From: Alphaproteobacteria bacterium
GTDB taxonomy: Bacteria > Pseudomonadota > Alphaproteobacteria > UBA6615
Length of the DNA: 64,000 nt
Direction: 5' to 3'
Assembly (NCBI GenBank): GCA_965261585.1
Contig: CBDHDN010000078.1
Location: 5,640 to 69,639, forward strand
Part shown: positions 1-64,000 of the stretch, piece after piece
How the letters are laid out: each line of letters opens with the position of its first letter
How positions within the stretch are numbered: the first letter of the stretch is position 1
Made by a program: the position numbers and the translations under genes
Notes under the pieces: model-generated
Databases searched by the model: none
What the model was told of the DNA's origin: nothing
The model's input: the letters and a program-made list of their open reading frames with translations, nothing else

Positions 1-1
1 T

Positions 2-1555
2 GATCTGAGCCCCCGCGCCAAGGACATCTTCGAGGCGCGCGGCATCACGGTCGATGTCCGCACCGACTTGGACGTGGGCGCGCTGGCCGCGTGCATCGGT
101 CGATATGACGGGCTGGCCGTACGGTCGAAGACCAAGGTCACGGCCGACATGCTGGCCAAGGCGGCGCGGCTGCGGGTGGTCGGCCGCGCCGGCATCGGTG
201 TCGACAACGTAGATGTGGCGGTGGCGACGACGCGTGGCATCGTCGTCATGAACACACCGTTCGGCAACGCCATTACGACGGCGGAGCACGCCATGACGAT
301 GATGATGGCGTTGGCGCGGCAGATTCCGGCGGCGGACCGCTCGACACGGGCCGGCAAGTGGGAGAAGGCGCGCTTCATGGGGGTCGAGCTGACCGGCAAG
401 ACCCTGGGTATCATCGGCTGCGGCAATATCGGCTCGATCGTGACCGAGCGGGCGCACGGGCTGAAGATGAAGGTCGTCGCCTACGATCCCTTCCTGTCCG
501 ACGAGCGGGCCCGGCGGCTGGGCGTCGAGAAGCTCGACCTCGACGGGCTGCTGGCACGCGCCGACATCATCTCGCTGCACACGCCGCTGACCGAGCAGAC
601 GCGCGGCATCATCGATGCCGCGGCAATCGCCAAGACTAAGCCGGGCGTGCGCATCGTCAACTGCGCCCGCGGCGGCCTTGTTGTCGAGGCGGACCTGCTC
701 GCGGCCCTGGTGGCGGGGCATGTAGCGGGTGCGGCCCTCGATGTGTTCGAGACCGAGCCGGCGCGTGAAAGCCCGTTTTTCGCGCTCGACAACGTCATCT
801 GTACGCCGCACCTGGGTGCGTCGACGACCGAGGCACAAGTCAACGTCGCCATTCAGATCGCCGAGCAGATGAGCGACTTTCTGCTCGATGGCGCGGTCGT
901 CAACGCGATCAACATGCCGGCCGTGACGGCCGAAGAGGCACCGCAGCTGAAGCCCTATATGCGGCTCGCCGAGCTGCTCGGCAGCTTCGCCGGGCAGCTG
1001 ACGGAGACGGCGCTCAAGTCCGTCACCATCGAATACGAGGGCGCCGCGGCCGCACTCAACACGCGCCCGTTGAGTGCCGCGGCGCTGCACGGGTTGCTGG
1101 CGCCGTTGCTCGAGGCCGTCAACATGGTCAGCGCGCCGGCCGTTGCCAGCGAGCGCGGCATCGAGGTCTCTGAAATCAAGCACGTCCGGCCCGGCGACTA
1201 CCAGACGAAGATCCAGCTAACCGTGACGACGGAGAAGCAGACGCGCAGCGTTGCCGGCACTCTGTTCGGCGGCGACAAGCCGCGCGTCGTCTGTGTCAGG
1301 GGCGTGCCGCTGGAGGCCGAGTTGGGGCCGCATATGCTGTATGTCACGAACAACGACCGGCCGGGCCTGATCGGCCGACTGGGCACGGTGCTGGGCGACG
1401 CCGGCCTCAACATCGCGACGTTCAACCTTGGGCGGGCGGCGCCCGGCGGCGACGCGATCGCGTTGGTCGAGATCGACCAGGAGGTCCCGGCCGACGTGCT
1501 GGATGCGGTGACAAAGTTGCCGAATGTCGTGCAGGCGAAGACGCTTGCGTTCTAG
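2..1555 (+). CDS. serA: D-3-phosphoglycerate dehydrogenase, 5' end outside window
   Basis: The frame is open from base 2, and the track ORF 68-1555 lies in the same frame. Contains a Rossmann motif GIIGCGNIGS, a 2-hydroxyacid dehydrogenase core and a C-terminal ACT-like region, as in long-form SerA. Confidence 0.9.
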   Translation, partial: DLSPRAKDIFEARGITVDVRTDLDVGALAACIGRYDGLAVRSKTKVTADMLAKAARLRVVGRAGIGVDNVDVAVATTRGIVVMNTPFGNAITTAEHAMTMMMALARQIPAADRSTRAGKWEKARFMGVELTGKTLGIIGCGNIGSIVTERAHGLKMKVVAYDPFLSDERARRLGVEKLDLDGLLARADIISLHTPLTEQTRGIIDAAAIAKTKPGVRIVNCARGGLVVEADLLAALVAGHVAGAALDVFETEPARESPFFALDNVICTPHLGASTTEAQVNVAIQIAEQMSDFLLDGAVVNAINMPAVTAEEAPQLKPYMRLAELLGSFAGQLTETALKSVTIEYEGAAAALNTRPLSAAALHGLLAPLLEAVNMVSAPAVASERGIEVSEIKHVRPGDYQTKIQLTVTTEKQTRSVAGTLFGGDKPRVVCVRGVPLEAELGPHMLYVTNNDRPGLIGRLGTVLGDAGLNIATFNLGRAAPGGDAIALVEIDQEVPADVLDAVTKLPNVVQAKTLAF

Positions 1556-1635
1556 GGCCTTATCCACTTACGTGTCGGGCCCTGCCCGCGCGGGAGAGGC
1601 CCGACTGGGTTGACGATTCCGGCCGCGATGATGCC

Positions 1636-2799
1636 ATGACCGTCGAAGCCGAAAATCCGGCGTTGCTGCCCGCCGGCCTTGCCGACGTGCTGCCTCCCGA
1701 GGCGGAGCACGAGGGGCAGCTGATCGCTGGCCTGGTCAGCAGCTTCACGGCGCACGGTTATGAGCGGGTCAAGCCGCCGCTGGTCGAATTCGAAGCATCC
1801 CTGCTGGGGCGTGGGTCGGTTGGCTCGTCGCTCGACGAGCAGGTGTTTCGTGTGATGGATCCGATCAGCCAGCGCATGCTCGGCGTGCGCGCGGACATGA
1901 CGCCGCAGGTCGCGCGGATCGCGACGAGCCGGCTGGCCAAGGCGCCGCGACCGCTGCGGCTGTGCTACGCCGGGCAGGTGCTGCGGGTGCGCGGCAGCCA
2001 GCTGCGGCCCGAGCGCCAGTTCACCCAGGCCGGGGTTGAGCTGATCGGTGCCAGCGCCGTCGCCGCTGACGTCGAGGTCGTGCTGCTGGCGGCCGAGGCG
2101 CTTACGGCGGCCGGTGTCGCGATGCTGTCAGTCGACCTCAACTCGCCGGCGCTGGTCGCCGGGCTGGTGGCCGGCCTCGACATCGCGTCCGAGGCGGTCG
2201 GCCCGTTGCGCGCGGCCCTGGATCACAAGGATGCGGCGGCGGTTGGCGCGCTGGCCGGCGCCGGCGCCGACCTTCTCGGGGCGCTGCTGGCGGCCGTCGG
2301 GCCGGCCGAGGCGGCGCTCGCGGCCTTGACGGCGCTCGACCTGCCGGCCGCGGCAGCGGCCGAGGTGGCCCGCCTGGGCGAAGTGGTCGCCGGTGTGAGC
2401 GCCGCCGTGCCCGACCTGCCGCTCACGGTCGACCCGGTGGAATATCGTGGCTTCGAGTACCAAACGGGCGTCAGCTTCACGCTCTATGCCAAGGGAGCGC
2501 GCGGCGAGTTGGGCCGCGGCGGCCGCTTTGTCACCGCCGCGGGAGAACCGTCGACCGGGTGTACGCTGTTCTTGGATTCGTTGATGCGAGCGCTGCCGTC
2601 GCGCCCGGCGCGGCCGCGCCTCTTCTTGCCGCACGGCGTCACGCCGGCCGAGGCCAGACGTCTGCGCGACGACGGCTGGGTCACCGTTGCCGGCCTGGAC
2701 ACGGTCGCCGCCGATGAGGCGGAGGCGCGGCGGCTGGGTTGTGACCACGTGCTTGTCGATGGCGCGGTGGTCGCGCTGGCAGCCGGCGCCGGGCAATAG
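1636..2799 (+). CDS. hisZ: ATP phosphoribosyltransferase regulatory subunit (HisS paralog)
   Basis: 387-aa ORF with a HisS-like class II core (HGYERVKPPLVEFE, RLCYAGQVLR). It sits immediately upstream of purA, the usual alphaproteobacterial synteny. Confidence 0.8.
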   Translation: MTVEAENPALLPAGLADVLPPEAEHEGQLIAGLVSSFTAHGYERVKPPLVEFEASLLGRGSVGSSLDEQVFRVMDPISQRMLGVRADMTPQVARIATSRLAKAPRPLRLCYAGQVLRVRGSQLRPERQFTQAGVELIGASAVAADVEVVLLAAEALTAAGVAMLSVDLNSPALVAGLVAGLDIASEAVGPLRAALDHKDAAAVGALAGAGADLLGALLAAVGPAEAALAALTALDLPAAAAAEVARLGEVVAGVSAAVPDLPLTVDPVEYRGFEYQTGVSFTLYAKGARGELGRGGRFVTAAGEPSTGCTLFLDSLMRALPSRPARPRLFLPHGVTPAEARRLRDDGWVTVAGLDTVAADEAEARRLGCDHVLVDGAVVALAAGAGQ

Positions 2800-2811
2800 C
2801 GGGGACGCAGC

Positions 2812-4104
<1,293 letters not shown>

Positions 4105-4253
4105 GGCCCGGTTCCGCGAGGCCCCCCGCCGGCTTTGCGCGACGCGGCAACCTTTTGGCAACCATCCTGACGGGTTCTCATTAACGTGACGTTGGGGCCA
4201 GCCCGATATCGTGTCTCACAAGGCCAGGAAGGTCTTGGCGAGGTCTTTGCGCG

Positions 4254-6302
4254 ATGGCGTTGGGCGAGAATGTGGACGGTGCCGGCGAAGACGGCTCGGA
4301 TGCCGCGGCAAGCGCCGGTGGGACCGTCGCGTCGGGTCGCGTAATCCTGGGCGATCGCTTCGAGATCGACCCGAAGCGTCCTATTCCCCAGCTCGACTCT
4401 CCCGGTGCGGAGGCCTTCGCGGCGATCGACTTGAACGGCGACAGTCGCCTGTTGTACGCCCTTCTGCTCGACGGCCGCATCCCCGTGCGCAGCCGGGTGA
4501 TGACGACACTGCAAGAGGCCTCGCTGGACACGGTCGTGCGGCCAGTCCAATGGGGTAGCGTCGGCTGGCCCGGTGCCGGCGAGCGCCGGCTTGCGATCCT
4601 GTGTACGCACCCCGGCGGCGCGCGGCTTGTCGCCAGCAAAGAGGAAACGTTCGAGCCTGTTCCGGCGAGCCGTCTCATTGCCAACTATGCAAAGCCCCTG
4701 ACCGCCAGTCTGAAGGAAATGTCGGATTGTCGGGTGGCCCATCGCGCCGTGCGCCTGACCAACCTGTTCCGCCGCAGCGCCGACGGGGTCCTCGTGTTTG
4801 GCGAGTGTTTCAGCAGCCCGCCGGGTTGCCATCAGCCCGTCGTCTATGAGCCCATCGAGCGCGCCCTGGCGCACCCACAGGCCCGCGGCGACGGCTCGGT
4901 CATTGACGACCTCTATGCCCTCGGCGTGACGCTTCTAGGGTTGTCTGCCGGGCGGACTCCGTTGATCGAGTACGGCGATCAACAGATCATCGAGGCCAGG
5001 CTGGCCAAGGGGAGTTTTGCCGTCCTGACCAGCGGCATCTGGATGCCGCAGGAGCTGGCCGAGGCGCTTCGCGGCCTGTTGCGCGATGATCCAGCCGAAC
5101 GATGGGACTTGGACCAGGTCGAGGCCTGGCTGAGCGGCCGCCGCCGCCACATGGTGGTTCCCAACAACGAGTTTCGGGCCGAGCTGCCGTTTCGGTTCGG
5201 CGGGGTGATGCACTATAACCCGCGCGGGCTGGCGGTGGCGCTGAACGACAATTGGACGACGGCGGTCGACATCGCCCGGTCCGGCAAGCTGCTGGAGTGG
5301 GCCCGACGCAGCCTCAAGGACCAGCAATGCGCGGAAGCCCTGGCTGAGGTCACCCAAAGCAAGGGCGGGCCGCGGCTCATCAACGACGACCTGCTGGTGG
5401 CGCGCACGCTGATCGCGCTCGATCCGGCGGCGCCGATTCGATACGACGGCTTCAGCGTCATGCCCGACGGCTTCGGCCCGGCGTTCGCGTTTGCGATCGA
5501 GGGCCAGACCGCGGCGCGTGCCCTGATCGGTATCTTCCAGGGCATGCTGCCCGGCTACTGGATGCGGCTGCAGGCAAACCGCGACACGGCGATCGCTACC
5601 GCCCAAGACTACGCCGCGAATATCGGCCGCTATCTGGGCCAGACCGCGCCGGGGGTTCACCTGGAGCGCTGTCTGTATGAGCTCAACCCGATCTACCCAT
5701 GCCGCAGCGGCCTCGTGGCCGACGCGGTCGTCGCCGACCTGTTGAGCCTGCTGGAGGCGCTCGACGCCGGTGCCGGTGGCAAGTCCGCCCAGGGGGATCG
5801 CCATGTGCTGGCCTTCCTGGCCGCTCGCTTACCGGGCGGTGTCGACATGTCGCTTACGAAGATGGCCAGCGGCAGTCCTGCCGAACAGATGCTGGGCTTC
5901 TTACGGTTGCTCGCCGAAGCGCAGGAGAAGGCGGGCGCGGCGAAGCTGCCGAAACTGTGCAAGGCCTTCGCGGCAAACCTCAAGCCTGTCGTGCTGTCGT
6001 ACCGCAATCGCCAGCTCAGGGTGCGCATGCAGCAGGCAATCGAGCGAGCCGCCGGTGACGGTTCGCTCCGTGGTCTGCTGGCCATCGTCAACAGGACCAG
6101 CGAGCGTGAGACCGACGCGGCCGGCTACCGCGCCGCGCGTGTTCGCTACGGTAGACTCCGATTCGCGCTCCAGCTGCTGCGGCAAGCGGAGAGCCGGCGC
6201 GACGCGGACGCGCTGAAACTCGGACACAAGCTCGCCGCCTATGTGTCGGGCGTCATATGTGCCGTCGCGACGACGGTCATCATCATGCAGGCACTGGGGT
6301 AG
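4254..6302 (+). CDS. membrane-anchored protein with degenerate Ser/Thr-kinase-like N-terminal domain
   Basis: 682-aa ORF with strong GC3 bias. The kinase-like blocks are degenerate (HRAVRLTNLF in place of HRDLKPxN; DLYALGVTLL). A single C-terminal TM helix is present (VSGVICAVATTVIIMQAL). No Gly-rich ATP loop is seen. Confidence 0.55.
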   Translation: MALGENVDGAGEDGSDAAASAGGTVASGRVILGDRFEIDPKRPIPQLDSPGAEAFAAIDLNGDSRLLYALLLDGRIPVRSRVMTTLQEASLDTVVRPVQWGSVGWPGAGERRLAILCTHPGGARLVASKEETFEPVPASRLIANYAKPLTASLKEMSDCRVAHRAVRLTNLFRRSADGVLVFGECFSSPPGCHQPVVYEPIERALAHPQARGDGSVIDDLYALGVTLLGLSAGRTPLIEYGDQQIIEARLAKGSFAVLTSGIWMPQELAEALRGLLRDDPAERWDLDQVEAWLSGRRRHMVVPNNEFRAELPFRFGGVMHYNPRGLAVALNDNWTTAVDIARSGKLLEWARRSLKDQQCAEALAEVTQSKGGPRLINDDLLVARTLIALDPAAPIRYDGFSVMPDGFGPAFAFAIEGQTAARALIGIFQGMLPGYWMRLQANRDTAIATAQDYAANIGRYLGQTAPGVHLERCLYELNPIYPCRSGLVADAVVADLLSLLEALDAGAGGKSAQGDRHVLAFLAARLPGGVDMSLTKMASGSPAEQMLGFLRLLAEAQEKAGAAKLPKLCKAFAANLKPVVLSYRNRQLRVRMQQAIERAAGDGSLRGLLAIVNRTSERETDAAGYRAARVRYGRLRFALQLLRQAESRRDADALKLGHKLAAYVSGVICAVATTVIIMQALG

Positions 6303-6308
6303 GGCGCC

Positions 6309-6434
6309 GTGGCGCGGGCGCAGACCAAGGCCAAGCGGGCCCGCGCGCCCGCACGCGACGCCGCGACGCGCCTAGTCATCGTGCTGAGCGTTGCCGTGGT
6401 GCTGGCGATTGCAACGCCGGCGTCGGTCATCCTA
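6309..6434 (+). pseudogene. 5' piece of a small membrane-protein gene split by IS630 copy A
   Basis: A GTG-started, GC3-rich frame (VARAQTKAKRA...LVIVLSVAVVLAIATPASVIL) runs into the IS inverted repeat. Removing the IS plus one TA joins it in frame to ORF 7588-8067. Confidence 0.5.
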
Positions 6435-6444
6435 GTGCACTGAC

Positions 6445-7491
6445 TCAGACAGAAGGTACAGGCAGGCGGTGAAGTTTGGCGAGGATGGTGTCTGCGGATT
6501 TGGTCCAGACGAAGGGCTTGGGATCATTGTTGTGCTCGTCAATGTAACGGTTGATGGCGGCCTGGAGGTCGACTATCGAGTGGAAGGTGCCGCGCTTGAG
6601 CCGCCGGCGCGTGAGGACAGAGAAGAAGCCCTCGACGGCGTTGAGCCAGGAGGCGGAGGTTGGGGTGAAGTGGAACACCCATCGGGGATGACGCGCCAGC
6701 CAGGCGCGGACCTTGGGATGCTTGTGGGCGGCGTAGTTGTCGAGGATGACGTGGATGACCTTGCCGGCCGGCACTTGGCGCTCGATCGCGCCGAGGAAGC
6801 GGATGAACTCCTGATGGCGATGTCGCTGCATGTTGCGGCCGATGACGGCGCCGTCGAGGACGCTGAGCGCGGCGAACAAGGTGGTCGTGCCGTTTCGCTT
6901 GTAGTCGTGGGTCATGGTGCCGCACTTGCCGGGTTTCATCGGCAGCCCTGGCTGGGTCCGGTCGAGGGCCTGGATCTGGCTTTTCTCATCGATCGACAGC
7001 ACCACGGCATGGCTGGGCGGATCCATGTAGCGGCCGACGATGTCCTCGACCTTCTCGGCGAAGGCGGGGTCGTTGGAGCGCTTGAAGGTGCGGATGCGGT
7101 GCGGCTGCAAACGGTGGCCTTGCCAGATGCGCTGAACCGAGCGCAGGGAGATGCCGACGACCTCGGCCACCGCGCGGCCGGTCCAGTGGGTCGTCTCGCC
7201 CGGCGGCTCGGAGCAAGCCAGCGCCAACACTTGGGCCACGGTTGCCGTCGGCAGCGGCGGCGTGCCCGGCGGCCGGGTCTTGTCGCGCAACAGACCCTCG
7301 ATGCCTTCCTCGGCGTAGCGCCGCTGCCAGCGCCAGACCGCCGGGCGGCTGACGCCGACGCGGCGCGCCACATCGAGAACCGGAAGTCGCTCCGCCGAAT
7401 GCAACACGACCCGGGCCCGCTGAACGTGCTTCAACGGCCGGCTACGATCACCGACGACGGCGGTCAGTCGCACGCGGTCGCACGCGGTCAT
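6445..7491 (-). CDS. IS630-family DDE transposase, N-terminus altered by a 10-bp duplication
   Basis: 348 aa with an HTH followed by a DDE domain (SIDEKSQIQALDR, ILDNYAAHK, TPTSASWLNAVE). The ancestral ATG at 7525 now terminates after about 25 codons, and a formerly out-of-frame ATG at 7491 is now in frame. Confidence 0.8.
   Translation of the reverse strand: MTACDRVRLTAVVGDRSRPLKHVQRARVVLHSAERLPVLDVARRVGVSRPAVWRWQRRYAEEGIEGLLRDKTRPPGTPPLPTATVAQVLALACSEPPGETTHWTGRAVAEVVGISLRSVQRIWQGHRLQPHRIRTFKRSNDPAFAEKVEDIVGRYMDPPSHAVVLSIDEKSQIQALDRTQPGLPMKPGKCGTMTHDYKRNGTTTLFAALSVLDGAVIGRNMQRHRHQEFIRFLGAIERQVPAGKVIHVILDNYAAHKHPKVRAWLARHPRWVFHFTPTSASWLNAVEGFFSVLTRRRLKRGTFHSIVDLQAAINRYIDEHNNDPKPFVWTKSADTILAKLHRLPVPSV
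7467..7486. repeat. perfect 10-bp tandem duplication (GTCGCACGCG x2) inside IS630 copy A
   Basis: Direct comparison with copy B at 45460-45480, which carries a single unit. Confidence 0.9.
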
Positions 7492-7587
7492 CGGCTCCTA
7501 CAATCACACAGACTTCCTGAGCCATGATCGCAGAATCGCACGATCACATGCCTTTGTGAATCATATGTCTGCGTCAGTCCACTAGCG

Positions 7588-8067
7588 ATGGGGCCTCTGC
7601 CGACACTCGTTGCCTACCTCACCGACCGCGACCCGGAGGGTTACGCGGCGTTCACGGTCGGCGGGTTCAGTTTTGCGGCGCTGGTGCCGTTCCTGCTGAT
7701 CTTCTGGGAGGGGCCGCACACGTTGAACGCGGCGCTGGCGATCACCATCGACGTGACGACGCTGGTCGTCGTCTATGTCGCCGCCGCGATCGGCTGGGTA
7801 CTGTATTTCTGGATGCCGGCGGTTGCCGCCGTCTATCTGAAGATGTCCGCCGAATCGCGGACACAGAACATGCAGCGCGAGCAGGAGCAGCTGATCAAGG
7901 AGTGGGGTCAGGGCCTAAAGGAAGAGGACGCCGAGCCGCAGCCGCCGGGCGCCAAGCCAAAGGCGCGGCCGGCCGGTCGGACCCCAGCCCGGCAGTCCGC
8001 CCGGGCGGTGCGGCAGCGGAGCGCCGTCAAGCAGCGCCCAGGCGCTGGTCGATCGCCAGGTTCTTGA
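7588..8067 (+). CDS. membrane protein, probable 3' part of the gene split by IS630 copy A
   Basis: 159 aa with three predicted TM segments and a Lys/Arg/Pro-rich tail. The 3' end overlaps convergent rpoH by about 40 nt. Confidence 0.5.
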   Translation: MGPLPTLVAYLTDRDPEGYAAFTVGGFSFAALVPFLLIFWEGPHTLNAALAITIDVTTLVVVYVAAAIGWVLYFWMPAVAAVYLKMSAESRTQNMQREQEQLIKEWGQGLKEEDAEPQPPGAKPKARPAGRTPARQSARAVRQRSAVKQRPGAGRSPGS

Positions 8068-8920
8068 TCGCCTTCTGTAACTTTTCGAAGGCGCGGACCT
8101 CGATCTGACGCACGCGCTCGCGACTGATGTCGTACTGCTGACTCAGCTCCTCCAACGTTGACGGGCTCTCCTTGAGCCGACGCTCGTTGAGGATGTGGCG
8201 CTCGCGGTCGTTGAGCGTCCGCATGGCGCGTTGCAGCAGCCGCCGGCGTTTGATCAGCTCGTCGTGCTCGGCCAGGCGGGTCTCCTGGGACTCGCTCTCA
8301 TCGACCAGCCAGTCCATCCATTCGCCGTCGCCGTCGATCCGCAGCGGCGCATTCAGCGAGTGATCCGGTGCCGCCAGCCGGCGGTTCATATCGACCACGT
8401 CGCCCTCGGAAACGTTCAGCTCGGTGGCAATCCGCTCCACGTTCTCGGGGCTCATGTCGCCCTCTTCGATCGCCTGCAACTTGCCCTTGAGGCGGCGCAG
8501 GTTGAAGAACAGCTTCTTCTGGGCCGCCGTGGTGCCCATCTTGACGAGGCTCCAGGAGTGCAGGATGTATTCCTGAATCGCGGCGCGGATCCACCACATG
8601 GCATAGGTCGCCAGCCTGAATCCACGGTCCGGGTCGAATTTCTTGACGGCCTGCATCAGCCCGACGTGGCCTTCCGAGATCAGTTCGGCCAGCGGCAGGC
8701 CATAGCCGCGATAGCCCATGGCGATCTTGGCGACCAGACGCAGGTGGCTGGTCACCAGCTTGTGCGCGGCGTCGACGTCGTCATGCTCGGCCCAGCGCTT
8801 GGCGAGCATGAACTCCTCGTTCGGCTCGAGCATCGGGAAGCGGCGAATTTCCTGCAGATAGCGCGCCAGATTCCCCTCCGGCGTGAGCTGGGGAAGACTC
8901 CGTGTCGTCGTAGTCGCCAT
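8027..8920 (-). CDS. rpoH: RNA polymerase sigma-32 heat-shock factor
   Basis: Sigma-70 regions 2-4 are present together with the RpoH-box-like QKKLFFNLRRLK. The start is set at MATTTTRSLP (8920) rather than the ORF-track start at 8989. Confidence 0.9.
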   Translation of the reverse strand: MATTTTRSLPQLTPEGNLARYLQEIRRFPMLEPNEEFMLAKRWAEHDDVDAAHKLVTSHLRLVAKIAMGYRGYGLPLAELISEGHVGLMQAVKKFDPDRGFRLATYAMWWIRAAIQEYILHSWSLVKMGTTAAQKKLFFNLRRLKGKLQAIEEGDMSPENVERIATELNVSEGDVVDMNRRLAAPDHSLNAPLRIDGDGEWMDWLVDESESQETRLAEHDELIKRRRLLQRAMRTLNDRERHILNERRLKESPSTLEELSQQYDISRERVRQIEVRAFEKLQKAIKNLAIDQRLGAA

Positions 8921-9036
8921 CTGGTTCGTCTCCTTGGACGCGGTTGTCAGCGTAGCATCCGCCTGGAACACCGGCCAGACACAGCCCAATGATCGGCGCG
9001 TGATGTCTGCTGACGCCTCAATATATGGTGCACTGG

Positions 9037-10038
9037 TTAGAATAATTCAAATGTATCGATCAACTCGCTGATATCCTTGGGTAGCGGGCTTTCGAACGCA
9101 AGTCGCCGGCGATCGCGAGGGTGATCGAACGCGAGCCGCCGCGCGTGCAGCGCCTGATGCCCGAACTCGCTGACCGCGACCTTGGCCGGCGTCTGTGGCC
9201 CCGGCAACTGCCGCTTGCCGCCATAAACGCGGTCGCCGATCAGCGGATGGCCTCGTGCCGCCATATGGACACGGATCTGGTGCGTGCGTCCGGTCGCCAG
9301 ATGACAGTCGACAATGCTCGCCAGCGGCCCCCGCTGAGCCCGCCCGGACATCTGGGCGGGCCCCAAGGTGCGTACTACGGTGTAATAGGTTAACGCTTCC
9401 TTACCGCCACGGTGGACGATGGCCATGCGCTTGCGGTGATGGGGATCGCGGCCGATATTGCCGACGATCTCGCCATCCGCGGGCGCCGGTACGCCCCAGA
9501 CGACCGCACGGTAGGCGCGGCCGACGCTGTGCGCGGCGAACTGTTCGGCCAGCGCGGCATGGGCCTCGGCGGTCTTCGCGGCGACGAGCAAGCCACTGGT
9601 CTCCTTGTCCAGGCGATGAACGATACCCGGCCGGCGGACCCCGCCGATCCCGGTCAGAGCCGGCCCGCAGTGGGCGATCAGGGCGTTGACCAGGGTCCGG
9701 TCCGGATTGCCGGGTGCCGGATGCACCACCAAGCCGGCCGGCTTGTCGATCACGATCACGTCGTCGTCCTCATGGACGATGGCGAGGTCCATGGCCTGGC
9801 CGGCAGGCTCGGCGGGCGCAGGTTGGGGTGTAAAAACGGCGAAAGTTTGGCCGGGTTTGACCCGGTATGAGGCCTCCAGTATCGTCCGCCCGGCGAGGCT
9901 CACGCGGCCCTCGGCAATCAGCGCCTGCAGCCGGGCACGCGACAGGCCGGTGAGCGCCGTCGCCAACATCTTGTCGAGGCGCAGGCCGGCGTCGGCCGTG
10001 GTGGCGGTGGCGGTGCGGCGACGGTCCGATGGTGCCAT
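9037..10038 (-). CDS. rluD: 23S rRNA pseudouridine synthase, RluA family (RluD-like)
   Basis: An S4-like N-terminus (GLRLDKML...GRVSLAGR) is followed by the catalytic HRLDKETSGLLV motif. The start is set at MAPSDRR (10038); the longer track ORF is an upstream read-through. Confidence 0.85.
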   Translation of the reverse strand: MAPSDRRRTATATTADAGLRLDKMLATALTGLSRARLQALIAEGRVSLAGRTILEASYRVKPGQTFAVFTPQPAPAEPAGQAMDLAIVHEDDDVIVIDKPAGLVVHPAPGNPDRTLVNALIAHCGPALTGIGGVRRPGIVHRLDKETSGLLVAAKTAEAHAALAEQFAAHSVGRAYRAVVWGVPAPADGEIVGNIGRDPHHRKRMAIVHRGGKEALTYYTVVRTLGPAQMSGRAQRGPLASIVDCHLATGRTHQIRVHMAARGHPLIGDRVYGGKRQLPGPQTPAKVAVSEFGHQALHARRLAFDHPRDRRRLAFESPLPKDISELIDTFELF

Positions 10039-10084
10039 CTGCGGGTCCCCAAGCGACGAACGCGAGCAACAGTGAACCCGGACA

Positions 10085-10363
10085 ATGGCGGCACTCAAGG
10101 CTCTCGTCATCATCATGGCCGTTCTGATCGGGCTCGGGCTGTTGCTCGTCTTCCTGCGTATCGGCGGGGTGATCGGCGGGCCGGGCGACGATGACGCGCT
10201 CGGCCAGGTCTCGCTGGGCCTGCCGGCAGGGTGCCGCATCGCCGATATCGCCGTCGCCGATGCGCGGCTGATCGTGCGCACGGAAGGGGCGGCGGCGCCG
10301 TGCGGCGCGGTGTTCGTCATCGATCTGGCAAGCGGGGCCGTTCTCGGCACGGTTTCGCCGTGA
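10085..10363 (+). CDS. small membrane protein (hypothetical)
   Basis: 92 aa with an N-terminal TM helix (ALVIIMAVLIGLGLLLVFL). It is divergent from rluD, and its stop overlaps the next gene's GTG (GTGA). Confidence 0.5.
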   Translation: MAALKALVIIMAVLIGLGLLLVFLRIGGVIGGPGDDDALGQVSLGLPAGCRIADIAVADARLIVRTEGAAAPCGAVFVIDLASGAVLGTVSP

Positions 10364-11430
10364 GCCGCGCGGCGGCTAAACTGGCCCGCGTGAACTTTCT
10401 CAGCGACAACGTCACGGGTGCGGCGCCCGAGGTGCTGGCCGCCCTAGTCGCCGCCAACGACGGCGCCGCCATGCCCTATGGCGACGACGCGGCGACGGCC
10501 CGGGTTGAGCGCGCGCTCGCCGCGTTGTTCGAGACGGAGGTGGCGGCGTTTCCCCTGGCCACGGGCACGGCCGCCAACGCATTGGCGCTCAGCGTCATGA
10601 CGCCGCCCTACGGGTCGGTCTACTGCCATCCCGACAGTCACATCATGGTCGCCGAATGCGGCGCGCCGGAGTTCTACACCGGCGGTGCCAAGCTGCTCGG
10701 CGTTCCCGGCGACGGCGGCAAGTTTGCCGCCGCCGACCTCGAGGCGCGGGTCGTGGCGCCGAAGCGCGAGGGCGTCCACCACACCCGGGCCGCCGCCGTC
10801 AGCATCACCCAAGCGAGCGAGGCGGGCACGCTCTATACGCTCGATGAGATCGCGGCGATCGCCGAGGTCGCCCATGCCCACGGCCTGACCCTACACATGG
10901 ACGGTGCGCGGTTCGCCAACGCCGTCGTCGCGCTCGGCTGCAGCCCCGCCGACATGACGTGGCGGGCCGGCGTCGATGCGCTCAGCTTCGGGGCCACGAA
11001 GAACGGCGCGCTGGCGGCCGAGGCCGCCGTGTTCTTCAAGCCGGCGCTCGCCCAGACGTTCACGTACCGGCGCAAGCGCGGCGGCCATCTGCTGTCGAAG
11101 CTGCGGTTCGTGTCGGCCCAGCTGGAGGGCTATCTGGCCGACGGCGTGTGGCGGCGCAACGCCGCGCACGCCAACGCCATGGCGGCGCGCCTGGCCGCCG
11201 GCCTCGGGGCGTTGCCGGCGGTGAGGGTTGTCCATCCGGTTGAGGCCAATATGCTGTTCGTCGCCTTGCCGGAGGCGATGATCCAGGCCCTGCTGGCCGA
11301 CGGCTTCGATTTCCTGTGCACCGGCGACACGACGATCCGCCTGGTCACCGCCTTCAACACGCGGGCCGAGGATGTCGATGCCTTGATCGCCGCCGTGGCA
11401 CGGCACACAGGTGCCCGCGCGGCCGAGTAG
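10360..11430 (+). CDS. ltaE: low-specificity L-threonine aldolase (PLP-dependent)
   Basis: Matches the beta-eliminating lyase/threonine aldolase family (FLSDNVTGAAPEVL, MPYGDD, HMDGARF, SFGATKNG). The start is uncertain: GTG at 10360 or GTG at 10389. Confidence 0.8.
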   Translation: MSRAAAKLARVNFLSDNVTGAAPEVLAALVAANDGAAMPYGDDAATARVERALAALFETEVAAFPLATGTAANALALSVMTPPYGSVYCHPDSHIMVAECGAPEFYTGGAKLLGVPGDGGKFAAADLEARVVAPKREGVHHTRAAAVSITQASEAGTLYTLDEIAAIAEVAHAHGLTLHMDGARFANAVVALGCSPADMTWRAGVDALSFGATKNGALAAEAAVFFKPALAQTFTYRRKRGGHLLSKLRFVSAQLEGYLADGVWRRNAAHANAMAARLAAGLGALPAVRVVHPVEANMLFVALPEAMIQALLADGFDFLCTGDTTIRLVTAFNTRAEDVDALIAAVARHTGARAAE

Positions 11431-11466
11431 CGGGATGGCGCCGATTCCATGCAAGTGCGAAACGCT

Positions 11467-11673
11467 CTAGCAGCACGGCGCATCCTGCTGCTTTGGCGGA
11501 CAGGGCACCGTGCCGTAGGAGCAGTAAACGCAGCAGTCGCCAGGCAGCGGCCGCAGCACGACGGCGCAACCGGCGCAGTCGTAGAAATACTGGCAGGCGT
11601 CCGTTGGCATCCGCTCGCTCTGGCGATGGCCGCACTGCGGACAGGTAATCGTGCTCTCGGACTGGATCGCCAT
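11467..11673 (-). CDS. GDCCVxC-domain cysteine-rich small protein
   Basis: 68 aa with a CPQCGH zinc-ribbon-like start and a GDCCVYC motif. A strong RBS, GGGAGGA, lies 3 nt upstream of the ATG at 11673. Confidence 0.7.
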   Translation of the reverse strand: MAIQSESTITCPQCGHRQSERMPTDACQYFYDCAGCAVVLRPLPGDCCVYCSYGTVPCPPKQQDAPCC

Positions 11674-11745
11674 TGGTCCTCCCAACCGCCGGGCCGGCGG
11701 TCTTGATCTCGCGGCAGACTTCCGATAGGGACTCTACCCGCGGCG

Positions 11746-11821
11746 TCCCCTTCGTCTAGTGGCCTAGGACATCGGCCTCTCACGCCGGGAACAGGGGTTC
11801 GACTCCCCTAGGGGACGCCAG
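11746..11821 (+). tRNA. tRNA-Glu (anticodon CUC)
   Basis: GTCCCCTTCGTCTAGTGGCCTAGGACATCGGCCTCTCACGCCGGGAACAGGGGTTCGACTCCCCTAGGGGACGCCA aligns position by position with canonical bacterial tRNA-Glu. The anticodon loop is CTCTCAC and the CCA end is encoded. Confidence 0.9.
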
Positions 11822-11950
11822 TGCTCCTTCCTAGGTGATTGATTTTACTTAATTATTTGGACAGCCTTCGGGACTGTTATCACTTGGGTTATTACATCGT
11901 GCCAGGGCAGAGTGCCCCATATCGTCAATTGCGGCCCCTCGCGGGGAACC

Positions 11951-12439
11951 TTATTCCGTCGTCCCGGCGAGGCGGTCCGCCCGACGCAAGTCGCACGCCC
12001 GCGTCCGCACGGCTCCGAGCGTTCGGCCCAGGTGCAGCGCGACCGCTGGCCAGGTGCCCAGAGGCACGCGCTCGCCTGGCGCAGCCATGTGGTCTCGAAT
12101 CACGTGGTCCTCGGCCTCGGTCCATAACCCTATTTGAGTCCACAGTCCCTCGATCCCCTGCCGCTGCCGCAGGTGATGATAGCGATCGACGGCCGCCCTG
12201 TAGCTTTTGCCGAACCTCTTTGCGACGTCGGCGAGACCGCCCGGCGCTTTTCCGTAAACCCGTTGGTCGTGGCGAGTGATTGGACAGTTCAAAAGCGCAA
12301 CATCCATTTCCGCGGTCCAGCGCGAAAAGGCGGCATGGAGCGGGTCACCATGCCGGTGCGCCCGCATCCCGTGCATGCCGCACCAGACGCGGTTTGTCGC
12401 CCGCCGCTTGCACCACTTGACTGCGCAGACTTTAGCCAC
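11951..12439 (-). CDS. phage-associated DNA-binding protein (Cys/His cluster plus Myb/SANT-like repeats)
   Basis: 162 aa with an N-terminal C..C..C.H.H cluster (CAVKWCKRRATNRVWCGMHGMRAHRHGD) and two W-T-x-E-x-D type repeats. Its 5' end overlaps the portal gene's stop by 8 nt. Confidence 0.4.
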   Translation of the reverse strand: MAKVCAVKWCKRRATNRVWCGMHGMRAHRHGDPLHAAFSRWTAEMDVALLNCPITRHDQRVYGKAPGGLADVAKRFGKSYRAAVDRYHHLRQRQGIEGLWTQIGLWTEAEDHVIRDHMAAPGERVPLGTWPAVALHLGRTLGAVRTRACDLRRADRLAGTTE

Positions 12440-13490
12440 TGTCGAGGTTCACGGCCTCAAGCGCGGTCGCCGTCGGCACGCCCGCTTGGGCGAGCTTGGC
12501 AACCACCGTTGCGCGGCTCACCATGTCGAGCGCGTAGCTGTCGAATTTCAGCGTGACCGGCGTTTCGAGCTTCATGGACAGTTCATGTTCGACCAGCCGC
12601 GCGAGCGGTAAGACGGTGTTGAGGTGCCATCGGCGCACCGCTTCGCGCGGGCTGGTGCCGTCCGCGTCCGTGAACAGGGGTGGTGGAATGCCGCACGCGG
12701 CCAGCACGCGAGCAAAAGCCGCGTCGGCCATGCGCACCATCGACTCGGGCGGCATCGGCCCCAGGCGGCTCGACTGCCAATCACGTTGCGGCGCAGCCGT
12801 GCGGCCTTCGCCCCAACCGGCGGCGCTCGTTTCAACGAGAAGCGCCTTGCCGCGTGCGCCCGCGATGTCGGCCTTGAGCATCTTGAGCGGGTCGGAGTCG
12901 GAGTCGTCACCGCCATCTTGAGGAATAGCGAGTAGTTGCGCGAGCGGTCCTTGCGCCTCATCGGCAAGCGATCGCTCCGCTTCCGATTGCAGCCGCGCCG
13001 TGGTGTGCGCCCAGCTCAAAGGCCCGATCCCGACATAGGGCTGGCCCGGAGTCGAACCCCAACGCACGAACACCACGCCGGACGCCGGCAGGTTCCAGGT
13101 CGTGCTTGTCGAAGGGCCGTAGCAGGTCGCGCGAACGGTCCACGAGTCCGGGTCGTGCGAACCTTCCCAGTGCCAGGATGATGCAGGTATCAGCCGCACC
13201 ATGCCGTCAACACCCATCCTTATGACGTGCATCGAATCGCCCGACCGGATCAAGTCGCGCCCCACTTGCGCCAGGACGCACGGCGTCACGGCTTCCTGCG
13301 CCCAGGGCGCCGCGTCTACCTCCGCGCTCGCAAAGGCTCGTGACAGCGCACCGCTGGCCGCCTCGACGGCCGCCGTGCTGGAAGCATCGGCCGCCGTCCC
13401 GGCCGCTTGCGCCTCGATCAGCCGGACCACGGCATCGGAGAAGTCGCCGCCCGAGTCCCGGTGCTCGCGTTTTTGCCACGGCCACCGCAT
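12432..13490 (-). CDS. phage portal protein (HK97-like family)
   Basis: 352 aa with portal-like composition. It lies in a head-morphogenesis block with the protease, capsid and connector genes. Confidence 0.65.
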   Translation of the reverse strand: MRWPWQKREHRDSGGDFSDAVVRLIEAQAAGTAADASSTAAVEAASGALSRAFASAEVDAAPWAQEAVTPCVLAQVGRDLIRSGDSMHVIRMGVDGMVRLIPASSWHWEGSHDPDSWTVRATCYGPSTSTTWNLPASGVVFVRWGSTPGQPYVGIGPLSWAHTTARLQSEAERSLADEAQGPLAQLLAIPQDGGDDSDSDPLKMLKADIAGARGKALLVETSAAGWGEGRTAAPQRDWQSSRLGPMPPESMVRMADAAFARVLAACGIPPPLFTDADGTSPREAVRRWHLNTVLPLARLVEHELSMKLETPVTLKFDSYALDMVSRATVVAKLAQAGVPTATALEAVNLDSG

Positions 13491-13492
13491 CG

Positions 13493-13939
13493 CTAATTCT
13501 CGAACAGTATTTCAGCGCGGCAATGGCTACCAGGCCACGTCCGCGCGCTCACGACAACGTAGGTATCGCCGGCAAACATGATGTTATCTGCCGGGCTTGT
13601 TTGTAACGGCAATTCGTTGTCTTCCTCGACGCCAGCTTGCCCGGACCAGGTCAAAGGCGTCCCGCCCCACAGCAGGGTTGAGCCGGCCCACGTCAACGCC
13701 TCACTCACGCCAGCCGCGCGGCGAAGGCCGCCCGGCACGAAAACGATCATTTTTTGACTGCGAATCGGGCCGCCTTCGCCGTCGCGATCTTCCGTTCCGA
13801 CGGGTTGAACGCTCGCCGGAAGCGCATCGCGGTCAATACCGCTTTCTTGCCACTCGCCGTATTGGTCGAAGCCGACGACGCGCGGGCGCAACCTGACTAC
13901 CGTGTCCGTAAATCTCCTCAAGTGCGGTCGCCTGGTCAT
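13493..13939 (-). CDS. phage head-tail adaptor / head-closure-like protein
   Basis: 148 aa. The call rests on position, with translational coupling between the connector and portal genes; the sequence call itself is weak. Confidence 0.35.
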   Translation of the reverse strand: MTRRPHLRRFTDTVVRLRPRVVGFDQYGEWQESGIDRDALPASVQPVGTEDRDGEGGPIRSQKMIVFVPGGLRRAAGVSEALTWAGSTLLWGGTPLTWSGQAGVEEDNELPLQTSPADNIMFAGDTYVVVSARTWPGSHCRAEILFEN

Positions 13940-14250
13940 CCGATTGCACCCGCGCGGCGCGCTTTCCAGGACGTCAAAAGCGACATGGCGCCGCTATGCC
14001 TTAGCGCGCTCACGTTTCCCGGCGCCCATTGCGTTTCAACGTCGCCGATTCGGTCGGAACGCTGCGCGCTTTCCGGTTGTTGCGACAGGTAGCCGCACAC
14101 GCGGATCGCGGCTTCATTCTGCACGCCCACGGGCGCGTCCGGCGCGTAGCGTTCGACAAGCGCCGAGGCCACAGGCAACAGCCGGGCAGCTTGCGCGGCC
14201 GTGACCGCCACGGCCTCAGCTAGTGCCGCCGCAGTGAGCGTTACAGCCAC
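13936..14250 (-). CDS. phage gp6-like head-tail connector protein
   Basis: 104 aa, Ala-rich and helical (LAEAVAVTAAQAARLL...ERYAPDAP). It overlaps its neighbours by 4 and 10 nt. Confidence 0.45.
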   Translation of the reverse strand: MAVTLTAAALAEAVAVTAAQAARLLPVASALVERYAPDAPVGVQNEAAIRVCGYLSQQPESAQRSDRIGDVETQWAPGNVSALRHSGAMSLLTSWKARRAGAIG

Positions 14251-14819
14251 AGGCGCCGCCTCCGCGTCGGCCCCCGGCAGAAGTGTTCGGCGCGCAGGTC
14301 AACCACCGCGTCCGGGTAGGCGGGTGCCGTCACGACAGAGAATTCCCGCAAGACGGCTTCCCGGATCACGCGAACCTGGACTCCGGGATTCCCCGGCTCC
14401 GGCTCCAGGCGCTCCGCGTCCGGGACAGCCGACGCGGGCGGCACCACGAAACCCGGAGACAAACCGACCATGAGTCCGGCGGCAATGGACTTCTCCGCGT
14501 CAACCACCCATGACGGCGGATCGTCGGGAAGCCTTGCCTCGAAGTTCACAGCGTCGTCGCCGTCCGCGATTGAGAGCGTTCCGGCCTTGCGGCTGGCGAT
14601 CGGCTTGCCGAAGTCGTGACCGACCAGAATGTCGAGCTGGCGCGTCTCGTCCTCGATTGCGAAGCGGAAGGCGCGAGGCTCAAAGCGCTCCTTGCGGACG
14701 CGGCCACGATCGCGGACCGTCGCCGTGCTGCCGTAGTTGAACCGCCCGGTCAGGATTCTCATGCCGCCGGAACGGCGTATTTCCAGCTTAGATGCCTCGA
14801 AAATAGGAAATTCGGCCAT
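14241..14819 (-). CDS. HK97-family prohead protease
   Basis: 192 aa. Typical S78 prohead protease blocks are present: FEPRAF, LVGHD and the GLSPGF region. Confidence 0.7.
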   Translation of the reverse strand: MAEFPIFEASKLEIRRSGGMRILTGRFNYGSTATVRDRGRVRKERFEPRAFRFAIEDETRQLDILVGHDFGKPIASRKAGTLSIADGDDAVNFEARLPDDPPSWVVDAEKSIAAGLMVGLSPGFVVPPASAVPDAERLEPEPGNPGVQVRVIREAVLREFSVVTAPAYPDAVVDLRAEHFCRGPTRRRRLWL

Positions 14820-15584
14820 CGTCCATCACGCTACCTGGAACGCGGCTTGTGCATAGGCGTTCGGTTGCACAACGATCACGTCGCCAAGCAGAACGTGCAT
14901 CGTGAAGTACCGCTCGCCCTGCGCGCTGCCGCTGTAAATGTCGTCGATGTCGATGATATTCCAGTGCGGGCAAACCGCCGTGCGCATCGCGCCAGCGCCG
15001 CCCATCATCGACCGGCCCATGCGGTACAGGATGGCTTGCTGCACGTTGTCCACGCTCATGAACGTCGCCGGGTCCGGCATCCGCGTGTTTGTCGTCCATG
15101 CGCCGTACATCGCCATGGCGTAGTCGGCGAACGCCTTGTCGCCACGGCCGCCCGCCGTGCCGGACGCGGGATCGCGGAACGTCCGGGCGCTCAAGCGGTA
15201 GGATTCCACGCCGGCCACGATCGTGACATCCTTGACGGTGTTCGCCCAAAGCCCGTCAACGCCGCCGGCGAAGGCCGCGACGAAATCATCGAACGTCGCG
15301 ACGGCCGACGGCGCCGTCGTCGGATCGGCAAGCGCCTGAAAGATACCGGCCAGATTCGGCGCGGTCCCGTTGCCGTTGATCGCTTGATCGTCGAGTTGGT
15401 CGGACAACGCTAGCGACAGGTTTTCGCGAAGGATCGACTCGAAGTTGTCTTGTCCGACCGCCGCGATATCCTCAAGCGTCAATTCGAGACGGGCGGAAAT
15501 CCGCTTCGGAGTGGCGGTTGTCACCGTGATCGCGCCAGCGTTCCCCACCGCCGCCGCGCTCTTGGCGCGCGCGCTCGCGGTCTG

Positions 15585-17503
15585 GTGCGCCAGGCGAACT
15601 GGCAGAAGGTAGGGGGTGCAAGTCCCCCGGAACGAAGGAGTAACCGAACCACGTTTCTCCGCGAGCCGTGCGTTGGCTCCCGTGAGGGGGCAGGCGAAGC
15701 GTCGGTAGCGGCATGGATGGGCAGGGCTATTGAGCACCGTAAAAGCGATGGTCCGGGGTGCCGAGGCTTTCAGATCGGTCGAAGGCAATATTGCAGGCGT
15801 CGTTTTGGTGAGATGTCGGCGAGCCCCGCGGTGTCAGAGAACCCATGCACGTTCGCACGCCTTCTGTTGGGACCCTGGGAGGTCTTCAAACTGCCCCGGT
15901 TGTCGTAAAGGGGCCGCGTAGGGAATGGAGAAAACCGAAGCCTATGATGAACGGTTTGAAGAAGTCGGATGAGGCCGTACGACCTGTGAGGGCGGCGAAC
16001 AAGGGAGCGCGAGCTTCTGCGGAGTCGCCGGAGGAAAGGGCCTCAACCAAGGGGAATCCGGATTGCCAAAGCACGCGCCGAACCCAGTGTCGGGTAAGCG
16101 TGCCACAGGCGGCGGCCCGGATACGGAAAGCTGCAGAGAGAAACCCGAAGGAACGTCTCACTGCGCTCTTCCACCACATTACGCCGGACGCGCTCGGTGC
16201 GGCCTACTTCGCATTGAAGAAGGACGCAGCAGCCGGTATCGACGGCGTTACGTGGGACATGTACGGCGAGGGTCTGGATGAGCGCCTGCTCGACCTGCAC
16301 CGGCGCCTGCACAGAGGGGGAGCGTACCGGGCGCCACCGGTTCGGCGGGTAGAGGTACCCAAGCCGGACGGGGGGACACGACCGCTCGGGATCGCGGCGC
16401 TGGAGGACAAGGTCGTCCAGAAGGCGGTTGTGGATGTGATCCTGACACCGATCTACGAGGTGGTGTTTCTGGGCTTCAGCTACGGGTTCCGACCGGGGCG
16501 GGGGGCGCACGATGCGCTCGATGCCCTGGCCTTCGGGATAGAACGGCGCAAGGTCAGCTGGATAGTCGATGCAGACCTCCGGGCGTACTTCGACACGATC
16601 CCGCGGGATTGGTTGATCACGTTCCTAGAGCACCGCATCGGAGACAGGCGGGTCATCCGTCTGATCCGGAAATGGCTGAACGCCGGCGTCATAGAGAGTG
16701 GGTCATGGGCAGATACGGGTATGGGCACGCCGCAGGGGGCAATAGTCTCCCCCGTCTTGGCGAACGTGTTCCTGCATTACGTGCTCGACGTGTGGTTCCA
16801 CAAGAAATGGCGCCCGAACGTCCCGGATGGCGAAGCGATCATCGTCCGTTACGCTGACGATATCGTTGTCGGGTTCCAACACAAGCGGGATGCGGAGCGG
16901 TACCTCCGCGACGTTCGGGAGAGGCTGGCCCGGTTCGGTCTCAGCCTCCACCAGGACAAGACCCGCCTCGTGGAGTTTGGCCGGTTCGCGGATTTGAACC
17001 GGCGCCAGCGCGGGGTGGGCAAGCCGGAGACTTTCGACTTTCTGGGCCTCACGCACTATTGCACGACGACCCTGAGAGGACGCTTTCGGCTTGGTCGCAA
17101 ACCGGTTGCCAAACGGGTCAACAGGACCCTGGCGCGCATCGACGAGGTGCTTCGCAAGCGCTGGCACCACGACATCTGGGAAGTTGGTAGGTGGCTGGGG
17201 AGAGTCTGCAATGGCTGGCTCAACTACTTTGCCGTCCCAGGGTCAGGCCGGTTCATCCGTGCGTTCCTCCGCAGGCTGCAACGCCGGTGGATGCGGGCGC
17301 TACGCCGCCGGTCCCAGCGAGCCCGATTTAGTTGGAAGCGACTGGAGCGCATGACCGAAATCCTGTGGCCACGCGCCTCCATCCGCCACCCATGGCCGGA
17401 CCAGCGGTTCGCCGTCAAGCACCCGAGGTAGGAGCCGGATGGTTCAACGACCACGTCCGGATCTGCGCGGGGGGTGCGCAGCAATGCGCATTCCTACCGT
17501 AAC
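15585..17503 (+). mobile_element. group II intron, copy 1 (1919 bp)
   Basis: The 5' end is GTGCGCC and the 3' end is ..CTACCGTAAC. A domain-V-like hairpin with an AGC triad (GAGCCGGATGG..CCACGTCCGGATC) lies after the RT ORF. It has the same length as copies 2 and 3, with only a few SNPs. Confidence 0.85.
15845..17431 (+). CDS. group II intron reverse transcriptase/maturase (no obvious En domain)
   Basis: RT blocks are present (RPLGIAALEDKVVQ, FGFRPGRGAHDAL, YADDIVV) with a C-terminal maturase X region. The real start is probably MMNGLKK at 15944. Confidence 0.9.
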   Translation: MHVRTPSVGTLGGLQTAPVVVKGPRREWRKPKPMMNGLKKSDEAVRPVRAANKGARASAESPEERASTKGNPDCQSTRRTQCRVSVPQAAARIRKAAERNPKERLTALFHHITPDALGAAYFALKKDAAAGIDGVTWDMYGEGLDERLLDLHRRLHRGGAYRAPPVRRVEVPKPDGGTRPLGIAALEDKVVQKAVVDVILTPIYEVVFLGFSYGFRPGRGAHDALDALAFGIERRKVSWIVDADLRAYFDTIPRDWLITFLEHRIGDRRVIRLIRKWLNAGVIESGSWADTGMGTPQGAIVSPVLANVFLHYVLDVWFHKKWRPNVPDGEAIIVRYADDIVVGFQHKRDAERYLRDVRERLARFGLSLHQDKTRLVEFGRFADLNRRQRGVGKPETFDFLGLTHYCTTTLRGRFRLGRKPVAKRVNRTLARIDEVLRKRWHHDIWEVGRWLGRVCNGWLNYFAVPGSGRFIRAFLRRLQRRWMRALRRRSQRARFSWKRLERMTEILWPRASIRHPWPDQRFAVKHPR

Positions 17504-18205
17504 CGAAGTGGTGATCGTGCCGCTTGCGAACGTGCCCGACATCACGCGCGGCATCTCGATCCCCAGGCGCGGCGCGATGCTGTTGGCGAACACGGCCGGC
17601 CGGATCGGATCGAGATTTACGCCGATCGTTCCGGGCGCTGGCGTGATCGCGCGGGTCTCGCGTCCGTCTTCCGCGCTACGCCGTTCCGGTTGCGCCACGT
17701 CCCACAATTCGAGCGGAATCCGGTGGCCGCTGATACCAGCCGCCGACTGCAATTCCGCCTCCGCGCCATTGGCCATCCGGCCTCGCGCCGCGTTCATGAG
17801 ATAGTTTGTCAGCATCGCCTTGGAGCGCAGCTCGATCCGCTCGCGTTGCTCGGCGTCCGGCTCGTTTACGGCGCGGGTTTCGGCTTCGCGTTCCTCAGTT
17901 TCCAAAGCGACGGTCGCGGCGCGGGTCTGTCTTTCCAGGTCCGGCGTCCCGCGCTCGATCGTGTCGAGTTCGGCGCGTTGTTCGTCGGTGAGCTCGTCGA
18001 CCAGGGAAAGCTCCGCCATGTGTCAACGGCGGAGTAAAACCCGGCCATGTGGCGGAGCAAAAGTGGGCCACTTTGGTTCGGTGAGGAGCTTGTCCCCGTA
18101 GTCCACGGGAGGGACCCACGCGCGGCGTGGACGGCCCCTCAGCAGGCAAAGGCCGCGGCGCGCGTGGGAGGGGCCTGTGGGCCCACGGGGGCAAGCGGAT
18201 GCCGC

Positions 18206-18973
18206 TCAGGCGCTTTTTGCGGGTTTCTGTTTTCTTCGGCTCTGCTTGAGGCGGAAGCTTTCGCCGTTCATTTCCAGGATATGGACGTGGTGGGTCAGGC
18301 GGTCCAGCAACGCCCCTGTCAGGCGTTCTGAGCCGAAAACCTCCGTCCACTCGTCGAATGGCAGGTTGGAGGTCACCAGGATCGAGCCACGCTCGTAGCG
18401 CTGGCTGAACACCTCGAACAGCAACTCGGCGCCGGTCTTGGAGAGCGGCACGAAACCCAGCTCGTCGATGATGAGGAGCTTGAGGTTGGCGAGCTTCTTC
18501 TGGAACCTCAGCAGCTGTCTGTCATCGCGCGCCTCCATGAGCTCGTGGACCAGGGCGGCGGCGGTGGTAAAGCCGACCGACAGGCCCTTCTGGCAGGCGG
18601 CAAGGCCGAGGCCGAGCGCAATGTGACTCTTGCCGGTGCCGGAATTGCCCAGAGCGATCACATTCTCCCGGCGCTCGATGTACTCGCATCGTGCCAGCTC
18701 GAGGACCAGCGCCTTGTTGAGCGAGGCGATCGCTTTGAAGTCAAAGCTGTCCAAGCTCTTGACGGTCGGGAACTTCGCTTGCCTGATTCGCCGCTCGACC
18801 ATGCGGCGCTCGCGGTCGATCAGTTCCAGCTCGGCCAGGCGGAGCAGGTAGCGCACGTGGTCGGCGCCCTCGCTGGCACACTGGCGAGCCAGCTTGTCGT
18901 ACTCCCTGAGGAAGGTCGGCAGCTTGAGGGCCTTCAGGTGATGGGCCAGCAACACCTGCGGCGTGTCGCTCAC
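18206..18973 (-). CDS. istB: IS21-family helper ATPase IstB
   Basis: Walker A GNSGTGKSH and Walker B LLIIDELG are present. The GTG start overlaps the istA stop (GTGA). Confidence 0.9.
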   Translation of the reverse strand: MSDTPQVLLAHHLKALKLPTFLREYDKLARQCASEGADHVRYLLRLAELELIDRERRMVERRIRQAKFPTVKSLDSFDFKAIASLNKALVLELARCEYIERRENVIALGNSGTGKSHIALGLGLAACQKGLSVGFTTAAALVHELMEARDDRQLLRFQKKLANLKLLIIDELGFVPLSKTGAELLFEVFSQRYERGSILVTSNLPFDEWTEVFGSERLTGALLDRLTHHVHILEMNGESFRLKQSRRKQKPAKSA

Positions 18974-20484
18974 GGCGCCGCTCCGCCCAGCAGGCTCATG
19001 TAGCTGGCGGCGGATGTGGTGGTCACCTGGGCCCGCGGCAGATAGGGATAAACGTTCAAGTCGAGCCGGGGGGGTCGACGCTCGACGCGACACAGCACCA
19101 GGTGCTTGACCGCATCATAGCCGATGGCGCCTAACCGCAGGGCATCGCGGATGGCACCGTGCACCTCCTCAAGGGCAAAGGTCTCCAGAAGACGGAGCAC
19201 TTGCACGTACTCCCGCTTGCCGGCCTTGCCCATGCGGGCTTCAAGCAAGCGGCGCAGGTTGGCGTACGCCTCGGGCAGCTTCCAACCGGCCAGCGGGGCG
19301 GCTTGATCGAGGGCACCGATCTTCCGCTCCAGCAAGGCCAGATAGTGGATCGGCTCGAAGATCAGGTCCTCTCGTTCGTAAGAGCGTGGGTGCCGGGCGA
19401 TGACCTCGGCGGCGCAGCCGATGACCACCTCGTGCACGTAGCCACGGACCCAGACCTCTTGGTGACCGTAGGCGACGGGCACCGAGTAGTCGTTGCCCCG
19501 ATAGCGCACCAGGGAGAGCGAATTGACCCGCGTGCCCTCCTTGTCGCAGGCCTCGAAAGGCGCCGGCGGCAATTCCATCAGCTTCTCCCGGTCGCATCCG
19601 AACCGCTCGCCGATGGTCTCGCGATGGCCGCGCAAGACGTCGCTTTCCCGTCTCCGACATTGATGTTCCAGGTGAGCGTTGAAGGCGTCCCAGCTCGCAA
19701 ACCGGGGGATGGGAACCATGAAGTTCCGGCGGGCGTAACCGACCAGCCCCTCCACCTTGCCCTTATCATTGCCCTTGCCGGGGCGGCCATATCGATCCTG
19801 GAACAGATAATGGGATTGAAGCCCGCTGAACGCTCGCGTTCGTTGCCGCGTGCCGTCCGGCAGGATGCGCGACACCAGGCACTTGTCATTGTCGTAGAGA
19901 ATCGATTGGGGAATGCCGCCGAAGAAGGCGAAGGCCCCGTTGTGGCCGTCCAGCCAGGCCTCCGTCGCCGCCGCCGGGTAGGCCGCAACGAAGCAGGCAT
20001 CGCTGTGGGGAAGGTCCATGGCGAAAAAATGCGCCCGCCGCTTGACGCCGGCGATGATCGCATCCGCCTCGCCAAAGTCCGCCTGAGCGTGACCCGGAGG
20101 GTGCGCCAGCGGCACGAACATCTCACGCTGGCGACGGCGCCGTTCCCGGACGTAATCCTTGACGATGGTCTGTTTGCCCGCAAAGCCATGCTCGTCGCGA
20201 AGACGCTCGAATATCCGCTTCGCCGTGTGGCGCTGCTTGCAGTGAACCGTTCGGTCCTCTTCCAGAATACGGTCAATGATATCCCTGAAGGGGTCCAGCT
20301 TCGGGCGCTTCGGTGGCTGGCGGCGGCGGTAGCCAGGCGGCTCCGAGTGCCCGAGCATCTTCCTCACCGTCTCTCGCGCTATGCCAAACCGACTCGCCGC
20401 CTCTCGCTGACTCAGCCCATCAACATGGCACGCCAGCCGAACGCGTAGATAAAGGTCCACGGTATACATCCTCCCACCTTCCAT
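18970..20484 (-). CDS. istA: IS21-family transposase IstA
   Basis: 504 aa with an HTH followed by an rve/DDE core (HAQADFGE, YDNDKC, GKGNDKGKVEG). Confidence 0.9.
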   Translation of the reverse strand: MEGGRMYTVDLYLRVRLACHVDGLSQREAASRFGIARETVRKMLGHSEPPGYRRRQPPKRPKLDPFRDIIDRILEEDRTVHCKQRHTAKRIFERLRDEHGFAGKQTIVKDYVRERRRRQREMFVPLAHPPGHAQADFGEADAIIAGVKRRAHFFAMDLPHSDACFVAAYPAAATEAWLDGHNGAFAFFGGIPQSILYDNDKCLVSRILPDGTRQRTRAFSGLQSHYLFQDRYGRPGKGNDKGKVEGLVGYARRNFMVPIPRFASWDAFNAHLEHQCRRRESDVLRGHRETIGERFGCDREKLMELPPAPFEACDKEGTRVNSLSLVRYRGNDYSVPVAYGHQEVWVRGYVHEVVIGCAAEVIARHPRSYEREDLIFEPIHYLALLERKIGALDQAAPLAGWKLPEAYANLRRLLEARMGKAGKREYVQVLRLLETFALEEVHGAIRDALRLGAIGYDAVKHLVLCRVERRPPRLDLNVYPYLPRAQVTTTSAASYMSLLGGAAP

Positions 20485-20574
20485 CCCGAAAAGGATCGAA
20501 GGCTACAGGTGGCAGAGTTTCACTCCGCCCGCAGCCGGGCAAATCTCGCCGCTTCCGTGGTCTAATTTGTCACC

Positions 20575-20675
20575 GCCGCACACACCGAGACCGCCATCCA
20601 TGCGCCCACCGACTCCAGCCTGTTGTGGGATGCCGTGCGGGTCATGGTGCGGCTGTTGCGTCAAGCCGACGTCGC
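20575..20675 (+). pseudogene. short IS5/IS1182-like transposase fragment
   Basis: Translates to ETAIHAPTDSSLLWDAVRVMVRLLRQA, resembling the conserved I-x-x-PTDS-x-LL block of DDE_Tnp_1-type transposases. Only about 30 codons remain. Confidence 0.35.
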
Positions 20676-20805
20676 AACATCGCGACGCCGCGGCCTATAA
20701 TTATCAACCAGGTGAGCCAGAGCCTCCGTTATTCTAGGCCCCAGCCTGTCTCAAATCATCTGACGACGGACAATACGGGCATGATTCACATAGGCAGATA
20801 CGAGC

Positions 20806-23445
20806 ATGATTCAGCAACTCCTTTTTGACAAGATCGACCAACGGGTAGCACTAGACAAAGAGGACGGCGACTACGCCTATTTTCATGCGCTGTCCCTAAA
20901 GCTGGAGTTCCTCACGAAGATTGTTACTTCCGGTGTGGTCGCGTGTGTTGGTGAAGACGTCGATCGGTACCGATATTCTCTTGAGCACAAGCTTGTTCGA
21001 GCAGATTCGCTCGGCGAGTTGATAGAGGCACTCAATTCGGCGCTGATTGGCCCACCAGCTCAATTTCTTGACTCTGACGCGCATATCGTCTCAAGGGATC
21101 TGACAGTACGAGTCGATCCGGGTGATTGGCGACACTCAGCTGTAACCGACTTACATCAAGCGGCAGCGGCGGTCGGCGCGGAGGCGATGCTGGGTGAGAA
21201 AGTGGCTCTAAGGCAGTTTTTCGAAATCGCCGTGCAGCTGCGGAACAGAAGCCGTGGTCATGGAGCGCCCACGAGTGAACAATGCAGTAAGTCTTGTACG
21301 TACTTGTCTAGTGCCCTAACCATCTTGGAACAGAACCTCAAATTTTTTCGCCTTCCATGGGTTTACTTGCACCGAAATTTGTCAAGCAAGTACCGTGTGT
21401 CATCACTTCTGAACAACTCTTCATCATTCGACTACCTCAAGAGGAGCCGTGACGTACGGCTGCCAGATGGCGTTTTTTTCAGCCTGAACGACCAGGAAGA
21501 TACAGCACGTCCCGTGCATGTCCCTCTGATCTTCAGCGACGCTGACGTACTCGATGTTGCCCTTCCCAATGGTAACCATAAGGCAAGCACCTTCGAAACT
21601 ATCTCGTACGTGACGAACGAAGTCCAACGACGAGACGGATCGGCATGGTCAAGTCCACCTGCTCGCCTCCCCAAGAGCGAGACCGAAGGCGAGGCAGTGC
21701 TTGAGATTCAGGGCAATTTATTCACGAATGCACCCAAGAAACCCTTTGGCTACGTTCAACGGATTGATCTAGAAAACCGTCTACGCGAGGAGCTTCTCAA
21801 ATCAGATCAGCACCCAATAATTTCACTTACAGGTCCCGGAGGCATCGGTAAGACTACCATTGCAATCGCAGCAATACAGCGAATCTCTGACCGAGAGCCT
21901 GTACCCTATCAGGTAATCCTATGGATCAGCGCCCGAGACATTGATCTACTTGATTCGGGTCCCAAACCAGTATCACAAAAGGTGTTTACGCAGCGAGATA
22001 TTGCGCATGCCGCGATTGATTTGGTGGAACCATCTGAAAAGTCGTCAAACGATTTTGAGCCGGACATATATTTTCAAAAGTGTCTCGCACACGGCGCAGC
22101 AGGAACCACTTTGTTCGTTCTCGACAATTTCGAGACTGTGGAGAACCCAGCGGATGTTTTCAGCTGGATTGACTCTCACATCAGGCTTCCGAACAAGATC
22201 CTAATCACAACTCGATTTCGGGATTTTGTGGGCGACTACCCAATTGATATTCGCGGAATGTCCGATGACGAAGCAGACAAGCTAATCGATCAACATGCCT
22301 CTCGCCTCAATATAGAGAAATTGTTGAGCATCTCGTACCAAGAGGAACTAATTCGAGAATCTGATCGACATCGATACGTCATAAAGATTCTCCTCTGTCA
22401 GGTTTCTAAAGATGGAAACGCCGGAAAACCAAAACGATTTGTCGCAACTTCTGATCGTCTACTTGACGCTCTTTTCAAGAGGACCTTTTCTTCTCTAAGT
22501 CCCGCTGGTCAACGCGTTTTTCTTCTGCTTTGCAGTTGGAGAGTTGTCGTTCCAGAAGTGGCTGTCGAAGCTGTGTCGCTTCGGCCTAGCACCGAACGGT
22601 TTGACGTGGCAGCGGCCTTGGACGAATTGCGTCTATTTTCTCTTGTCGACCAGATCGTCTCCGAAGAGGAGCGGTCCACGTTTGTGGGTGTGCCATTGGT
22701 GGCGGCGATGTACGGTCGGCGGGAGTTGGAGGTGAGTCCGTTCAAGGTTGCAGTCGAAGAAGACCGAAAGCTCTTGATGGAGTTCGGCGCCGGAAAACGA
22801 AGTGACACTCAGCGGGGAGTTCTACCACGAATTGATAACCTCATTCGGGCTGTCGCGAAACGAGCGAGCAGCAGCCCGACGGACCTTGAAGAGGCCCTTC
22901 CAGTACTGGAATACCTGGCAACTAGGTTTCCGATGGCGTATCCCACACTCGCCAAGTTAGTGAGGGAAGTAGACGACTCCGATCAATCGATCGATCGGGC
23001 GAAGGGGTACATGGAGAACTTTTTGCAGACTGCGGCAATCCCGGCTCGACTGGATGCGTGGCAGGAACTCGCGTACCTCCGTCGATTGAGCAAGGACCCG
23101 ATGGGAGAGGTTCACGCGCTCTGCGAGGCGGCGCTGCTTTCCGCGTCGGATCGGGAGAAGCTCAGCTCGTTCGCGAATCAACTGAATAATCGCATTCGAG
23201 ACCTGAAAGAGCAAAGTGTCGGAGATGGTTGGCACGAAGGTGTGCGCGAGCTCCTAGCTAAAGTCATCGAAGTAATGCAGAAACAAATCAAGGGTCTGTC
23301 GGCTACCGATTGTTCTCGACTCGCCTGGCTTCTCCTCAACATTGGCAATTCGGAACGGGCGCTCGACGTGGCCAAAACCGGAATTCAACGAGAGTCGAGC
23401 AATGAATACTGCCAAAGGCTGATTTTAAAGCTGGAATCCCACTGA
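20806..23445 (+). CDS. NB-ARC-type STAND NTPase with an unknown ~330-aa N-terminal domain and a C-terminal helical-repeat region (candidate antiviral NLR/Avs-like protein)
   Basis: Walker A is LTGPGGIGKTTIA (about nt 21826-21864), Walker B is TLFVLDNFE, and NB-ARC-like KILITTRFRD and MSDDEADKL are present. The gene is visibly more AT-rich than its flanks and is bracketed by IS remnants. Confidence 0.75.
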   Translation: MIQQLLFDKIDQRVALDKEDGDYAYFHALSLKLEFLTKIVTSGVVACVGEDVDRYRYSLEHKLVRADSLGELIEALNSALIGPPAQFLDSDAHIVSRDLTVRVDPGDWRHSAVTDLHQAAAAVGAEAMLGEKVALRQFFEIAVQLRNRSRGHGAPTSEQCSKSCTYLSSALTILEQNLKFFRLPWVYLHRNLSSKYRVSSLLNNSSSFDYLKRSRDVRLPDGVFFSLNDQEDTARPVHVPLIFSDADVLDVALPNGNHKASTFETISYVTNEVQRRDGSAWSSPPARLPKSETEGEAVLEIQGNLFTNAPKKPFGYVQRIDLENRLREELLKSDQHPIISLTGPGGIGKTTIAIAAIQRISDREPVPYQVILWISARDIDLLDSGPKPVSQKVFTQRDIAHAAIDLVEPSEKSSNDFEPDIYFQKCLAHGAAGTTLFVLDNFETVENPADVFSWIDSHIRLPNKILITTRFRDFVGDYPIDIRGMSDDEADKLIDQHASRLNIEKLLSISYQEELIRESDRHRYVIKILLCQVSKDGNAGKPKRFVATSDRLLDALFKRTFSSLSPAGQRVFLLLCSWRVVVPEVAVEAVSLRPSTERFDVAAALDELRLFSLVDQIVSEEERSTFVGVPLVAAMYGRRELEVSPFKVAVEEDRKLLMEFGAGKRSDTQRGVLPRIDNLIRAVAKRASSSPTDLEEALPVLEYLATRFPMAYPTLAKLVREVDDSDQSIDRAKGYMENFLQTAAIPARLDAWQELAYLRRLSKDPMGEVHALCEAALLSASDREKLSSFANQLNNRIRDLKEQSVGDGWHEGVRELLAKVIEVMQKQIKGLSATDCSRLAWLLLNIGNSERALDVAKTGIQRESSNEYCQRLILKLESH

Positions 23446-23529
23446 CGCAAAGAATCACCAAACAACGGGTTACGGTGTATCCGGCGTACCAGACGGCGGG
23501 AACCTCACCATCAAAACCGGCCATTGACC

Positions 23530-23660
23530 TTCCCCCCGTTTTGTGCCCATTTATGAGTTCGCTCTGTTCGTGGTTTGGTCCATTCGGACCGGGTTGCGAA
23601 CTCGTATGGGGTGAGCCCCTCGAGGCTCGTTTGAGGACGGTTCAGATTATAGTCGATGTC
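23530..23660 (-). pseudogene. C-terminal fragment of an IS3-type (rve) transposase
   Basis: Translates to DIDYNLNRPQTSLEGLTPYEFATRS, the typical extreme C-terminus of IS3-family OrfB. Confidence 0.4.
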
Positions 23661-23920
23661 TGACGTCAGCGCCTTTGGGACAAATTGAGGTAATTGCATA
23701 ACGGGGGATTTCTGGCTCATCGTAGTGACCAAAGGGAACGAAGATGAGACAGAAATCAATGAGCAAGAACGACCCGGCGGAGAAAACGGTTCGGGATATT
23801 CGGCGCAAGACACGCAAGCAGTATACGGCTGAGGAGAAGATCCGGATCGTGGTGTCGGGCCTGCGCGGCGAGGAGAGCATCGCCGCCTTGTGCCGCCGCG
23901 AGGGCATCGCCGAGGGTCTG

Positions 23921-25839
23921 GTGCGCCAGGCGAACTGACAGAAGGTAGGGGGTGCAAGTCCCCCGGAACGAAGGAGTAACCGAACCACGTTTCTCCGCGA
24001 GCCGTGCGTTGGCTCCCGTGAGGGGGCAGGCGAAGCGTCGGTAGCGGCATGGATGGGCAGGGCTATTGAGCACCGTAAAAGCGATGGTCCGGGGTGCCGA
24101 GGCTTTCAGATCGGTCGAAGGCAATATTGCAGGCGTCGTTTTGGTGAGATGTCGGCGAGCCCCGCGGTGTCAGAGAACCCATGCACGTTCGCACGCCTTC
24201 TGTTGGGACCCTGGGAGGTCTTCAAACTGCCCCGGTTGTCGTAAAGGGGCCGCGTAGGGAATGGAGAAAACCGAAGCCTATGATGAACGGTTTGAAGAAG
24301 TCGGATGAGGCCGTACGACCTGTGAGGGCGGCGAACAAGGGAGCGCGAGCTTCTGCGGAGTCGCCGGAGGAAAGGGCCTCAACCAAGGGGAATCCGGATT
24401 GCCAAAGCACGCGCCGAACCCAGTGTCGGGTGAGCGTGCCACAGGCGGCGGCCCGGATACGGAAAGCTGCAGAGAGAAACCCGAAGGAACGTCTCACTGC
24501 GCTCTTCCACCACATTACGCCGGACGCGCTCGGTGCGGCCTACTTCGCATTGAAGAAGGACGCAGCAGCCGGTGTCGACGGCGTTACGTGGGACATGTAC
24601 GGCGAGGGTCTGGATGAGCGCCTGCTCGACCTGCACCGGCGCCTGCACAGAGGGGGAGCGTACCGGGCGCCACCGGTTCGGCGGGTAGAGGTACCCAAGC
24701 CGGACGGGGGGACACGACCGCTCGGGATCGCGGCGCTGGAGGACAAGGTCGTCCAGAAGGCGGTTGTGGATGTGATCCTGACACCGATCTACGAGGTGGT
24801 GTTTCTTGGCTTCAGCTACGGGTTCCGACCGGGGCGGGGGGCGCACGATGCGCTCGATGCCCTGGCCTTCGGGATAGAACGGCGCAAGGTCAGCTGGATA
24901 GTCGATGCAGACCTCCGGGCGTACTTCGACACGATCCCGCGGGATTGGTTGATCACGTTCCTAGAGCACCGCATCGGAGACAGGCGGGTCATCCGTCTGA
25001 TCCGGAAATGGCTGAACGCCGGCGTCATAGAGAGTGGGTCATGGGCAGATACGGGTATGGGCACGCCGCAGGGGGCAATAGTCTCCCCCGTCTTGGCGAA
25101 CGTGTTCCTGCATTACGTGCTCGACGTGTGGTTCCACAAGAAATGGCGCCCGAACGTCCCGGATGGCGAAGCGATCATCGTCCGTTACGCTGACGATATC
25201 GTTGTCGGGTTCCAACACAAGCGGGATGCGGAGCGGTACCTCCGCGACGTTCGGGAGAGGCTGGCCCGGTTCGGTCTCAGCCTCCACCAGGACAAGACCC
25301 GCCTCGTGGAGTTTGGCCGGTTCGCGGATTTGAACCGGCGCCAGCGCGGGGTGGGCAAGCCGGAGACTTTCGACTTTCTGGGCCTCACGCACTATTGCAC
25401 GACGACCCTGAGAGGACGCTTTCGGCTTGGTCGCAAACCGGTTGCCAAACGGGTCAACAGGACCCTGGCGCGCATCGACGAGGTGCTTCGCAAGCGCTGG
25501 CACCACGACATCTGGGAAGTTGGTAGGTGGCTGGGGCGAGTCTGCAATGGCTGGCTCAACTACTTTGCCGTCCCAGGGTCAGGCCGGTTCATCCGTGCGT
25601 TCCTCCGCAGGCTGCAACGCCGGTGGATGCGGGCGCTACGCCGCCGGTCCCAGCGAGCCCGATTTAGTTGGAAGCGATTGGAGCGCATGACCGAAATCCT
25701 GTGGCCACGCGCCTCCATCCGCCACCCATGGCCGGACCAGCGGTTCGCCGTCAAGCACCCGAGGTAGGAGCCGGATGGTTCAACGACCACGTCCGGATCT
25801 GCGCGGGGGGTGCGCAGCAATGCGCATTCCTACCGTAAC
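23921..25839 (+). mobile_element. group II intron, copy 2 (1919 bp)
   Basis: Same ends and length as copy 1. It is inserted between GGTCTG and TATTAC of IS3 orfA, in the same orientation as the host gene. Confidence 0.85.
24181..25767 (+). CDS. group II intron reverse transcriptase/maturase
   Basis: 528-codon ORF that differs from copy 1 by one residue (I to V in AAG[I/V]DGVTW). Confidence 0.9.
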   Translation: MHVRTPSVGTLGGLQTAPVVVKGPRREWRKPKPMMNGLKKSDEAVRPVRAANKGARASAESPEERASTKGNPDCQSTRRTQCRVSVPQAAARIRKAAERNPKERLTALFHHITPDALGAAYFALKKDAAAGVDGVTWDMYGEGLDERLLDLHRRLHRGGAYRAPPVRRVEVPKPDGGTRPLGIAALEDKVVQKAVVDVILTPIYEVVFLGFSYGFRPGRGAHDALDALAFGIERRKVSWIVDADLRAYFDTIPRDWLITFLEHRIGDRRVIRLIRKWLNAGVIESGSWADTGMGTPQGAIVSPVLANVFLHYVLDVWFHKKWRPNVPDGEAIIVRYADDIVVGFQHKRDAERYLRDVRERLARFGLSLHQDKTRLVEFGRFADLNRRQRGVGKPETFDFLGLTHYCTTTLRGRFRLGRKPVAKRVNRTLARIDEVLRKRWHHDIWEVGRWLGRVCNGWLNYFAVPGSGRFIRAFLRRLQRRWMRALRRRSQRARFSWKRLERMTEILWPRASIRHPWPDQRFAVKHPR

Positions 25840-26097
25840 TATTACAGCTGATCGAAAGAGTTTTTGGAAGCGGGCAAGAAGCGGCTCGCCGGCGACACCG
25901 GGCGCCAAGCGACCTCGGGCGAGGTTAAAGGCCTGCGCCAGGAGATGCGCGACTTGAAGGAGTTGGTCGCCGAACTTTCGCTGGAGAACCGTCTTTTCAA
26001 CAAAAGCATGATCGGGCATGGGGGAGACGCGGAATGAGGTATCCCGCATCCGAGAAGCTGGAGATCATCCGCCTGGTCGAGCAGTTGAGAACGGCGA

Positions 26098-26222
26098 TGA
26101 CAAATTAGTCCACGGAAGCGGCGGGATTTCCCAGCCGCGGGCGGAGTAAAACTCTGCCACCTGTAGCCTTCGATCTTTTTTGAGATGGAAGGCGGGAGGA
26201 TGTACACCGTGGACCTATATCT
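26098..26222 (+). mobile_element. 5'-terminal fragment of a second IS21-family element
   Basis: TGACAAATTAGTCCACGGAAGCGGCGG...ATGGAAGGCGGGAGGATGTACACCGTGGACCTATATCTG closely matches the istA-proximal end of the IS21 at 20450-20572. Similarity stops after about 13 istA codons. Confidence 0.7.
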
Positions 26223-26256
26223 GTATCGCACCCGGTTCCTTGGACACAAGTTTGTC

Positions 26257-26745
26257 TCATGCGGCGGGCCTGAGTGACATCGCGGTGTGCCACGCCTGAC
26301 GAGCTTGAGCGGGGCTCAGGTAGCCGTTCTTCTCCACGATCGACTGGGCATTGTACTGTTCGACGAACCCGCGGACGGCGTTCCGCAGCTCCGCGATGTT
26401 GCGGTAGATGCGACCATGGATGATCTGTTCCTTCAGCGTGCGATTGAACCGCTCGGCGACGCCGTTGGTCTGGGGCTCGGCGACGAAGGCGTAGGACGGC
26501 TGGATGCCCCAGAACTTGATCTGGTTGGTGAAGTGGTCCGACAGATACTGGGAGCCGTGATCCATCCGCAAGGCCAGCCCCCGAGCCGCGCCGGCCGCGG
26601 TCGAGCCATACAGCCCGGCAAGCCCCATGGAGATCGGCTGCAGGGCGGCGAAGCGGTCGCCGCGCTTGCAGACATGCCCGCCGACACACTCGGCGTTCCA
26701 ATGCTCGGGGAGGACGACCGAGGAGAAGCAGAATTTCCTTCGATA
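26257..26745 (-). pseudogene. 5'-truncated rve (DDE integrase-core) transposase fragment
   Basis: Contains RMDHGSQYLSDHF, AEPQTNGVAERFNRTLKEQ and the C-terminal KNGYLSPAQAR. The N-terminal half is absent and the IS family is not assigned. Confidence 0.6.
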
Positions 26746-26889
26746 TTACAATACGATATGGGTTTTGATCCAAACGGCATATGCTCATCGGCGGAAAGAC
26801 ACAGTCAAGTATCCCCAACCTTGACATTGATGGACAAACGGCGCCAATCATGCGCTAACCTAATACATTCATTGGCGTTTTCCCTCTAA

Positions 26890-27726
26890 GGTACGGCCTA
26901 TAACGGCCATTTCGGCTGCACCTGCTATCACCCGCTTTTCGTGTTCAATCAGTTCGGCGATCTGGAGCGGTGCGGCCTTCGTCCCGGCAACGTGCACAGC
27001 GCCCACGAGTGGCGCGATGTGTTGGAACCGGTGGTCGCTCGTTACCGCAACAGGACACTCCGGCGCTACTTCCGTGGCGACGCCGCCTTTGCCTCACCCG
27101 AAGTCTACGAGTTTCTCGAAGCCGAGGACTTCAGCTACGCCATCCGGCTCCCCGCAAACAAGGTGCTGCAAGGCAGCATCGCCCATCTGCTGAAACGCCC
27201 CGTCGGCAGGCCGCCCAATGATGTTCGCCGGTATCATGCCGGCTTCAGCTATCAGGCCGCGACCTGGGACAAACCCCGCCGCGTCGTCGCCAAGGTCGAG
27301 TGGCATCCTGGTGAGTTGTACCCGCGCGTCGGGTTAATTGTAACCAACCTGAGCCGACCCACCGAGCGGGTCGTCGCATTCTACAATCAGCGCGGCACGG
27401 CCGAGCAATGGATCAAGGAAGGCAAGAACGCGATCAAGTGGACACGCCTGTCGTGCCGCAAGTTCCGTCACAACGCCGTCCGGCTCCAACTCCACGCGCT
27501 CGCCTATAATCTCGGCAACTTCATGCGGACACTCGTGTTGCCCGTTGCAGTGGAGCAGTGGTCACTGACCACGCTGCGCGAAAAGCTCGTCAAGATCGGC
27601 GCGAAGATCGTCCGCCACGGTCGCTGCATCGTCTTCCAGATGGCCGAGGTCGCTATCCCTCGTGACCTGTTCGCCGACATCCTCCGCCGAATCGATCGGC
27701 TCAGAACGACGCCCCTCCCAACATGA
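26890..27726 (+). pseudogene. 5'-truncated IS1380-family transposase
   Basis: Contains YNGHFGCTCYHPLFVFNQFGDLERCGLRPGNVHSA..., EQWIKEGKNAIKWTRLSC and the C-terminal RIDRLR. A stop sits directly upstream and about 190 N-terminal codons are missing. Confidence 0.75.
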
Positions 27727-27801
27727 CGACAGGATCGTCCCTCATGCGTGAAGACGACAGGACCGGTGTGTCCGAGACACGGCCCGACCGGCAATATCGA
27801 A

Positions 27802-28607
27802 GGTGCTGTCAACTTAACGAAGGCAGGTCGCAGTTGAACGTCTGAACTGAGCGGCTCAAGCAGCAGCGGTCACGGTCCGCCACGTGTTCATCGCGTCACC
27901 GCGGAATTGGCGCATTGTCTTGCGAGTGATCAGATGACGTTGGACATTGAAGGTGTTGTAGATGGCGGCGTGGGTGGAGAGAAACCTTTGCGCCGATCCT
28001 GATGACTTGAAGCCCTGCATCCTGCGTTCTCGTTGTCGAACCGGCAGGTGCGAATTCTCCGCCCGATTGTTGCTCCGTCCGCCGGTAACGTGTTTCCCCG
28101 TCATGTTGAGATCACGCAATGCTGCCCCGTAAGATGGCAGTTTATCGGTCACCACCTTATTCGGCGCATACCCCTGCTTCTTGAGCAGTTTGCGCATCAG
28201 CTTGAGTGCTGCTTTCTTGTTCCTCCGGGACTGAACCAAGATATCCAGCACCTCACCCTCGCTGTCCACCGCCCGCCATAGATACATCCGTTTTCCGTTG
28301 ATGGAGGAAAACACCTCATCAAGATGCCACCGGTCGTCTGGTCGAGGGCGTGATTGTCTCAGTTTTCGGGCATAGACCTGCCCAAACTTTAAAGACCAGC
28401 GCCGTATCGTCTCGTAAGAAACATCGACACCACGTTCAGCGAGCAGATCCTCCACATCGCGGTAACTGAGCGGAAACCGGAAACACAGCCAGACGGCGCG
28501 CTGGATTATCTCTGCAGGAAACCGATGTCGGCGGTAGCTGATCTTGTTCATAACAGGAAGCTACTCGCCACCCGCAGCTGACACCAGCCAGTTACCGTGA
28601 CAGCACC
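27802..28607 (-). mobile_element. IS6-family insertion sequence (about 806 bp)
   Basis: Terminal inverted repeats are GGTGCTGTCAAC (27802-) and GTGACAGCACC (ending at 28607). The element has a single transposase gene and a size typical of IS6/IS26-like elements. Confidence 0.8.
27856..28551 (-). CDS. IS6-family transposase
   Basis: 231 aa. The signature runs YRRHRFPAEII...WHLDEVF..ING...YLWRAVD...TDKLPSY...NNRAENSH. Confidence 0.9.
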   Translation of the reverse strand: MNKISYRRHRFPAEIIQRAVWLCFRFPLSYRDVEDLLAERGVDVSYETIRRWSLKFGQVYARKLRQSRPRPDDRWHLDEVFSSINGKRMYLWRAVDSEGEVLDILVQSRRNKKAALKLMRKLLKKQGYAPNKVVTDKLPSYGAALRDLNMTGKHVTGGRSNNRAENSHLPVRQRERRMQGFKSSGSAQRFLSTHAAIYNTFNVQRHLITRKTMRQFRGDAMNTWRTVTAAA

Positions 28608-29001
28608 TCTGGGGGCGCTATTGCCGCACCAGGCCGAGCTCGTTGGTCGCGTGGCCGAAGGTCTCATAGGGGCTTGGCAGACAGAACTTGGAGACGTCCG
28701 GACCGGCACTGCGGCCGCCGCACCGCAACTCGTAGACCTTGCCGTCACTCTTCACCGCTTGGGTTCCTGAGACGCAGGAAATCGGTACGGTCTTGTTCGA
28801 GCGGTTGATTGAAATCGACGCGTGGGAGGCGCGCAAGACGATGGACGAGATCGACAACAGGTTCTTGGACGAAGCACCGCCGCGGCGGCGGAGGCTTGCG
28901 CGGCGAAGCCGTGCCCGAAACCGAGGTGTGCGTCGGCACGGGGACCCAAAGACATCTTAGTCTCGATCGCCACGATGCTCGCTCACGCCAGGCGGGTGGG
29001 G

Positions 29002-29763
29002 CTAGTACGTCGCCCGGCCGCCGGATACGTCGAAGACGGCGCCGGTCGAGAACGAGCAGTCCTCGGTGCACAGCCAGACCACAAGGCGGGCCACATCCTC
29101 GGCCTCGCCGAGCCGTCCCATGGGGATGCCGTCGTTGGTGTCCAGCACGTGCTGGAGGTGCGACTCGCTCAACTGGTCGAGGAACTGGGTGCGAACCGCC
29201 GACGGAGTCACGCAGTTGACCAGCACGCCGTCGCCCACGACCTCCTTGGCGAGCGACTTGGTGAAGCCCATGACGCCGGCCTTGGCGGCGGCGTAGGCGG
29301 GGCAGCCGGCCGGGCCTTCCTTACCGGCGATCGAGGAGAGGTTGACGATGCGACCGTAGCCGCGCTCCATCATCCCCGGCACCACCGTCTTGGAGCACAG
29401 GAAGGCGCTGGTAAGGTTGGCGGCGACGACGTAGTTCCAGTCCTCGAGCGCGTACTCCCAGGTCCGGACCGTGGGGCCCGAGAGACCGGCGTTGTTGACC
29501 AGAATGTCGATACCGCCGAAACGCTCGACGGTGGTGGCGCACGCCGTCTCGATCGCGTCGGGGTCGGTGACGTCCGCGGTGGCGGTGTCCAACGGACCGC
29601 CGTCGCCAAGCTGGGCGGCGGCGGTCTCGAGCGCCGCGGCGTTGATGTCCCACAGCATGACGCTCGCGCCCGCGGCCAATTGGCGCTCGGCGATGGCCCG
29701 GCCTATGTCTCCGGCGCCGCCAGTGACCACGGCGATGCGTCCTTTGAGGTCGTAAGCGTTCAT
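29002..29763 (-). CDS. SDR-family oxidoreductase (FabG-like)
   Basis: TGGAGDIG cofactor motif, NNAG, and the S...YxxxK catalytic motif (AYAAAKAG). The start is set at MNAYDLKG (29763), which has an upstream GAGGAGG. Confidence 0.85.
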   Translation of the reverse strand: MNAYDLKGRIAVVTGGAGDIGRAIAERQLAAGASVMLWDINAAALETAAAQLGDGGPLDTATADVTDPDAIETACATTVERFGGIDILVNNAGLSGPTVRTWEYALEDWNYVVAANLTSAFLCSKTVVPGMMERGYGRIVNLSSIAGKEGPAGCPAYAAAKAGVMGFTKSLAKEVVGDGVLVNCVTPSAVRTQFLDQLSESHLQHVLDTNDGIPMGRLGEAEDVARLVVWLCTEDCSFSTGAVFDVSGGRATY

Positions 29764-29902
29764 CGGCGGCGCCTCCTCAAGCAGGGCCTTGAGCCCACGC
29801 CCGAAGCTTATATCAACGCTCGGCCAAGTCAACAAATCGCCGGCCGGCCGAATTTTGCAAGGCCTGTTCGAGGATGCTGCAATCATTGATGTTTTCGAAG
29901 GG

Positions 29903-30100
29903 TCAGGCCGTGCCGAGCGGGGCCCATTTCAGGAATGAGGGGATCTCCGAGGAACCACCGGAATTCAATGACCTGGCCCCCGCAGGCAACGGACGGCGAA
30001 AACGGGCACGCAGATAGACCTGCGCGCCGATCTCCATCTCCTGAAGGAGTCGTTCTGCTTCCCAGTGTACCTTGATGAACCGATCGGATCGCCGTGCCAT
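29903..30100 (-). pseudogene. possible remnant of a CapP/ImmA-like partner gene of the XRE regulator
   Basis: 65-codon ORF whose ATG directly abuts the XRE gene's stop (TAGATG). The N-terminus (..EAERLLQEMEIGA..) is reminiscent of COG2856/ImmA-type starts. No HExxH metallopeptidase core remains. Confidence 0.25.
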
Positions 30101-30463
30101 CTACTCCCCCTTCCTCTTCTTTTCCTTCGCCTTGCTTGCCAACATCTGAACGAAATCGTCGGCCATTTCCTGGTATTCGGCCGACAGGCCAGCATAGTGG
30201 CGGTGGAGTTGGTTGGCGCTGACAGCAGAGCCCTCCATCTCCTTGGTGCGCCCAAGCAGATAGTCCGTCGTCACCCTCAGCGCGTCGGCGAGACGCTTCA
30301 GATTGTCGAAGGACGGCTTGCGCGTCCCAGTCTCGAAGTGGGAAACGGCCGAAGCTTGAAGGTGCGCACGCTCCGCAAGCTCGCCCTGGGTGAGCTCCCT
30401 GAACTCCCGCGCTGTGCGCAGCCGCTCCTTGAACATGTCCGTCGGTTTGGTTGACTTCTCCAT
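30101..30463 (-). CDS. XRE-family HTH transcriptional regulator (CapH-like position next to CBASS-like operon)
   Basis: 120 aa with the HTH_3 signature LRTAREFRELTQGELAERAHLQASAVSHFETGTRKPSFDNLKRLADAL. It is divergent from the nucleotidyltransferase operon. Confidence 0.8.
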   Translation of the reverse strand: MEKSTKPTDMFKERLRTAREFRELTQGELAERAHLQASAVSHFETGTRKPSFDNLKRLADALRVTTDYLLGRTKEMEGSAVSANQLHRHYAGLSAEYQEMADDFVQMLASKAKEKKRKGE

Positions 30464-30532
30464 TACGTTACCGTATATTGAAACTTGACGCCTTCGCCAT
30501 TCCCGCCGGGCGCATTCTTTTGGCTGGACCAA

Positions 30533-30546
30533 TGACGAATTCGTCA
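30533..30546. promoter_or_regulatory. perfect 14-bp palindrome TGACGAATTCGTCA in the divergent promoter region (candidate operator)
   Basis: Lies 42 nt upstream of the DUF2188-like ATG and 70 nt upstream of the XRE ATG. It is the only perfect palindrome seen in the 124-bp intergenic region. Confidence 0.4.
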
Positions 30547-30587
30547 CAGCATGCAATACATTTTGCGAAACCGCAAGGAGACTGGAC

Positions 30588-30821
30588 ATGAGCAAGGGAC
30601 CCACGACCCACCACGTCGTCCCGAACCCTGACGGGGGCTGGGACGTGAAGCGCGGCGGCGCAAGCCGCGCAAGCAGCCACCACGACACCAAGCAGGACGC
30701 CATCGCTCGCGGTCGGCAGATCAGCCGCAATCAGGGAACTGAGTTCCGCATCCACAACAAGGATGGACGGATCGCCGACAGTGACAGCCACGGCAACGAC
30801 CCGCACCCGCCCAAGGGCTAG
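30588..30821 (+). CDS. DUF2188-like small protein
   Basis: 77 aa (HHVVPNPDGGWDVKRGGASRASSHHDTKQDAIARGRQISRNQGTEFRIHNKDGRI). An AAGGAG RBS is present. It is the first gene of the operon. Confidence 0.6.
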   Translation: MSKGPTTHHVVPNPDGGWDVKRGGASRASSHHDTKQDAIARGRQISRNQGTEFRIHNKDGRIADSDSHGNDPHPPKG

Positions 30822-30840
30822 AAAAGGAGAGCGTCTGCGG

Positions 30841-32358
30841 ATGACGGTACAGAAACACACTGAAGAGCTTCTTGAAGACCTGGCGGCATCCCTACAGGTG
30901 CCGCCAAGTCGCTATGAAGCCGCGGAGCGCGCCTACAAGTCTGTGGGTGAGTGGTTGCACCGGGCAGCGTCGCGCGTCCGGCTGGCAAACCCCAACATTT
31001 ATGTTCAAGGGTCGTTCCGGCTCGGAACGGCCATTCGTTCCATGTCGGACATGGAAGACTACGACGTTGATCTGGTCTGTGAGCTATCGCTATCAAAGAC
31101 ACAACTGACGCAAGCTCGGTTGAAGGCGTTACTTGGAGACGAGCTTCGTTCCTATGCCGAAGCGCACGGCATGAAGGAGCCGGAAGAAAGCCGTCGTTGC
31201 TGGACGCAGGACTACGCGGATGGGGCGCAGTTTCATATAGACACCCTCCCCGCACTACCCGATGCGGCGGGCCAGCGCCTGATATTGGCGCAGCGTGGCT
31301 TCTCCGACGAATGGGCAGACAACGCCATAGCCATTACGGACAGGGACGATCCGAATTTCAGGCAGCTCACAGAAGACTGGCCGCACAGCAATCCCAAGGG
31401 CTACGCGAACTGGTTCCGCTCGAAAATGCGTGAGGTCTTCGATGCGCGTCGCCGGGCTCTGGCGCTGGAGGCCCGTGCAAGCGTCGAGGATATTCCCGAG
31501 CATCGGGTACGCACACCGCTTCAGAGCGCCATACAGATTCTCAAGCACCACCGCGATGTGATGTTCTCGGAGCGGGTCGACGATAAGCCGATCTCCATCA
31601 TCCTGACGACACTGGCTGCCCATGCCTATCAGCAAGAACCGACAATTTCGGGCGCGCTCTACAGCATCCTCGACCGAATGGACACGCATATCGACTACAG
31701 CACCGGTGTGGCCTGGATAGCCAATCCCACCGACCCGGCCGAGAACTTCGCCGATCGCTGGCAGGAATATCCGAAACGCGAGGAGGCCTTTCGAGAATGG
31801 CTGGATCGGGCTCGCGAGGACTTTGCCGCCGCGGCTCAATCACGGAATCGCGAGACGGCCACTGCCGCCTTGCAGCCTCGGCTTGGACGAAACCTTATGG
31901 AGGCCGCCGCTGCGCATCGCCGCGGCTCACCATTGGCGCAGATTGTCAATAGTGCACGTCTCCTGCTCAACCCCGCACACCGCAAGACACCCCCGTGGAT
32001 CCGAGTCGATCAGGGTGAAGTGCGTATTGAGAAAGCGACAATGCAGCGCAATGGCTTTCGGTCTGAGATATTCCGCAGTGACGGCGACCCGCTGCCAAAG
32101 CGTTGTAGCCTCGTATACCAGGCCGACACGGATATCCCGAGACCTTTCAAGGTGTACTGGCAGGTGGTGAACACCGGCCGGGAGGCGGAAGCAGCCAACG
32201 GTCTGCGCGGTGGCTTCGATGAGGGACTTGTGACCGCCGGGAAGCTCACCAAGAAAGAGACCACGCTCTACACCGGGAGGCACAGCATCGAGTGCTTCGT
32301 CGTCAAGGCCGGCTACTTGGCAGCCCGGAGCAGCCAGTTCATCGTTAATATTCAATAG
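30841..32358 (+). CDS. CD-NTase/SMODS-type nucleotidyltransferase with C-terminal AGS-C-like sensor extension
   Basis: Pol-beta NTase signature: GS in YVQGSFRLGT (31009-), DxD in DYDVDLV (31057-), and a third acidic residue in FHIDTLPALP (31231-). A roughly 130-aa beta-rich C-terminal domain follows. The start is set at MTVQKH, which has an AAAGGAGAG RBS. Confidence 0.7.
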   Translation: MTVQKHTEELLEDLAASLQVPPSRYEAAERAYKSVGEWLHRAASRVRLANPNIYVQGSFRLGTAIRSMSDMEDYDVDLVCELSLSKTQLTQARLKALLGDELRSYAEAHGMKEPEESRRCWTQDYADGAQFHIDTLPALPDAAGQRLILAQRGFSDEWADNAIAITDRDDPNFRQLTEDWPHSNPKGYANWFRSKMREVFDARRRALALEARASVEDIPEHRVRTPLQSAIQILKHHRDVMFSERVDDKPISIILTTLAAHAYQQEPTISGALYSILDRMDTHIDYSTGVAWIANPTDPAENFADRWQEYPKREEAFREWLDRAREDFAAAAQSRNRETATAALQPRLGRNLMEAAAAHRRGSPLAQIVNSARLLLNPAHRKTPPWIRVDQGEVRIEKATMQRNGFRSEIFRSDGDPLPKRCSLVYQADTDIPRPFKVYWQVVNTGREAEAANGLRGGFDEGLVTAGKLTKKETTLYTGRHSIECFVVKAGYLAARSSQFIVNIQ

Positions 32359-32372
32359 GACCGCATACCATT

Positions 32373-32729
32373 ATGACCCTGCTCCAGCACTTCATCAGGT
32401 CGTTGATCGATTGGGTGTTCAGACGGCGCTCTCCCGCGCTGTTGATTATGCAAATCGGCCTTGCCTGTCTGGCGCTTGCATTTGGTGCCGGCTGGGCATT
32501 GGACGTCTCATTCCCGTTTCAGGGGGGCCATATCGATGTTGGCCTTGACAGTGCAGGCGGCACACCGATCGTGCTGGTCTGGACAGCGGCAACCATCGGG
32601 CTGGGCCGGATTGGCGCGGGATTTGTCTGGAGATTATTCGCTACAGTGCGGAGCAACGCCGCCTCGCTCGGAAAAGGATTATCGTCGTTGAGGCTCGGGG
32701 ATTGCGCGATACCGGCGGTGCGCCCTTGA
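32373..32729 (+). CDS. 2-TM membrane ORF (possibly the N-terminal part of a 2TM-SAVED effector)
   Basis: Two hydrophobic helices (ALLIMQIGLACLALAFGAGWAL; TPIVLVWTAATIGLGRIGAGFVW). The 3' end overlaps the SAVED-like frame, which is itself open from 32549. Confidence 0.5.
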   Translation: MTLLQHFIRSLIDWVFRRRSPALLIMQIGLACLALAFGAGWALDVSFPFQGGHIDVGLDSAGGTPIVLVWTAATIGLGRIGAGFVWRLFATVRSNAASLGKGLSSLRLGDCAIPAVRP

Positions 32730-33463
32730 TCGAATCCCTTCCCTCAAGGTTCCAAGGACAACGAGATCAAGTCCTTGTTGATTTGCGCCAGCGGGTCAAG
32801 GATGGCGAGATCGTCGCGCCGGAAGCGGCGCTTGAGGATCTGATCTCGCTGCCCGCCGACTTGAAGCGGAGAGAGAATGGCTATGATCGCCGCGACCTCA
32901 CGCTCGTCTACGGCGGACTGATGCCGGTGCCGTTTACGTTTCTGACCGGCGTGCTGATCGATGACGAAGGGACGGCCTTTATCCTGGACTGGGATCGACA
33001 CGCCGAAGCTTGGCGTGAACTCAACGGCGTGGATGACGGCAAGCGCTTTCGGGCAGCCGGCCTAGACGATGTACCGGTTGGCACAAAGGAAGTCGCGTTG
33101 GCGGTATCAGTATCCTACGGCGTGAACGCCGATGATATTCGGGCTCAGGTTCGTAACATGCCAGTTGTCAAGCTTTTCCTCGAGGACGGCTCACCGGACT
33201 GCCACTGGTCGGAGCAAAAGCAGCGTGCTCTTGGCAGACAATTTCTTGAAATGGCAACTGCCCTTGGCAATCGCGGCGTGCGCCGTATCCACCTGTTCCT
33301 TGCGGCCCAGAACAGCATCGCTTTTCGCTTCGGCAGGCTTTATGACAAGCGCAACCTGCCTGAGGTCGCCGTCTATCAGTATCAGAGGAACACTTTTCCA
33401 CCCTATCCGTGGAGTGTCCTGATGCCCGTATGCGGAATTGATCGGCCTACGACCATTTTGTGA
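32702..33463 (+). CDS. SAVED-like domain protein (candidate CBASS effector sensor module)
   Basis: The C-terminal block RIHLFLAAQNSIAFRFGRLYDKRNLPEVAVYQYQR and the upstream LVYGGLMPVPFTFLTGVL are typical of SAVED/CARF-like repeats. Only a TTG start is available, and the upstream in-frame sequence (..KRIIVVEARGL) looks coding. Confidence 0.6.
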   Translation: MRDTGGAPLIESLPSRFQGQRDQVLVDLRQRVKDGEIVAPEAALEDLISLPADLKRRENGYDRRDLTLVYGGLMPVPFTFLTGVLIDDEGTAFILDWDRHAEAWRELNGVDDGKRFRAAGLDDVPVGTKEVALAVSVSYGVNADDIRAQVRNMPVVKLFLEDGSPDCHWSEQKQRALGRQFLEMATALGNRGVRRIHLFLAAQNSIAFRFGRLYDKRNLPEVAVYQYQRNTFPPYPWSVLMPVCGIDRPTTIL

Positions 33464-33805
33464 ATTTCTGCCGATCTACATAAAATTCCGCACGATTTCG
33501 GCAGAAGACAACGAGAATGAGATTCCCTTTTCCAACCGGATTCCTTGCTACTTCAGATCAACAAACGCACTTAGTTTCCGCAATCTACGGCGCCATTGGA
33601 TGCACGAGTCACTTATGTTTCTCTTGATTTGCCATCTTGCAAATAGCGGTGTCGGGAAACGCCCGTCAACCCATTGTGCCTGCTTGGTTTTCCCCGCCAT
33701 TGCGCCCGGACATCCAGGATCGCCGTCATCGCACCGAAACCGCCCGGATTCAACATCCCGGGCGTCCCTGGCCCCGCTTGTCCCCGATCCTTGACCAGCT
33801 CCGCG

Positions 33806-34099
33806 TCACGACCCATTCCCGTCATTCACGGCATCCTTGAGCGGCTTGCCCGGCTTGAATGCCGGCGCCGTCGACGCCTGTATCTCCAGGCTCTCGCCTG
33901 TCCCCGGATCTCGCCCGGTACGGGCGGGCGGGCTCTTCGTCGTGAACGTCCCGAATCCGCCGATCCTCACCTCCTCGCCATTTGCCAGGGCCTCGCCCAC
34001 CGCCTCGAACACAGCGTCCACCGCGTTCCCGCCCGCTGAGACCGGCTCAGGCCTATCCGGTCTGCCACAGGACCGCCGATGTCCCGGCCCCGCTGCCAC
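33806..34099 (-). pseudogene. HU/IHF-family DNA-binding protein with disrupted N-terminus
   Basis: The C-terminal two-thirds is canonical (AVDAVFEAVGEALANGEEVRIGGFGTFTTK..GRDPGTGESLEI..PAFKPGKPLKDAV). The N-terminal helix 1 (..VADRIGLSRSQ) lies in another frame. Confidence 0.6.
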
Positions 34100-34146
34100 G
34101 ATCTCTGTCCGACAGTCCTCGCGGGGCGCAAACCCCCATCAACGCG

Positions 34147-34724
34147 TCAGTCGAACTCCAGAAGCAGCCTTTGCGCGATCTCCGCGACGGTGTCGAAGTC
34201 AGTCATCATCTGAAACTGAAAGAAATCCTTCTTCGCGTTTTCGCCGAACGCATGCTCGACGATCGGGAAGAACGAAACCAGCGCACTCCGTTCGCAAGTC
34301 AGCCGGTCGGCCGCGCCATGATCCCCGCAGTTTTCCGCGTCCTTGATCCGCTCGCCCATCTCCCCGTATTCCCGCAATGTCTCTTCCAGAACGGCATGTC
34401 CCGATACATAGAGCGGAACATGATGTTCGAGCGCGTGCCGAAAACGCGCGAGATAGTCGAACCACGGATCGAGCTCGTTCAGGTAGCCGGCGAATTCCGG
34501 CGACAGGGACTCGACGACGGCCCCCCCCCCGGCCCGAAACCCACCCGGGATCCATCAAGCGGCCCGCCGTCTTCTCCCGTCAGTCCCTTCTCCCGGACCC
34601 AGATATGAGCAAGGTTGTCGATGCAGCCCTGCACATTCAGCACGAAGGCCTGGAGACAGACCGTCGCATCGAGAATGGCTGACGGATCCGGGGCCCAGGA
34701 GATGCGGGGCGGAAACGCCTCCAT
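34147..34724 (-). pseudogene. hypothetical protein (possible HEPN-like R-x4-H motif) frameshifted at a 10-nt homopolymer
   Basis: The N-terminal frame (MEAFPPRISW...EDGGPLDGSRVGFGPGGG) and the C-terminal frame (AVVESLSPEFAGYLNELDPWFDYLARFRHALEHHVPLYV...LLLEFD) meet at the C10/G10 run 34521-34530. A run of 11 (or 8) would restore a single 193-codon ORF. Confidence 0.5.
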
Positions 34725-35029
34725 GGAACTCTCGATGCAATGCTGCAGATCTCAAGGCCCATCCACAATTTGGCGGGCGGCTGATCAATGCGATGGGCAT
34801 GCGGGCCGAAGAAAGCGCCGCACGAGCCAGGAAGCTCCGCTGGCGCCGCAACGACCGCATGAGCGTCGCCAGCCGCGACGTCTTCGACTGGCTGCCGATC
34901 TTCGATCTCTCGACCCGGGATGTGTTCCGAGTCATCCGTGACGCCGGCCAGTCGCCGCACTGGGCCTATGCCGCCGGAATGTCGAGGCTGTCCTGCGTCT
35001 TCTGCATCATGGCCTCGCGTGCCGATCTG

Positions 35030-36948
35030 GTGCGCCAGGCGAACTGACAGAAGGTAGGGGGTGCAAGTCCCCCGGAACGAAGGAGTAACCGAACCACGTT
35101 TCTCCGCGAGCCGTGCGTTGGCTCCCGTGAGGGGGCAGGCGAAGCGTCGGTAGCGGCATGGATGGGCAGGGCTATTGAGCACCGTAAAAGCGATGGTCCG
35201 GGGTGCCGAGGCTTTCAGATCGGTCGAAGGCAATATTGCAGGCGTCGTTTTGGTGAGATGTCGGCGAGCCCCGCGGTGTCAGAGAACCCATGCACGTTCG
35301 CACGCCTTCTGTTGGGACCCTGGGAGGTCTTCAAACTGCCCCGGTTGTCGTAAAGGGGCCGCGTAGGGAATGGAGAAAACCGAAGCCTATGATGAACGGT
35401 TTGAAGAAGTCGGATGAGGCCGTACGACCTGTGAGGGCGGCGAACAAGGGAGCGCGAGCTTCTGCGGAGTCGCCGGAGGAAAGGGCCTCAACCAAGGGGA
35501 ATCCGGATTGCCAAAGCACGCGCCGAACCCAGTGTCGGGTGAGCGTGCCACAGGCGGCGGCCCGGATACGGAAAGCTGCAGAGAGAAACCCGAAGGAACG
35601 TCTCACTGCGCTCTTCCACCACATTACGCCGGACGCGCTCGGTGCGGCCTACTTCGCATTGAAGAAGGACGCAGCAGCCGGTGTCGACGGCGTTACGTGG
35701 GACATGTACGGCGAGGGTCTGGATGAGCGCCTGCTCGACCTGCACCGGCGCCTGCACAGAGGGGGAGCGTACCGGGCGCCACCGGTTCGGCGGGTAGAGG
35801 TACCCAAGCCGGACGGGGGGACACGACCGCTCGGGATCGCGGCGCTGGAGGACAAGGTCGTCCAGAAGGCGGTTGTGGATGTGATCCTGACACCGATCTA
35901 CGAGGTGGTGTTTCTTGGCTTCAGCTACGGGTTCCGACCGGGGCGGGGGGCGCACGATGCGCTCGATGCCCTGGCCTTCGGGATAGAACGGCGCAAGGTC
36001 AGCTGGATAGTCGATGCAGACCTCCGGGCGTACTTCGACACGATCCCGCGGGATTGGTTGATCACGTTCCTAGAGCACCGCATCGGAGACAGGCGGGTCA
36101 TCCGTCTGATCCGGAAATGGCTGAACGCCGGCGTCATAGAGAGTGGGTCATGGGCAGATACGGGTATGGGCACGCCGCAGGGGGCAATAGTCTCCCCCGT
36201 CTTGGCGAACGTGTTCCTGCATTACGTGCTCGACGTGTGGTTCCACAAGAAATGGCGCCCGAACGTCCCGGATGGCGAAGCGATCATCGTCCGTTACGCT
36301 GACGATATCGTTGTCGGGTTCCAACACAAGCGGGATGCGGAGCGGTACCTCCGCGACGTTCGGGAGAGGCTGGCCCGGTTCGGTCTCAGCCTCCACCAGG
36401 ACAAGACCCGCCTCGTGGAGTTTGGCCGGTTCGCGGATTTGAACCGGCGCCAGCGCGGGGTGGGCAAGCCGGAGACTTTCGACTTTCTGGGCCTCACGCA
36501 CTATTGCACGACGACCCTGAGAGGACGCTTTCGGCTTGGTCGCAAACCGGTTGCCAAACGGGTCAACAGGACCCTGGCGCGCATCGACGAGGTGCTTCGC
36601 AAGCGCTGGCACCACGACATCTGGGAAGTTGGTAGGTGGCTGGGGCGAGTCTGCAATGGCTGGCTCAACTACTTTGCCGTCCCAGGGTCAGGCCGGTTCA
36701 TCCGTGCGTTCCTCCGCAGGCTGCAACGCCGGTGGATGCGGGCGCTACGCCGCCGGTCCCAGCGAGCCCGATTTAGTTGGAAGCGATTGGAGCGCATGAC
36801 CGAAATCCTGTGGCCACGCGCCTCCATCCGCCACCCATGGCCGGACCAGCGGTTCGCCGTCAAGCACCCGAGGTAGGAGCCGGATGGTTCAACGACCACG
36901 TCCGGATCTGCGCGGGGGGTGCGCAGCAATGCGCATTCCTACCGTAAC
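35030..36948 (+). mobile_element. group II intron, copy 3 (1919 bp)
   Basis: Same ends and length as copies 1 and 2. It is inserted between GATCTG and TATACG. Confidence 0.85.
35290..36876 (+). CDS. group II intron reverse transcriptase/maturase
   Basis: The protein is identical to the copy 2 ORF. Confidence 0.9.
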   Translation: MHVRTPSVGTLGGLQTAPVVVKGPRREWRKPKPMMNGLKKSDEAVRPVRAANKGARASAESPEERASTKGNPDCQSTRRTQCRVSVPQAAARIRKAAERNPKERLTALFHHITPDALGAAYFALKKDAAAGVDGVTWDMYGEGLDERLLDLHRRLHRGGAYRAPPVRRVEVPKPDGGTRPLGIAALEDKVVQKAVVDVILTPIYEVVFLGFSYGFRPGRGAHDALDALAFGIERRKVSWIVDADLRAYFDTIPRDWLITFLEHRIGDRRVIRLIRKWLNAGVIESGSWADTGMGTPQGAIVSPVLANVFLHYVLDVWFHKKWRPNVPDGEAIIVRYADDIVVGFQHKRDAERYLRDVRERLARFGLSLHQDKTRLVEFGRFADLNRRQRGVGKPETFDFLGLTHYCTTTLRGRFRLGRKPVAKRVNRTLARIDEVLRKRWHHDIWEVGRWLGRVCNGWLNYFAVPGSGRFIRAFLRRLQRRWMRALRRRSQRARFSWKRLERMTEILWPRASIRHPWPDQRFAVKHPR

Positions 36949-37128
36949 TATACGGCCGCGCAATTGCAGCCGGCGCTTTATCGCCAATACGCCAACCTCA
37001 AAGAGCGCATCGGCCACACGCTGTCGCCGTCGGCCATACCTTTGACCCGACTCACCGGCGTCCCTCTGTAGCCAGCCGCCGTGGCGGCCCTGGGCAACGT
37101 GGCCGGCCCGCTCCGATCGCGACGCCGG

Positions 37129-37347
37129 TCAGCCGGGCCTTCCCTTCGAAATCAGGATATCGCGGAGGTGGTCGACGATCGCCATGGTCGCCGCCACTTC
37201 CGCTTCCTGCGGCAGGTCCCCCTCGATCTCGCCTTCGGCGCGTCTGACCGTCGCCTCGAGCCTGTCCAGCATGTCGCGGATCTCCTCGATCGAGAACACG
37301 CCTTTCTCGATCAGCCCGTCGATCACGGCGACCATCACATTGCCCAT
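37129..37347 (-). CDS. small hypothetical protein (72 aa)
   Basis: MGNVMVAVIDGLIEKGVFSIEEIRDMLDRLEATVRRAEGEIEGDL... has a GAGGGG-like RBS. It abuts the breakpoint of the RecD2-like fragment. Confidence 0.3.
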   Translation of the reverse strand: MGNVMVAVIDGLIEKGVFSIEEIRDMLDRLEATVRRAEGEIEGDLPQEAEVAATMAIVDHLRDILISKGRPG

Positions 37348-37389
37348 CCCCTCACGGGGGCGTGGATTGAAACAACAGATGCAAGCCGG

Positions 37390-37853
37390 GCAGGCTCGGC
37401 CCAGGCATCGGTGATCCGCTTCGCCCGCACCTTCCCGATGCCGGTCACCTCGCGCAGCCGTTCCGGCGCGGCCTCGATCACGTCGAACACCTTCTCGCCG
37501 AACGCCCGGACCAGCTTGCGGGCATAGACCGGGCCGATGCCCCGGATCATGCCGGAGCCGAGATACTTCTCGATGCCCTCGACCGAGGACGGCTCGGAGG
37601 TGCGCATGAAGCGCGCCTTGAACTGCTGACCGTGGGTGCGGTCGTTGACCCACTCGCCCGAGGCGGTGATCCACTCCCCCGGTCCCACCATGGCGGCATG
37701 GCCGACCACGGTCACCGGGTCGCGATGCCCCCGCGCCTTCGTCCTCAGGACGCAGAAGCCGTTCTCCAGGTTGTGGAAGGTGACGCGCTCGACCAGACCG
37801 GCCAGGACCTCCCGGTCCGAGGACTCTGGATGCTGGCCGGCGCCGGGTTTCAC
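37390..37853 (-). pseudogene. N-terminal fragment of a RecD2-like SF1B helicase
   Basis: LAGLVERVTFHNLENGFCVLRTKARGH...GEWVNDRTHGQQFKA...IKGIGPVYARKLV...GIGKVRAKRI matches the RecD2 N-terminal OB/HhH modules. Similarity ends after about 155 codons and no ATPase core is present. Confidence 0.65.
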
Positions 37854-38236
37854 GACGTGCCGAGCGCCGGAGCAGTCAGCAGTTCCTTCACCAGGTCGAA
37901 CTGCCGCGCGCGCGCCGCTGCGGCCCTTTCACCGGCAATGGACACGCCCTCGTCGTCCGCGGCAGCCTCTTCCAGCTCGCGCCGCCAGCGTTCGGCGCGC
38001 GGGAGATGTGTCGCCATTTCCTCGGGCGTGAACATGCCGCGCACCCTGGAAACGAATTGTGGCAGCGCCTGTGCGAACCCAGCGTGTTCCGCGGCGGCCT
38101 CGGCGAAATTGAGGAGCCTCTCGCCAACCACGTAATCGAAGGCCGACTTGACGCCGTACCGGAGACGGATCGTCTCCGCCGCTTCGCATTGCTCCATCCA
38201 GATTTCATGCCAGCGGCGTTCGATCGTCTGTTCCAT
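37850..38236 (-). CDS. hypothetical protein
   Basis: 128 aa from MEQTIERRWHEIW. The stop overlaps the start of the RecD2-like fragment. No recognisable domain. Confidence 0.35.
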   Translation of the reverse strand: MEQTIERRWHEIWMEQCEAAETIRLRYGVKSAFDYVVGERLLNFAEAAAEHAGFAQALPQFVSRVRGMFTPEEMATHLPRAERWRRELEEAAADDEGVSIAGERAAAARARQFDLVKELLTAPALGTS

Positions 38237-38297
38237 TCCGGACCTCCTTTCCCTGCAACGTCCTTCTACCGCACCCAGCTGCCGGCAAGGGGCCGGA

Positions 38298-41200
38298 TCA
38301 TGCCGGCCCGAACAGCGCATCGATATCCTCTTCCGTGAGCCCCAGCGGACCCCGGCCCGTGCCCTCGAACAGCGCGTCGGCCAGGGCCTGCTTGCGCGCC
38401 TGCATCCGCTGGATGGCGGCCTCGACGGTATTCTCGGCGATCAGCCGATGCACGAATACCGGCTTGTCCTGGCCGATCCGGTGCGCCCGGTCCATGGCCT
38501 GGCGCTCCACCGCCGGGTTCCACCAAGGATCGTAGACGATGACCGTGTCGGCCGCGGTCAGGTTGAGGCCCGTGCCGCCGGCCTTCAGGCTCACCAGGAA
38601 CACCGGCAGGTCCCCGGACTGAAATGCCGCGACCTGAGCATCGCGGTCCTTCGTTCGGCCATGCAGCATGGCGTAGCCCCAGCCGCGGGCGGCAATGTCC
38701 CGCTCGACCAGCTTCAGCATTGCCACGAACTGGGAGAAGACCAAGACCTTCCGCCCCTCGGCGACCAATTCCTCCAGCAGCGCCAGAAGGCGCGCCCGCT
38801 TGGCGCTCGCGGTGACCTTGCGGGCGGCGTCGAGCTTCACCAGGCCCGGATCGCAGCAGACCTGGCGCAGCTTGAGCAGCGCGTCGAGGATCGCGATGCG
38901 CGACGCCGCCAGGCCGCGCGCGGCGATCGCCTCGCGGACCCGCTTGTCCATCGCCGTCCGGATGCTCTCGTAGAGCGCGGCCTGGGCGCCTTCGAGCGGG
39001 ACCAGATCGTCGATCACCGTCTTTACCGGCAGCTCGCGCGCGACCTCCTCCTTGGTGCGTCGCATCAGGAACGGTTTCACCCGGGCCGAAAGCAGCCGCT
39101 GCCGGGCGCGGTCGCCATGCTTCTCGATCGGCGTGCGGAACTCGGTGGTGAACCTCTTGCGGTTGCCGAGCAGGCCCGGAACCAGCCAGTCGTAGAGCGC
39201 CCAGATCTCCTGGAGATTGTTCTCCAGCGGCGTCCCGGTAAGCACCAGGCGCTGGCGCGCGCGGATCTCCCGGATGCGTTTCGAGACGGCCGCCGCCGGG
39301 TTCTTCACCGCCTGCGCCTCGTCCAGCACCGCGATGTCATAGTCGTGCCCGAACAGCGATTCATGGTCCCTGTTGAGCAGCGGATAGGTCGTGACGACCA
39401 GGTGATGGTCGGGGATTTCCGCGAAGCGCCGCCGCCGGTCGGGCCCGTGCAGCACCAGAACCTTCAGGTCGGGCACGAAGCGCGCGGCCTCGCGCCGCCA
39501 GTTGCCGACCAGGCTCGTCGGCACCACCAGCAGGCTCGGAAGGGACGTCTCCCTCCTCCAGATGGCGGTGCGCGAGCAGGGCAAGGGTCTGCACGGTCTT
39601 TCCGAGCCCCATGTCGTCGGCCAGCACCCCGCCGAAGCCGCTCTCCGAAAGCGCCCTCAGCCAGCCATAGCCCGTGCGCTGGTAGGGACGCAGTTCGCCC
39701 CGCAGCGTGTCGGGCGGCGCCTGCTCCGGCGTCTCGGCAAGCGCCCGGAGCCGGGCTCCGAGATCGAGTATCTCCCGCCCGCCGGTCCAGGGCGCGCCGC
39801 AGCCTTCCAGAGCCTCCGCCAGCTCGAACAGGCGGCCCCGCATCGGCCCGATGGAATTCAAGCAGCCCCTGCGCTTCCAGAAACGCTTCGGCGAAGCGCC
39901 CGAAGCGCGAAGCGTCCAGTGCGAGCCAGGAGCCGTCCTCGAGCCGCACGTGGAAAAGCCTGCCGGCCAGGTGGCTCTCGATATCGAACCCTTCCTCAAG
40001 CCGGCCCCATTCGTCGACCGGCAGCTCCGCCACCAGCTGGAGCACGATCGGCGCGACATCGAACGTCCTGCCGTTCGCCTCCAGCGACAGGCTGAGTGAG
40101 AACCAATCCGTGTCCGTGGATTCGAGCGCGGTCGAGAACGCGACCGGACCGTCGTGCAGCCGGAACGGCCAGGACTCGTCGACCTCGATGCGCCAGCCCT
40201 CGGACCGCAGCCGCGGAACCGCCTGAATGACGAACCCCAGGCCGGCCCCGTCGTCCTCCCCGCCGCCGAGCGGCGGAAACACGACATCGGCGTCCCGCAG
40301 TTTGCGCAGCCGGCCGTAGTCGTAGCGCAGCATGTCGCGCTCCGCCTGGCCATAAGGCTTCGCCGCTTCCCGCAGCGTTTCCCCGAACCCCGCTTCGCGC
40401 GCGCGGTCGCGCTGGATGACGGCAAAGCCGTCCGCGTCCTGCGCCGCGATGTCGTCTCCCCGTCCGACGCGCAGACCGCTCCCGGCGCCCGGATAGACGA
40501 TTTCCAGGCGGGCGCACGGATAGACGAGGGCATCGCCGCCGCCCACCCCCACGATCCGCCTGCCGTCATAGGTATGCCGCATCGGCCTGTGCTCGCAGCC
40601 GAAGAGCTTGAGAACCGGCTCCGGACGGACATCGCTGCGCTCCTCGACCCGATGAAGCCGCGGCACCGGTGCGTGCTGGCCGATCCGGGACAGTTTCGCC
40701 GCGACGGCGTGGATCGACCGGTGCTCGACCGGCGGCGCGGCCGCAAACCAGGAGGCCAGCCGCGCCGGCAGACCGGTATCGGCGACGCCGATCTCGCCGG
40801 TTTCCGGGTCCAGGAACAACGGCGTCGGGAAGGGCAGCAGCGTCAGCGGCGAACCTGCTTCGTCGCGCGCCGCGACATGCTGCCTGCCGGCCTCGCCGAC
40901 CGTCCAGGCGAGATCGCAGCGCCGCGGCTCCGCCCAGGACAGCGCCATGCCCCCGATGTCGTCGGCCCGCGCGCGCCCGGTCTCTACGATCCCGCGGACC
41001 AGCCCGATCAACTCCTCGCCGTCCGGCCAGTCGTAATGTCGCGGCCAGATGCTCTCCTCGAAATAGCCGAGCCTGCCGAGCAGCGCGGCGTCTTCCGAGG
41101 TCAGGAACTTGCGCTGCGCGGACGCCGTGCCCTCGCGGTATTCCCGGAAATTCCTGCCGATCGTGCCGTCCTTCTTCAGATAGGCCCGGTAGGGATCGAT

Positions 41201-41755
41201 GCGCATGCCCCCTGTCTCATCGCGGTGGATCACATAGAACAGGTGGTCCCGGCCGGGCTCCGGCGGACCGTCCCGCCGGGCTTCCGGCCTTGCCGCGACC
41301 GCCCCGGGCCAGTCGTCCAGCCATCGGCGGACGTCCCGGGAGACGCCCTCGCGAGCTGTCCCGGCGACGCCGTGGTCCGCCCCCGGCGAGACATGCCGGG
41401 CGGCGAGCAGCACGGCGACCGTGTGCTTGCAGTTGTAACCGACCGGGCAGGAGCAGTGCCCTTCGAGCGGAAGCAGCATCCCGTCGCTTCCGAATTCGTA
41501 TTTGACCGCGACGGCATAGGGTTTGGGCCGGCTGCCCGAAACCTCGCCGTAAATCCGGCCGGCCGGGCCGAACTCGACCGAACGCACCATGCCGCGCACG
41601 AAATAGTCCAGCCCCCGCAGGTACGAGACTTCCCCGACCGCGCGCTCGATGTCGTCTGTTCCGAAGGTTTCCAAGCCGGCCTGTCCATCCCCCATGCCAC
41701 GGACCCGTTGCCCGAGAGGTGCAGCTTTCCACACGGGCGCGGGATCCGGCGACAT
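38298..41755 (-). pseudogene. SWIM-zinc-finger / SNF2-family helicase with at least 2 frameshifts
   Basis: SWIM motif CSCPVGYNCKHTVAV near the N-terminus; SNF2 motifs [18 protein letters not shown] and LTGTPLEN; helicase C motifs SLKAGGTGLNLT and QAMDRAHRIGQ. The reading frame changes near 39850 and near 39545. Confidence 0.8.
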
Positions 41756-41888
41756 TGCGGCGCTCGATACGCCCGGCGCTGCTTCGCCCGCTTGCTTTGC
41801 GCAAGCACGTTGCAGCGTGCCGGATACCGCCGGATCACCCTATTTTCCAACGGAAGACAGGGTCAAGGCCGCGCCCGAAGCCGAACGC

Positions 41889-42720
41889 TCAGAAGGCGTA
41901 GCGGAGCGACAGCCGGATGCCGTGGCCCTTCAGCCTCGCCTTCGTCGGCGCCAGATCGAGCGGCAGCGGCTCCCGGCTGCCGTCGCGCCAGACCACCCGG
42001 CCCGGACCCCGCGGCGTTCGGACTTCGCCGAGGTCCGTGTAGCGCCAGGCCAGATCGAAAGTCACGCGCTCTTCCAGTTCGACCGCGACACCTGCCGTCG
42101 CCATCCAGGCCAGTCCGGTCCGGTCTCCGCCCGGCACGGTCGTGGTTGTCGCCGGGAAGGTCATGGCGGTCTTCCCGATCCGGGTATGCGCGATTCCGAT
42201 GCCCGCGCCGACGAACGGTGCGAACGGGCCCGCTTTTGGCGCGCCCAGCGCGGCGAGGTCCGCGAAGACTGCCAGCATCCCCGATACGGACGACAGCTTC
42301 GCCGATACCGATTCGCGCTGCCCCGGCGCAAGAAAGTTGGCGCGCCCTTCGAACTCGAAGCGCGTCCGGTATTCGACCAGCAACTCGAAACGCGCCGCGC
42401 CCTTTGCATAGCCGAGCCCGAGCTCGACCGTGGGCACCGTCCCGAAATCGCCGGCCGACCGCAACCGCGCCCCGTCGCCGCCTGTTCCGCACCCATGTCG
42501 CCGCCTGTTCCGCACCCATAGAGCGCCGCCGGCGCCGTGGTGGAGCAGTCGACGTCGGTGAAATTTGCCTTTCCCGGCCGGTCCAGGCCGATCCCGCCAC
42601 GCAGGTAGTAGTCGCCCGCAACAGCGGCGCTGGACACCAGGCACATCACGGCCGCGACCGCGATTGCCGCCAGCCGAGCGCGACGCGCGCGTCCGCGGGC
42701 GCAACGGGTCGATCGCGCCA
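41889..42720 (-). pseudogene. outer-membrane beta-barrel protein disrupted by a 23-bp tandem duplication
   Basis: A signal peptide (AAIAVAAVMCLVSSAAVAGD) and a C-terminal ..IRLSLRYAF beta-signal are present. With one copy of the 23-mer removed the gene reads through in frame (..ALYGCGTGGDGARLRSAGDFG..). Confidence 0.75.
42473..42518. repeat. perfect 2 x 23-bp tandem duplication (GTCGCCGCCTGTTCCGCACCCAT)
   Basis: Read directly from the sequence; it lies inside the OMP gene. Confidence 0.95.
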
Positions 42721-42983
42721 TCCCCCCGTCCGAACCTCGGGACGGCGCCAGGAGCTCCGGGGAAGCGGCGTTACCGGGCTTCCGAGACATGCCCCACAGG
42801 TACCACGGCGCACCCCCGAATCCGATCCCCCAACGCCCATGACATGACACCCCACCGCGAACGATGTCCCCGCGTCGATTCCGCCGCCGGGGCGCGCGAC
42901 GGCGGGAGGCAGGAGGTGGCCTCCTTCGGGTGAACCCGAGGGCCGGAGAGCGGCCCCGGCACCGCCACCCGGGAGACCGATCC

Positions 42984-43436
42984 ATGCCCGCCGACCGCGC
43001 CGACATACACGTCCCCTCAGAGTGCCGGGAGATGATCCGGGCCGGTGCTCTCGTCGCCGTCAACCATTCCGGGGGCAAGGACAGCCAGGCCATGGCCGTC
43101 CTGCTGTCCCGCATCGTTCTCCCGGGCCGGCTTGTGGCCGTCCATGCGCCGCTCGGCGAAGTCGAATGGCCGGGCACGGTCGAACATATCCGGGCAACGC
43201 TTCCGGCCGGGGTGCCGCTGATCCTAGCCCCCGTTACCTCCGGCAAGACCCTGCTCCATAGCATCAAGGAACGGGGCCGGTTTCCTTCCCCGGCGGTTCG
43301 ATGGTGTACCAGTTCGCTGAAACGCGGACCCATCGAGCGCGAGCTGCGCCGCTATCTCAAGGCCCACCCGCGCTTCGGTGGGCGGATCGTCAGCGCCATG
43401 GGCATGCGCGCCGAAGAAAGCGCCGCCGGCGCGTTC
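42984..43436 (+). pseudogene. 3'-truncated PAPS-reductase-family gene (paralog of the fragment at 34.7 kb)
   Basis: MPADRADIHV...LVAVNHSGGKDSQAM (PP-loop SGGKDS)...RWCTSSLKRGPIERELRRYLKAHPRFGGRIVSAMGMRAEESAA. Similarity to the 34.7-kb copy ends at about 43437, where a repeat-rich foreign segment starts. Confidence 0.7.
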
Positions 43437-43450
43437 CTGTTCGGCGAGTG

Positions 43451-43617
43451 AATTTCCCTGTTTCCCCTTGAAAATTCCCTGCTTGGCCAATAACAATTCC
43501 CTGTTCGTGGCGTAGGGAATTGGGTCTCGTTTCCACGTGATATCAACGCCTTATACGGCCCGCTCCCGCCGATTTAAGGTCGAATCAGCAAAAATTCCCT
43601 GTATTTTCCCTGTTTAA
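43451..43617. repeat. cluster of 5 direct and 2 inverted copies of an (A/T)TTCCCTG(T) motif
   Basis: Direct copies lie at about 43451, 43471, 43495, 43581 and 43594. Inverted copies (CAGGGAATT / TAGGGAATT) lie at about 43511 and 43606. The last pair forms a 7-bp hairpin. Confidence 0.7.
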
Positions 43618-43621
43618 CAGG

Positions 43622-44247
43622 GAATTGACCGAAGAGACGAGTTCGCAGGAGACTGGTTGCACAAGCGAGCCGCCGCGGCGAACCCGCAGGCGCCGATCGA
43701 GGCGGTGGCGATCATCTCCTACGACGAGAAGCCGGGCATGCAGGCGATCGGGACGACGGCGCCCGACCTGCCGCCTGCGCCCGGTCGCCATGCCGGCTTC
43801 GGGCGTGATCACGAATATGTCCGCCACGGGACGATCAGCCTGCTCGCCGGCATCGATCTGCTGACCGGCAAGGTTCACGCCAGCGTCGAGGATCGCCATC
43901 GCTCGCGCGAGTTCGTCGCGTTTCTCAAACGCCTCGACGCGGCCTATCCACCGAGCACCGCGATCACGCTGATCCTCGACAATCACTCCGCGCATATCTC
44001 CAAGGAAACCCGAGGCTGGCTCGCCGACCAGCGAGAGGGCCGCTTCAGTTTCGTCTTCACTCCCAAGCACGGCTCCTGGCTCAACCTCATCGAGGGCTTC
44101 TTCTCCAAGCTCGCTCGCTCGGTGCTCCGGCACATCCGCGTCGCCTCCAAGCAGGAACTCAAGGACCGCATCATCGCCGCCATCGACGACATCAACCGAC
44201 ATCCCGTCGTCCACACCTGGTCCTACAAACTAAACGAGGTCGCCTGA
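43622..44247 (+). pseudogene. 5'-truncated IS630-family transposase (a second, divergent type)
   Basis: Contains the DDE half: ISYDEKPGMQA, ILDNHSAHIS, TPKHGSWLNLIEGFF. The HTH half is missing and a stop lies immediately upstream. Confidence 0.75.
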
Positions 44248-44346
44248 TATGATTCGATCCTCGGAAACGCTGAACTAGTAATTGCTTTCGCTTAGGACTG
44301 AGTCGCCGAGCGCCCGGCCCGCATACTTCGACGGGCTCAGCATGAG

Positions 44347-44402
44347 GGCCTCACCCTGAGCTTCCTCATCCCGAGCTTGTCGAGGGACGAAGGGTGAGGG
44401 CC
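44347..44402. repeat. REP-like GC-rich imperfect hairpin
   Basis: GGCCTCACCCT...AGGGTGAGGGCC arms enclose CTCATCCCGAGCTTGTCGAGGGACGAAGG, a motif type dispersed in many alphaproteobacterial genomes. Confidence 0.4.
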
Positions 44403-44431
44403 GTCGCACGCTTCTACGATAGTGGGTACTA

Positions 44432-45569
44432 GTGCACTGACTCAGACAGAAGGTACAGGCAGGCGGTGAAGTTTGGCGAGGATGGTGTCTGCGGATTTGG
44501 TCCAGACGAAGGGCTTGGGATCATTGTTGTGCTCGTCAATGTAGCGGTTGATGGCGGCCTGGAGGTCGACTATCGAGTGGAAGGTGCCGCGCTTGAGCCG
44601 CCGGCGCGTGAGGACAGAGAAGAAGCCCTCGACGGCGTTGAGCCAGGAGGCGGAGGTTGGGGTGAAGTGGAACACCCATCGGGGATGACGCGCCAGCCAG
44701 GCGCGGACCTTGGGATGCTTGTGGGCGGCGTAGTTGTCGAGGATGACGTGGATGACCTTGCCGGCCGGCACTTGGCGCTCGATCGCGCCGAGGAAGCGGA
44801 TGAACTCCTGATGGCGATGTCGCTGCATGTTGCGGCCGATGACGGCGCCGTCGAGGACGCTGAGCGCGGCGAACAAGGTGGTCGTGCCGTTTCGCTTGTA
44901 GTCGTGGGTCATGGTGCCGCACTTGCCGGGTTTCATCGGCAGCCCTGGCTGGGTCCGGTCGAGGGCCTGGATCTGGCTTTTCTCATCGATCGACAGCACC
45001 ACGGCATGGCTGGGCGGATCCATGTAGCGGCCGACGATGTCCTCGACCTTCTCGGCGAAGGCGGGGTCGTTGGAGCGCTTGAAGGTGCGGATGCGGTGCG
45101 GCTGCAAACGGTGGCCTTGCCAGATGCGCTGAACCGAGCGCAGGGAGATGCCGACGACCTCGGCCACCGCGCGGCCGGTCCAGTGGGTCGTCTCGCCCGG
45201 CGGCTCGGAGCAAGCCAGCGCCAACACTTGGGCCACGGTTGCCGTCGGCAGCGGCGGCGTGCCCGGCGGCCGGGTCTTGTCGCGCAACAGACCCTCGATG
45301 CCTTCCTCGGCGTAGCGCCGCTGCCAGCGCCAGACCGCCGGGCGGCTGACGCCGACGCGGCGCGCCACATCGAGAACCGGAAGTCGCTCCGCCGAATGCA
45401 ACACGACCCGGGCCCGCTGAACGTGCTTCAACGGCCGGCTACGATCACCGACGACGGCGGTCAGTCGCACGCGGTCATCGGCTCCTACAATCACACAGAC
45501 TTCCTGAGCCATGATCGCAGAATCGCACGATCACATGCCTTTGTGAATCCTATGTCTGCGTCAGTGCAC
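44432..45569 (-). mobile_element. IS630-family insertion sequence, copy B (1138 bp, TA/TA flanks)
   Basis: Inverted repeats are GTGCACTGACTCAGAC / GTCTGCGTCAGTGCAC, with TA at 44430-44431 and 45570-45571. Confidence 0.9.
44442..45512 (-). CDS. IS630-family DDE transposase (intact)
   Basis: 356 aa. It is identical to the copy A protein except for the N-terminal 11 to 19 residues. Confidence 0.9.
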   Translation of the reverse strand: MAQEVCVIVGADDRVRLTAVVGDRSRPLKHVQRARVVLHSAERLPVLDVARRVGVSRPAVWRWQRRYAEEGIEGLLRDKTRPPGTPPLPTATVAQVLALACSEPPGETTHWTGRAVAEVVGISLRSVQRIWQGHRLQPHRIRTFKRSNDPAFAEKVEDIVGRYMDPPSHAVVLSIDEKSQIQALDRTQPGLPMKPGKCGTMTHDYKRNGTTTLFAALSVLDGAVIGRNMQRHRHQEFIRFLGAIERQVPAGKVIHVILDNYAAHKHPKVRAWLARHPRWVFHFTPTSASWLNAVEGFFSVLTRRRLKRGTFHSIVDLQAAINRYIDEHNNDPKPFVWTKSADTILAKLHRLPVPSV

Positions 45570-45604
45570 TAGGGACCTGTGCGGGCGGGTGGTGGGCGAG
45601 TGGC

Positions 45605-45823
45605 TCAGGCCTGCCAGAACGGCTTGTCGGCCTCGTGGCGGATGTCCGATCGGGTCAGGCCGAGGTCGCGCAGCATGCGGTCGTCGAGTTCGGCAAGCTG
45701 CCTGCGGTCGCGCAGACGCGCAAACCACGCTGTGACCAGCCGGAAAAGGAACGCACCCAGTCCGACCTGCTGACCACGTACGCCGGTCCAACCGTCCACT
45801 TCCGCGTGAGTTTGATTGCGCAT
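45605..45823 (-). CDS. DUF1127-domain small protein
   Basis: 72 aa with the C-terminal motif RRQLAELDDRMLRDLGLTRSDI typical of DUF1127. Confidence 0.7.
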   Translation of the reverse strand: MRNQTHAEVDGWTGVRGQQVGLGAFLFRLVTAWFARLRDRRQLAELDDRMLRDLGLTRSDIRHEADKPFWQA

Positions 45824-46040
45824 TTATCAATCCCTCCTTGTCATGGTTCGGCCTGCACCGTAGCGGCCGTCCATGCGGCGGGCGACCCGGTTCTTGCGCT
45901 GCACCAACGGCCTTCAGGGTGACAGGTTCGGGTTAACCTCCGCTCAATTTTAGCTCGTAAACGATAGGTTTTCAGCGGACTTGCGCGGGTTGTTGGGGCA
46001 TGGTTCCGCCCGCCACAATGTGTGGTCGAGGACGGCCGAT

Positions 46041-46763
46041 ATGAAAATCGTCAGCATCGCCGAGCGGCCCGATCTGTGGCAGCCGGCCGACCGGCTCGCC
46101 AGCGCCGCCTGGCCAGAGTTCATGCGCCACGACGCGGTCGCCGTCGCCGGCTGGCCGCGCTTGCCCGTGGCCTTCCCGCAGTACCAACTGTGCGGCCTGA
46201 GCACGGCCGGCGAGGTGATCGCCGTCTTCAATGCCGTGCCGGTGCCATGGGATGCCGACGCCGACTTGCCCGGCGGGCTCGATGCGGCATTCGAGGCTGC
46301 GTTTGCCGCGGCCGTGGTGCCGGCCCGGGTGCTTTGCGCGCTCTCGGCGGTCGTTGCGCCGGGGCGGCGCGGCAGCGGTCTCAGCGCCCAGCTGTTGCGG
46401 GCGGCCCCTGCGAACGCCGATGCGCATGGCCTGGCGGCGCTGATCGCCCCGGTGCGGCAGACCGCCAAGGCGCAGTATCCGCTGATCCCGTTCGCCGACT
46501 ACGTCGCCTGGCGCGACGATGAGGGGCTGCCGTTCGATCCCTGGATTCGCGTGCACCACCGCCTCGGTGCTCGGGTCCACTCCATTGCCGGGGAGTCGAT
46601 GCTGATCGAGGGCACGACCGCCGATTGGGCCGCCTGGACCGGCCTCACGTTTCCCCAGAGCGGCGCCTACGTCGTCCCCGGCGCCCTGGTCCCGGTGACG
46701 GCGGACGTCGCGCGCGACGTCGTGCGCTATGTCGAGCCGAACCTCTGGATGGTGCACCCGTAG
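46041..46763 (+). CDS. hypothetical protein, possibly GNAT-like acyltransferase
   Basis: 240 aa from MKIVSIAERPDLW. The RRGSGLSAQLL segment resembles the GNAT acetyl-CoA loop. The call is weak. Confidence 0.4.
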   Translation: MKIVSIAERPDLWQPADRLASAAWPEFMRHDAVAVAGWPRLPVAFPQYQLCGLSTAGEVIAVFNAVPVPWDADADLPGGLDAAFEAAFAAAVVPARVLCALSAVVAPGRRGSGLSAQLLRAAPANADAHGLAALIAPVRQTAKAQYPLIPFADYVAWRDDEGLPFDPWIRVHHRLGARVHSIAGESMLIEGTTADWAAWTGLTFPQSGAYVVPGALVPVTADVARDVVRYVEPNLWMVHP

Positions 46764-47090
46764 GGTTAGGCCGGGCTCACCGCCACCAGCTCTGTTCGCG
46801 CCAGGCGGATGACCTGCCAGGCGGAGCTCAGGCTGAGGGCGGCGATCACCACGGCGACGGCGATGTCGGGCCAACCCGACGCCGTCGCCGCGACGCCGGC
46901 GGCCGCCGCGATCACGGCGACGTTGCTGATCTCGTCGTTGCGGCTGCACAGCCAAACCGAGCGCATGTTGCTGTCGCCGGCGCGGAAGCGGAACAGCATG
47001 GCGGCCACGCCGACGTTGGCAACCAGCGCCAGGGCCGCGGTCGCGCTCATGACCGCGGCGTCCGGCGGCGTGCCGGCGACGACCTTGTAG

Positions 47091-48961
47091 GTGTGCCGAG
47101 CATGACTGACAGCTTGGAGGTGAAAGTCTTCTATCCAGCCTGATGGTGGCGAAGGATTAGCGAAGCGCAAGGGCGTCGTCGCGAGGCGGGGTCTGAAGGA
47201 AGCGTGGAGCAAAACCGCGACCCGATGGACAAGAACCGGATATGAGGCCGACCCGGCCGGACGAGCGGGCCTACAACCGCGAAGTCCATAACCATCAAGG
47301 GCCGGGGCGGTAGATTCGGCGGGTGTGCGGTGAAGGCGGTCAGTCTTACCTCGGGAGGTCTGCGCCGTGTCCGGAATCCCCGGACTGAGCGTGCCCGTAA
47401 GGGCCGTGATCGCGGCGCAGAAGTCAGCAGAGGGCATAGTAGTCGGCTTGCCGACGAAGGCCCGAACGACGGACAGGGTGAGTAGGTCGGCACGCTCATG
47501 CGGACCAAGCGGCAGAATATCCAGTTGGAACTGGCCTTGGAGCCGGAGGCGAAGGGTGAAGCCCGGAGCACCGGAGACCGAGGGACCGAAGTTCGCGTGG
47601 CGTGTGCCGACCCCGAAAGCCCGGCGGACGGGCGGAGACCATCCATGGAGGCGGTGGTCGAGCCCGGCAATCTGAGGAAGGCGCTGGCGCGTGTCCAGCG
47701 CAACAAGGGGGCGCCCGGCATCGACGGCATGACGGTCGTAGAGCTGGGTGCTCATCTGAAGGACCACTGGCCCGAGACCAAGGCCCGACTTCTCGACGGC
47801 ACCTATGAACCGCAGCCGGTACGGCGCGTGGAGATACCGAAGGCATCGGGCGGCGTTCGCCTGCTCGGCGTGCCGACGGTGCTCGACCGCTTCATCCAGC
47901 AAGCGGTGATGCAGGTGTTGCAGGGAGACTGGGACGGAAGCTTCTCGGATGCGAGCTACGGGTTCCGGCCCGGACGCTCGGCCCATCAGGCGGTAACGCG
48001 CGCGCAGGACCACATCCGAGCGGGCTGCGCCATCGTGGTCGATCTCGATCTGGAGAAATTCTTCGACCGGGTGAACCACGACATCCTGATGGGGCTGGTG
48101 GCCAAGCGCGTGGCCGACAAACGTCTGCTCAAGCTCATCCGCGGTTTCCTGACCGCGGGGGTGATGGACGGTGGGCTAGTCGGCCCAACCACCGAGGGAA
48201 CGCCGCAGGGCGGTCCGCTCTCGCCGCTGCTGTCGAATCTGATGCTGGACGTCCTGGACAAGGAACTGGAGAAGCGCGGCCACCGCTTCGTCCGCTACGC
48301 CGACGACTGCAACATCTATGTGCGGTCCAGGCGCGCTGGCGAGCGGGTCATGGCTAGCGTGAAACGCTTCCTTGCCCGGCGGCTGAAGCTGAAGGTGAAC
48401 GCGGCAAAGAGCGGAGTGGACCGTCCGGCGGTGCGGGCCTTCCTGGGCTTCAGCTTCACGGGCGGGCGGTCGCCGAAGCGGCGCATCGCGCCGCAGGCGC
48501 TCGTCCGGTTCAAGGCGCGGGTCCGGAAGCTGACACGGCGTACCAAGAGTGTCAGTCTTGCCCGTCTCGTCGCGGAGTTGTCCCGCTACCTCATCGGGTG
48601 GCGGGGCTACTTCGGCTTCTGCGAGACCCCCTCGGTACTGCACCGCCTCGACGGGTGGGTCAGACGGCGGCTCCGCGCCTTCGTCTGGCGGCAGTGGAAG
48701 CGCGGGCGTACCCGCTTTGCGGCGCTGCGTCGCCTCGACATCAACCCGCACCTGTCGGCGAGGACCGCCGCCAGTGTCCGTGGGCCATGGCGAATCAGCA
48801 GCAGTCCCGCGCTTGTTTACGCGCTCCCCAACGCCTTCTTCGACCGGCTCGGCCTCGCGTCTCTCCGATGCAGTCCAGCCGCTTAAATCCGTCGAACCGC
48901 CGTGTACGGACCCGTATGCACGGTGGTGTGGGAGGGGTGGAGCCGCGAGGCTCCCCCCTAT
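47091..48961 (+). mobile_element. group II intron of a second type (1871 bp)
   Basis: The 5' end is GTGTGCC and the 3' end is ..CCCCCTAT. A domain V-like hairpin (CCGCCGTGTACGG..GTATGCACGGTGG) and a domain VI-like stem follow the RT ORF. The flanking exons rejoin in frame. Confidence 0.8.
47498..48886 (+). CDS. group II intron reverse transcriptase/maturase (second type)
   Basis: 462 aa with GAPGIDGMT, RLLGVPTVLDRFIQQA, FRPGRSAHQAV, YADDCNIYV and a maturase X domain. No HNH/En domain is evident. Confidence 0.9.
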   Translation: MRTKRQNIQLELALEPEAKGEARSTGDRGTEVRVACADPESPADGRRPSMEAVVEPGNLRKALARVQRNKGAPGIDGMTVVELGAHLKDHWPETKARLLDGTYEPQPVRRVEIPKASGGVRLLGVPTVLDRFIQQAVMQVLQGDWDGSFSDASYGFRPGRSAHQAVTRAQDHIRAGCAIVVDLDLEKFFDRVNHDILMGLVAKRVADKRLLKLIRGFLTAGVMDGGLVGPTTEGTPQGGPLSPLLSNLMLDVLDKELEKRGHRFVRYADDCNIYVRSRRAGERVMASVKRFLARRLKLKVNAAKSGVDRPAVRAFLGFSFTGGRSPKRRIAPQALVRFKARVRKLTRRTKSVSLARLVAELSRYLIGWRGYFGFCETPSVLHRLDGWVRRRLRAFVWRQWKRGRTRFAALRRLDINPHLSARTAASVRGPWRISSSPALVYALPNAFFDRLGLASLRCSPAA

Positions 48962-49270
48962 CCCGATGTGGCGGCGCCGATCACCCACAGGCCGAAGGCG
49001 CCCATGGACAGGCCCTTGAGCAGCGCCGTCCCGGCGCGCGCGCAGGCCCATGGACAGCACGAACAGGGTGATGGCGTAGTTCGCCGAATCGCCCAGGAAG
49101 TCCAGCGCATCGGCCTGCAGGGAGACCGAGCCGGCGATCAGACCGGCAACCGCCTCGACGACGAACATGGTGGCGTTGACGGCCAGCGCCAGCCACAGGA
49201 CGCAGCGGTAGCGCGTGTCCGTCGTGGCCGCGCCGTCGGTGTCGTCCGGGCAATGGGTACAGCCGGCCAC

Positions 49271-49639
49271 TCAGGCCTCGTCGCCGCCGTCGGCCGGCTC
49301 GCCGACATGGGCGACCATGTCGGCAATGACGCAGCGGATGTGGTCGTCCGCCGCCGAATAGTGGATCTGCTTGCCGTGGCGCTCACCGCGCAGAACGCGG
49401 GCCGCGCGCAGCAGCCGCAGGTGATGGCTCACCAGCGACGGCGACAGACCGAGCCGGTCGGCGATATCGCCGACGCTGGTCGGCGTCTCGAGGCAGGTCA
49501 GGATGATGCGCAGGCGGCTGCCGTCGCCCATCAGGCGGAACATGTCGGCCAGCTCGGCCGCCTGATCTTCGCTCAGCCGGGGCAGGGCAGGGGAGGGTCG
49601 GTCTGGAGGTTCGTTAATGACATATGAACACCTGTTCAT
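49271..49639 (-). CDS. ArsR/SmtB-family metalloregulator
   Basis: 122 aa with LADMFRLMGDGSRLRIILTCL...VGDIADRLGLSPSLVSHHLRLLRAARV. Its stop abuts the CDF gene's start (operon). Confidence 0.85.
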   Translation of the reverse strand: MNRCSYVINEPPDRPSPALPRLSEDQAAELADMFRLMGDGSRLRIILTCLETPTSVGDIADRLGLSPSLVSHHLRLLRAARVLRGERHGKQIHYSAADDHIRCVIADMVAHVGEPADGGDEA

Positions 49640-49642
49640 ATG
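49621..49642. promoter_or_regulatory. perfect 10-2-10 inverted repeat CATATGAACA-CC-TGTTCATATG (candidate ArsR/SmtB operator)
   Basis: Overlaps the arsR start codon. The TGAACA/TGTTCA half-sites resemble the 12-2-12 operators described for SmtB/CzrA-type repressors. Confidence 0.5.
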
Positions 49643-49865
49643 ATACTGATATTGTCCTCCAATAGCAAGCGTGTTCTCGCCGCTATCCCATTGGTGTCCG
49701 GTTTGAGGTCGAGGCGTACCACGCCATTGGACGCGCTCGCGTTTGCAGTCATCGATCGATAGCGGGGCTCGAAAGACGGAAGCGCGTCACCCCGGCTCAA
49801 GGCAGCTCAAGGATCGCCGCTTGCGCGTGCGTTTTGCCGAAGATCGCGGTTGTTACGCTGGCCTG

Positions 49866-51215
49866 CTAGGCACCCTCGTCCGAGCTGACCCGCCCTTGCC
49901 GGGCGGCGTCGCGCAGGTCGGAGACCGCGTTGGCGTGGGCGTCGAAGCCTTCGTAGCGGGCCAGGGTGCGGGCGTGCTCGGCGAGCGGGCCGTAGCCGGC
50001 CGCCGTGACGTAGCCGATCGACGTGCGTTTCAGGAAATCGTGCACGGAGAGCGGCGAGGCGACACGCGCCGCCCCGGCCGTCGGGATCACCGCGTTGGGG
50101 CCGAGCACGAAGTTCGCGAGCGTGCCCGGGGTGTGCTCGCCGAGCAGGACCTCGCCGGCGTGCTCGATGCGGCCGAGCAGGGCGAACGGCTCGGCGGTCA
50201 GGATCTGCAGGTGCTCCGGCGCATAGTCGTTGACGAACGCGATCGCCGCGTCCGCGTCGGGCGCCAGGACGATGCCGCCGGACGCGCCGGCGAGCACCGT
50301 CGAGGCATAGTCGACGCGCTCGTTGCTCATGGCGCCCCAGTAGTCCGGCACGGCGGCGCGCGCCGCCCTCGCCACGGCCGGGCTGTCGGTGACCAGGAAG
50401 GCCGAGCTGTCGGGTCCGTGCTCGGCCTCGATGACCAGGTCGAGGGCGGCGAGGCGCGGGTTCGCGCTGCCATCGGCGAGGATGATTGCCTCGCTCGGTC
50501 CGGCCGGGACGCCGGGGTCGATGACGCCGGCCAGCACCCGCTTGGCCGCGGCGACCCAGGGGCTGCCGGGTCCGACGATCTTGGCAACCCTGGGCACGGT
50601 TTCGGTGCCGTAGGCGACGGCGGCGACGGCCTGGGCGCCGCCGCACTTGTAGACCTCGCGTACGCCGAGGATGTCGGCGGCCAGAAGCGTCGCCGCGTCG
50701 ACCGTGCCGTCGGCGCCCGGCGGCGTGACGAGAATAATACGCGGCACACCGGCGACGACCGCCGGGACCAGCGTCATCATGGCGACGCTGGGGAACGCGC
50801 CCTTGCCGCGCGGCACGTAGCAGGCGACGGACGGGATCGGCCGCGTCCGCTCGCCGGCGAAGGCGCCGGGGCGGATCTCCTTGAGCCACATCTCCTCGGG
50901 CATTTGCGCGGCGTGGAAGCGGCGGATGCCGTCGATCGCGTATTCGATGGCGGCGATGACCGCGGGCGCGAGGCCGGCCCGGGCGCGCGCGAACTCCGTG
51001 TCGCTGACGCGCAGGGCGCCCGGCGCGATCTGCGCATTGTCGAACTCGGCGGCGAAGTGGACGAGCGCCGCGTCGCCGTCGGTACGGACGCGCGCAATGA
51101 TCGGCTCGACCCCGGCGAGGTAGGGGCCGAGGTCGTCCTCGGCGCGGCTCAGCAGCGCGGCGCGTTCGGCAGCGGAGAGCTTGGCGAGCTCGTGCAGGGC
51201 GACGGGGCGTGGCAT
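49866..51215 (-). CDS. histidinol dehydrogenase family protein (HisD-like)
   Basis: 450 aa from MPRPVALHEL, with family blocks GGAQAVAA..YGT, GPGSPWVAAAK, IEAEHGPDS and APEHL. No other his genes are adjacent, so it could be a paralog with a different substrate. Confidence 0.75.
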   Translation of the reverse strand: MPRPVALHELAKLSAAERAALLSRAEDDLGPYLAGVEPIIARVRTDGDAALVHFAAEFDNAQIAPGALRVSDTEFARARAGLAPAVIAAIEYAIDGIRRFHAAQMPEEMWLKEIRPGAFAGERTRPIPSVACYVPRGKGAFPSVAMMTLVPAVVAGVPRIILVTPPGADGTVDAATLLAADILGVREVYKCGGAQAVAAVAYGTETVPRVAKIVGPGSPWVAAAKRVLAGVIDPGVPAGPSEAIILADGSANPRLAALDLVIEAEHGPDSSAFLVTDSPAVARAARAAVPDYWGAMSNERVDYASTVLAGASGGIVLAPDADAAIAFVNDYAPEHLQILTAEPFALLGRIEHAGEVLLGEHTPGTLANFVLGPNAVIPTAGAARVASPLSVHDFLKRTSIGYVTAAGYGPLAEHARTLARYEGFDAHANAVSDLRDAARQGRVSSDEGA

Positions 51216-51259
51216 GGCCGCGTAGGTAGCCCGCCCGGTTGCACCTGTCCAGGCTCGCG

Positions 51260-53094
51260 CTAGCCGCTGACCAGCCGGTGGACGTTGAGGCTGCTGCGCC
51301 GGCCGCGCAGAGTGTGCGGCCCGAGGAACGTGAGCGTCAGATCGTCCGGCGCACCGGCGGCGGTCGCCTCGCTGACCAGGACGACGCAGTCGTCGTCGGG
51401 GGCGATCTCCTTGGCCAGGCCCTGCAGACGTGACGGCGTGTTCACGGGGTCGCCGACGACGGTGTAGTTGACCCGGCTCTGCGAGCCGATGTTGCCGACG
51501 ATCACCGGGCCGGTGTGCAGGCCGGTGTGCAGGCCGACGCGCATGGCGACGACATCGCCGCCGTCGGCGCGCTGCCGCCGCATCCCGTCGGCGACGGCCA
51601 GGCATATGGCGGCGGCGGCGCGCAGGGCGCGGGCGCGGTGGTCGGTCATCGGCTCCGGCGCGCCCCAAAACGCCATGATGCTGTCGCCGATGAACTTGTC
51701 GACGGTGCCGCCCTCGGCCTCGATACAGTGCGCGATCAGGTCGAAATGGTGGTTCAGCAGGCCGGCGACCTCCGCCGGCTGCTTGTCCTCGGCCAAAGCG
51801 CTGAAGCCACGGATATCGGTGAACATGATCGTCAGCTCGCGCTCCTCCGACGCGATGGCGCGGTCGCCATGGCTCATCAGATCGAGGACCAGCCGCTTCG
51901 GCACATAGCTTTCGAACCAGCGCATGGCGCCGATCAGCGCATTGAACGCGCGCGCCGCGTTGGCGAGCTCGCGGATGCGGCTGCCGGGCAGGGGCTTCGT
52001 GTTGGCGATGTCGAGCGTCGTCAGGCGCTCCGCCGTTGCCGCCAGCAGGCCGATGCGGCCGGCGACCCGGCGCCCCAACAGCTGCGCCAGCACAAGCGCG
52101 ACAGCCAGGATCGCCAAACCGGTGCCGCCGGCGACCAGGATGCGGTCAACCTCCCGCCCCAACTCGGCCCTGTCGAAACTGAGGCCCAGCTGCCAGGGGC
52201 GGTTCCCGAAGGCGTCGGACTCGCGCAACAACACGACGCTCACCCCGGCGATCCGGATGGACGAGAACCGGTCCAGAAAGGCGTCGGGAATGCCGTCCGG
52301 CCGCGTTTCTTGGGCCTCCAAGAGCAGCAGCGCGGAATCGGCCGTCGCCGCGAGTGCCGGCAAGGGCGGCTCGTCGCCAGCGGCGCTGGGCGGGTCGTAG
52401 CCGACCAGGTCCGGGTGCGCCAATACGGCGGTGCCGTCGTAAAGGATGAAACGCCGTGAAGTCTTCGTCACGCCGCAGCGCATCGAGGAACGCGTTGACG
52501 TCCGTCAGCGCGACCAGCGCGCCGACGAGGCCAATGAACTCACCGCCGGCACCGCGGACCGGGACGACGACGTTGAGGCCGGCCGTACGCAGCGGCGGCA
52601 CCCAGATCGGCTCGGCTCAGAACGGACCGGGGGCGGCCTGCGCGGTACGAAGACGGTCCCGCCTGAACTCGATCGGTGGCCCTGGGTTGGCTTGCAGTAC
52701 ACCGTCCGGCCGGCGCCCCATCACGACGGCCTGAGCCACCCCGGTCGATGAAGATCATCCCGGTCGCCTGCGGCCGGGCAGCCAGGGCGCCGCGGAAGGT
52801 CGCGATGATGGCGCCCCGGTTCGTCGGTTCCAGCCGGCCGCCGGCGATCATTTCGCCGATTTGGGTCGCTGCCGTCATGACCGGGTCCAGCTGGCCGCGA
52901 ACACGGGTCTCCAGCAGCTGCATGCCCAGGTCGGTCTTGTCGAGCAGCAGGTCGAACGTGTTCTCGCGGGCGCTGCCGATCGCCACGTAGAGCACGCCGC
53001 CGGCAGCGAACGCGACCAGCAGAGAGACGGCACCGGCGAGCGCCGTCGCCAGGGACCAGCGCAGACGCGGCCGGATCTCGACGCGCTCACTCAT
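51260..53094 (-). pseudogene. membrane-bound class III adenylate/guanylate cyclase with HAMP-like linker, multiple frameshifts
   Basis: The cyclase domain is intact (MFTDIRGFS...GDSIMAFWGAP...RVGLHTG). The N-terminal TM/periplasmic sensor part is spread over at least 3 frames (ORFs 52540-53133, 52146-52601, 51260-52483). Confidence 0.75.
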
Positions 53095-53192
53095 GACCAG
53101 ACCCACGTCGGTTGGTGGCCTATTCGGTCGCACCCTAGCATTTGCGCAAGTGGTCGGGCCGCTGCATTCTGGGCGGCACAGGGAGGGCAGCC

Positions 53193-53498
53193 ATGACGGA
53201 GCACCTCGTGCGCGGCAAGTTTCCGCGGCCGGTCTCAGCCACTGCGGTCGTGGCGGATTGGCGGGGCCGTGGCTATTCGTGCGGACCCTTCGTCGACCCG
53301 CCGGGCCGGGAGTGGAACGACTTCGTGCATGCCACGAACGAGCTGGTGACGGTCATGGAAGGCCGCTTGGCACTGACGATCGGCGACACCCAACTGATCG
53401 TCGAGCCGGGCGACAAGGTGTTCATTCCCAACGGTGCCAGGCACTCCGTGAAGAACGTACACCACGACACGACGCGGTGGCTGTTCGGCTACGACTGA
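53193..53498 (+). CDS. cupin-domain protein
   Basis: 101 aa from MTEHLVRGKF. The cupin beta-barrel motif is ..ELVTVMEGRLALTIGD..VEPGDKVFIPNGARHSVKN. Confidence 0.7.
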   Translation: MTEHLVRGKFPRPVSATAVVADWRGRGYSCGPFVDPPGREWNDFVHATNELVTVMEGRLALTIGDTQLIVEPGDKVFIPNGARHSVKNVHHDTTRWLFGYD

Positions 53499-53515
53499 GT
53501 GGGTTGTTCCCGCCG

Positions 53516-54453
53516 TCAGGCCTGGACGCGCTGGCCGCGGCCGTAGATCAGCAGCATCGAGATGATGACGACGCCGAAGATGATCTGGCGGCCGGCCTCG
53601 GGCATCTGCATGACCGACAGGATGCTCTGCAGGATCGTGATGAGGATGACGCCGGCGACCGTGCCGGCATAGCTGCCGCGACCGCCCAGGATGTTCGTGC
53701 CGCCGAGCACGACCGCGGCGATTGCCGGCAACAGGAACGGGTCGCCCATCGCCTGATACGCCTTGGTCGTGAAACCGGCCAGCATGATGCCGGCCAGCGC
53801 GCTCGCCGCGCCGGAGAAGGCGAAGCAGAAGATGATGACGCCGCGGGTATTGACGCCCGACAGGTAAGTCGCGCTCTCGCGGTTGCCGATGGCGTAGATG
53901 TAGCGGCCCAGCGGCGTCATCTTCAGGATCAGCAAGACGATGACGCCGACCAGCAGCCAGACGAACAGCGCATTGGGGATCGGCGCCAGCGTCCGGTTGA
54001 CAGCCAGGAAGTGCATCAGGTCGGTGGCGTGGTCCTGCGGCGCGAAGCCGCCGGTGTAGAGCACCATGACGCCTTGTGCGACCACGTTGACGCCCAGGGT
54101 GAAGATCATCGAGGGAATGCGCAGATAGGCGACGCCGATACCGTTGAAGACGCCGAAGGCGAGGCCGGCGACCAGCCCGAACGGGATCGCCGCGGCCGGG
54201 TGCCACCAGCCCGCCGCGGCGGTCGACATCATGCCACCAACGGTGACGAGCCACGGGATCGACAGATCGATGTGGCCCAGCAGGATGACCATCATGGCGC
54301 CGGAGGCGACAATTCCCAGGAACGTCGCGACCTGCAGCTGCTGCAGCAGATAGGTCGGCGACAGGAAGCTCGACGAGAAGATGCTGGCCACCAGCAGCAG
54401 CACGACGATGAACCCGTAGGCGATCAGCACTGACTTGTCGACGGCCTTCAGCA
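53516..54453 (-). CDS. sugar ABC transporter permease (RbsC/AraH-like)
   Basis: 312 aa from MLKAVDKS, multi-TM, with the family block YAIGNRESATYLSGVNT. The upstream part of the 638-aa track ORF is an out-of-frame overlap with the preceding gene. Confidence 0.85.
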
Positions 54454-54462
54454 TCGTTCCGC

Positions 54463-55442
54463 CTATCCGCCGAACAATTCGAGCCGGTTGCGCACCTGCA
54501 GCACGCGGAACGCACCGAGGCTGACCGCCGAGAGCAGCACGACGCCCTGGAACAGCGGCTGCCACAAAGGCGGCAGGTCGAAGACGAACAACAAATCGCC
54601 GATCGTTGCCAGGATGAATGCGCCGAAGACCGAGCCGACGGCGCCGCCGGCGCCGCCGAACAGCGAGGTGCCGCCGATGACGACGGCGGCGGCGATCGAG
54701 TTCAGGGTGCGCAGGCCGCCGGCCGGCGCGCTCGCCTCGCCCGAGAACGTGATGAAGGTCAGCATCAGGCCGGAGATCGCCGCCAGCAGGCCGGCCAGCG
54801 TGTAGGCGGCCAGCTTCGAGCGGTTGATCCGCACGCCCGACAGATAGGCCGCGCCCTCGGCCGAGCCGGCGGCACAGCAGCCGCGGCCAAGGGTCGAGCG
54901 GCGGAACGGCAGCCAGATCAGGACGACGACCGCGAACAGCAGGACAAGCGACGTCGGCACGACGCCGAACACGGTCTCGGTCATGAAAAAGGCGAGATCC
55001 TCGTGCACGTCGCCGCCCGGGATCGGCCGGATCAACAGGGCGATGCCGAAATAGATCGCACCGGTGGCCAGGGTCACGATGATCGGCTGCAGCCGGCCGT
55101 AGACGATGATGCAGCCGTTCATGAATCCGGCCAGCGCGCCGGCGCCGAGGACACCAATAATGCCCAGCGCGACCTGCAACGGGTTGCCGATGACGATCGT
55201 CGAGGCGATGACATTCGTCAGCACCATGATCATGCCGATCGACAAATCGAGGCCTCCGGTCAGCACCGGGATCGTTTGGGCCATGCCGGTCAGTGCCGCC
55301 AGCACTGCCTTGTTCGCCGCTGTGTTGACGACGGGAACGGTCAGGCCGGCCGAGTGAAAGCCGATGAACACGCTGAACATGATGATGAACACGACGAACG
55401 CGACGAGCGCGCCATAGTTCTGGCTCAGCCACAGCCGTGGGT

Positions 55443-55446
<4 letters not shown>
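54463..55446 (-). CDS. sugar ABC transporter permease (RbsC/AraH-like)
   Basis: 328 aa from MNPRLWLSQ. Its ATG overlaps the ATPase stop (ATGA). Confidence 0.85.
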
Positions 55447-56990
<1,544 letters not shown>

Positions 56991-57060
56991 GAAACCCTCT
57001 CGTTCCGGCGCGGGAGCTTGGCGGGTGCCGCAGGCCTGCGGCACCCGCCACCACGGATTT

Positions 57061-58299
57061 CTACTGATCCGCTTCCGATTTGGCCATGATCTCAACCGCC
57101 TTGACGTTCACGCCGCACGGCGGGAACTCGTTCGGCGTGAAAAGTTATCAGTGAGATCAGGGAAGAAGTTCTCGCCGGCGACGAAGTCCGGATGCTCGAC
57201 GACCGGGATCGGCACCGACACGTATTGCGGCAGGACGTCGCCCTGCAGCGCATGGATCGCCGCCTTCAACGAGATCGCGACGAGACCCGGCGACTGGCCG
57301 GCCGACGAACAAACGAGCCCGTCCGCGGCGTGCTGGGCGCACAGCTTGCGGAAGCCGTTTTTCGGCCTCACCGGCCACCGGCACAAACGGATGGCCGGCG
57401 TCGATAAACGCGCGCACCGCGCCGGTCGAGCCGCCCTGGACGAACATGCCGGCGAAGCGCCCATGCACGGCCAATGCGTCGGCCGTCACCTTCTGCGCCG
57501 TGCCGTCGTCCCAATTGCCGACGACCTCGATGATCTCGAAATCGTTGCCCGACGCTTCGACGATCTCGCGGAAGCCGAGGTGCCGGTCGCGGTCGACGGA
57601 GTTGCCCTGCAGGCCGCGCACTTCAAGGATCTTGCCGCTGTTGCCCACGTTCTTGGTGATCCAGCGGCCCATGATCCGGCCGATCTCGAGCTGGTCCTCG
57701 TTGACCTGGAGCACGTCTTCGGTGTCCAGCACGTTGTCGAACGGGATGAGCACGACACCGGCCCGGTTGGCGCGCCGGATGACCGGACCGAAGGCGGTCG
57801 GGTTGACGGCGATCGTCAGGATAGCGTCGAAGCCGGAGTTGATGAAGTTGTCGATGGCCGCGACCTGGTCCGACACGTCGGTGCCGGTCGAGACGATCTT
57901 CAACTCCTCGAGGAACGGCGCCACCTCAGGCTGCTCGGAGTAGGCCTTCAGCGTCTTGATCATCTGAATGCGCCAGGTGTTGCCGACGAAGCCGTTCGCC
58001 AGGGCGATGCGATAGGGCGGCTCCTTCCTCGCGAACTGGAAGAACTTCGTGCTGTCCGAGAAGGCCGCGAAGCACTGCGGCAGCGCCGGCGGGCCGGAGA
58101 CGATCTCCGGGCCGGCCGCAAGCGACGGCGTAGCCAGCGCTACGGCCGAGATCGCCGCGGCGGCCGCTGCACCCAAGATGGTTCTAACTAGTGCACTGAC
58201 TCAGTCAGAGTCGTCACAGTGGAAACCTGATTCTGAATACAAAACAACGGGTTGCTCCAGCGCACGGTGAATCATTTGTCTGGATCGGTGCACTAGCAT
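57061..58299 (-). pseudogene. sugar ABC periplasmic binding protein disrupted by a MITE in codon 2 and two homopolymer frameshifts
   Basis: The ancestral start is ATG at 58299 with a GGACGAAAGG RBS. With the MITE removed it reads MLVRTILGAAAAAAISAVALATPSLAAG. Frameshifts lie at an A5 run (about 57365) and a T4 run (about 57140). The true C-terminus is ..VKAVEIMAKSEADQ*. Confidence 0.8.
58191..58293. mobile_element. 103-bp MITE with IS630-type termini and TA target duplication
   Basis: The ends GTGCACTGACTCAGTCAG... and ...GTCTGGATCGGTGCAC match the IS630 copy A/B inverted repeats. TA lies at 58189-58190 and 58294-58295. It has no coding capacity. Confidence 0.85.
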
Positions 58300-58458
58300 A
58301 CCTTTCGTCCCCCCTGTCGTTTGCGTTCGCCGATCGAAATCGGGACACCGTTCGATGGAACGCCGTGGTGCCCCCTATGGCGCGCGCTGTTGTTATCACG
58401 CGGCGCAGATGGTGCCGACAATTGCGCTTATCCGTCAACAGCGCGGCAATCAAATGGC

Positions 58459-59532
58459 TTACAGCCGTGGCCGCACCGCTTCGGCGAACAACCGCATCGA
58501 CCGCCGCCACAATGTCTTGTCGTCCCAGTCGTGGCCGGCGAGCAGCAGCGTCCCGAACGGCCCGGTCTCCTCGCGCACCGCTGCCAGCTTGGCGACGACT
58601 GTGTCAGGGCTGCCGGCGATGACGATGTTGTCGAACAGATAGTCGATCGTCACGTCCGCGTCCGGGGTGTCTTCCTCGACCTTGAGGATGCGGCCCTGGC
58701 CGCCGTCGTTCATTTGCTTCTGGAGGTAGTGGAAATAGAAGCGGAGCCCGCAGTCCGGTCGCGCCAGATAGGCCGCGGCCTCGGCGTCGGTCTCGGTCAC
58801 CAGGATCGTGCGGGCGACGCTCCAATCGGCCGGGTCGGCGGCGCGGCCGGCGGCCTCGCAGCCGCGCTCGTACATCGTCCAATGGGTCGCGGCGTTGCGG
58901 GCCGGGACGAAGTTCGGCGAGATCGCCCGCCAGCCGCGCTCGCCGGCCAGCTTGGCCATGCCGGTGTAGAGGCCCATCACCGACAGTGCAATCGGCGGGT
59001 GCGGCCGCTGCACCGGCTTCAGCATCTGGCCGACGCCGTGCTCATGGTCGACCTTGTCCGTCAACGAGATGTCCCAGAACTTGCCCTTGAGGGACCACGG
59101 CGGCTCGCCCGACCAGATATCGAGGATCATCTCGATCGACTCGATCATCATGTGGCCGCGGTCCTCGCTTGCGAGCGTCTTGAACATCTCCATGTCGGAG
59201 CCGAGGCCGCCGGGCCCGATGCCCATCAGCAGGCGGCCGCCGCTCAGATGGTCGAACAGCGCGCATTGCCCGGCGACGACCGCCGGGTGATGGTGCGGCA
59301 GCGCCAGCACGCCCGGGCCCAGCTTGATCTGCTGCGTGTGATGGACCAGCGTCGACAGGAACATCAGCGGCGACGTGATCGGTTCCGGGTTGGCGGCGAA
59401 GTGCTCGCCGACCCAGGCCTCCTCGAAGCCAAGCTCGTCGGCCAGGATTATCGCCTCGCGGTCCTCGTCCAGGGTCGTCGAGAGATCGCGGCCGACACCG
59501 TGCAGCGGCATCATGAACAGGCCAACGCGCAT
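58459..59532 (-). CDS. LLM-class (luciferase-like) flavin-dependent oxidoreductase
   Basis: 357 aa from MRVGLFMMP with a GGGGAGGGG RBS. Family blocks are LGFEEAWVGEH and GRLLMGIGPG. Confidence 0.8.
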   Translation of the reverse strand: MRVGLFMMPLHGVGRDLSTTLDEDREAIILADELGFEEAWVGEHFAANPEPITSPLMFLSTLVHHTQQIKLGPGVLALPHHHPAVVAGQCALFDHLSGGRLLMGIGPGGLGSDMEMFKTLASEDRGHMMIESIEMILDIWSGEPPWSLKGKFWDISLTDKVDHEHGVGQMLKPVQRPHPPIALSVMGLYTGMAKLAGERGWRAISPNFVPARNAATHWTMYERGCEAAGRAADPADWSVARTILVTETDAEAAAYLARPDCGLRFYFHYLQKQMNDGGQGRILKVEEDTPDADVTIDYLFDNIVIAGSPDTVVAKLAAVREETGPFGTLLLAGHDWDDKTLWRRSMRLFAEAVRPRL

Positions 59533-59623
59533 GTCCCCTCCCCGTTCGCTTGTCATTCGACGGCCGGCCGGCCGATGCGATCATGCATCATGCGACGAAC
59601 AGCGGCGCCTCGCCACCGTGCCG

Positions 59624-60280
59624 TCAGCCGGCGGCGGCACGGACGCGCGCTGCTACGGCCGCTGGGTCGATACCGGCGGCGCGCATCTTGACGGCCGCCT
59701 GGTCCTTCACCGCGGCGCAGAGCGCGGCAAGGAACGGGTCATGGGCGCAATGGCCGTCCATCTTGGAGTAGACGAGGTCGTACTCGACGGGCTCCCAGGT
59801 TTCCAGATCGGCGAGATTGTGCTGGATCTGGACCTCGAGATTGTCCAGCGCACCGGCGAACCTGGCCTCGGGCGTCGCGCGCGCCTCATACTCGTGCCAC
59901 AGGGCGGCGATCTCGTCGCCCACCGGCGGGCCGGCCATGGCCCGGATCGTCTCGATTGCGGCGCGCTCGCGGGCTGGCTTCTCCTGATTGGCGGTGCCGG
60001 TTGCAAAGAACGGCACGTCGCCGGCCTCGGCCTCGACGAGGTCGTGCACGATGATCATTTTCAGCGTGCGCTCCAGCGCCACCGGCGCCTCCAGGCGGTC
60101 GTGGATGAGCATCGCCATCAAGGCCATCTGCCAGGTGTGTTCGGCGACGCTCTCCTGCCGGCCGTTCGACAGCCAGCTGTGTCGGAGCTCCAGCTTGAGG
60201 CGCTCGGAGAACTGCAGGAACGCGAGGATCTGGTGGCAGGTCTCGGCGGCGGCCGGCGCGCCGACCTTGTCGAGGGGCAT
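59624..60280 (-). CDS. HD-domain phosphohydrolase (YfbR-like)
   Basis: Contains ESVAEHTWQMA...IVHDLVEAEAGD (H...HD...D metal ligands). Confidence 0.75.
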   Translation of the reverse strand: MPLDKVGAPAAAETCHQILAFLQFSERLKLELRHSWLSNGRQESVAEHTWQMALMAMLIHDRLEAPVALERTLKMIIVHDLVEAEAGDVPFFATGTANQEKPARERAAIETIRAMAGPPVGDEIAALWHEYEARATPEARFAGALDNLEVQIQHNLADLETWEPVEYDLVYSKMDGHCAHDPFLAALCAAVKDQAAVKMRAAGIDPAAVAARVRAAAG

Positions 60281-60283
60281 CGC

Positions 60284-60727
60284 TCAGGCTCCCACGTAGG
60301 CGGCAATCGCCGCCTGCAGCTCGCGGGTCTCTTCGCAGGCGCTGCAAGCCGCGGCCAGGATCGCCAGCCGCTCCCGCGCCTTGCCGGGTTCGTCGAGCCG
60401 CAGATAAAGCTCGCCGAGATATTCGTTGGCGCCGAGGTGACGGGGGTCGATCGCCAGCGCCCGCCTATAAAAAGCCAGCGCCGCTGCCGTATCGCCGAGC
60501 TGGCGACTGGCTAAGCCGAGCAGATTGTAGGTGTCGGCGTTGCGCGGCTCGATCAGCCGCGCCCGCTCGAGGACGAGGATCGCACTTTGGTGGGCGCCGG
60601 CCTCGATCAGGATAATCGCGCGCTCGAGCTCGTCCAGGCGCGTGCCATCCCGCTCCGAATCGATGGCGGCGGCCGGTCCGGCGGTCAGACCAAAGGCGAA
60701 GATGAGGGCGATCAAACGAACGCGCAT
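60284..60727 (-). CDS. secreted TPR-repeat protein
   Basis: The signal peptide is MRVRLIALIFAFGLTAGPAAA, followed by TPR-like repeats (ADTYNLLGLASRQLGDTAAALAFYRRALAIDP). Confidence 0.7.
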   Translation of the reverse strand: MRVRLIALIFAFGLTAGPAAAIDSERDGTRLDELERAIILIEAGAHQSAILVLERARLIEPRNADTYNLLGLASRQLGDTAAALAFYRRALAIDPRHLGANEYLGELYLRLDEPGKARERLAILAAACSACEETRELQAAIAAYVGA

Positions 60728-60889
60728 GGCAGAAACCTCCGAGTCCCCTTGTGCCGGTCGGCGCACGCTCCGGCACTCTGAGCGCATGGCCGTGACCTTG
60801 TCCACTGCGTCTGCTTTTGCAGCGCATCCGGCCATGGCCTAATAGTCGCGCGCGCCGCCGGCGTACGCATGGTCCATGGAGCGAAATCG

Positions 60890-62569
60890 ATGGCCGCCTA
60901 CCAATACATCTACGTCATGAAGGGCCTGTCCAAGACGTACCCCGGCGGACGGGCCGTCCTGGAGAACATCTGGCTCAGCTTTCTGCCCGGCGCCAAGATC
61001 GGCGTGCTCGGCTACAACGGCGCCGGCAAGTCGACGCTGCTGCGCATCATGGGCGGTCGCGAGAGGGAGTTCCAGGGCGAGGGCTGGGCCGCCGAGGGCG
61101 CCAAGGTCGGCTATTTGGCGCAGGAGCCCGAGCTCGACCCGGCAAAGGACGTCTGGGGCAACGTCATGGACGGGGTTGCCGAGACCAAAGCCCTCGTCGA
61201 CCGCTTCAATGCGGTGAGCGCCCGCTTTGCCGAGGACCTGGACGGCGACGAGATGGAGCGGCTGATCGCCGAGCAGGGCGAGCTGCAGGAACAGATCGAC
61301 GCCGCCGACGCGTGGGACCTGGACCGCCAGATCGAGATCGCCATGGACGCGCTGCGCTGTCCGCCGGGTGAAGCGGACGTGGCCAAGCTGTCGGGCGGCG
61401 AGCGGCGGCGCGTGGCCTTGTGCCGGCTGTTGCTGTCGCGGCCGGATATGCTGCTGCTCGACGAGCCGACCAACCATCTCGACGCCGAATCCGTCGCTTG
61501 GCTGGAGCGTTATCTGGACGAATATCCCGGCACCGTCGTCGCCGTCACCCATGACCGCTATTTCCTCGACAACGTCGCCGGCTGGATCCTCGAGCTCGAC
61601 CGCGGCCGCGGCATTCCCTTCGAAGGCAACTACTCCGCCTGGCTCGGGGCCAAGGCGCAGCGGCTGGCCCAGGAGGAGAAGCAGGTATCGGCGCGGCGCA
61701 ATACGATCCAGCTCGAGCTCGAGTGGATCCGCCAGAGCCCGCGGGCGCGCCAGGCGAAGAGCAAGGCCCGGGTCAGCGCCTACGAGCGGCTTGTCGCGGA
61801 GAGCGCCGACGTGGCGCCGGGGTCCGCGCAAATCACGATACCACCGGGATCGCGCCTCGGCGATCTGGTCATCGAGGCGACGGATGTGCAGAAGGGTTAC
61901 GAAGACCTGCTGCTGATCGACGGGCTCAACCTCAAGGTGCCGCCCGGTGCAATCGTCGGCATCATCGGGCCGAACGGCGCCGGCAAGACGACGCTGTTCC
62001 GCATGATCACGGGGCAGGAGTCCGCCGATTCCGGCGTGCTGCGCATCGGCGACAGCGTCAGCCTCGGCTATGTGGACCAGTCGCGCGACGCCTTGGCCGC
62101 GGACAAGACGGTGTGGGAGGAGATCTCCGGCGGCCTCGATGTCGTGGAGCTCGGCGAACGCAGCGTGCAGTCGCGCGCCTATGTTTCCAGCTTCAACTTT
62201 CGCGGCACCGACCAGCAGAAGAAGGTCGGCCAGCTGTCGGGCGGCGAGCGCAACCGCGTTCACCTGGCAAAGATGCTCAAGTCCGGCGCCAACGTCCTGC
62301 TGCTCGACGAGCCGACGAACGACCTCGACGTCGATACCCTGCGGGCGCTCGAGGAGGCGTTGCTGGGCTTTGCCGGATGCGCCTTGGTGGTCAGCCACGA
62401 CCGCTGGTTTCTCGACCGCATCGCCACCCATGTGCTGGCCTTCGAGGGCGACAGCAGCGTCGTCTGGTTCGAGGGCAACTATCAGGACTACGAGGCCGAC
62501 CGGCGCGCTCGCCTAGGCGCCGAGGCCGAGCAGCCGCACCGGCCGAAGTTCAAGCGCCTGCATCGCTGA
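60890..62569 (+). CDS. ettA: energy-dependent translational throttle protein (ABC-F)
   Basis: 559 aa from [15 protein letters not shown]. Two ABC domains are joined by a linker, and the N-terminus is a characteristic EttA one. Confidence 0.9.
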
Positions 62570-62574
62570 TTTCA

Positions 62575-62594
62575 GCCCCGCAGCAAGCCGGGGC
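62575..62594. terminator. short GC hairpin between convergent ettA and mlaC-like genes
   Basis: GCCCCG-cagcaagc-CGGGGC, a 6-bp stem with no clear U-tract. Confidence 0.25.
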
Positions 62595-62599
62595 GAGGA

Positions 62600-63256
62600 T
62601 CAGTTGAGGGCCGCGGCCGCGGCCTCGGCACGGGCCGAGTCGCGCTGTTCACGCAGCATCGACAACAGGCCGTTGGTCGTGCCGCCGTTCGCGCGGACCA
62701 CCGCGACGAACTCGTCGCGCTGGGTCGTCACCATGGAGATGCCTTCGACGAGGATGTCGGTGATCTTGTAGATATCGCCCTTGTTGGCGACGCGCCAATT
62801 GACGCGAATGGCGGTGCTGTCGCTGACATGGATGGCGCTGCGGACGAGGGCAGCGTTTTCGTCGGCGCGCGGGCTCTTGGCGTCGATCGCCTGGCTGACC
62901 TCGACACGTTGGCCGTCGAATTGGGAGAACTGACTGGCCCAGGTGGTGACGACTACGTCCTCGAACAACACAAGATACTCCTTGCGCTGCGCCGGCGATG
63001 CGCGCCGCCAATATCGGCCGTGGCTGAACCGGGCGATGCCGCCGACGGCAAAGTTGTCGGTGAACAGGCGGCGAAACTCGCCTTCACGCTCGGCCGGGCC
63101 GCCGAGCGTTTCGTCGGACAGGCTCATGACCGCGTTCTCGGCCATCTGCTTGATGAAGTTGGCAGAACCGGCGACGTGGTCCTGCGCCAGGGCCGTCGCC
63201 GGGACGAACCCGACGGCGAGCGCCAGGGCCAGGCGAAGGACGCGAAAGGGTCGCAT
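62600..63256 (-). CDS. mlaC: MlaC/Ttg2D-family phospholipid-binding periplasmic protein
   Basis: The signal peptide is MRPFRVLRLALALAVGFVPATALA, and the family pattern ..FDGQRVEV...WRV.....YKI.D...EGISM... is present. An alternative start lies at 63271. Confidence 0.7.
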   Translation of the reverse strand: MRPFRVLRLALALAVGFVPATALAQDHVAGSANFIKQMAENAVMSLSDETLGGPAEREGEFRRLFTDNFAVGGIARFSHGRYWRRASPAQRKEYLVLFEDVVVTTWASQFSQFDGQRVEVSQAIDAKSPRADENAALVRSAIHVSDSTAIRVNWRVANKGDIYKITDILVEGISMVTTQRDEFVAVVRANGGTTNGLLSMLREQRDSARAEAAAAALN

Positions 63257-63260
63257 CGCC

Positions 63261-64000
63261 TTATTGGGCATCGCCAAGGAACTCGACCTCGATCGTTGGG
63301 CGGTTCGTCGTTGCGTCGGCGGCGTCCGTGGGGCCGCCGGCCGGCACAATATCGTCGTCCTCGAAATCCTCGAATCCGGATATCGACGGTGCCGGCGCGA
63401 ATGAATCGACGTCGCCATTGTTGATCTCGCTGATCCGGTTCTGCCGATACAGGCTGCGGACCCGCGCGTAGAAGTCGACCGACGATTCCTGCAACTCGCG
63501 GATGAAGTCGATGTCCTGGGATCGCTGATCGACGACACCGACGACGGTGCGGCCGAGGGACGCCTGGCTGCCGATCACCAAGCGGCCGAGCGGATCCAGG
63601 AAAATGTCGGCCCCGCGTCCAAGGCCGTCGCGGAAGTTGGACGGGCCGAACAGCGGCAGCATCAGGTAGGGGCCGCCATTCTCGACACCATAGACGGCCA
63701 GGGTCTGTCCGGCATCCTCGACGAACGGGCGGCCGACGCCGACACCCGTGGCCAAATCGCCGAGCCACAGGGTCAGCATGTTGGCGAAGAACCGCTGGGC
63801 CGCGATGTCGGCGTTCTTCAGGTTGCCCTGAAGCAGGCTGTGCACAAAAATCAGCGGCATCCGCATGTTGTCGATCAGGTTGCGGATCGGGATCTTCCAG
63901 GGGTCGGGCCAGAGGTCGCGATAGGTGACGGCAAGGGGCTGCACGACGACGTATTCCAGCGTCATGTTGATCGCGAAGACCATGCGGTTCGCCGGCTCGG
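63261..64000 (-). CDS. mlaA: MlaA/VacJ-family lipoprotein, 5' end outside window
   Basis: Blocks NLIDNMRMPLIFVHSLLQG, FGPSNFRDGLG and an acidic C-terminal tail. The frame is open to the window edge. Confidence 0.75.
   Translation of the reverse strand, partial: EPANRMVFAINMTLEYVVVQPLAVTYRDLWPDPWKIPIRNLIDNMRMPLIFVHSLLQGNLKNADIAAQRFFANMLTLWLGDLATGVGVGRPFVEDAGQTLAVYGVENGGPYLMLPLFGPSNFRDGLGRGADIFLDPLGRLVIGSQASLGRTVVGVVDQRSQDIDFIRELQESSVDFYARVRSLYRQNRISEINNGDVDSFAPAPSISGFEDFEDDDIVPAGGPTDAADATTNRPTIEVEFLGDAQ

Follow-up and report, generated by a model that had tools for sequence, protein, structure and literature searches.

The window, that is, the whole stretch of 64,000 nucleotides analysed here, contains an intact gene for a STAND/NB-ARC protein of 879 aa at positions 20806..23445 (+; ATG start, stop codon included), exactly where the initial annotation had placed it; all features of the gene given below lie on the same strand. 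No other ORF in the window was matched by the family profile (alignment A3; 1216 bits). The low GC content that had been remarked upon was borne out by the numbers (0.516 for the gene, 0.622 for the 5-kb flanks, and 0.653 for the entire window), the gene being ∼10–14 points under its surroundings. With its closest relative (locus L009), the gene has a DNA unit in common (20699..23536, +; 97.2% identity by blastn vs the window), which consists of the gene itself along with 107 bp of upstream and 91 bp of downstream DNA; beyond these borders the flanks diverge.

An inverted repeat of IS21 terminal sequence surrounds this unit. Its left arm lies at 20447..20542 and its right arm, a solo IS21 end, at 26127-26222 (90% complementary), and the two arms enclose the gene, an IS3-like fragment, and a group II intron. 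Left of the gene, IS21 istA/istB were identified, which confirmed the IS21 end proposed for this flank, but not the IS5-like fragment proposed along with it. The IS3 fragments predicted for the right flank found weak support (an rve-like alignment, E = 0.05); also present to the right of the gene are the group II intron (1.93 kb; 23915-25842), an IS1380-type fragment, and an IS6 transposase. Within the window itself, a phage head module is encoded upstream of the gene and a CBASS system 7 kb downstream; the adjacent capsid region of the phage is interrupted by a group II intron.

The nucleotide-binding domain of the protein (aa 320-505; 21763..22320) was delimited from Pfam, conservation, and Foldseek. 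Pfam NB-ARC (PF00931) matched aa 324-503 with E = 6.1e-9 and 35.9 bits, the gathering score being 23.5, and a precomputed PF00931 match exists for most homologs. All four motifs originally quoted for an NB-ARC-like core are present in the ORF: Walker A (GPGGIGKTT; aa 343-351, nt 21832-21858), Walker B (LFVLDNFE; aa 436-443, nt 22111-22134), the sensor-1/RNBS-B motif (KILITTRFRD; aa 464-473, nt 22195-22224), and MSDDEADKL (aa 485-493, nt 22258-22284). Across 122 sequences, G343, G345, G346, G348, K349, T350, D440, N441, E443, T444, T468, and R470 are invariant, as is K464 of the sensor-1 motif. When the full-length AlphaFold (AF2) model (pLDDT 93.4, pTM 0.87) was searched with Foldseek, matches with a probability of 1.0 and E-values from 6e-10 to 1e-6, extending over 360–650 aligned columns, were obtained for the STAND-TPR protein 6mfv (5.6e-10), CED-4 (5e-9), Apaf-1 (5e-8), ZAR1 (1e-7), Dark, NRC, and Roq1. 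The NTPase core is thus a member of the AP-ATPase/NB-ARC clade of STAND NTPases.

Downstream of the nucleotide-binding domain, the AF2 model contains a helical ARC1 subdomain (aa 509-563; 22330..22494) and a winged-helix subdomain (aa 566-628; 22501..22689), the latter composed of helices and a β-hairpin at 615-628 and included in the Foldseek alignments of the NOD. The family motif of ARC1, G521-H522-P523-Y524, is of the GxP/GLPL type, with P523 present in 121 of 121 other aligned sequences; no conserved histidine of the MHD type occurs among the invariant or near-invariant columns of aa 566-628. The remainder of the protein (aa 631-878; 22696..23439) was modelled as 12 helices forming TPR-like repeats, which by Foldseek resemble those of 6mfv and the TPR of LGN, and homologs gave weak TPR matches in Pfam. 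The C-terminal repeats had been estimated at ∼400 aa; helical TPR-like repeats they are, yet they span only ∼250 aa once ARC1 and the winged helix (aa 509-628) are set apart. This region, the presumed sensor, is the least conserved part of the protein (domain conservation 0.46) without being hypervariable. The tripartite layout initially suggested, an N-terminal domain followed by an NB-ARC STAND NTPase and a helical-repeat C-terminus, is real and modelled with confidence.

The allele in the window departs from its family in ARC1. Its GHPY motif reads R-H-R-Y (aa 521-524; within nt 22363-22404), and as P523 is Arg, the GxP feature holds for the family but fails for this allele. Four near-invariant positions are changed (W72L, G521R, P523R, and G531C), and at positions conserved in at least 90% of 114 close homologs the window allele carries eight private substitutions, compared with two in a sister of 95% identity. 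Six derived changes private to the window cluster within aa 512-545 of ARC1. As private changes fall within a conserved NTPase-associated motif, the allele is perhaps not fully functional and may be attenuated. Taken further, the window copy would be a decaying or deliberately attenuated allele in a graveyard of IS elements and introns, its switch dead regardless of what the family does. The dN/dS of 0.44 between window and sister fits this scenario, and so does the setting, given that IS21 lies 230 bp upstream of the gene, that of the native upstream DNA only the aforementioned 107 bp were kept, that no σ70-like promoter was found upstream of the gene, and that the adjoining capsid region is broken by a group II intron. 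However, the ORF of 879 codons is intact, neither the Walker A, Walker B, and sensor-1 motifs nor any of the HEPN-like residues (see below) have been lost, deviations from conserved columns (5/139) are ordinary within the family, and a dN/dS of 0.44 remains below 1. We regard a decaying or attenuated copy of this kind as somewhat less likely than not.

The N-terminal region comprises two modules. The first (aa 1-182; 20806..21351) is all-α, consists of nine helices, and was modelled with a block pLDDT mostly above 90. The second (aa 185-310; 21358..21735), delimited from the AF2 models and conservation, is rich in β-structure (∼9 strands) and has W185, K195, Y196, G222, D250, N255, G256, S267, and Y268 as conserved residues. 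It includes the linker motif L-P-x-S-E-T-E-G (aa 288-295; 21667..21690), identified from conservation and the AF2 models, which is ordered in the full-length model and disordered in the model of the isolated N-terminal domain (pLDDT 87). The statement that this region could not be placed turned out to be accurate for every library searched: the N-terminal ∼320 aa gave no match in Pfam, NCBIfam, PADLOC, or PDB sequences, and Foldseek of the N-terminal model against PDB and BFVD returned nothing credible (best E = 0.11, TM < 0.2). A pattern reminiscent of the R-S-ExE motif of ADP-ribosyltransferases (R197/S267/E292-x-E294) was considered and dismissed, since no ART fold was recovered by Foldseek and E292 and E294 fall below 90% conservation in the deep alignment. 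In a distant NB-ARC relative encoded on a viral contig, the corresponding N-terminal slot is occupied by a TIR domain.

An R-x5-H segment had been pointed out at nt 21241-21261 and tentatively linked to HEPN-type RNases. It is present as R146-N147-R-S-R-G-H152, and the link came out stronger than first proposed: R146, N147, and H152 do not vary among 122 sequences that reach down to 30% identity. HEPN domains are characterized by an Rx4-6H signature with a polar residue (N/D/H) directly after the arginine, by the location of this motif at the end of a helix or the start of the following loop, and by a second conserved acidic residue in helix 2, typically within Ex3[KR] (Anantharaman et al, 2013; PMC3710099). 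In the α module, the R-N-x4-H site sits where helix 136-151 ends and loop 152-156 begins, ahead of helix 157-177, and a second motif, E34-F-L-T-K38 (E34-x3-K38; 20905..20919), evident from conservation and the model, is located in the second helix (aa 22-46), with E34 and K38 each at least 90% conserved in the 122 sequences. The placement of both motifs agrees with the published description, the R-to-H spacing being 5 here and most commonly 4. The modelled order would then be helix 1 (5-20), helix 2 (22-46), a long helical insert of ∼90 aa (47-135) between the putative helices 2 and 3, helix 3 (136-151), and helix 4 (157-177). This order, judged on secondary structure, fits the HEPN core of a four-helix up-and-down bundle with an insert between helices 2 and 3, in which E34/K38 would have to lie next to R146/H152. 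Of the eight polar residues best conserved in the α module, five (E34, K38, R146, N147, and H152) make up the two HEPN-defining motifs, and HEPN-STAND-TPR fusions are on record in bacteria (PMC3710099). The α module is thus a candidate for a divergent HEPN-like effector.

What favors this assignment is conservation and position of the motifs, whereas no HEPN family or structure proved statistically similar: none of the Pfam HEPN families, including the Swt1 type, was recovered at E ≤ 10 in 20 N-terminal fragments, the N-terminal profile retrieved no HEPN sequence from PDB, and HEPN was absent from the Foldseek matches to the N-terminal domain in PDB and BFVD. The R-to-H spacing of 5 and the length of the insert also count against HEPN. 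The protein could accordingly be an NLR-like defense factor whose N-terminal domain is not HEPN at all, i.e., an effector of new fold and other activity or a non-enzymatic adaptor recruiting a host factor. Conceivable activities of an effector include another nuclease, depletion of nucleotides or NAD+, and protein modification, with R-N-x4-H and E-x3-K serving other chemistry or the structure. Besides the lack of an HEPN profile match and of a PDB or BFVD match to a confidently modelled domain, the two-module organization speaks for this option, as do invariants outside the HEPN motifs (G70, W72, W185, K195, Y196, D250, N255, G256, S267, Y268, and the L-P-x-S-E-T-E-G linker). There is no partner gene in cis, such as an adaptor would need, which fits a self-contained effector. 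That more than half of the top polar residues of the α module coincide with HEPN motifs, and at HEPN helix positions, argues against a non-HEPN domain, which we consider unlikely.

At 50% identity, the proteins that bear the N-terminal domain form 654 clusters, and a single architecture of ∼870 aa is common to almost every full-size member listed. The family is collinear down to 30% identity and conserved fairly evenly along its whole length. As its members stem mainly from uncultured bacteria, it is almost wholly unannotated (“hypothetical protein” or nameless). Members occur in several phyla, with patchy cross-phylum spread at ∼60% identity, as well as on megaplasmids of Ralstonia and on contigs predicted to be viral; among the viral contigs of IMG/VR, nine complete or nearly complete members are found beside Mu-type and portal genes. 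Truncated or fragmentary copies exist (L007 and L008). The gene exceeds its flanks in AT content at 57 of 62 loci (P = 4e-11).

No partner gene is conserved across 97 loci. The neighborhoods vary and show an enrichment of integrases, R-M, BREX, CRISPR-Cas, CBASS, and prophage genes, with sets such as McrBC, type I R-M, and Abi_C; integrase, DUF429, and a restriction endonuclease; integrase and GmrSD_N; Cas6/Csc2, BrxR, and GmrSD_C; or PaREP1 and HicB, and with BrxL, HsdM, a CBASS 4TM effector, PIN, and CHAT among the pooled neighbors. The isolated single-gene locus of the initial annotation thus corresponds to a stand-alone unit in variable, mobile, and defense-rich neighborhoods. A survey of homologs for proximity to known defense genes, which had been proposed as well, revealed a recognized defense gene within 5 kb in ∼11 of 100 loci, compared with a published null of ∼1.5% (PMC13581612); the binomial P of 4e-7 (null 0.0153) is rough, as defense genes were named by Pfam, not by DefenseFinder, and a few loci are near-duplicates. 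Of the searches for defense systems that had been proposed, PADLOC gave no defense-model match to the protein.

Many loci are found in housekeeping surroundings, several amid metabolic genes, and the family might accordingly consist of signaling or regulatory STAND proteins (MalT, AfsR/SARP, or GutR-like STAND-TPR) or of a housekeeping ATP-dependent switch that often resides on mobile DNA. Uniform architecture, even conservation, the short TPR region, and the absent PADLOC match are compatible with such a role, and non-defense STAND clades are known to be interspersed among defense clades (Lee et al, 2026; PMC13581612). However, a DNA-binding output domain (HTH, OmpR-BTAD, or LuxR) was not detected by Pfam and NCBIfam in the protein and 20 N-terminal fragments, nor was any other output domain, and no neighboring gene or operon is conserved that could constitute a regulon. 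The HTH of P0234 is a transposase-type gene-call fusion. Patchy spread between phyla, the consistently foreign GC content, flanking integrases and IS elements, copies on viral contigs, truncated copies, and the enrichment of nearby defense genes also oppose a regulator, which makes this reading improbable.

In our preferred reading, the gene encodes a stand-alone, mobile NLR-like conflict protein, likely anti-phage and acting by abortive infection, with a divergent HEPN-like RNase as effector. Its probability is put at roughly 0.45, i.e., just short of even odds; it is a good anti-phage candidate, this function being inferred from genomic context only. The missing PADLOC match, the housekeeping surroundings of many loci, the constant effector, the short repeats that are not hypervariable, and the substitutions of the window allele weigh against this reading. 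At rest, the protein would be monomeric and closed, with nucleotide bound and its N-terminal domain packed against the NTPase. A trigger, be it a phage protein or another infection cue, would be bound by the ∼250-aa TPR-like C-terminus, and nucleotide exchange at the NB-ARC switch would lead to oligomerization. The N-terminal domains would thereby be gathered, with the α module acting as a highly divergent, HEPN-like, metal-independent RNase whose composite active site (R146, N147, and H152, helped by E34/K38) would arise only upon dimerization. The ensuing cleavage of RNA would arrest the cell.

Bacterial immunity relies to a large extent on STAND/NLR-like sensors made of a single protein, and those characterized experimentally are mostly of the Avs and bNACHT types, whose effectors are already annotated. 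The present family is distinct in that it belongs to the NB-ARC clade common to Apaf-1 and plant resistance proteins, is large, phylogenetically widespread, and almost entirely unannotated, and carries an N-terminal domain recognized by neither profile nor structure libraries. If the domain is HEPN-like, an RNase output would be added to the NB-ARC clade, and HEPN would be extended to a branch missed by current models; if not, the domain would represent new effector chemistry. It is possible, if on the whole unlikely, that the N-terminal ∼310 aa constitute a new effector, either a new fold or a HEPN branch escaping the profiles joined to a new β module, and define a widespread, hitherto unnamed family of bacterial NB-ARC immune receptors. 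The family would then be the closest bacterial counterpart of the Apaf-1/plant-NLR switches, wired to an RNA-degrading death domain, and the copy of, for example, Ralstonia solanacearum would provide a tractable bacterial model of how NB-ARC oligomerization activates a catalytic effector. Whichever holds, the family lends itself to a clean test, being a single gene of fixed architecture for which the models are confident, the point mutations to make are obvious, and a homolog exists in a plant pathogen that can be cultured.

Among known systems, the protein resembles the AP-ATPase/NB-ARC clade in its NB-ARC match, Walker A, Walker B (hhhhDN), and TTR sensor 1, and at the level of the family in its GxP-type ARC1 motif followed by a winged helix; members of this clade (Apaf-1, CED-4, Dark, ZAR1, NRC, Roq1, and archaeal 6mfv) are also its best structural matches. 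It differs in that the second acidic residue of Walker B is Asn, with a conserved Glu soon after (D440-N441-F-E443), and in that the winged helix, as judged from the conserved columns, shows no evident histidine of the MHD type. As in this clade, an N-terminal output domain precedes the NOD and C-terminal repeats follow. The output domain, by contrast, belongs to none of the CARD, CC, TIR, or caspase types, the repeats are short and TPR-like, being neither WD40 nor LRR, and the protein is bacterial, mobile, and encoded by a single gene.

The proposed pairing of two R-N-x-H motifs into an RNase through sensor-driven assembly follows the logic of the KEN domains of RNase L and Ire1, HEPN RNases that are switched on when a ligand induces their dimerization or oligomerization and in which a polar residue after the arginine contributes to catalysis (PMC3710099); the switch, however, is an NB-ARC NTPase instead of a pseudokinase, and the likeness is one of mode of action, not of demonstrated homology. 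Closer in composition are the HEPN-STAND(-TPR/-S1) proteins of the Swt1-like HEPN clade (Npun_F6454, MED222_16016, and Desac_1927), which were predicted to be RNA-targeting conflict systems (Anantharaman et al, 2013; PMC3710099). The present protein likewise joins an N-terminal domain with Rx4-6H to a STAND NTPase and TPR, but has no Pfam HEPN match; if it is HEPN, it would be separate and more divergent, with a ∼90-aa helical insert and a β-rich module ahead of the NTPase.

The comparison with Avs, the architecture of which had been suspected from the outset, was borne out for the layout, but not for membership in Avs1-5. PADLOC-DB v2.0.0, a release without models for Avs6-21, gave no AVAST/Avs match, only P-loop-level matches to GajB (E = 0.007) and mad8 (E = 0.01), none of the solved Avs structures was among the top 50 Foldseek matches of the full-length model, and Foldseek favored CED-4, Apaf-1, and plant NLRs. 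Beside Avs1-5, the newer types Avs7-21 and 589 clades have been described, the Avs sensor clusters being defined by at least 400 aa after the NTPase (Lee et al, 2026; PMC13581612), and a conserved phage protein is what an Avs sensor would be expected to bind; compared with this cut-off, the protein has ∼375 aa after the NBD, of which ∼250 aa are repeats. Unlike in Avs, where effectors are swapped, the effector is constant throughout the family. As in Avs, the modelled layout unites an N-terminal effector, a STAND NTPase, and a C-terminal α-helical sensor in one polypeptide, the genes are located in defense islands and transferred horizontally, and activation of the effector through trigger-induced oligomerization would be expected.

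The open reading frame described in the initial annotation at 20806-23445 (+) is present, intact, and ATG-initiated, and encodes 879 aa. The four NTPase motifs quoted for it were located at aa 343-351, 436-443, 464-473, and 485-493, and the proposed NB-ARC-like core was recovered by Pfam (NB-ARC, aa 324-503, E = 6.1e-9, 35.9 bits compared with a gathering score of 23.5). NCBIfam and PADLOC scans of the protein returned sub-threshold matches only, confined to the NTPase/P-loop region, and searching the whole sequence against PDB chains gave P-loop noise and nothing more. Two AlphaFold2 models were built from family alignments, one of the N-terminal 322 aa alone (pLDDT 87, pTM 0.83), the other of the full-length protein (pLDDT 93.4, pTM 0.87; 122-sequence alignment, down to 30% identity). 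Predicted were an all-alpha module of nine helices (aa 1-182), a beta-rich module (aa 185-310), the nucleotide-binding domain (aa 320-505), the helical ARC1 subdomain (aa 509-563), a winged helix (aa 566-628), and twelve TPR-like helices (aa 631-878). A conserved linker, L-P-x-S-E-T-E-G (aa 288-295), is ordered in the full-length model and disordered when the N-terminal domain is modelled alone. The C-terminal repeats, initially put at ~400 aa, are shorter in the model: ~250 aa are repeats and ~120 aa of that stretch are NOD subdomains. When the full model was compared with the PDB using Foldseek, the archaeal STAND-TPR protein 6mfv (E = 5.6e-10), CED-4, Apaf-1, Dark, and the plant NLRs ZAR1, NRC, WRR4A, and Roq1 were all matched with a probability of 1.0, which, on the modelled fold, means that the core truly belongs to the AP-ATPase/NB-ARC clade. 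No bacterial Avs structure was among the best 50 of these matches. Throughout the family, Walker A, Walker B (D440-N441-F-E443), and the TTR sensor-1 motif show no variation.

A word-indexed search, in which 8000 candidates were scored, yielded 1920 relatives, the best 120 of which are all ~870-885 aa long, with 57-95% identity and a collinear alignment along 100% of the query; full-length collinearity is kept down to 30% identity. A profile of the N-terminal domain, run against 1.84 billion representatives at 50% identity, matched 654 clusters at E ≤ 1e-3, of which 294 reached E ≤ 1e-30. Among the 150 matches listed, almost every full-size one has the domain at the extreme N-terminus of a protein of ~855-890 aa, and none of these 150 (of 654) had another architecture; two long outliers proved to be gene-call fusions and were rejected as alternatives. 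Because of these listed matches and the collinearity down to 30% identity, the domain can be said to be known in one architecture only. Members at ~60% identity come from MAGs of Verrucomicrobiota, Gammaproteobacteria, and Acidobacteriota, and members at 38% identity from megaplasmids of Ralstonia solanacearum. A single-protein search of genome contigs gave six loci, and nine full or near-full copies were present on IMG/VR viral contigs; in the isolated-phage genome collection, no homolog of the family was found. Almost no members have a name or a protein accession. The closest relatives of the window copy with a named taxon come from Bryobacterales and Acidobacteriota MAGs: a shortened copy of 682 aa (locus L007, 10001-12056; 78% identity) and an 89-aa gene fragment (locus L008, 10001-10270; 76% identity). 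Copies of the family therefore decay.

The N-terminus had been described as matching nothing that could be placed, and it indeed had no match in Pfam, NCBIfam, or PADLOC. Pfam scans of 20 diverse N-terminal fragments at E ≤ 10 gave no recurring weak matches, and a profile of 20 N-terminal sequences retrieved nothing beyond P-loop noise from the PDB sequences. Foldseek with the confident model of the domain returned nothing credible, neither from the PDB (best E = 0.11, TM < 0.2) nor from BFVD; the weak top matches (helical bundles, OB regions of RNase R/Ssd1, SH3, and complement MG domains) were dismissed. Seven residues are invariant in the 122 sequences, G70, R146, N147, H152, G222, G256, and R319, the last of which is already part of the start of the nucleotide-binding domain; conservation is 90% or higher for R13, E34, K38, Y57, and R65. 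An ADP-ribosyltransferase-like R-S-ExE arrangement (R197/S267/E292-x-E294) was also considered and rejected, as there was no match to an ART fold and the glutamates are less conserved in the deep alignment.

The R-x5-H segment, exactly positioned at nt 21241-21261, had been put forward speculatively as an RNase motif of the HEPN type. In the HEPN superfamily, the Arg of the Rx4-6H motif is followed by a polar residue (N, D, or H), the motif sits where a helix ends and the next loop begins, helix 2 of many families contains another conserved acidic residue, as a rule within an Ex3[KR] motif, and helices 2 and 3 are often separated by an insert (Anantharaman et al, 2013; PMC3710099). In the model, R146-N147 close helix 136-151 and H152 opens the loop to helix 157-177, E34-x3-K38 lies in the second helix (aa 22-46), and a helical insert (aa 47-135) separates the helices carrying the two motifs. 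The motif residues, their helix positions, and the insert thus agree with the published description in four descriptive features. Searches of Pfam, PDB, and BFVD, however, gave no statistically significant similarity, in profile or in structure, to any established HEPN family. For this reason, a divergent HEPN-like RNase is retained as the leading hypothesis rather than as a family assignment. Such an architecture has precedent, since bacterial HEPN-STAND-TPR(-S1) fusions of the Swt1-like clade have been listed before (PMC3710099). That the N-terminus is the output position is supported by a distant NB-ARC relative on an IMG/VR viral contig (locus L020), in which a TIR domain, verified by comparison with TIR chains of the PDB (best E = 1e-4), occupies the same slot and is followed by NB-ARC and WD40 repeats. 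The architecture of this relative is Apaf-1-like with a TIR effector, and its open reading frame (~9640-11473) runs off the contig end.

The allele in the window differs from its 95%-identical sister (protein P0001 at locus L009) by 40 amino acids, with a dN/dS of 0.44. Polarised against 114 close homologs, it carries eight private substitutions where conservation is at least 90% (W72L, L407V, G521R, P523R, G531C, V540G, A632V, and E825Q), compared with two in the sister. Six derived changes (K512Q, G521R, P523R, G531C, V540G, and I545F) fall within 34 residues of ARC1 (aa 512-545; window 22339-22440), and their replacement residues are absent from every close homolog. As a result, the GHPY motif of the family (GxP-type) reads RHRY; position 523 is proline in all 121 other aligned sequences. 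This cluster could reflect relaxed selection or, alternatively, selected attenuation of a toxic protein. The open reading frame remains intact and all catalytic-type residues are kept. An attenuated or decaying state, which the allele may be in, would fit its surroundings, because IS21 lies 230 bp before the gene, no more than 107 bp of the native DNA upstream is left, and a sigma-70-like promoter was looked for upstream of the gene and not found.

The low GC content noted for the gene is borne out (0.516, vs 0.622 in the 5-kb flanks and 0.653 in the window), as is the IS21 element on its left (istB, 18206-19093, and istA, 18970-20484, both on the minus strand). To the right follow a group II intron of 1.93 kb (23915-25842, +), a solo IS21 end (26127-26222), an IS1380-type fragment (26941-27726), and an IS6 transposase (27859-28551); an IS3-like fragment on this side is weakly supported by BLASTP against Pfam-labelled IS3-type proteins. 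The solo end is inverted relative to 20447-20542, the two termini being 96 nt long and 90% complementary, and they flank the NB-ARC gene, the IS3-like fragment, and the intron. They could be what is left of a second IS21, or form a composite arrangement; at the sister locus, IS21 is on the opposite side of the gene. Because the DNA common to the window and this relative covers only 20699-23536, the mobile unit is essentially the gene alone. The intron is present in three copies (15578-17503, 23915-25842, and 35023-36951; all +) that are 99.6-100% identical, which implies that it has recently retrohomed here. An RT/maturase open reading frame of 528 aa and a match to the Rfam group-II D1-D4 model (161.7 bits) are present in every copy. 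Another repeat of 1.15 kb (6432-7585 and 44429-45572; 98.9% identity), each copy overlapping an open reading frame of ~350 aa, is probably a further insertion sequence.

A CBASS system is encoded 7.3 kb downstream of the NB-ARC gene (30763-33460, +). It comprises a CD-NTase of 531 aa (30763-32355, +; SMODS/DncV-like NTase and AGS-C sensor domain) and a SAVED-domain effector (32702-33460, +; SAVED E = 8e-41, Saf_2TM matched only partially). The effector may be frameshifted, and the short open reading frame directly preceding it (32373-32726) may be its detached 2TM part. Upstream of the gene lies a phage head module (12435-18019, -; ~12.4-18 kb) with a portal (12435-13490, -), an S78 prohead protease (14244-14819, -), and a capsid-family open reading frame (14829-15788, -). 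The first intron copy, antisense to the module, appears to interrupt the capsid region, of which a 191-aa open reading frame (17447-18019) would be the upstream remainder. The module looks like a decaying prophage adjoining defence genes.

Clustering of 609 neighbouring open reading frames from 97 loci revealed no conserved partner gene; integrases (nine loci) and HsdM-type methylases (five loci) were the commonest neighbours. Individual contexts include IS21, McrBC, type I R-M, and Abi_C (L001); integrase, DUF429, GIY-YIG, MvaI/BcnI endonuclease, and a Dcm/Vsr pair (L010); integrase, DUF429, and GmrSD_N (L103); Cas6/Csc2 CRISPR-Cas genes, BrxR, and GmrSD_C (L106); PaREP1 and HicB-like toxin-antitoxin genes (L104); and plain housekeeping genes (L002). 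The Ralstonia megaplasmid copies also have housekeeping surroundings, with neighbours that tell little (GGDEF, an IS3-type transposase, and open reading frames of unknown function). In the unrelated genomes of L010 (5115-7389) and L103 (4149-6641), the family gene is preceded by the same order of a tyrosine integrase with Arm-DNA-binding domain, DUF429, and a few small unknown open reading frames, as if both had arrived with one kind of integrative element. When 405 neighbours were scanned in bulk with Pfam, the results added Mu-type phage genes, portals, PIN, CHAT, UvrD-type helicases, BrxL (3), AAA_21 (3), SWI2/SNF2, and a CBASS 4TM effector, as well as many metabolic genes; a bulk PADLOC scan gave mostly redundant GajB/UvrD models and was little informative. 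The three matches to BrxL (BREX Lon-like ATPase) are most likely three homologous open reading frames, 63 bp upstream of the family gene in L094 (7426-7938) and L095 (104-616) and 1.1 kb downstream in L075 (4677-6734); if this assignment holds, the gene would sit at the edge of BREX systems there.

The enrichment next to defence genes that the initial annotation had proposed to look for was found. By a conservative count, in which on average about half of each 10-kb neighbourhood was covered, a recognised defence gene lies within 5 kb in ~11 of 100 loci, a rough figure given that defence genes were picked out from their Pfam names and that the loci include a few near-duplicates (P = 4e-7 against the 1.5% null of Lee et al, 2026, PMC13581612; P = 2e-4 with the null doubled). 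Low GC content is a trait of the family and points to horizontal mobility: in 57 of 62 loci, the gene has a lower GC content than its flanks (mean difference -7.7 points, P = 4e-11).

Following the analogy of Apaf-1, plant resistosomes, and Avs proteins, a trigger would be bound by the TPR-like C-terminus, upon which the NB-ARC switch would exchange nucleotide and oligomerise, uniting the N-terminal domains; RNA cleavage would then halt growth, that is, cause abortive infection. HEPN RNases generally require dimerisation for assembly of the active site, in keeping with such a scheme. The suggestion of an Avs/NLR-like protein stands as far as the NB-ARC STAND clade and the putative sensor-switch-effector layout are concerned, but by the PADLOC models the protein is not one of Avs1-5. 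Membership in the NB-ARC/AP-ATPase STAND clade was found in the tests applied, and HEPN membership is putative. Unlike in Avs proteins, the effector of the family is fixed and the sensor is short and not hypervariable (domain conservation 0.46-0.60 throughout), and the analogy is weakened further by the many housekeeping contexts. Among the 589 STAND clades in the survey of Lee et al (2026; PMC13581612), one may correspond to this family, and exclusion of the family from their sensor clustering would be expected because the region after the NTPase is shorter than 400 aa. As a putative single-protein sensor, switch, and effector, the gene would work like Avs and other NLR-type systems; this logic is familiar, the large family that would follow it has no name, and its N-terminal domain is unrecognised.

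Follow-up and report, generated by a model that had tools for sequence, protein, structure and literature searches.

Results

The window, i.e. the whole stretch of 64,000 nucleotides of alphaproteobacterial DNA that was analysed, contains all of the genes that the original prediction described, each where it had been placed, and their families are matched with strong statistics by PADLOC and Pfam (Table 1). A DUF2188 gene heads the rightward operon, followed by a CD-NTase with an AGS-C extension and by an effector split into a 2-TM ORF and a SAVED-like ORF; a CapH-like repressor with a reduced partner lies divergently. Profile and homology searches agree that the core is a type I CBASS cyclase with a TM-SAVED effector, as had been proposed.

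Table 1. Positions of the features at the locus and in its flanks, with the evidence for each
Feature	Position	Strand	Evidence
IS6-family insertion sequence, 231-aa transposase, GGTGCTGTCA terminal inverted repeats	27802-28607	-	NCBIfam transpos_IS6 6.1e-68
SDR/FabG-like oxidoreductase, intact	29002-29763	-	NCBIfam FabG-type matches at 7e-69
capP remnant, 65-codon ORF, 5′ stump	29903-30100	-	tblastn to L002, L003, L007 CapP N-termini
capH, XRE-type HTH repressor, 120 aa, intact	30101-30463	-	PADLOC capH 8.6e-21; Pfam HTH_3 1.1e-12
Divergent control region, 124 bp, between capH and DUF2188	30464-30587		Sequence inspection
DUF2188 leader gene, 77 aa, intact	30588-30821	+	Pfam PF09954 2.8e-26 (91.9 bits, cut-off 22); PADLOC PDC-S16 8e-38
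CD-NTase with AGS-C, 505 aa, intact	30841-32358	+	PADLOC Cyclase PDLC00770 5.9e-209, full length; Pfam DncV-like_NTFase 2.6e-09
AGS-C Ig-like domain, residues 394-505	32020-32355	+	Pfam AGS_C 8.4e-27
Effector 5′ fragment, Cap14-type	32373-32729	+	Pfam Saf_2TM 7.6e-14, profile positions 1-87 of 152
Frameshift site, one G lost after codon W86	32629-32630	+	Alignments to relatives
Effector 3′ part, linker and SAVED, shifted frame	32631-33463	+	Pfam SAVED 8.1e-41
HU-family gene, frameshifted, 2-nt insertion at 34038-34039	33806-34131	-	Pfam Bac_DNA_binding 1.5e-22, profile positions 23-90 only

The metagenome contigs L041-L046 match the window at 97-99% DNA identity over 30022-33478 (blastn). In L041-L043, L045 and L046 the cassette is intact: capP (291 aa) and capH (120 aa) run leftward, and DUF2188 (77 aa), the cyclase (505 aa) and a cap14-like effector (363 aa) follow rightward in that order. 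The only indel in these alignments is a G lost from the window's effector. Three features had been flagged as unusual, i.e. the leading DUF2188 gene, the reduced CapH partner and the split effector. All three are present, but the latter two are damage particular to the window copy, missing from 99%-identical contigs, and the first is not specific to CBASS.

The catalytic residues proposed for the cyclase (G57-S58 in QGSFRLG, D75/D77 in YDVDL and D134 in FHID) align with the GS, DxD and D motifs of the clade G enzymes VcCdnG and SmCdnG. These are also its closest solved structures (PDB 9WOO, 2.9e-81, and PDB 8HSB, 4.9e-27, respectively), and such best hits suggest a clade-G-like placement for the core (residues 1 to about 365). 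The protein is 99.2% identical to that of L042. VcCdnG has 396 aa, no AGS-C and the HNH-SAVED protein Cap5 as partner (PMC12804361), whereas the window cyclase carries a 112-residue AGS-C domain and is paired with a 2TM-SAVED effector. Fusions to AGS-C are common, occurring in about 40% of type I CBASS (bioRxiv 10.1101/2023.05.21.541620). VcCdnG, the nearest solved relative, makes 3′2′-cGAMP (PMC12804361).

The 5′ effector fragment consists of 86 native codons, encoding two TM helices, and 32 out-of-frame codons. The SAVED ORF proper (32702-33463, from a TTG at 32702) adds the tail of Saf_2TM (positions 111-152), and together the fragments cover positions 3-96 and 113-362 of the 370 in the PADLOC 2TM effector profile PDLC00707. 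At the frameshift the window reads TGGAG, where 5/5 close relatives read TGGGAG, a GGG run. Putting one G back yields a 363-aa protein that is 97.8% identical to the L042 effector and matches the NCBIfam SAVED model at 3.6e-48. Its Saf_2TM and SAVED architecture, matching the PADLOC ‘2TM effector’ over nearly its full length, resembles Cap14, a nucleotide-gated chloride channel (Tak et al. 2023, PMC10402079). Characterised Cap14 proteins partner CdnB enzymes that make 2′3′-cGAMP, whereas the window effector is paired with a clade-G-like enzyme and loses its frame after codon 86.

CapH is 99.2% identical to that of L042. By tblastn the 65-codon ORF beside it matches the first 26-51 residues of 291-aa HEIGH peptidases in L002, L003 and L007. 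It is truly collinear with intact capP, the 291-aa Peptidase_M78 partner of the relatives, at codons 1-26 only (30023-30100), with patchy similarity to about codon 51 (about 29948), and it lacks both the HExxH peptidase motif and the remainder of the protein. Homology to L041-L047 stops exactly at 30022, which is capP codon 26 (blastn). The capP lesion is a deletion or rearrangement ending at 30022 and is specific to the window copy.

In the control region between capH and DUF2188 there is a perfect 14-bp palindrome at 30533-30546, TGACGAATTCGTCA, along with a related site at 30486-30499, TGACGCCTTCGCCA; both are of the type TGACG-N4-CGTCA. In relatives with 66-79% cyclase identity the palindrome is kept (L002, L007 and L047) or has one mismatch (L003). 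We regard both sites as putative CapH operators. A promoter scan found a promoter-like TTGACT-17-TATATT on the plus strand (30451-30479), and an AGGAGA ribosome-binding site precedes DUF2188.

The flanks are as originally described, with an IS element and an SDR gene on the left and a broken HU gene on the right. The IS6 element lies outside the system and marks its left boundary; it is 99% identical to positions 381-1186 of L041. The high-GC segment 28608-30021, which holds the SDR gene, stands in place of the DNA that flanks capP in relatives, and blastn found no homology between this segment and L041-L046. On the right, the HU gene forms a boundary that is syntenic with the relatives; its 2-nt insertion is common to L043 and absent from L041 and L045. 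The block was also said to be less GC-rich than its flanks. This holds against the SDR segment (0.66-0.70) and the DNA beyond 37000 (0.65-0.70), compared with 0.53-0.62 for 29750-33750, but the dip is only partly distinctive because GC is just as low in the IS and intron DNA farther to the left. Horizontal acquisition, also suggested at the outset, fits because the cassettes of relatives sit in mobile contexts (ICE/plasmid genes, integrases and IS elements).

Eighty further loci with a DUF2188 at least 77% identical were surveyed, of which 59 were informative for the regulator and 60 entered the cargo tally. An HTH and M78-peptidase pair directly adjoins DUF2188 in 53/59; in 11 loci this pair is co-directional rather than divergent. 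The cargo that follows is a Bub ubiquitin-like operon in 37 cases, CBASS in 16, Pycsar in 1, an E2-E1-JAB operon in 2 and unclassified in 4. In Thalassospira the trio stands alone, with no cargo, and on the Agrobacterium tumefaciens plasmid pAt1D1108a the cassette precedes a type III CBASS. DUF2188 itself is strongly conserved: among 1563 homologues the best 120 clusters are all at least 78% identical. It remains 79-81% identical where CapH falls to 25-31% and CapP to 28-31%, and 79% identity is retained between loci whose cyclases share 33%. Its synonymous sites are saturated (pS 0.71-0.96) against a pN of 0.08-0.10. The predicted structure consists of four strands with one helix between the third and the fourth (pLDDT 76), and a Foldseek search gave no significant structural match (best E = 0.26).

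Discussion

We think it likely that this locus represents a mobile type I CBASS cassette whose transcription is gated by a CapH/CapP switch, in a copy that is probably inactivated. A system of this sort, under a DNA-damage switch, is a known anti-phage kind, and the window copy is a real and ordinary member of it, though probably a broken one.

The mechanism can be sketched from characterised relatives. CapH oligomers on both palindromes would repress the rightward operon. In E. coli MS115-1, CapP becomes active upon DNA damage or with single-stranded DNA and then cleaves CapH, which induces the operon (Lau et al. 2022, bioRxiv 10.1101/2022.04.27.489752), and the M78 metallopeptidase CapP of intact copies would act likewise. 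The clade-G-like cyclase would make a cyclic dinucleotide, with the AGS-C Ig-like domain probably tuning phage sensing. Binding of the nucleotide to the SAVED domain of the 2TM effector would, as in Cap14, open a membrane channel and abort the infection. The MS115-1 system shares the XRE-HTH repressor and the M78/ImmA-IrrE-type peptidase, both encoded divergently on the upstream side of the CBASS genes. However, it is a type III CBASS (HORMA/TRIP13/NucC), while the window holds type I with a 2TM-SAVED effector, a DUF2188 gene between promoter and cyclase, and only a stump of capP. The ImmR/ImmA and DdrO/IrrE switches also rely on a damage-activated metallopeptidase that cleaves an HTH repressor, but unlike this cassette they govern ICE/prophage induction or DNA repair regulons. 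We found no conserved DUF2188 leader gene described for either switch in the literature.

Is the window copy dead? With capP cut to a 26-51-codon stump, removal of the repressor should no longer be possible, and the 1-nt deletion after codon 86 would cut the SAVED sensor off from the TM helices. Although capH, DUF2188 and the cyclase gene have stayed intact, the system with these two lesions is most likely dead. In E. coli MS115-1, phage protection does not depend on CapH and CapP (Lau et al., bioRxiv 10.1101/2022.04.27.489752), so capP loss alone need not kill the defence. If the frameshift were an assembly or sequencing error, an intact 363-aa 2TM-SAVED effector would leave a CBASS working at its basal, CapH-repressed level, and the capP deletion would have cost it only its inducibility by DNA damage. 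Just one base is missing, from a short G homopolymer, and one restored G gives a nearly relative-like full-length protein. The names of related contigs suggest 2-7x long-read assemblies, and the window may itself come from a metagenome assembled from long reads at low coverage. We nevertheless consider this reading unlikely. Two copies of a 1926-bp group II intron in the window are 100% identical and a third is 99.6% identical, with no gaps in any; the absence of indels from 3.8 kb of repeated intron in the window suggests that indel errors are rare in this assembly. In the effector there are nine window-unique substitutions, four of them non-synonymous, including L79R in TM2, whereas the longer cyclase has three, all synonymous (Fisher p = 0.035). 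The nearby HU frameshift is real, since its insertion also occurs in an independent contig, and further visibly disrupted cassettes are found in L044, L048 and L054. The effector frameshift is thus probably real. That the effector instead works in two pieces, with the 2TM fragment and the SAVED sensor as separate polypeptides, or through programmed ribosomal frameshifting, is barely credible: both halves are open with a 28-nt overlap and the native protein would be regenerated exactly if ribosomes slipped by -1 at the TGG codon, but GTC-TGG-AGA holds no slippery heptamer, TTG is the only start of the SAVED ORF and lacks an evident ribosome-binding site, no close relative uses the arrangement, and the few other split copies (L002 and L048) are broken at other positions.

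DUF2188 is a recurrent companion of CapH/CapP-type regulators ahead of many different immune operons. The leader is optional, since 11 relatives of the window cyclase have capH and/or capP without it and L014 and L020 have it without capH/capP. Its neighbourhoods suggest that it belongs to the regulator cassette, as the first cistron of the induced operon, and is not CBASS-specific.

Could it be a true CBASS accessory (‘Cap’ protein) acting on the cyclase or AGS-C, e.g. a sensor adaptor or inhibitor? It shares an operon with the cyclase, which it precedes by 19 nt, in the window as in L002-L007 and L041-L054, a patatin-cyclase operon in L014 is headed by DUF2188 without capH, and a DUF2188 gene adjoins the Pa011 type II CBASS (bioRxiv 10.1101/2022.03.30.486325). 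Yet most cargo of its close homologues is not CBASS, it shows no co-divergence with the cyclases, and L001, which has the closest cyclase in the genome collection (86% identical; effector 83%), carries a WYL regulator and no DUF2188, all of which makes the idea improbable. A role as a Cro-like counter-repressor, i.e. a first derepressed product that locks the switch on via shared operators, seems more doubtful still, to the point of being very improbable. The geometry is that of a phage/ICE immunity switch, in which a repressor gene and a small first gene diverge from an intergenic region with two palindromes, and Streptococcus prophages likewise carry DUF2188 genes in their early or lysogeny regions. 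However, operators differ wholly between cassette classes (TGACGAATTCGTCA versus GTTCGG-N4-CCGAAC) and CapH identity drops to 25-31%, while that of DUF2188 remains near 80%, the co-directional loci do not share this geometry, and the model contains no DNA-binding fold. Our best guess is that DUF2188, as a member of the regulator cassette, is a cargo-independent, damage-induced small protein acting on a universal cellular or phage target.

Operons that combine CapH/CapP with DUF2188 were already noted by Lau et al. 2022 (Fig. 6F; bioRxiv 10.1101/2022.04.27.489752), e.g. in Tsuneonella flava. They share the peptidase, HTH and DUF2188 trio ahead of nucleotide-signalling cargo, this being also the PADLOC candidate PDC-S16, and the window's DUF2188 shares about 88% identity with the Qipengyuania/Tsuneonella flava cluster (P0027). 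The published cargo is not CBASS, though, but a guanylate cyclase with a cNMP-binding TIR, or hypothetical proteins. Our results go beyond that report in placing the DUF2188 leader ahead of CBASS types I, II and III, Bub, Pycsar or nothing at all, and in quantifying its conservation.

The CBASS cassette and its relatives

The cassette is of a known kind, widespread and mobile, and the locus holds a copy of it that decayed recently. All of the open reading frames named in the original prediction are present, and profile searches gave a family to each of them (see the table below). The reading as a whole is upheld: a type I CBASS in a horizontally acquired islet, in which a CapH-like repressor and a DUF2188 leader accompany a cyclase with AGS-C and a 2TM-SAVED effector that is split. 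Of the three oddities that had been pointed out, the short CapH partner (a stump of capP) and the split effector are lesions, and the third, the DUF2188 leader, recurs in CapH/CapP-type cassettes.

Features of the cassette and its immediate flanks, in window coordinates
Feature	Position	Strand	Evidence or remarks
IS6 element	27802-28607		Left bound of the high-GC segment
High-GC segment, 1.4 kb	28608-30021		GC 0.66-0.70; intact SDR/FabG-like gene; between IS6 and the capP stump
capH, 120-aa XRE-HTH	30101-30463	-	PADLOC capH, 8.6e-21, profile positions 3-100 of 103
DUF2188, 77 aa	30588-30821	+	PF09954, 2.8e-26, 91.9 bits (cut-off 22), profile positions 1-62 of 62
Cyclase (CD-NTase), 505 aa	30841-32358	+	PADLOC Cyclase PDLC00770, 5.9e-209, full length
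AGS_C domain (PF18134)	Cyclase residues 394-505, C-terminal	+	Pfam, 8.4e-27, 94.1 bits (cut-off 26.7)
Effector 5' part, 118-aa two-TM fragment	32373-32729	+	Saf_2TM, first 87 positions
Effector 3' part, orphan SAVED ORF	32702-33463	+	Complete SAVED, 8.1e-41, and last 42 positions of Saf_2TM
HU-family gene	33806-34131	-	2-nt insertion at 34038-34039

The cyclase also matches the Pfam DncV-like_NTFase family (2.6e-09). The proposed GS...DxD...D catalytic residues (G57-S58, D75/D77 and D134) fall in motifs that line up with their counterparts in the solved CD-NTases VcCdnG and SmCdnG. The nearest solved structure is that of Vibrio cholerae CdnG (PDB 9WOO, E = 2.9e-81), followed by SmCdnG (4.9e-27). 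Taken by themselves, these best hits to solved structures would place the window cyclase in clade G. VcCdnG is a clade G enzyme with the product 3'2'-cGAMP (PMC12804361), and the nucleotide product of the window cyclase would be predicted from characterised relatives such as this. The C-terminal extension was rightly read as AGS-C-type, with a match above the Pfam gathering score. AGS-C fusions are found in about 40% of type I CBASS, branches of clade G included (bioRxiv 10.1101/2023.05.21.541620), so the fusion is not unusual here.

Between capH and the HU gene, ORF calls and profile searches found DUF2188, the cyclase and the effector only. Ancillary genes of type II (Cap2/Cap3) or type III (HORMA/TRIP13) were found neither in the window operon nor in the gene calls of a set of near-identical metagenome contigs (L041-L046). 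With an NTase active site, an adjacent SAVED effector on the same strand and no type II or III ancillary genes, the predicted type I core holds. The cassette would be classed as a type I CBASS by gene content, and by analogy with characterised relatives it may act through anti-phage abortive infection.

In a scan with one genome for each species, the cyclase had 40 relatives. Six of these loci (L002-L007), from Alphaproteobacteria, Pseudohongiella, Solibacteraceae and Mesorhizobium, keep the order of a divergent capH, then DUF2188, cyclase and 2TM-SAVED effector, at a cyclase identity of 65-78%; in three (L002, L003 and L007) a 291-aa HEIGH metallopeptidase is encoded directly downstream of capH. 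The metagenome contigs L041-L046 were reached through a DUF2188 with 97% identity, looked up as an exact protein, and their DNA is 97-99% identical to window 30022-33478. Five of them hold the complete cassette, i.e. a capP of 291 aa (Peptidase_M78), a capH of 120, a DUF2188 of 77, a cyclase of 505 and an effector of 363 aa, and an HU gene and a PAPS-reductase-like gene come after the intact cassette. A megablast search of PLSDB with 29800-33600 gave no plasmid match. The closest cyclase in the genome collection, that of L001, is 86% identical (effector 83%). Before it stands a WYL-domain (CapW/BrxR-like) regulator (4193-5104, minus strand), with no capH and DUF2188; this locus is a swap of the regulator module on an otherwise conserved CBASS core.

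Lesions of the window copy

The SAVED gene lies directly 3' of the cyclase, in the same orientation, and is frameshifted in the window copy. One nucleotide is deleted at 32629-32630, where the window reads TGGAG (32628-32632) and all relatives read TGGGAG, and the frame is lost after codon W86. Across 30022-33478 this lost G is the sole indel that separates the window from L042, L043 or L046. Re-inserting one G gives an effector of 363 aa that is 97.8% identical to that of L042; Saf_2TM and SAVED, which are in two frames in the window, then fall in one polypeptide, and they form a single 363-aa protein in L041-L043, L045 and L046. The TM and SAVED reading frames of the original prediction are both real, and their separation is probably a lesion of this copy. 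Once repaired, the effector has the 2TM-SAVED architecture of Cap14, a nucleotide-gated chloride channel (PMC10402079), and its mechanism would be that of such characterised relatives.

We think it quite probable that the frameshift is genuine rather than an error of assembly. The repeated group II introns of the same window show 0 indels over 3.8 kb, and the frameshift in the adjacent HU gene is also found in the independent contig L043. The effector carries nine window-unique substitutions (four non-synonymous, including L79R in TM2) versus three, all synonymous, in the longer cyclase (Fisher p = 0.035), an excess of the kind expected from a dead gene under relaxed selection. Other copies of the cassette, too, are broken in other ways. 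Programmed frameshifting that would restore the effector is rejected, as there is no slippery site.

The second lesion is in capP. Homology to every relative ends at window position 30022, which is codon 26 of capP; similarity to capP goes on in patches to about codon 51, and the sequence beyond is unrelated. The 65-codon ORF, collinear with the relatives' capP up to codon 26, is therefore a capP stump. The original prediction of a CapH-like repressor was correct, but what had been taken for its reduced partner is a truncated gene with 26-51 N-terminal codons left. An M78/ImmA-IrrE partner with HExxH directly downstream of capH, present at its full 291 aa in relatives, is absent from the window, and tblastn found no further CapP-like sequence in the window.

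In relatives, capP is flanked by DUF2806 and small-ORF genes, whose place the high-GC segment takes in the window. At the right junction of the segment there is neither an IS end nor an obvious repeat, and no IS terminal repeat was seen at 29950-30022. An adjacent deletion mediated by IS6 is not supported as the cause of the capP truncation, with the end of IS6 (28607) lying 1.4 kb from the junction.

Disrupted copies are also found elsewhere. An IS is inserted in the cyclase of locus L054 (3254-6234), the cyclase of L044 is rearranged or duplicated (3051-6417), and the effectors of L048 (8791-9854) and L002 (7871-8630) are split by frameshifts at positions other than that of the window. That near-identical or related copies are each disrupted differently suggests that the cassette is often inactivated.

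Mobile elements and other genes in the window

One group II intron occurs three times in the window (15578-17503, 23917-25842 and 35026-36951), with an intact 528-aa reverse transcriptase in each copy; two copies show 100% identity, the third 99.6%. At 35026-36951 the intron breaks synteny with relatives beside a fragment of a PAPS-reductase-like gene (34749-35029), and a fourth, unrelated group II intron lies at about 47175-48967. The 2-nt insertion in the HU gene is absent from L041 and L045; its presence in the independent contig L043 makes it a true marker of the lineage, not a fault of assembly.

To the left are a truncated IS (26941-27726, plus strand; DDE_Tnp_1_4, profile positions 175-434 of 435), a Mu/IS21-like transposase (18970-20484, minus strand) and, further left, a phage-portal-like ORF (12432-13490) and a tRNA (11745-11817). 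An IS630-type (DDE_3) transposase is found at 44442-45512 (minus strand). The gene at 20806-23445 (plus strand) encodes 879 aa with an NB-ARC (STAND NTPase) domain (Pfam 6.1e-09) and has no PADLOC match; it may be a defence gene of the Avs-like kind, in the same region rich in mobile elements. PADLOC found no other defence genes among the large ORFs of the window.

The control region

capH is divergent from the immune operon, and 124 bp separate it from DUF2188. This intergenic region holds a perfect palindrome, TGACGAATTCGTCA, at 30533-30546, which was found by eye and by script; it has zero spacer and was missed by an inverted-repeat tool. A related site, TGACGCCTTCGCCA, lies at 30486-30499, and a promoter-like TTGACT-17-TATATT is found just upstream. 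The palindrome is kept in L002, L007 and the further locus L047, with one change in L003. In E. coli MS115-1, oligomeric CapH binds the promoter, and CapP, once activated by ssDNA, cleaves CapH (bioRxiv 10.1101/2022.04.27.489752). By analogy, we infer that the palindromes may be CapH operators. Cassettes of the window type would likewise be de-repressed by DNA damage, through ssDNA-stimulated cleavage of CapH, if they behave as Lau et al. describe.

DUF2188 and the CapH/CapP switch

The small ORF predicted to lead the operon does so, with its Pfam match and a match to the PADLOC candidate PDC-S16 (8.1e-38, positions 1-75 of 75) covering the whole domain. The original prediction treated this as a departure from the textbook layout; such a leader recurs in CapH/CapP-type cassettes. 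The window DUF2188 has 1563 homologues in a database clustered at 90%, and the best 120 clusters, from several phyla, are all at least 78% identical to it. To our knowledge, the literature mentions this recurrent membership but has never taken it up for study. A role for DUF2188 in defence was reportedly predicted by Burroughs and Aravind in 2020.

DUF2188 goes with the regulator and not with CBASS. Operons with CapH/CapP, DUF2188 and non-CBASS cargo were already listed by Lau et al. (bioRxiv 10.1101/2022.04.27.489752). Context look-ups found a peptidase-HTH pair divergent from DUF2188 before type I CBASS, before a patatin, CD-NTase and E2 CBASS in Devosia, before Bub ubiquitin-like operons in Maricaulis and Pacificitalea, and before type III CBASS, including that of the A. 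tumefaciens plasmid pAt1D1108a. On the Thalassospira chromosome (L061/L062, 3644-5234) the same trio has no cargo, the next gene being a LysR regulator on the opposite strand; this may be a minimal or ancestral module.

Among 80 further metagenome loci, picked by similarity and not a census, an HTH and M78-type peptidase pair directly adjoins DUF2188 in 53 of the 59 with enough upstream sequence (41 divergent, 11 co-directional, 1 fused). The cargo in the 60 with enough downstream sequence is Bub-type in 37, CBASS in 16, Pycsar in one, an E2-E1-JAB fusion operon in two and unclassified in four. In L075, L076, L129, L134 and L144 (e.g. L134 4823-6234) the regulator pair belongs to a third class, which lies upstream of DUF2188 and Bub operons in the same direction as these and joins an HTH of 108 aa to a partner HEYGH peptidase of 240 aa that matches Peptidase_M78 weakly (2.2e-4); in L149 the HTH and peptidase are fused.

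Where DUF2188 keeps 79-81% identity, CapH is down to 25-31%, CapP to 28-31% and the cyclase to 33%. Synonymous sites in its codons are saturated (pS 0.71-0.96) while pN is 0.08-0.10, which reflects long-term purifying selection and not recent transfer.

Distant homologues are found in 268 Klebsiella plasmid records. Temperate phages of Streptococcus, Gordonia, Mycobacterium and Listeria have homologues at 47-61% identity (L069 and 31 other phage records). In Streptococcus phage Javan264 (L069, 3489-3713) the gene lies between an antirepressor and an XRE regulator, and the homologues in M. abscessus prophages carry the annotation 'antitoxin'.

An AlphaFold2 model of DUF2188 has three strands, a helix and a fourth strand (pLDDT 76.3). 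Foldseek found no structural neighbour in the PDB with E <= 0.001. A HicB-N-like fold has been proposed for DUF2188; HicB antitoxins appear among the matches at E = 0.3-4 only, which leaves that fold a candidate. Among the conserved residues of DUF2188 are H8, H9, H31, H56, H68, D66 and D71. Searches of PDB sequences with the single sequence and with a 9-sequence profile gave no meaningful match, nor did they recover PDB 5JN6, which has been cited as a DUF2188 structure (PMC13621843).

We favour the view that DUF2188 is a cargo-independent, damage-induced small protein. A Cro-like, operator-specific role is argued against by the operator sequences, which are wholly different between cassette classes. 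Only tentatively do we suggest that DUF2188 might be a third, cargo-independent component, or an ancestral payload, of a CapH/CapP-type DNA-damage switch, acting on a universal target. Under this scheme, cleavage of the repressor would lead to the 77-aa DUF2188, which is under very strong purifying selection, being made first, and candidate targets are ssDNA or repair proteins, the translation machinery, a metal or a common phage factor. A universal target would explain why DUF2188 stays about 80% identical before Bub, CBASS I-III or Pycsar operons, or alone, with regulators at 25-31%.

The locus itself matters little, being a further and degraded example of a type I CBASS gated by CapH/CapP. 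What it illustrates is the speed with which such toxic cassettes are inactivated in genomes rich in IS elements and introns. DUF2188 is the useful lead. Those who study the regulation of CapH/CapP, Bub, CBASS and Pycsar clone these operons with or without the small first gene, and a conserved leader that travels with the switch and not the cargo could alter induction, reset or toxicity in all such operons.
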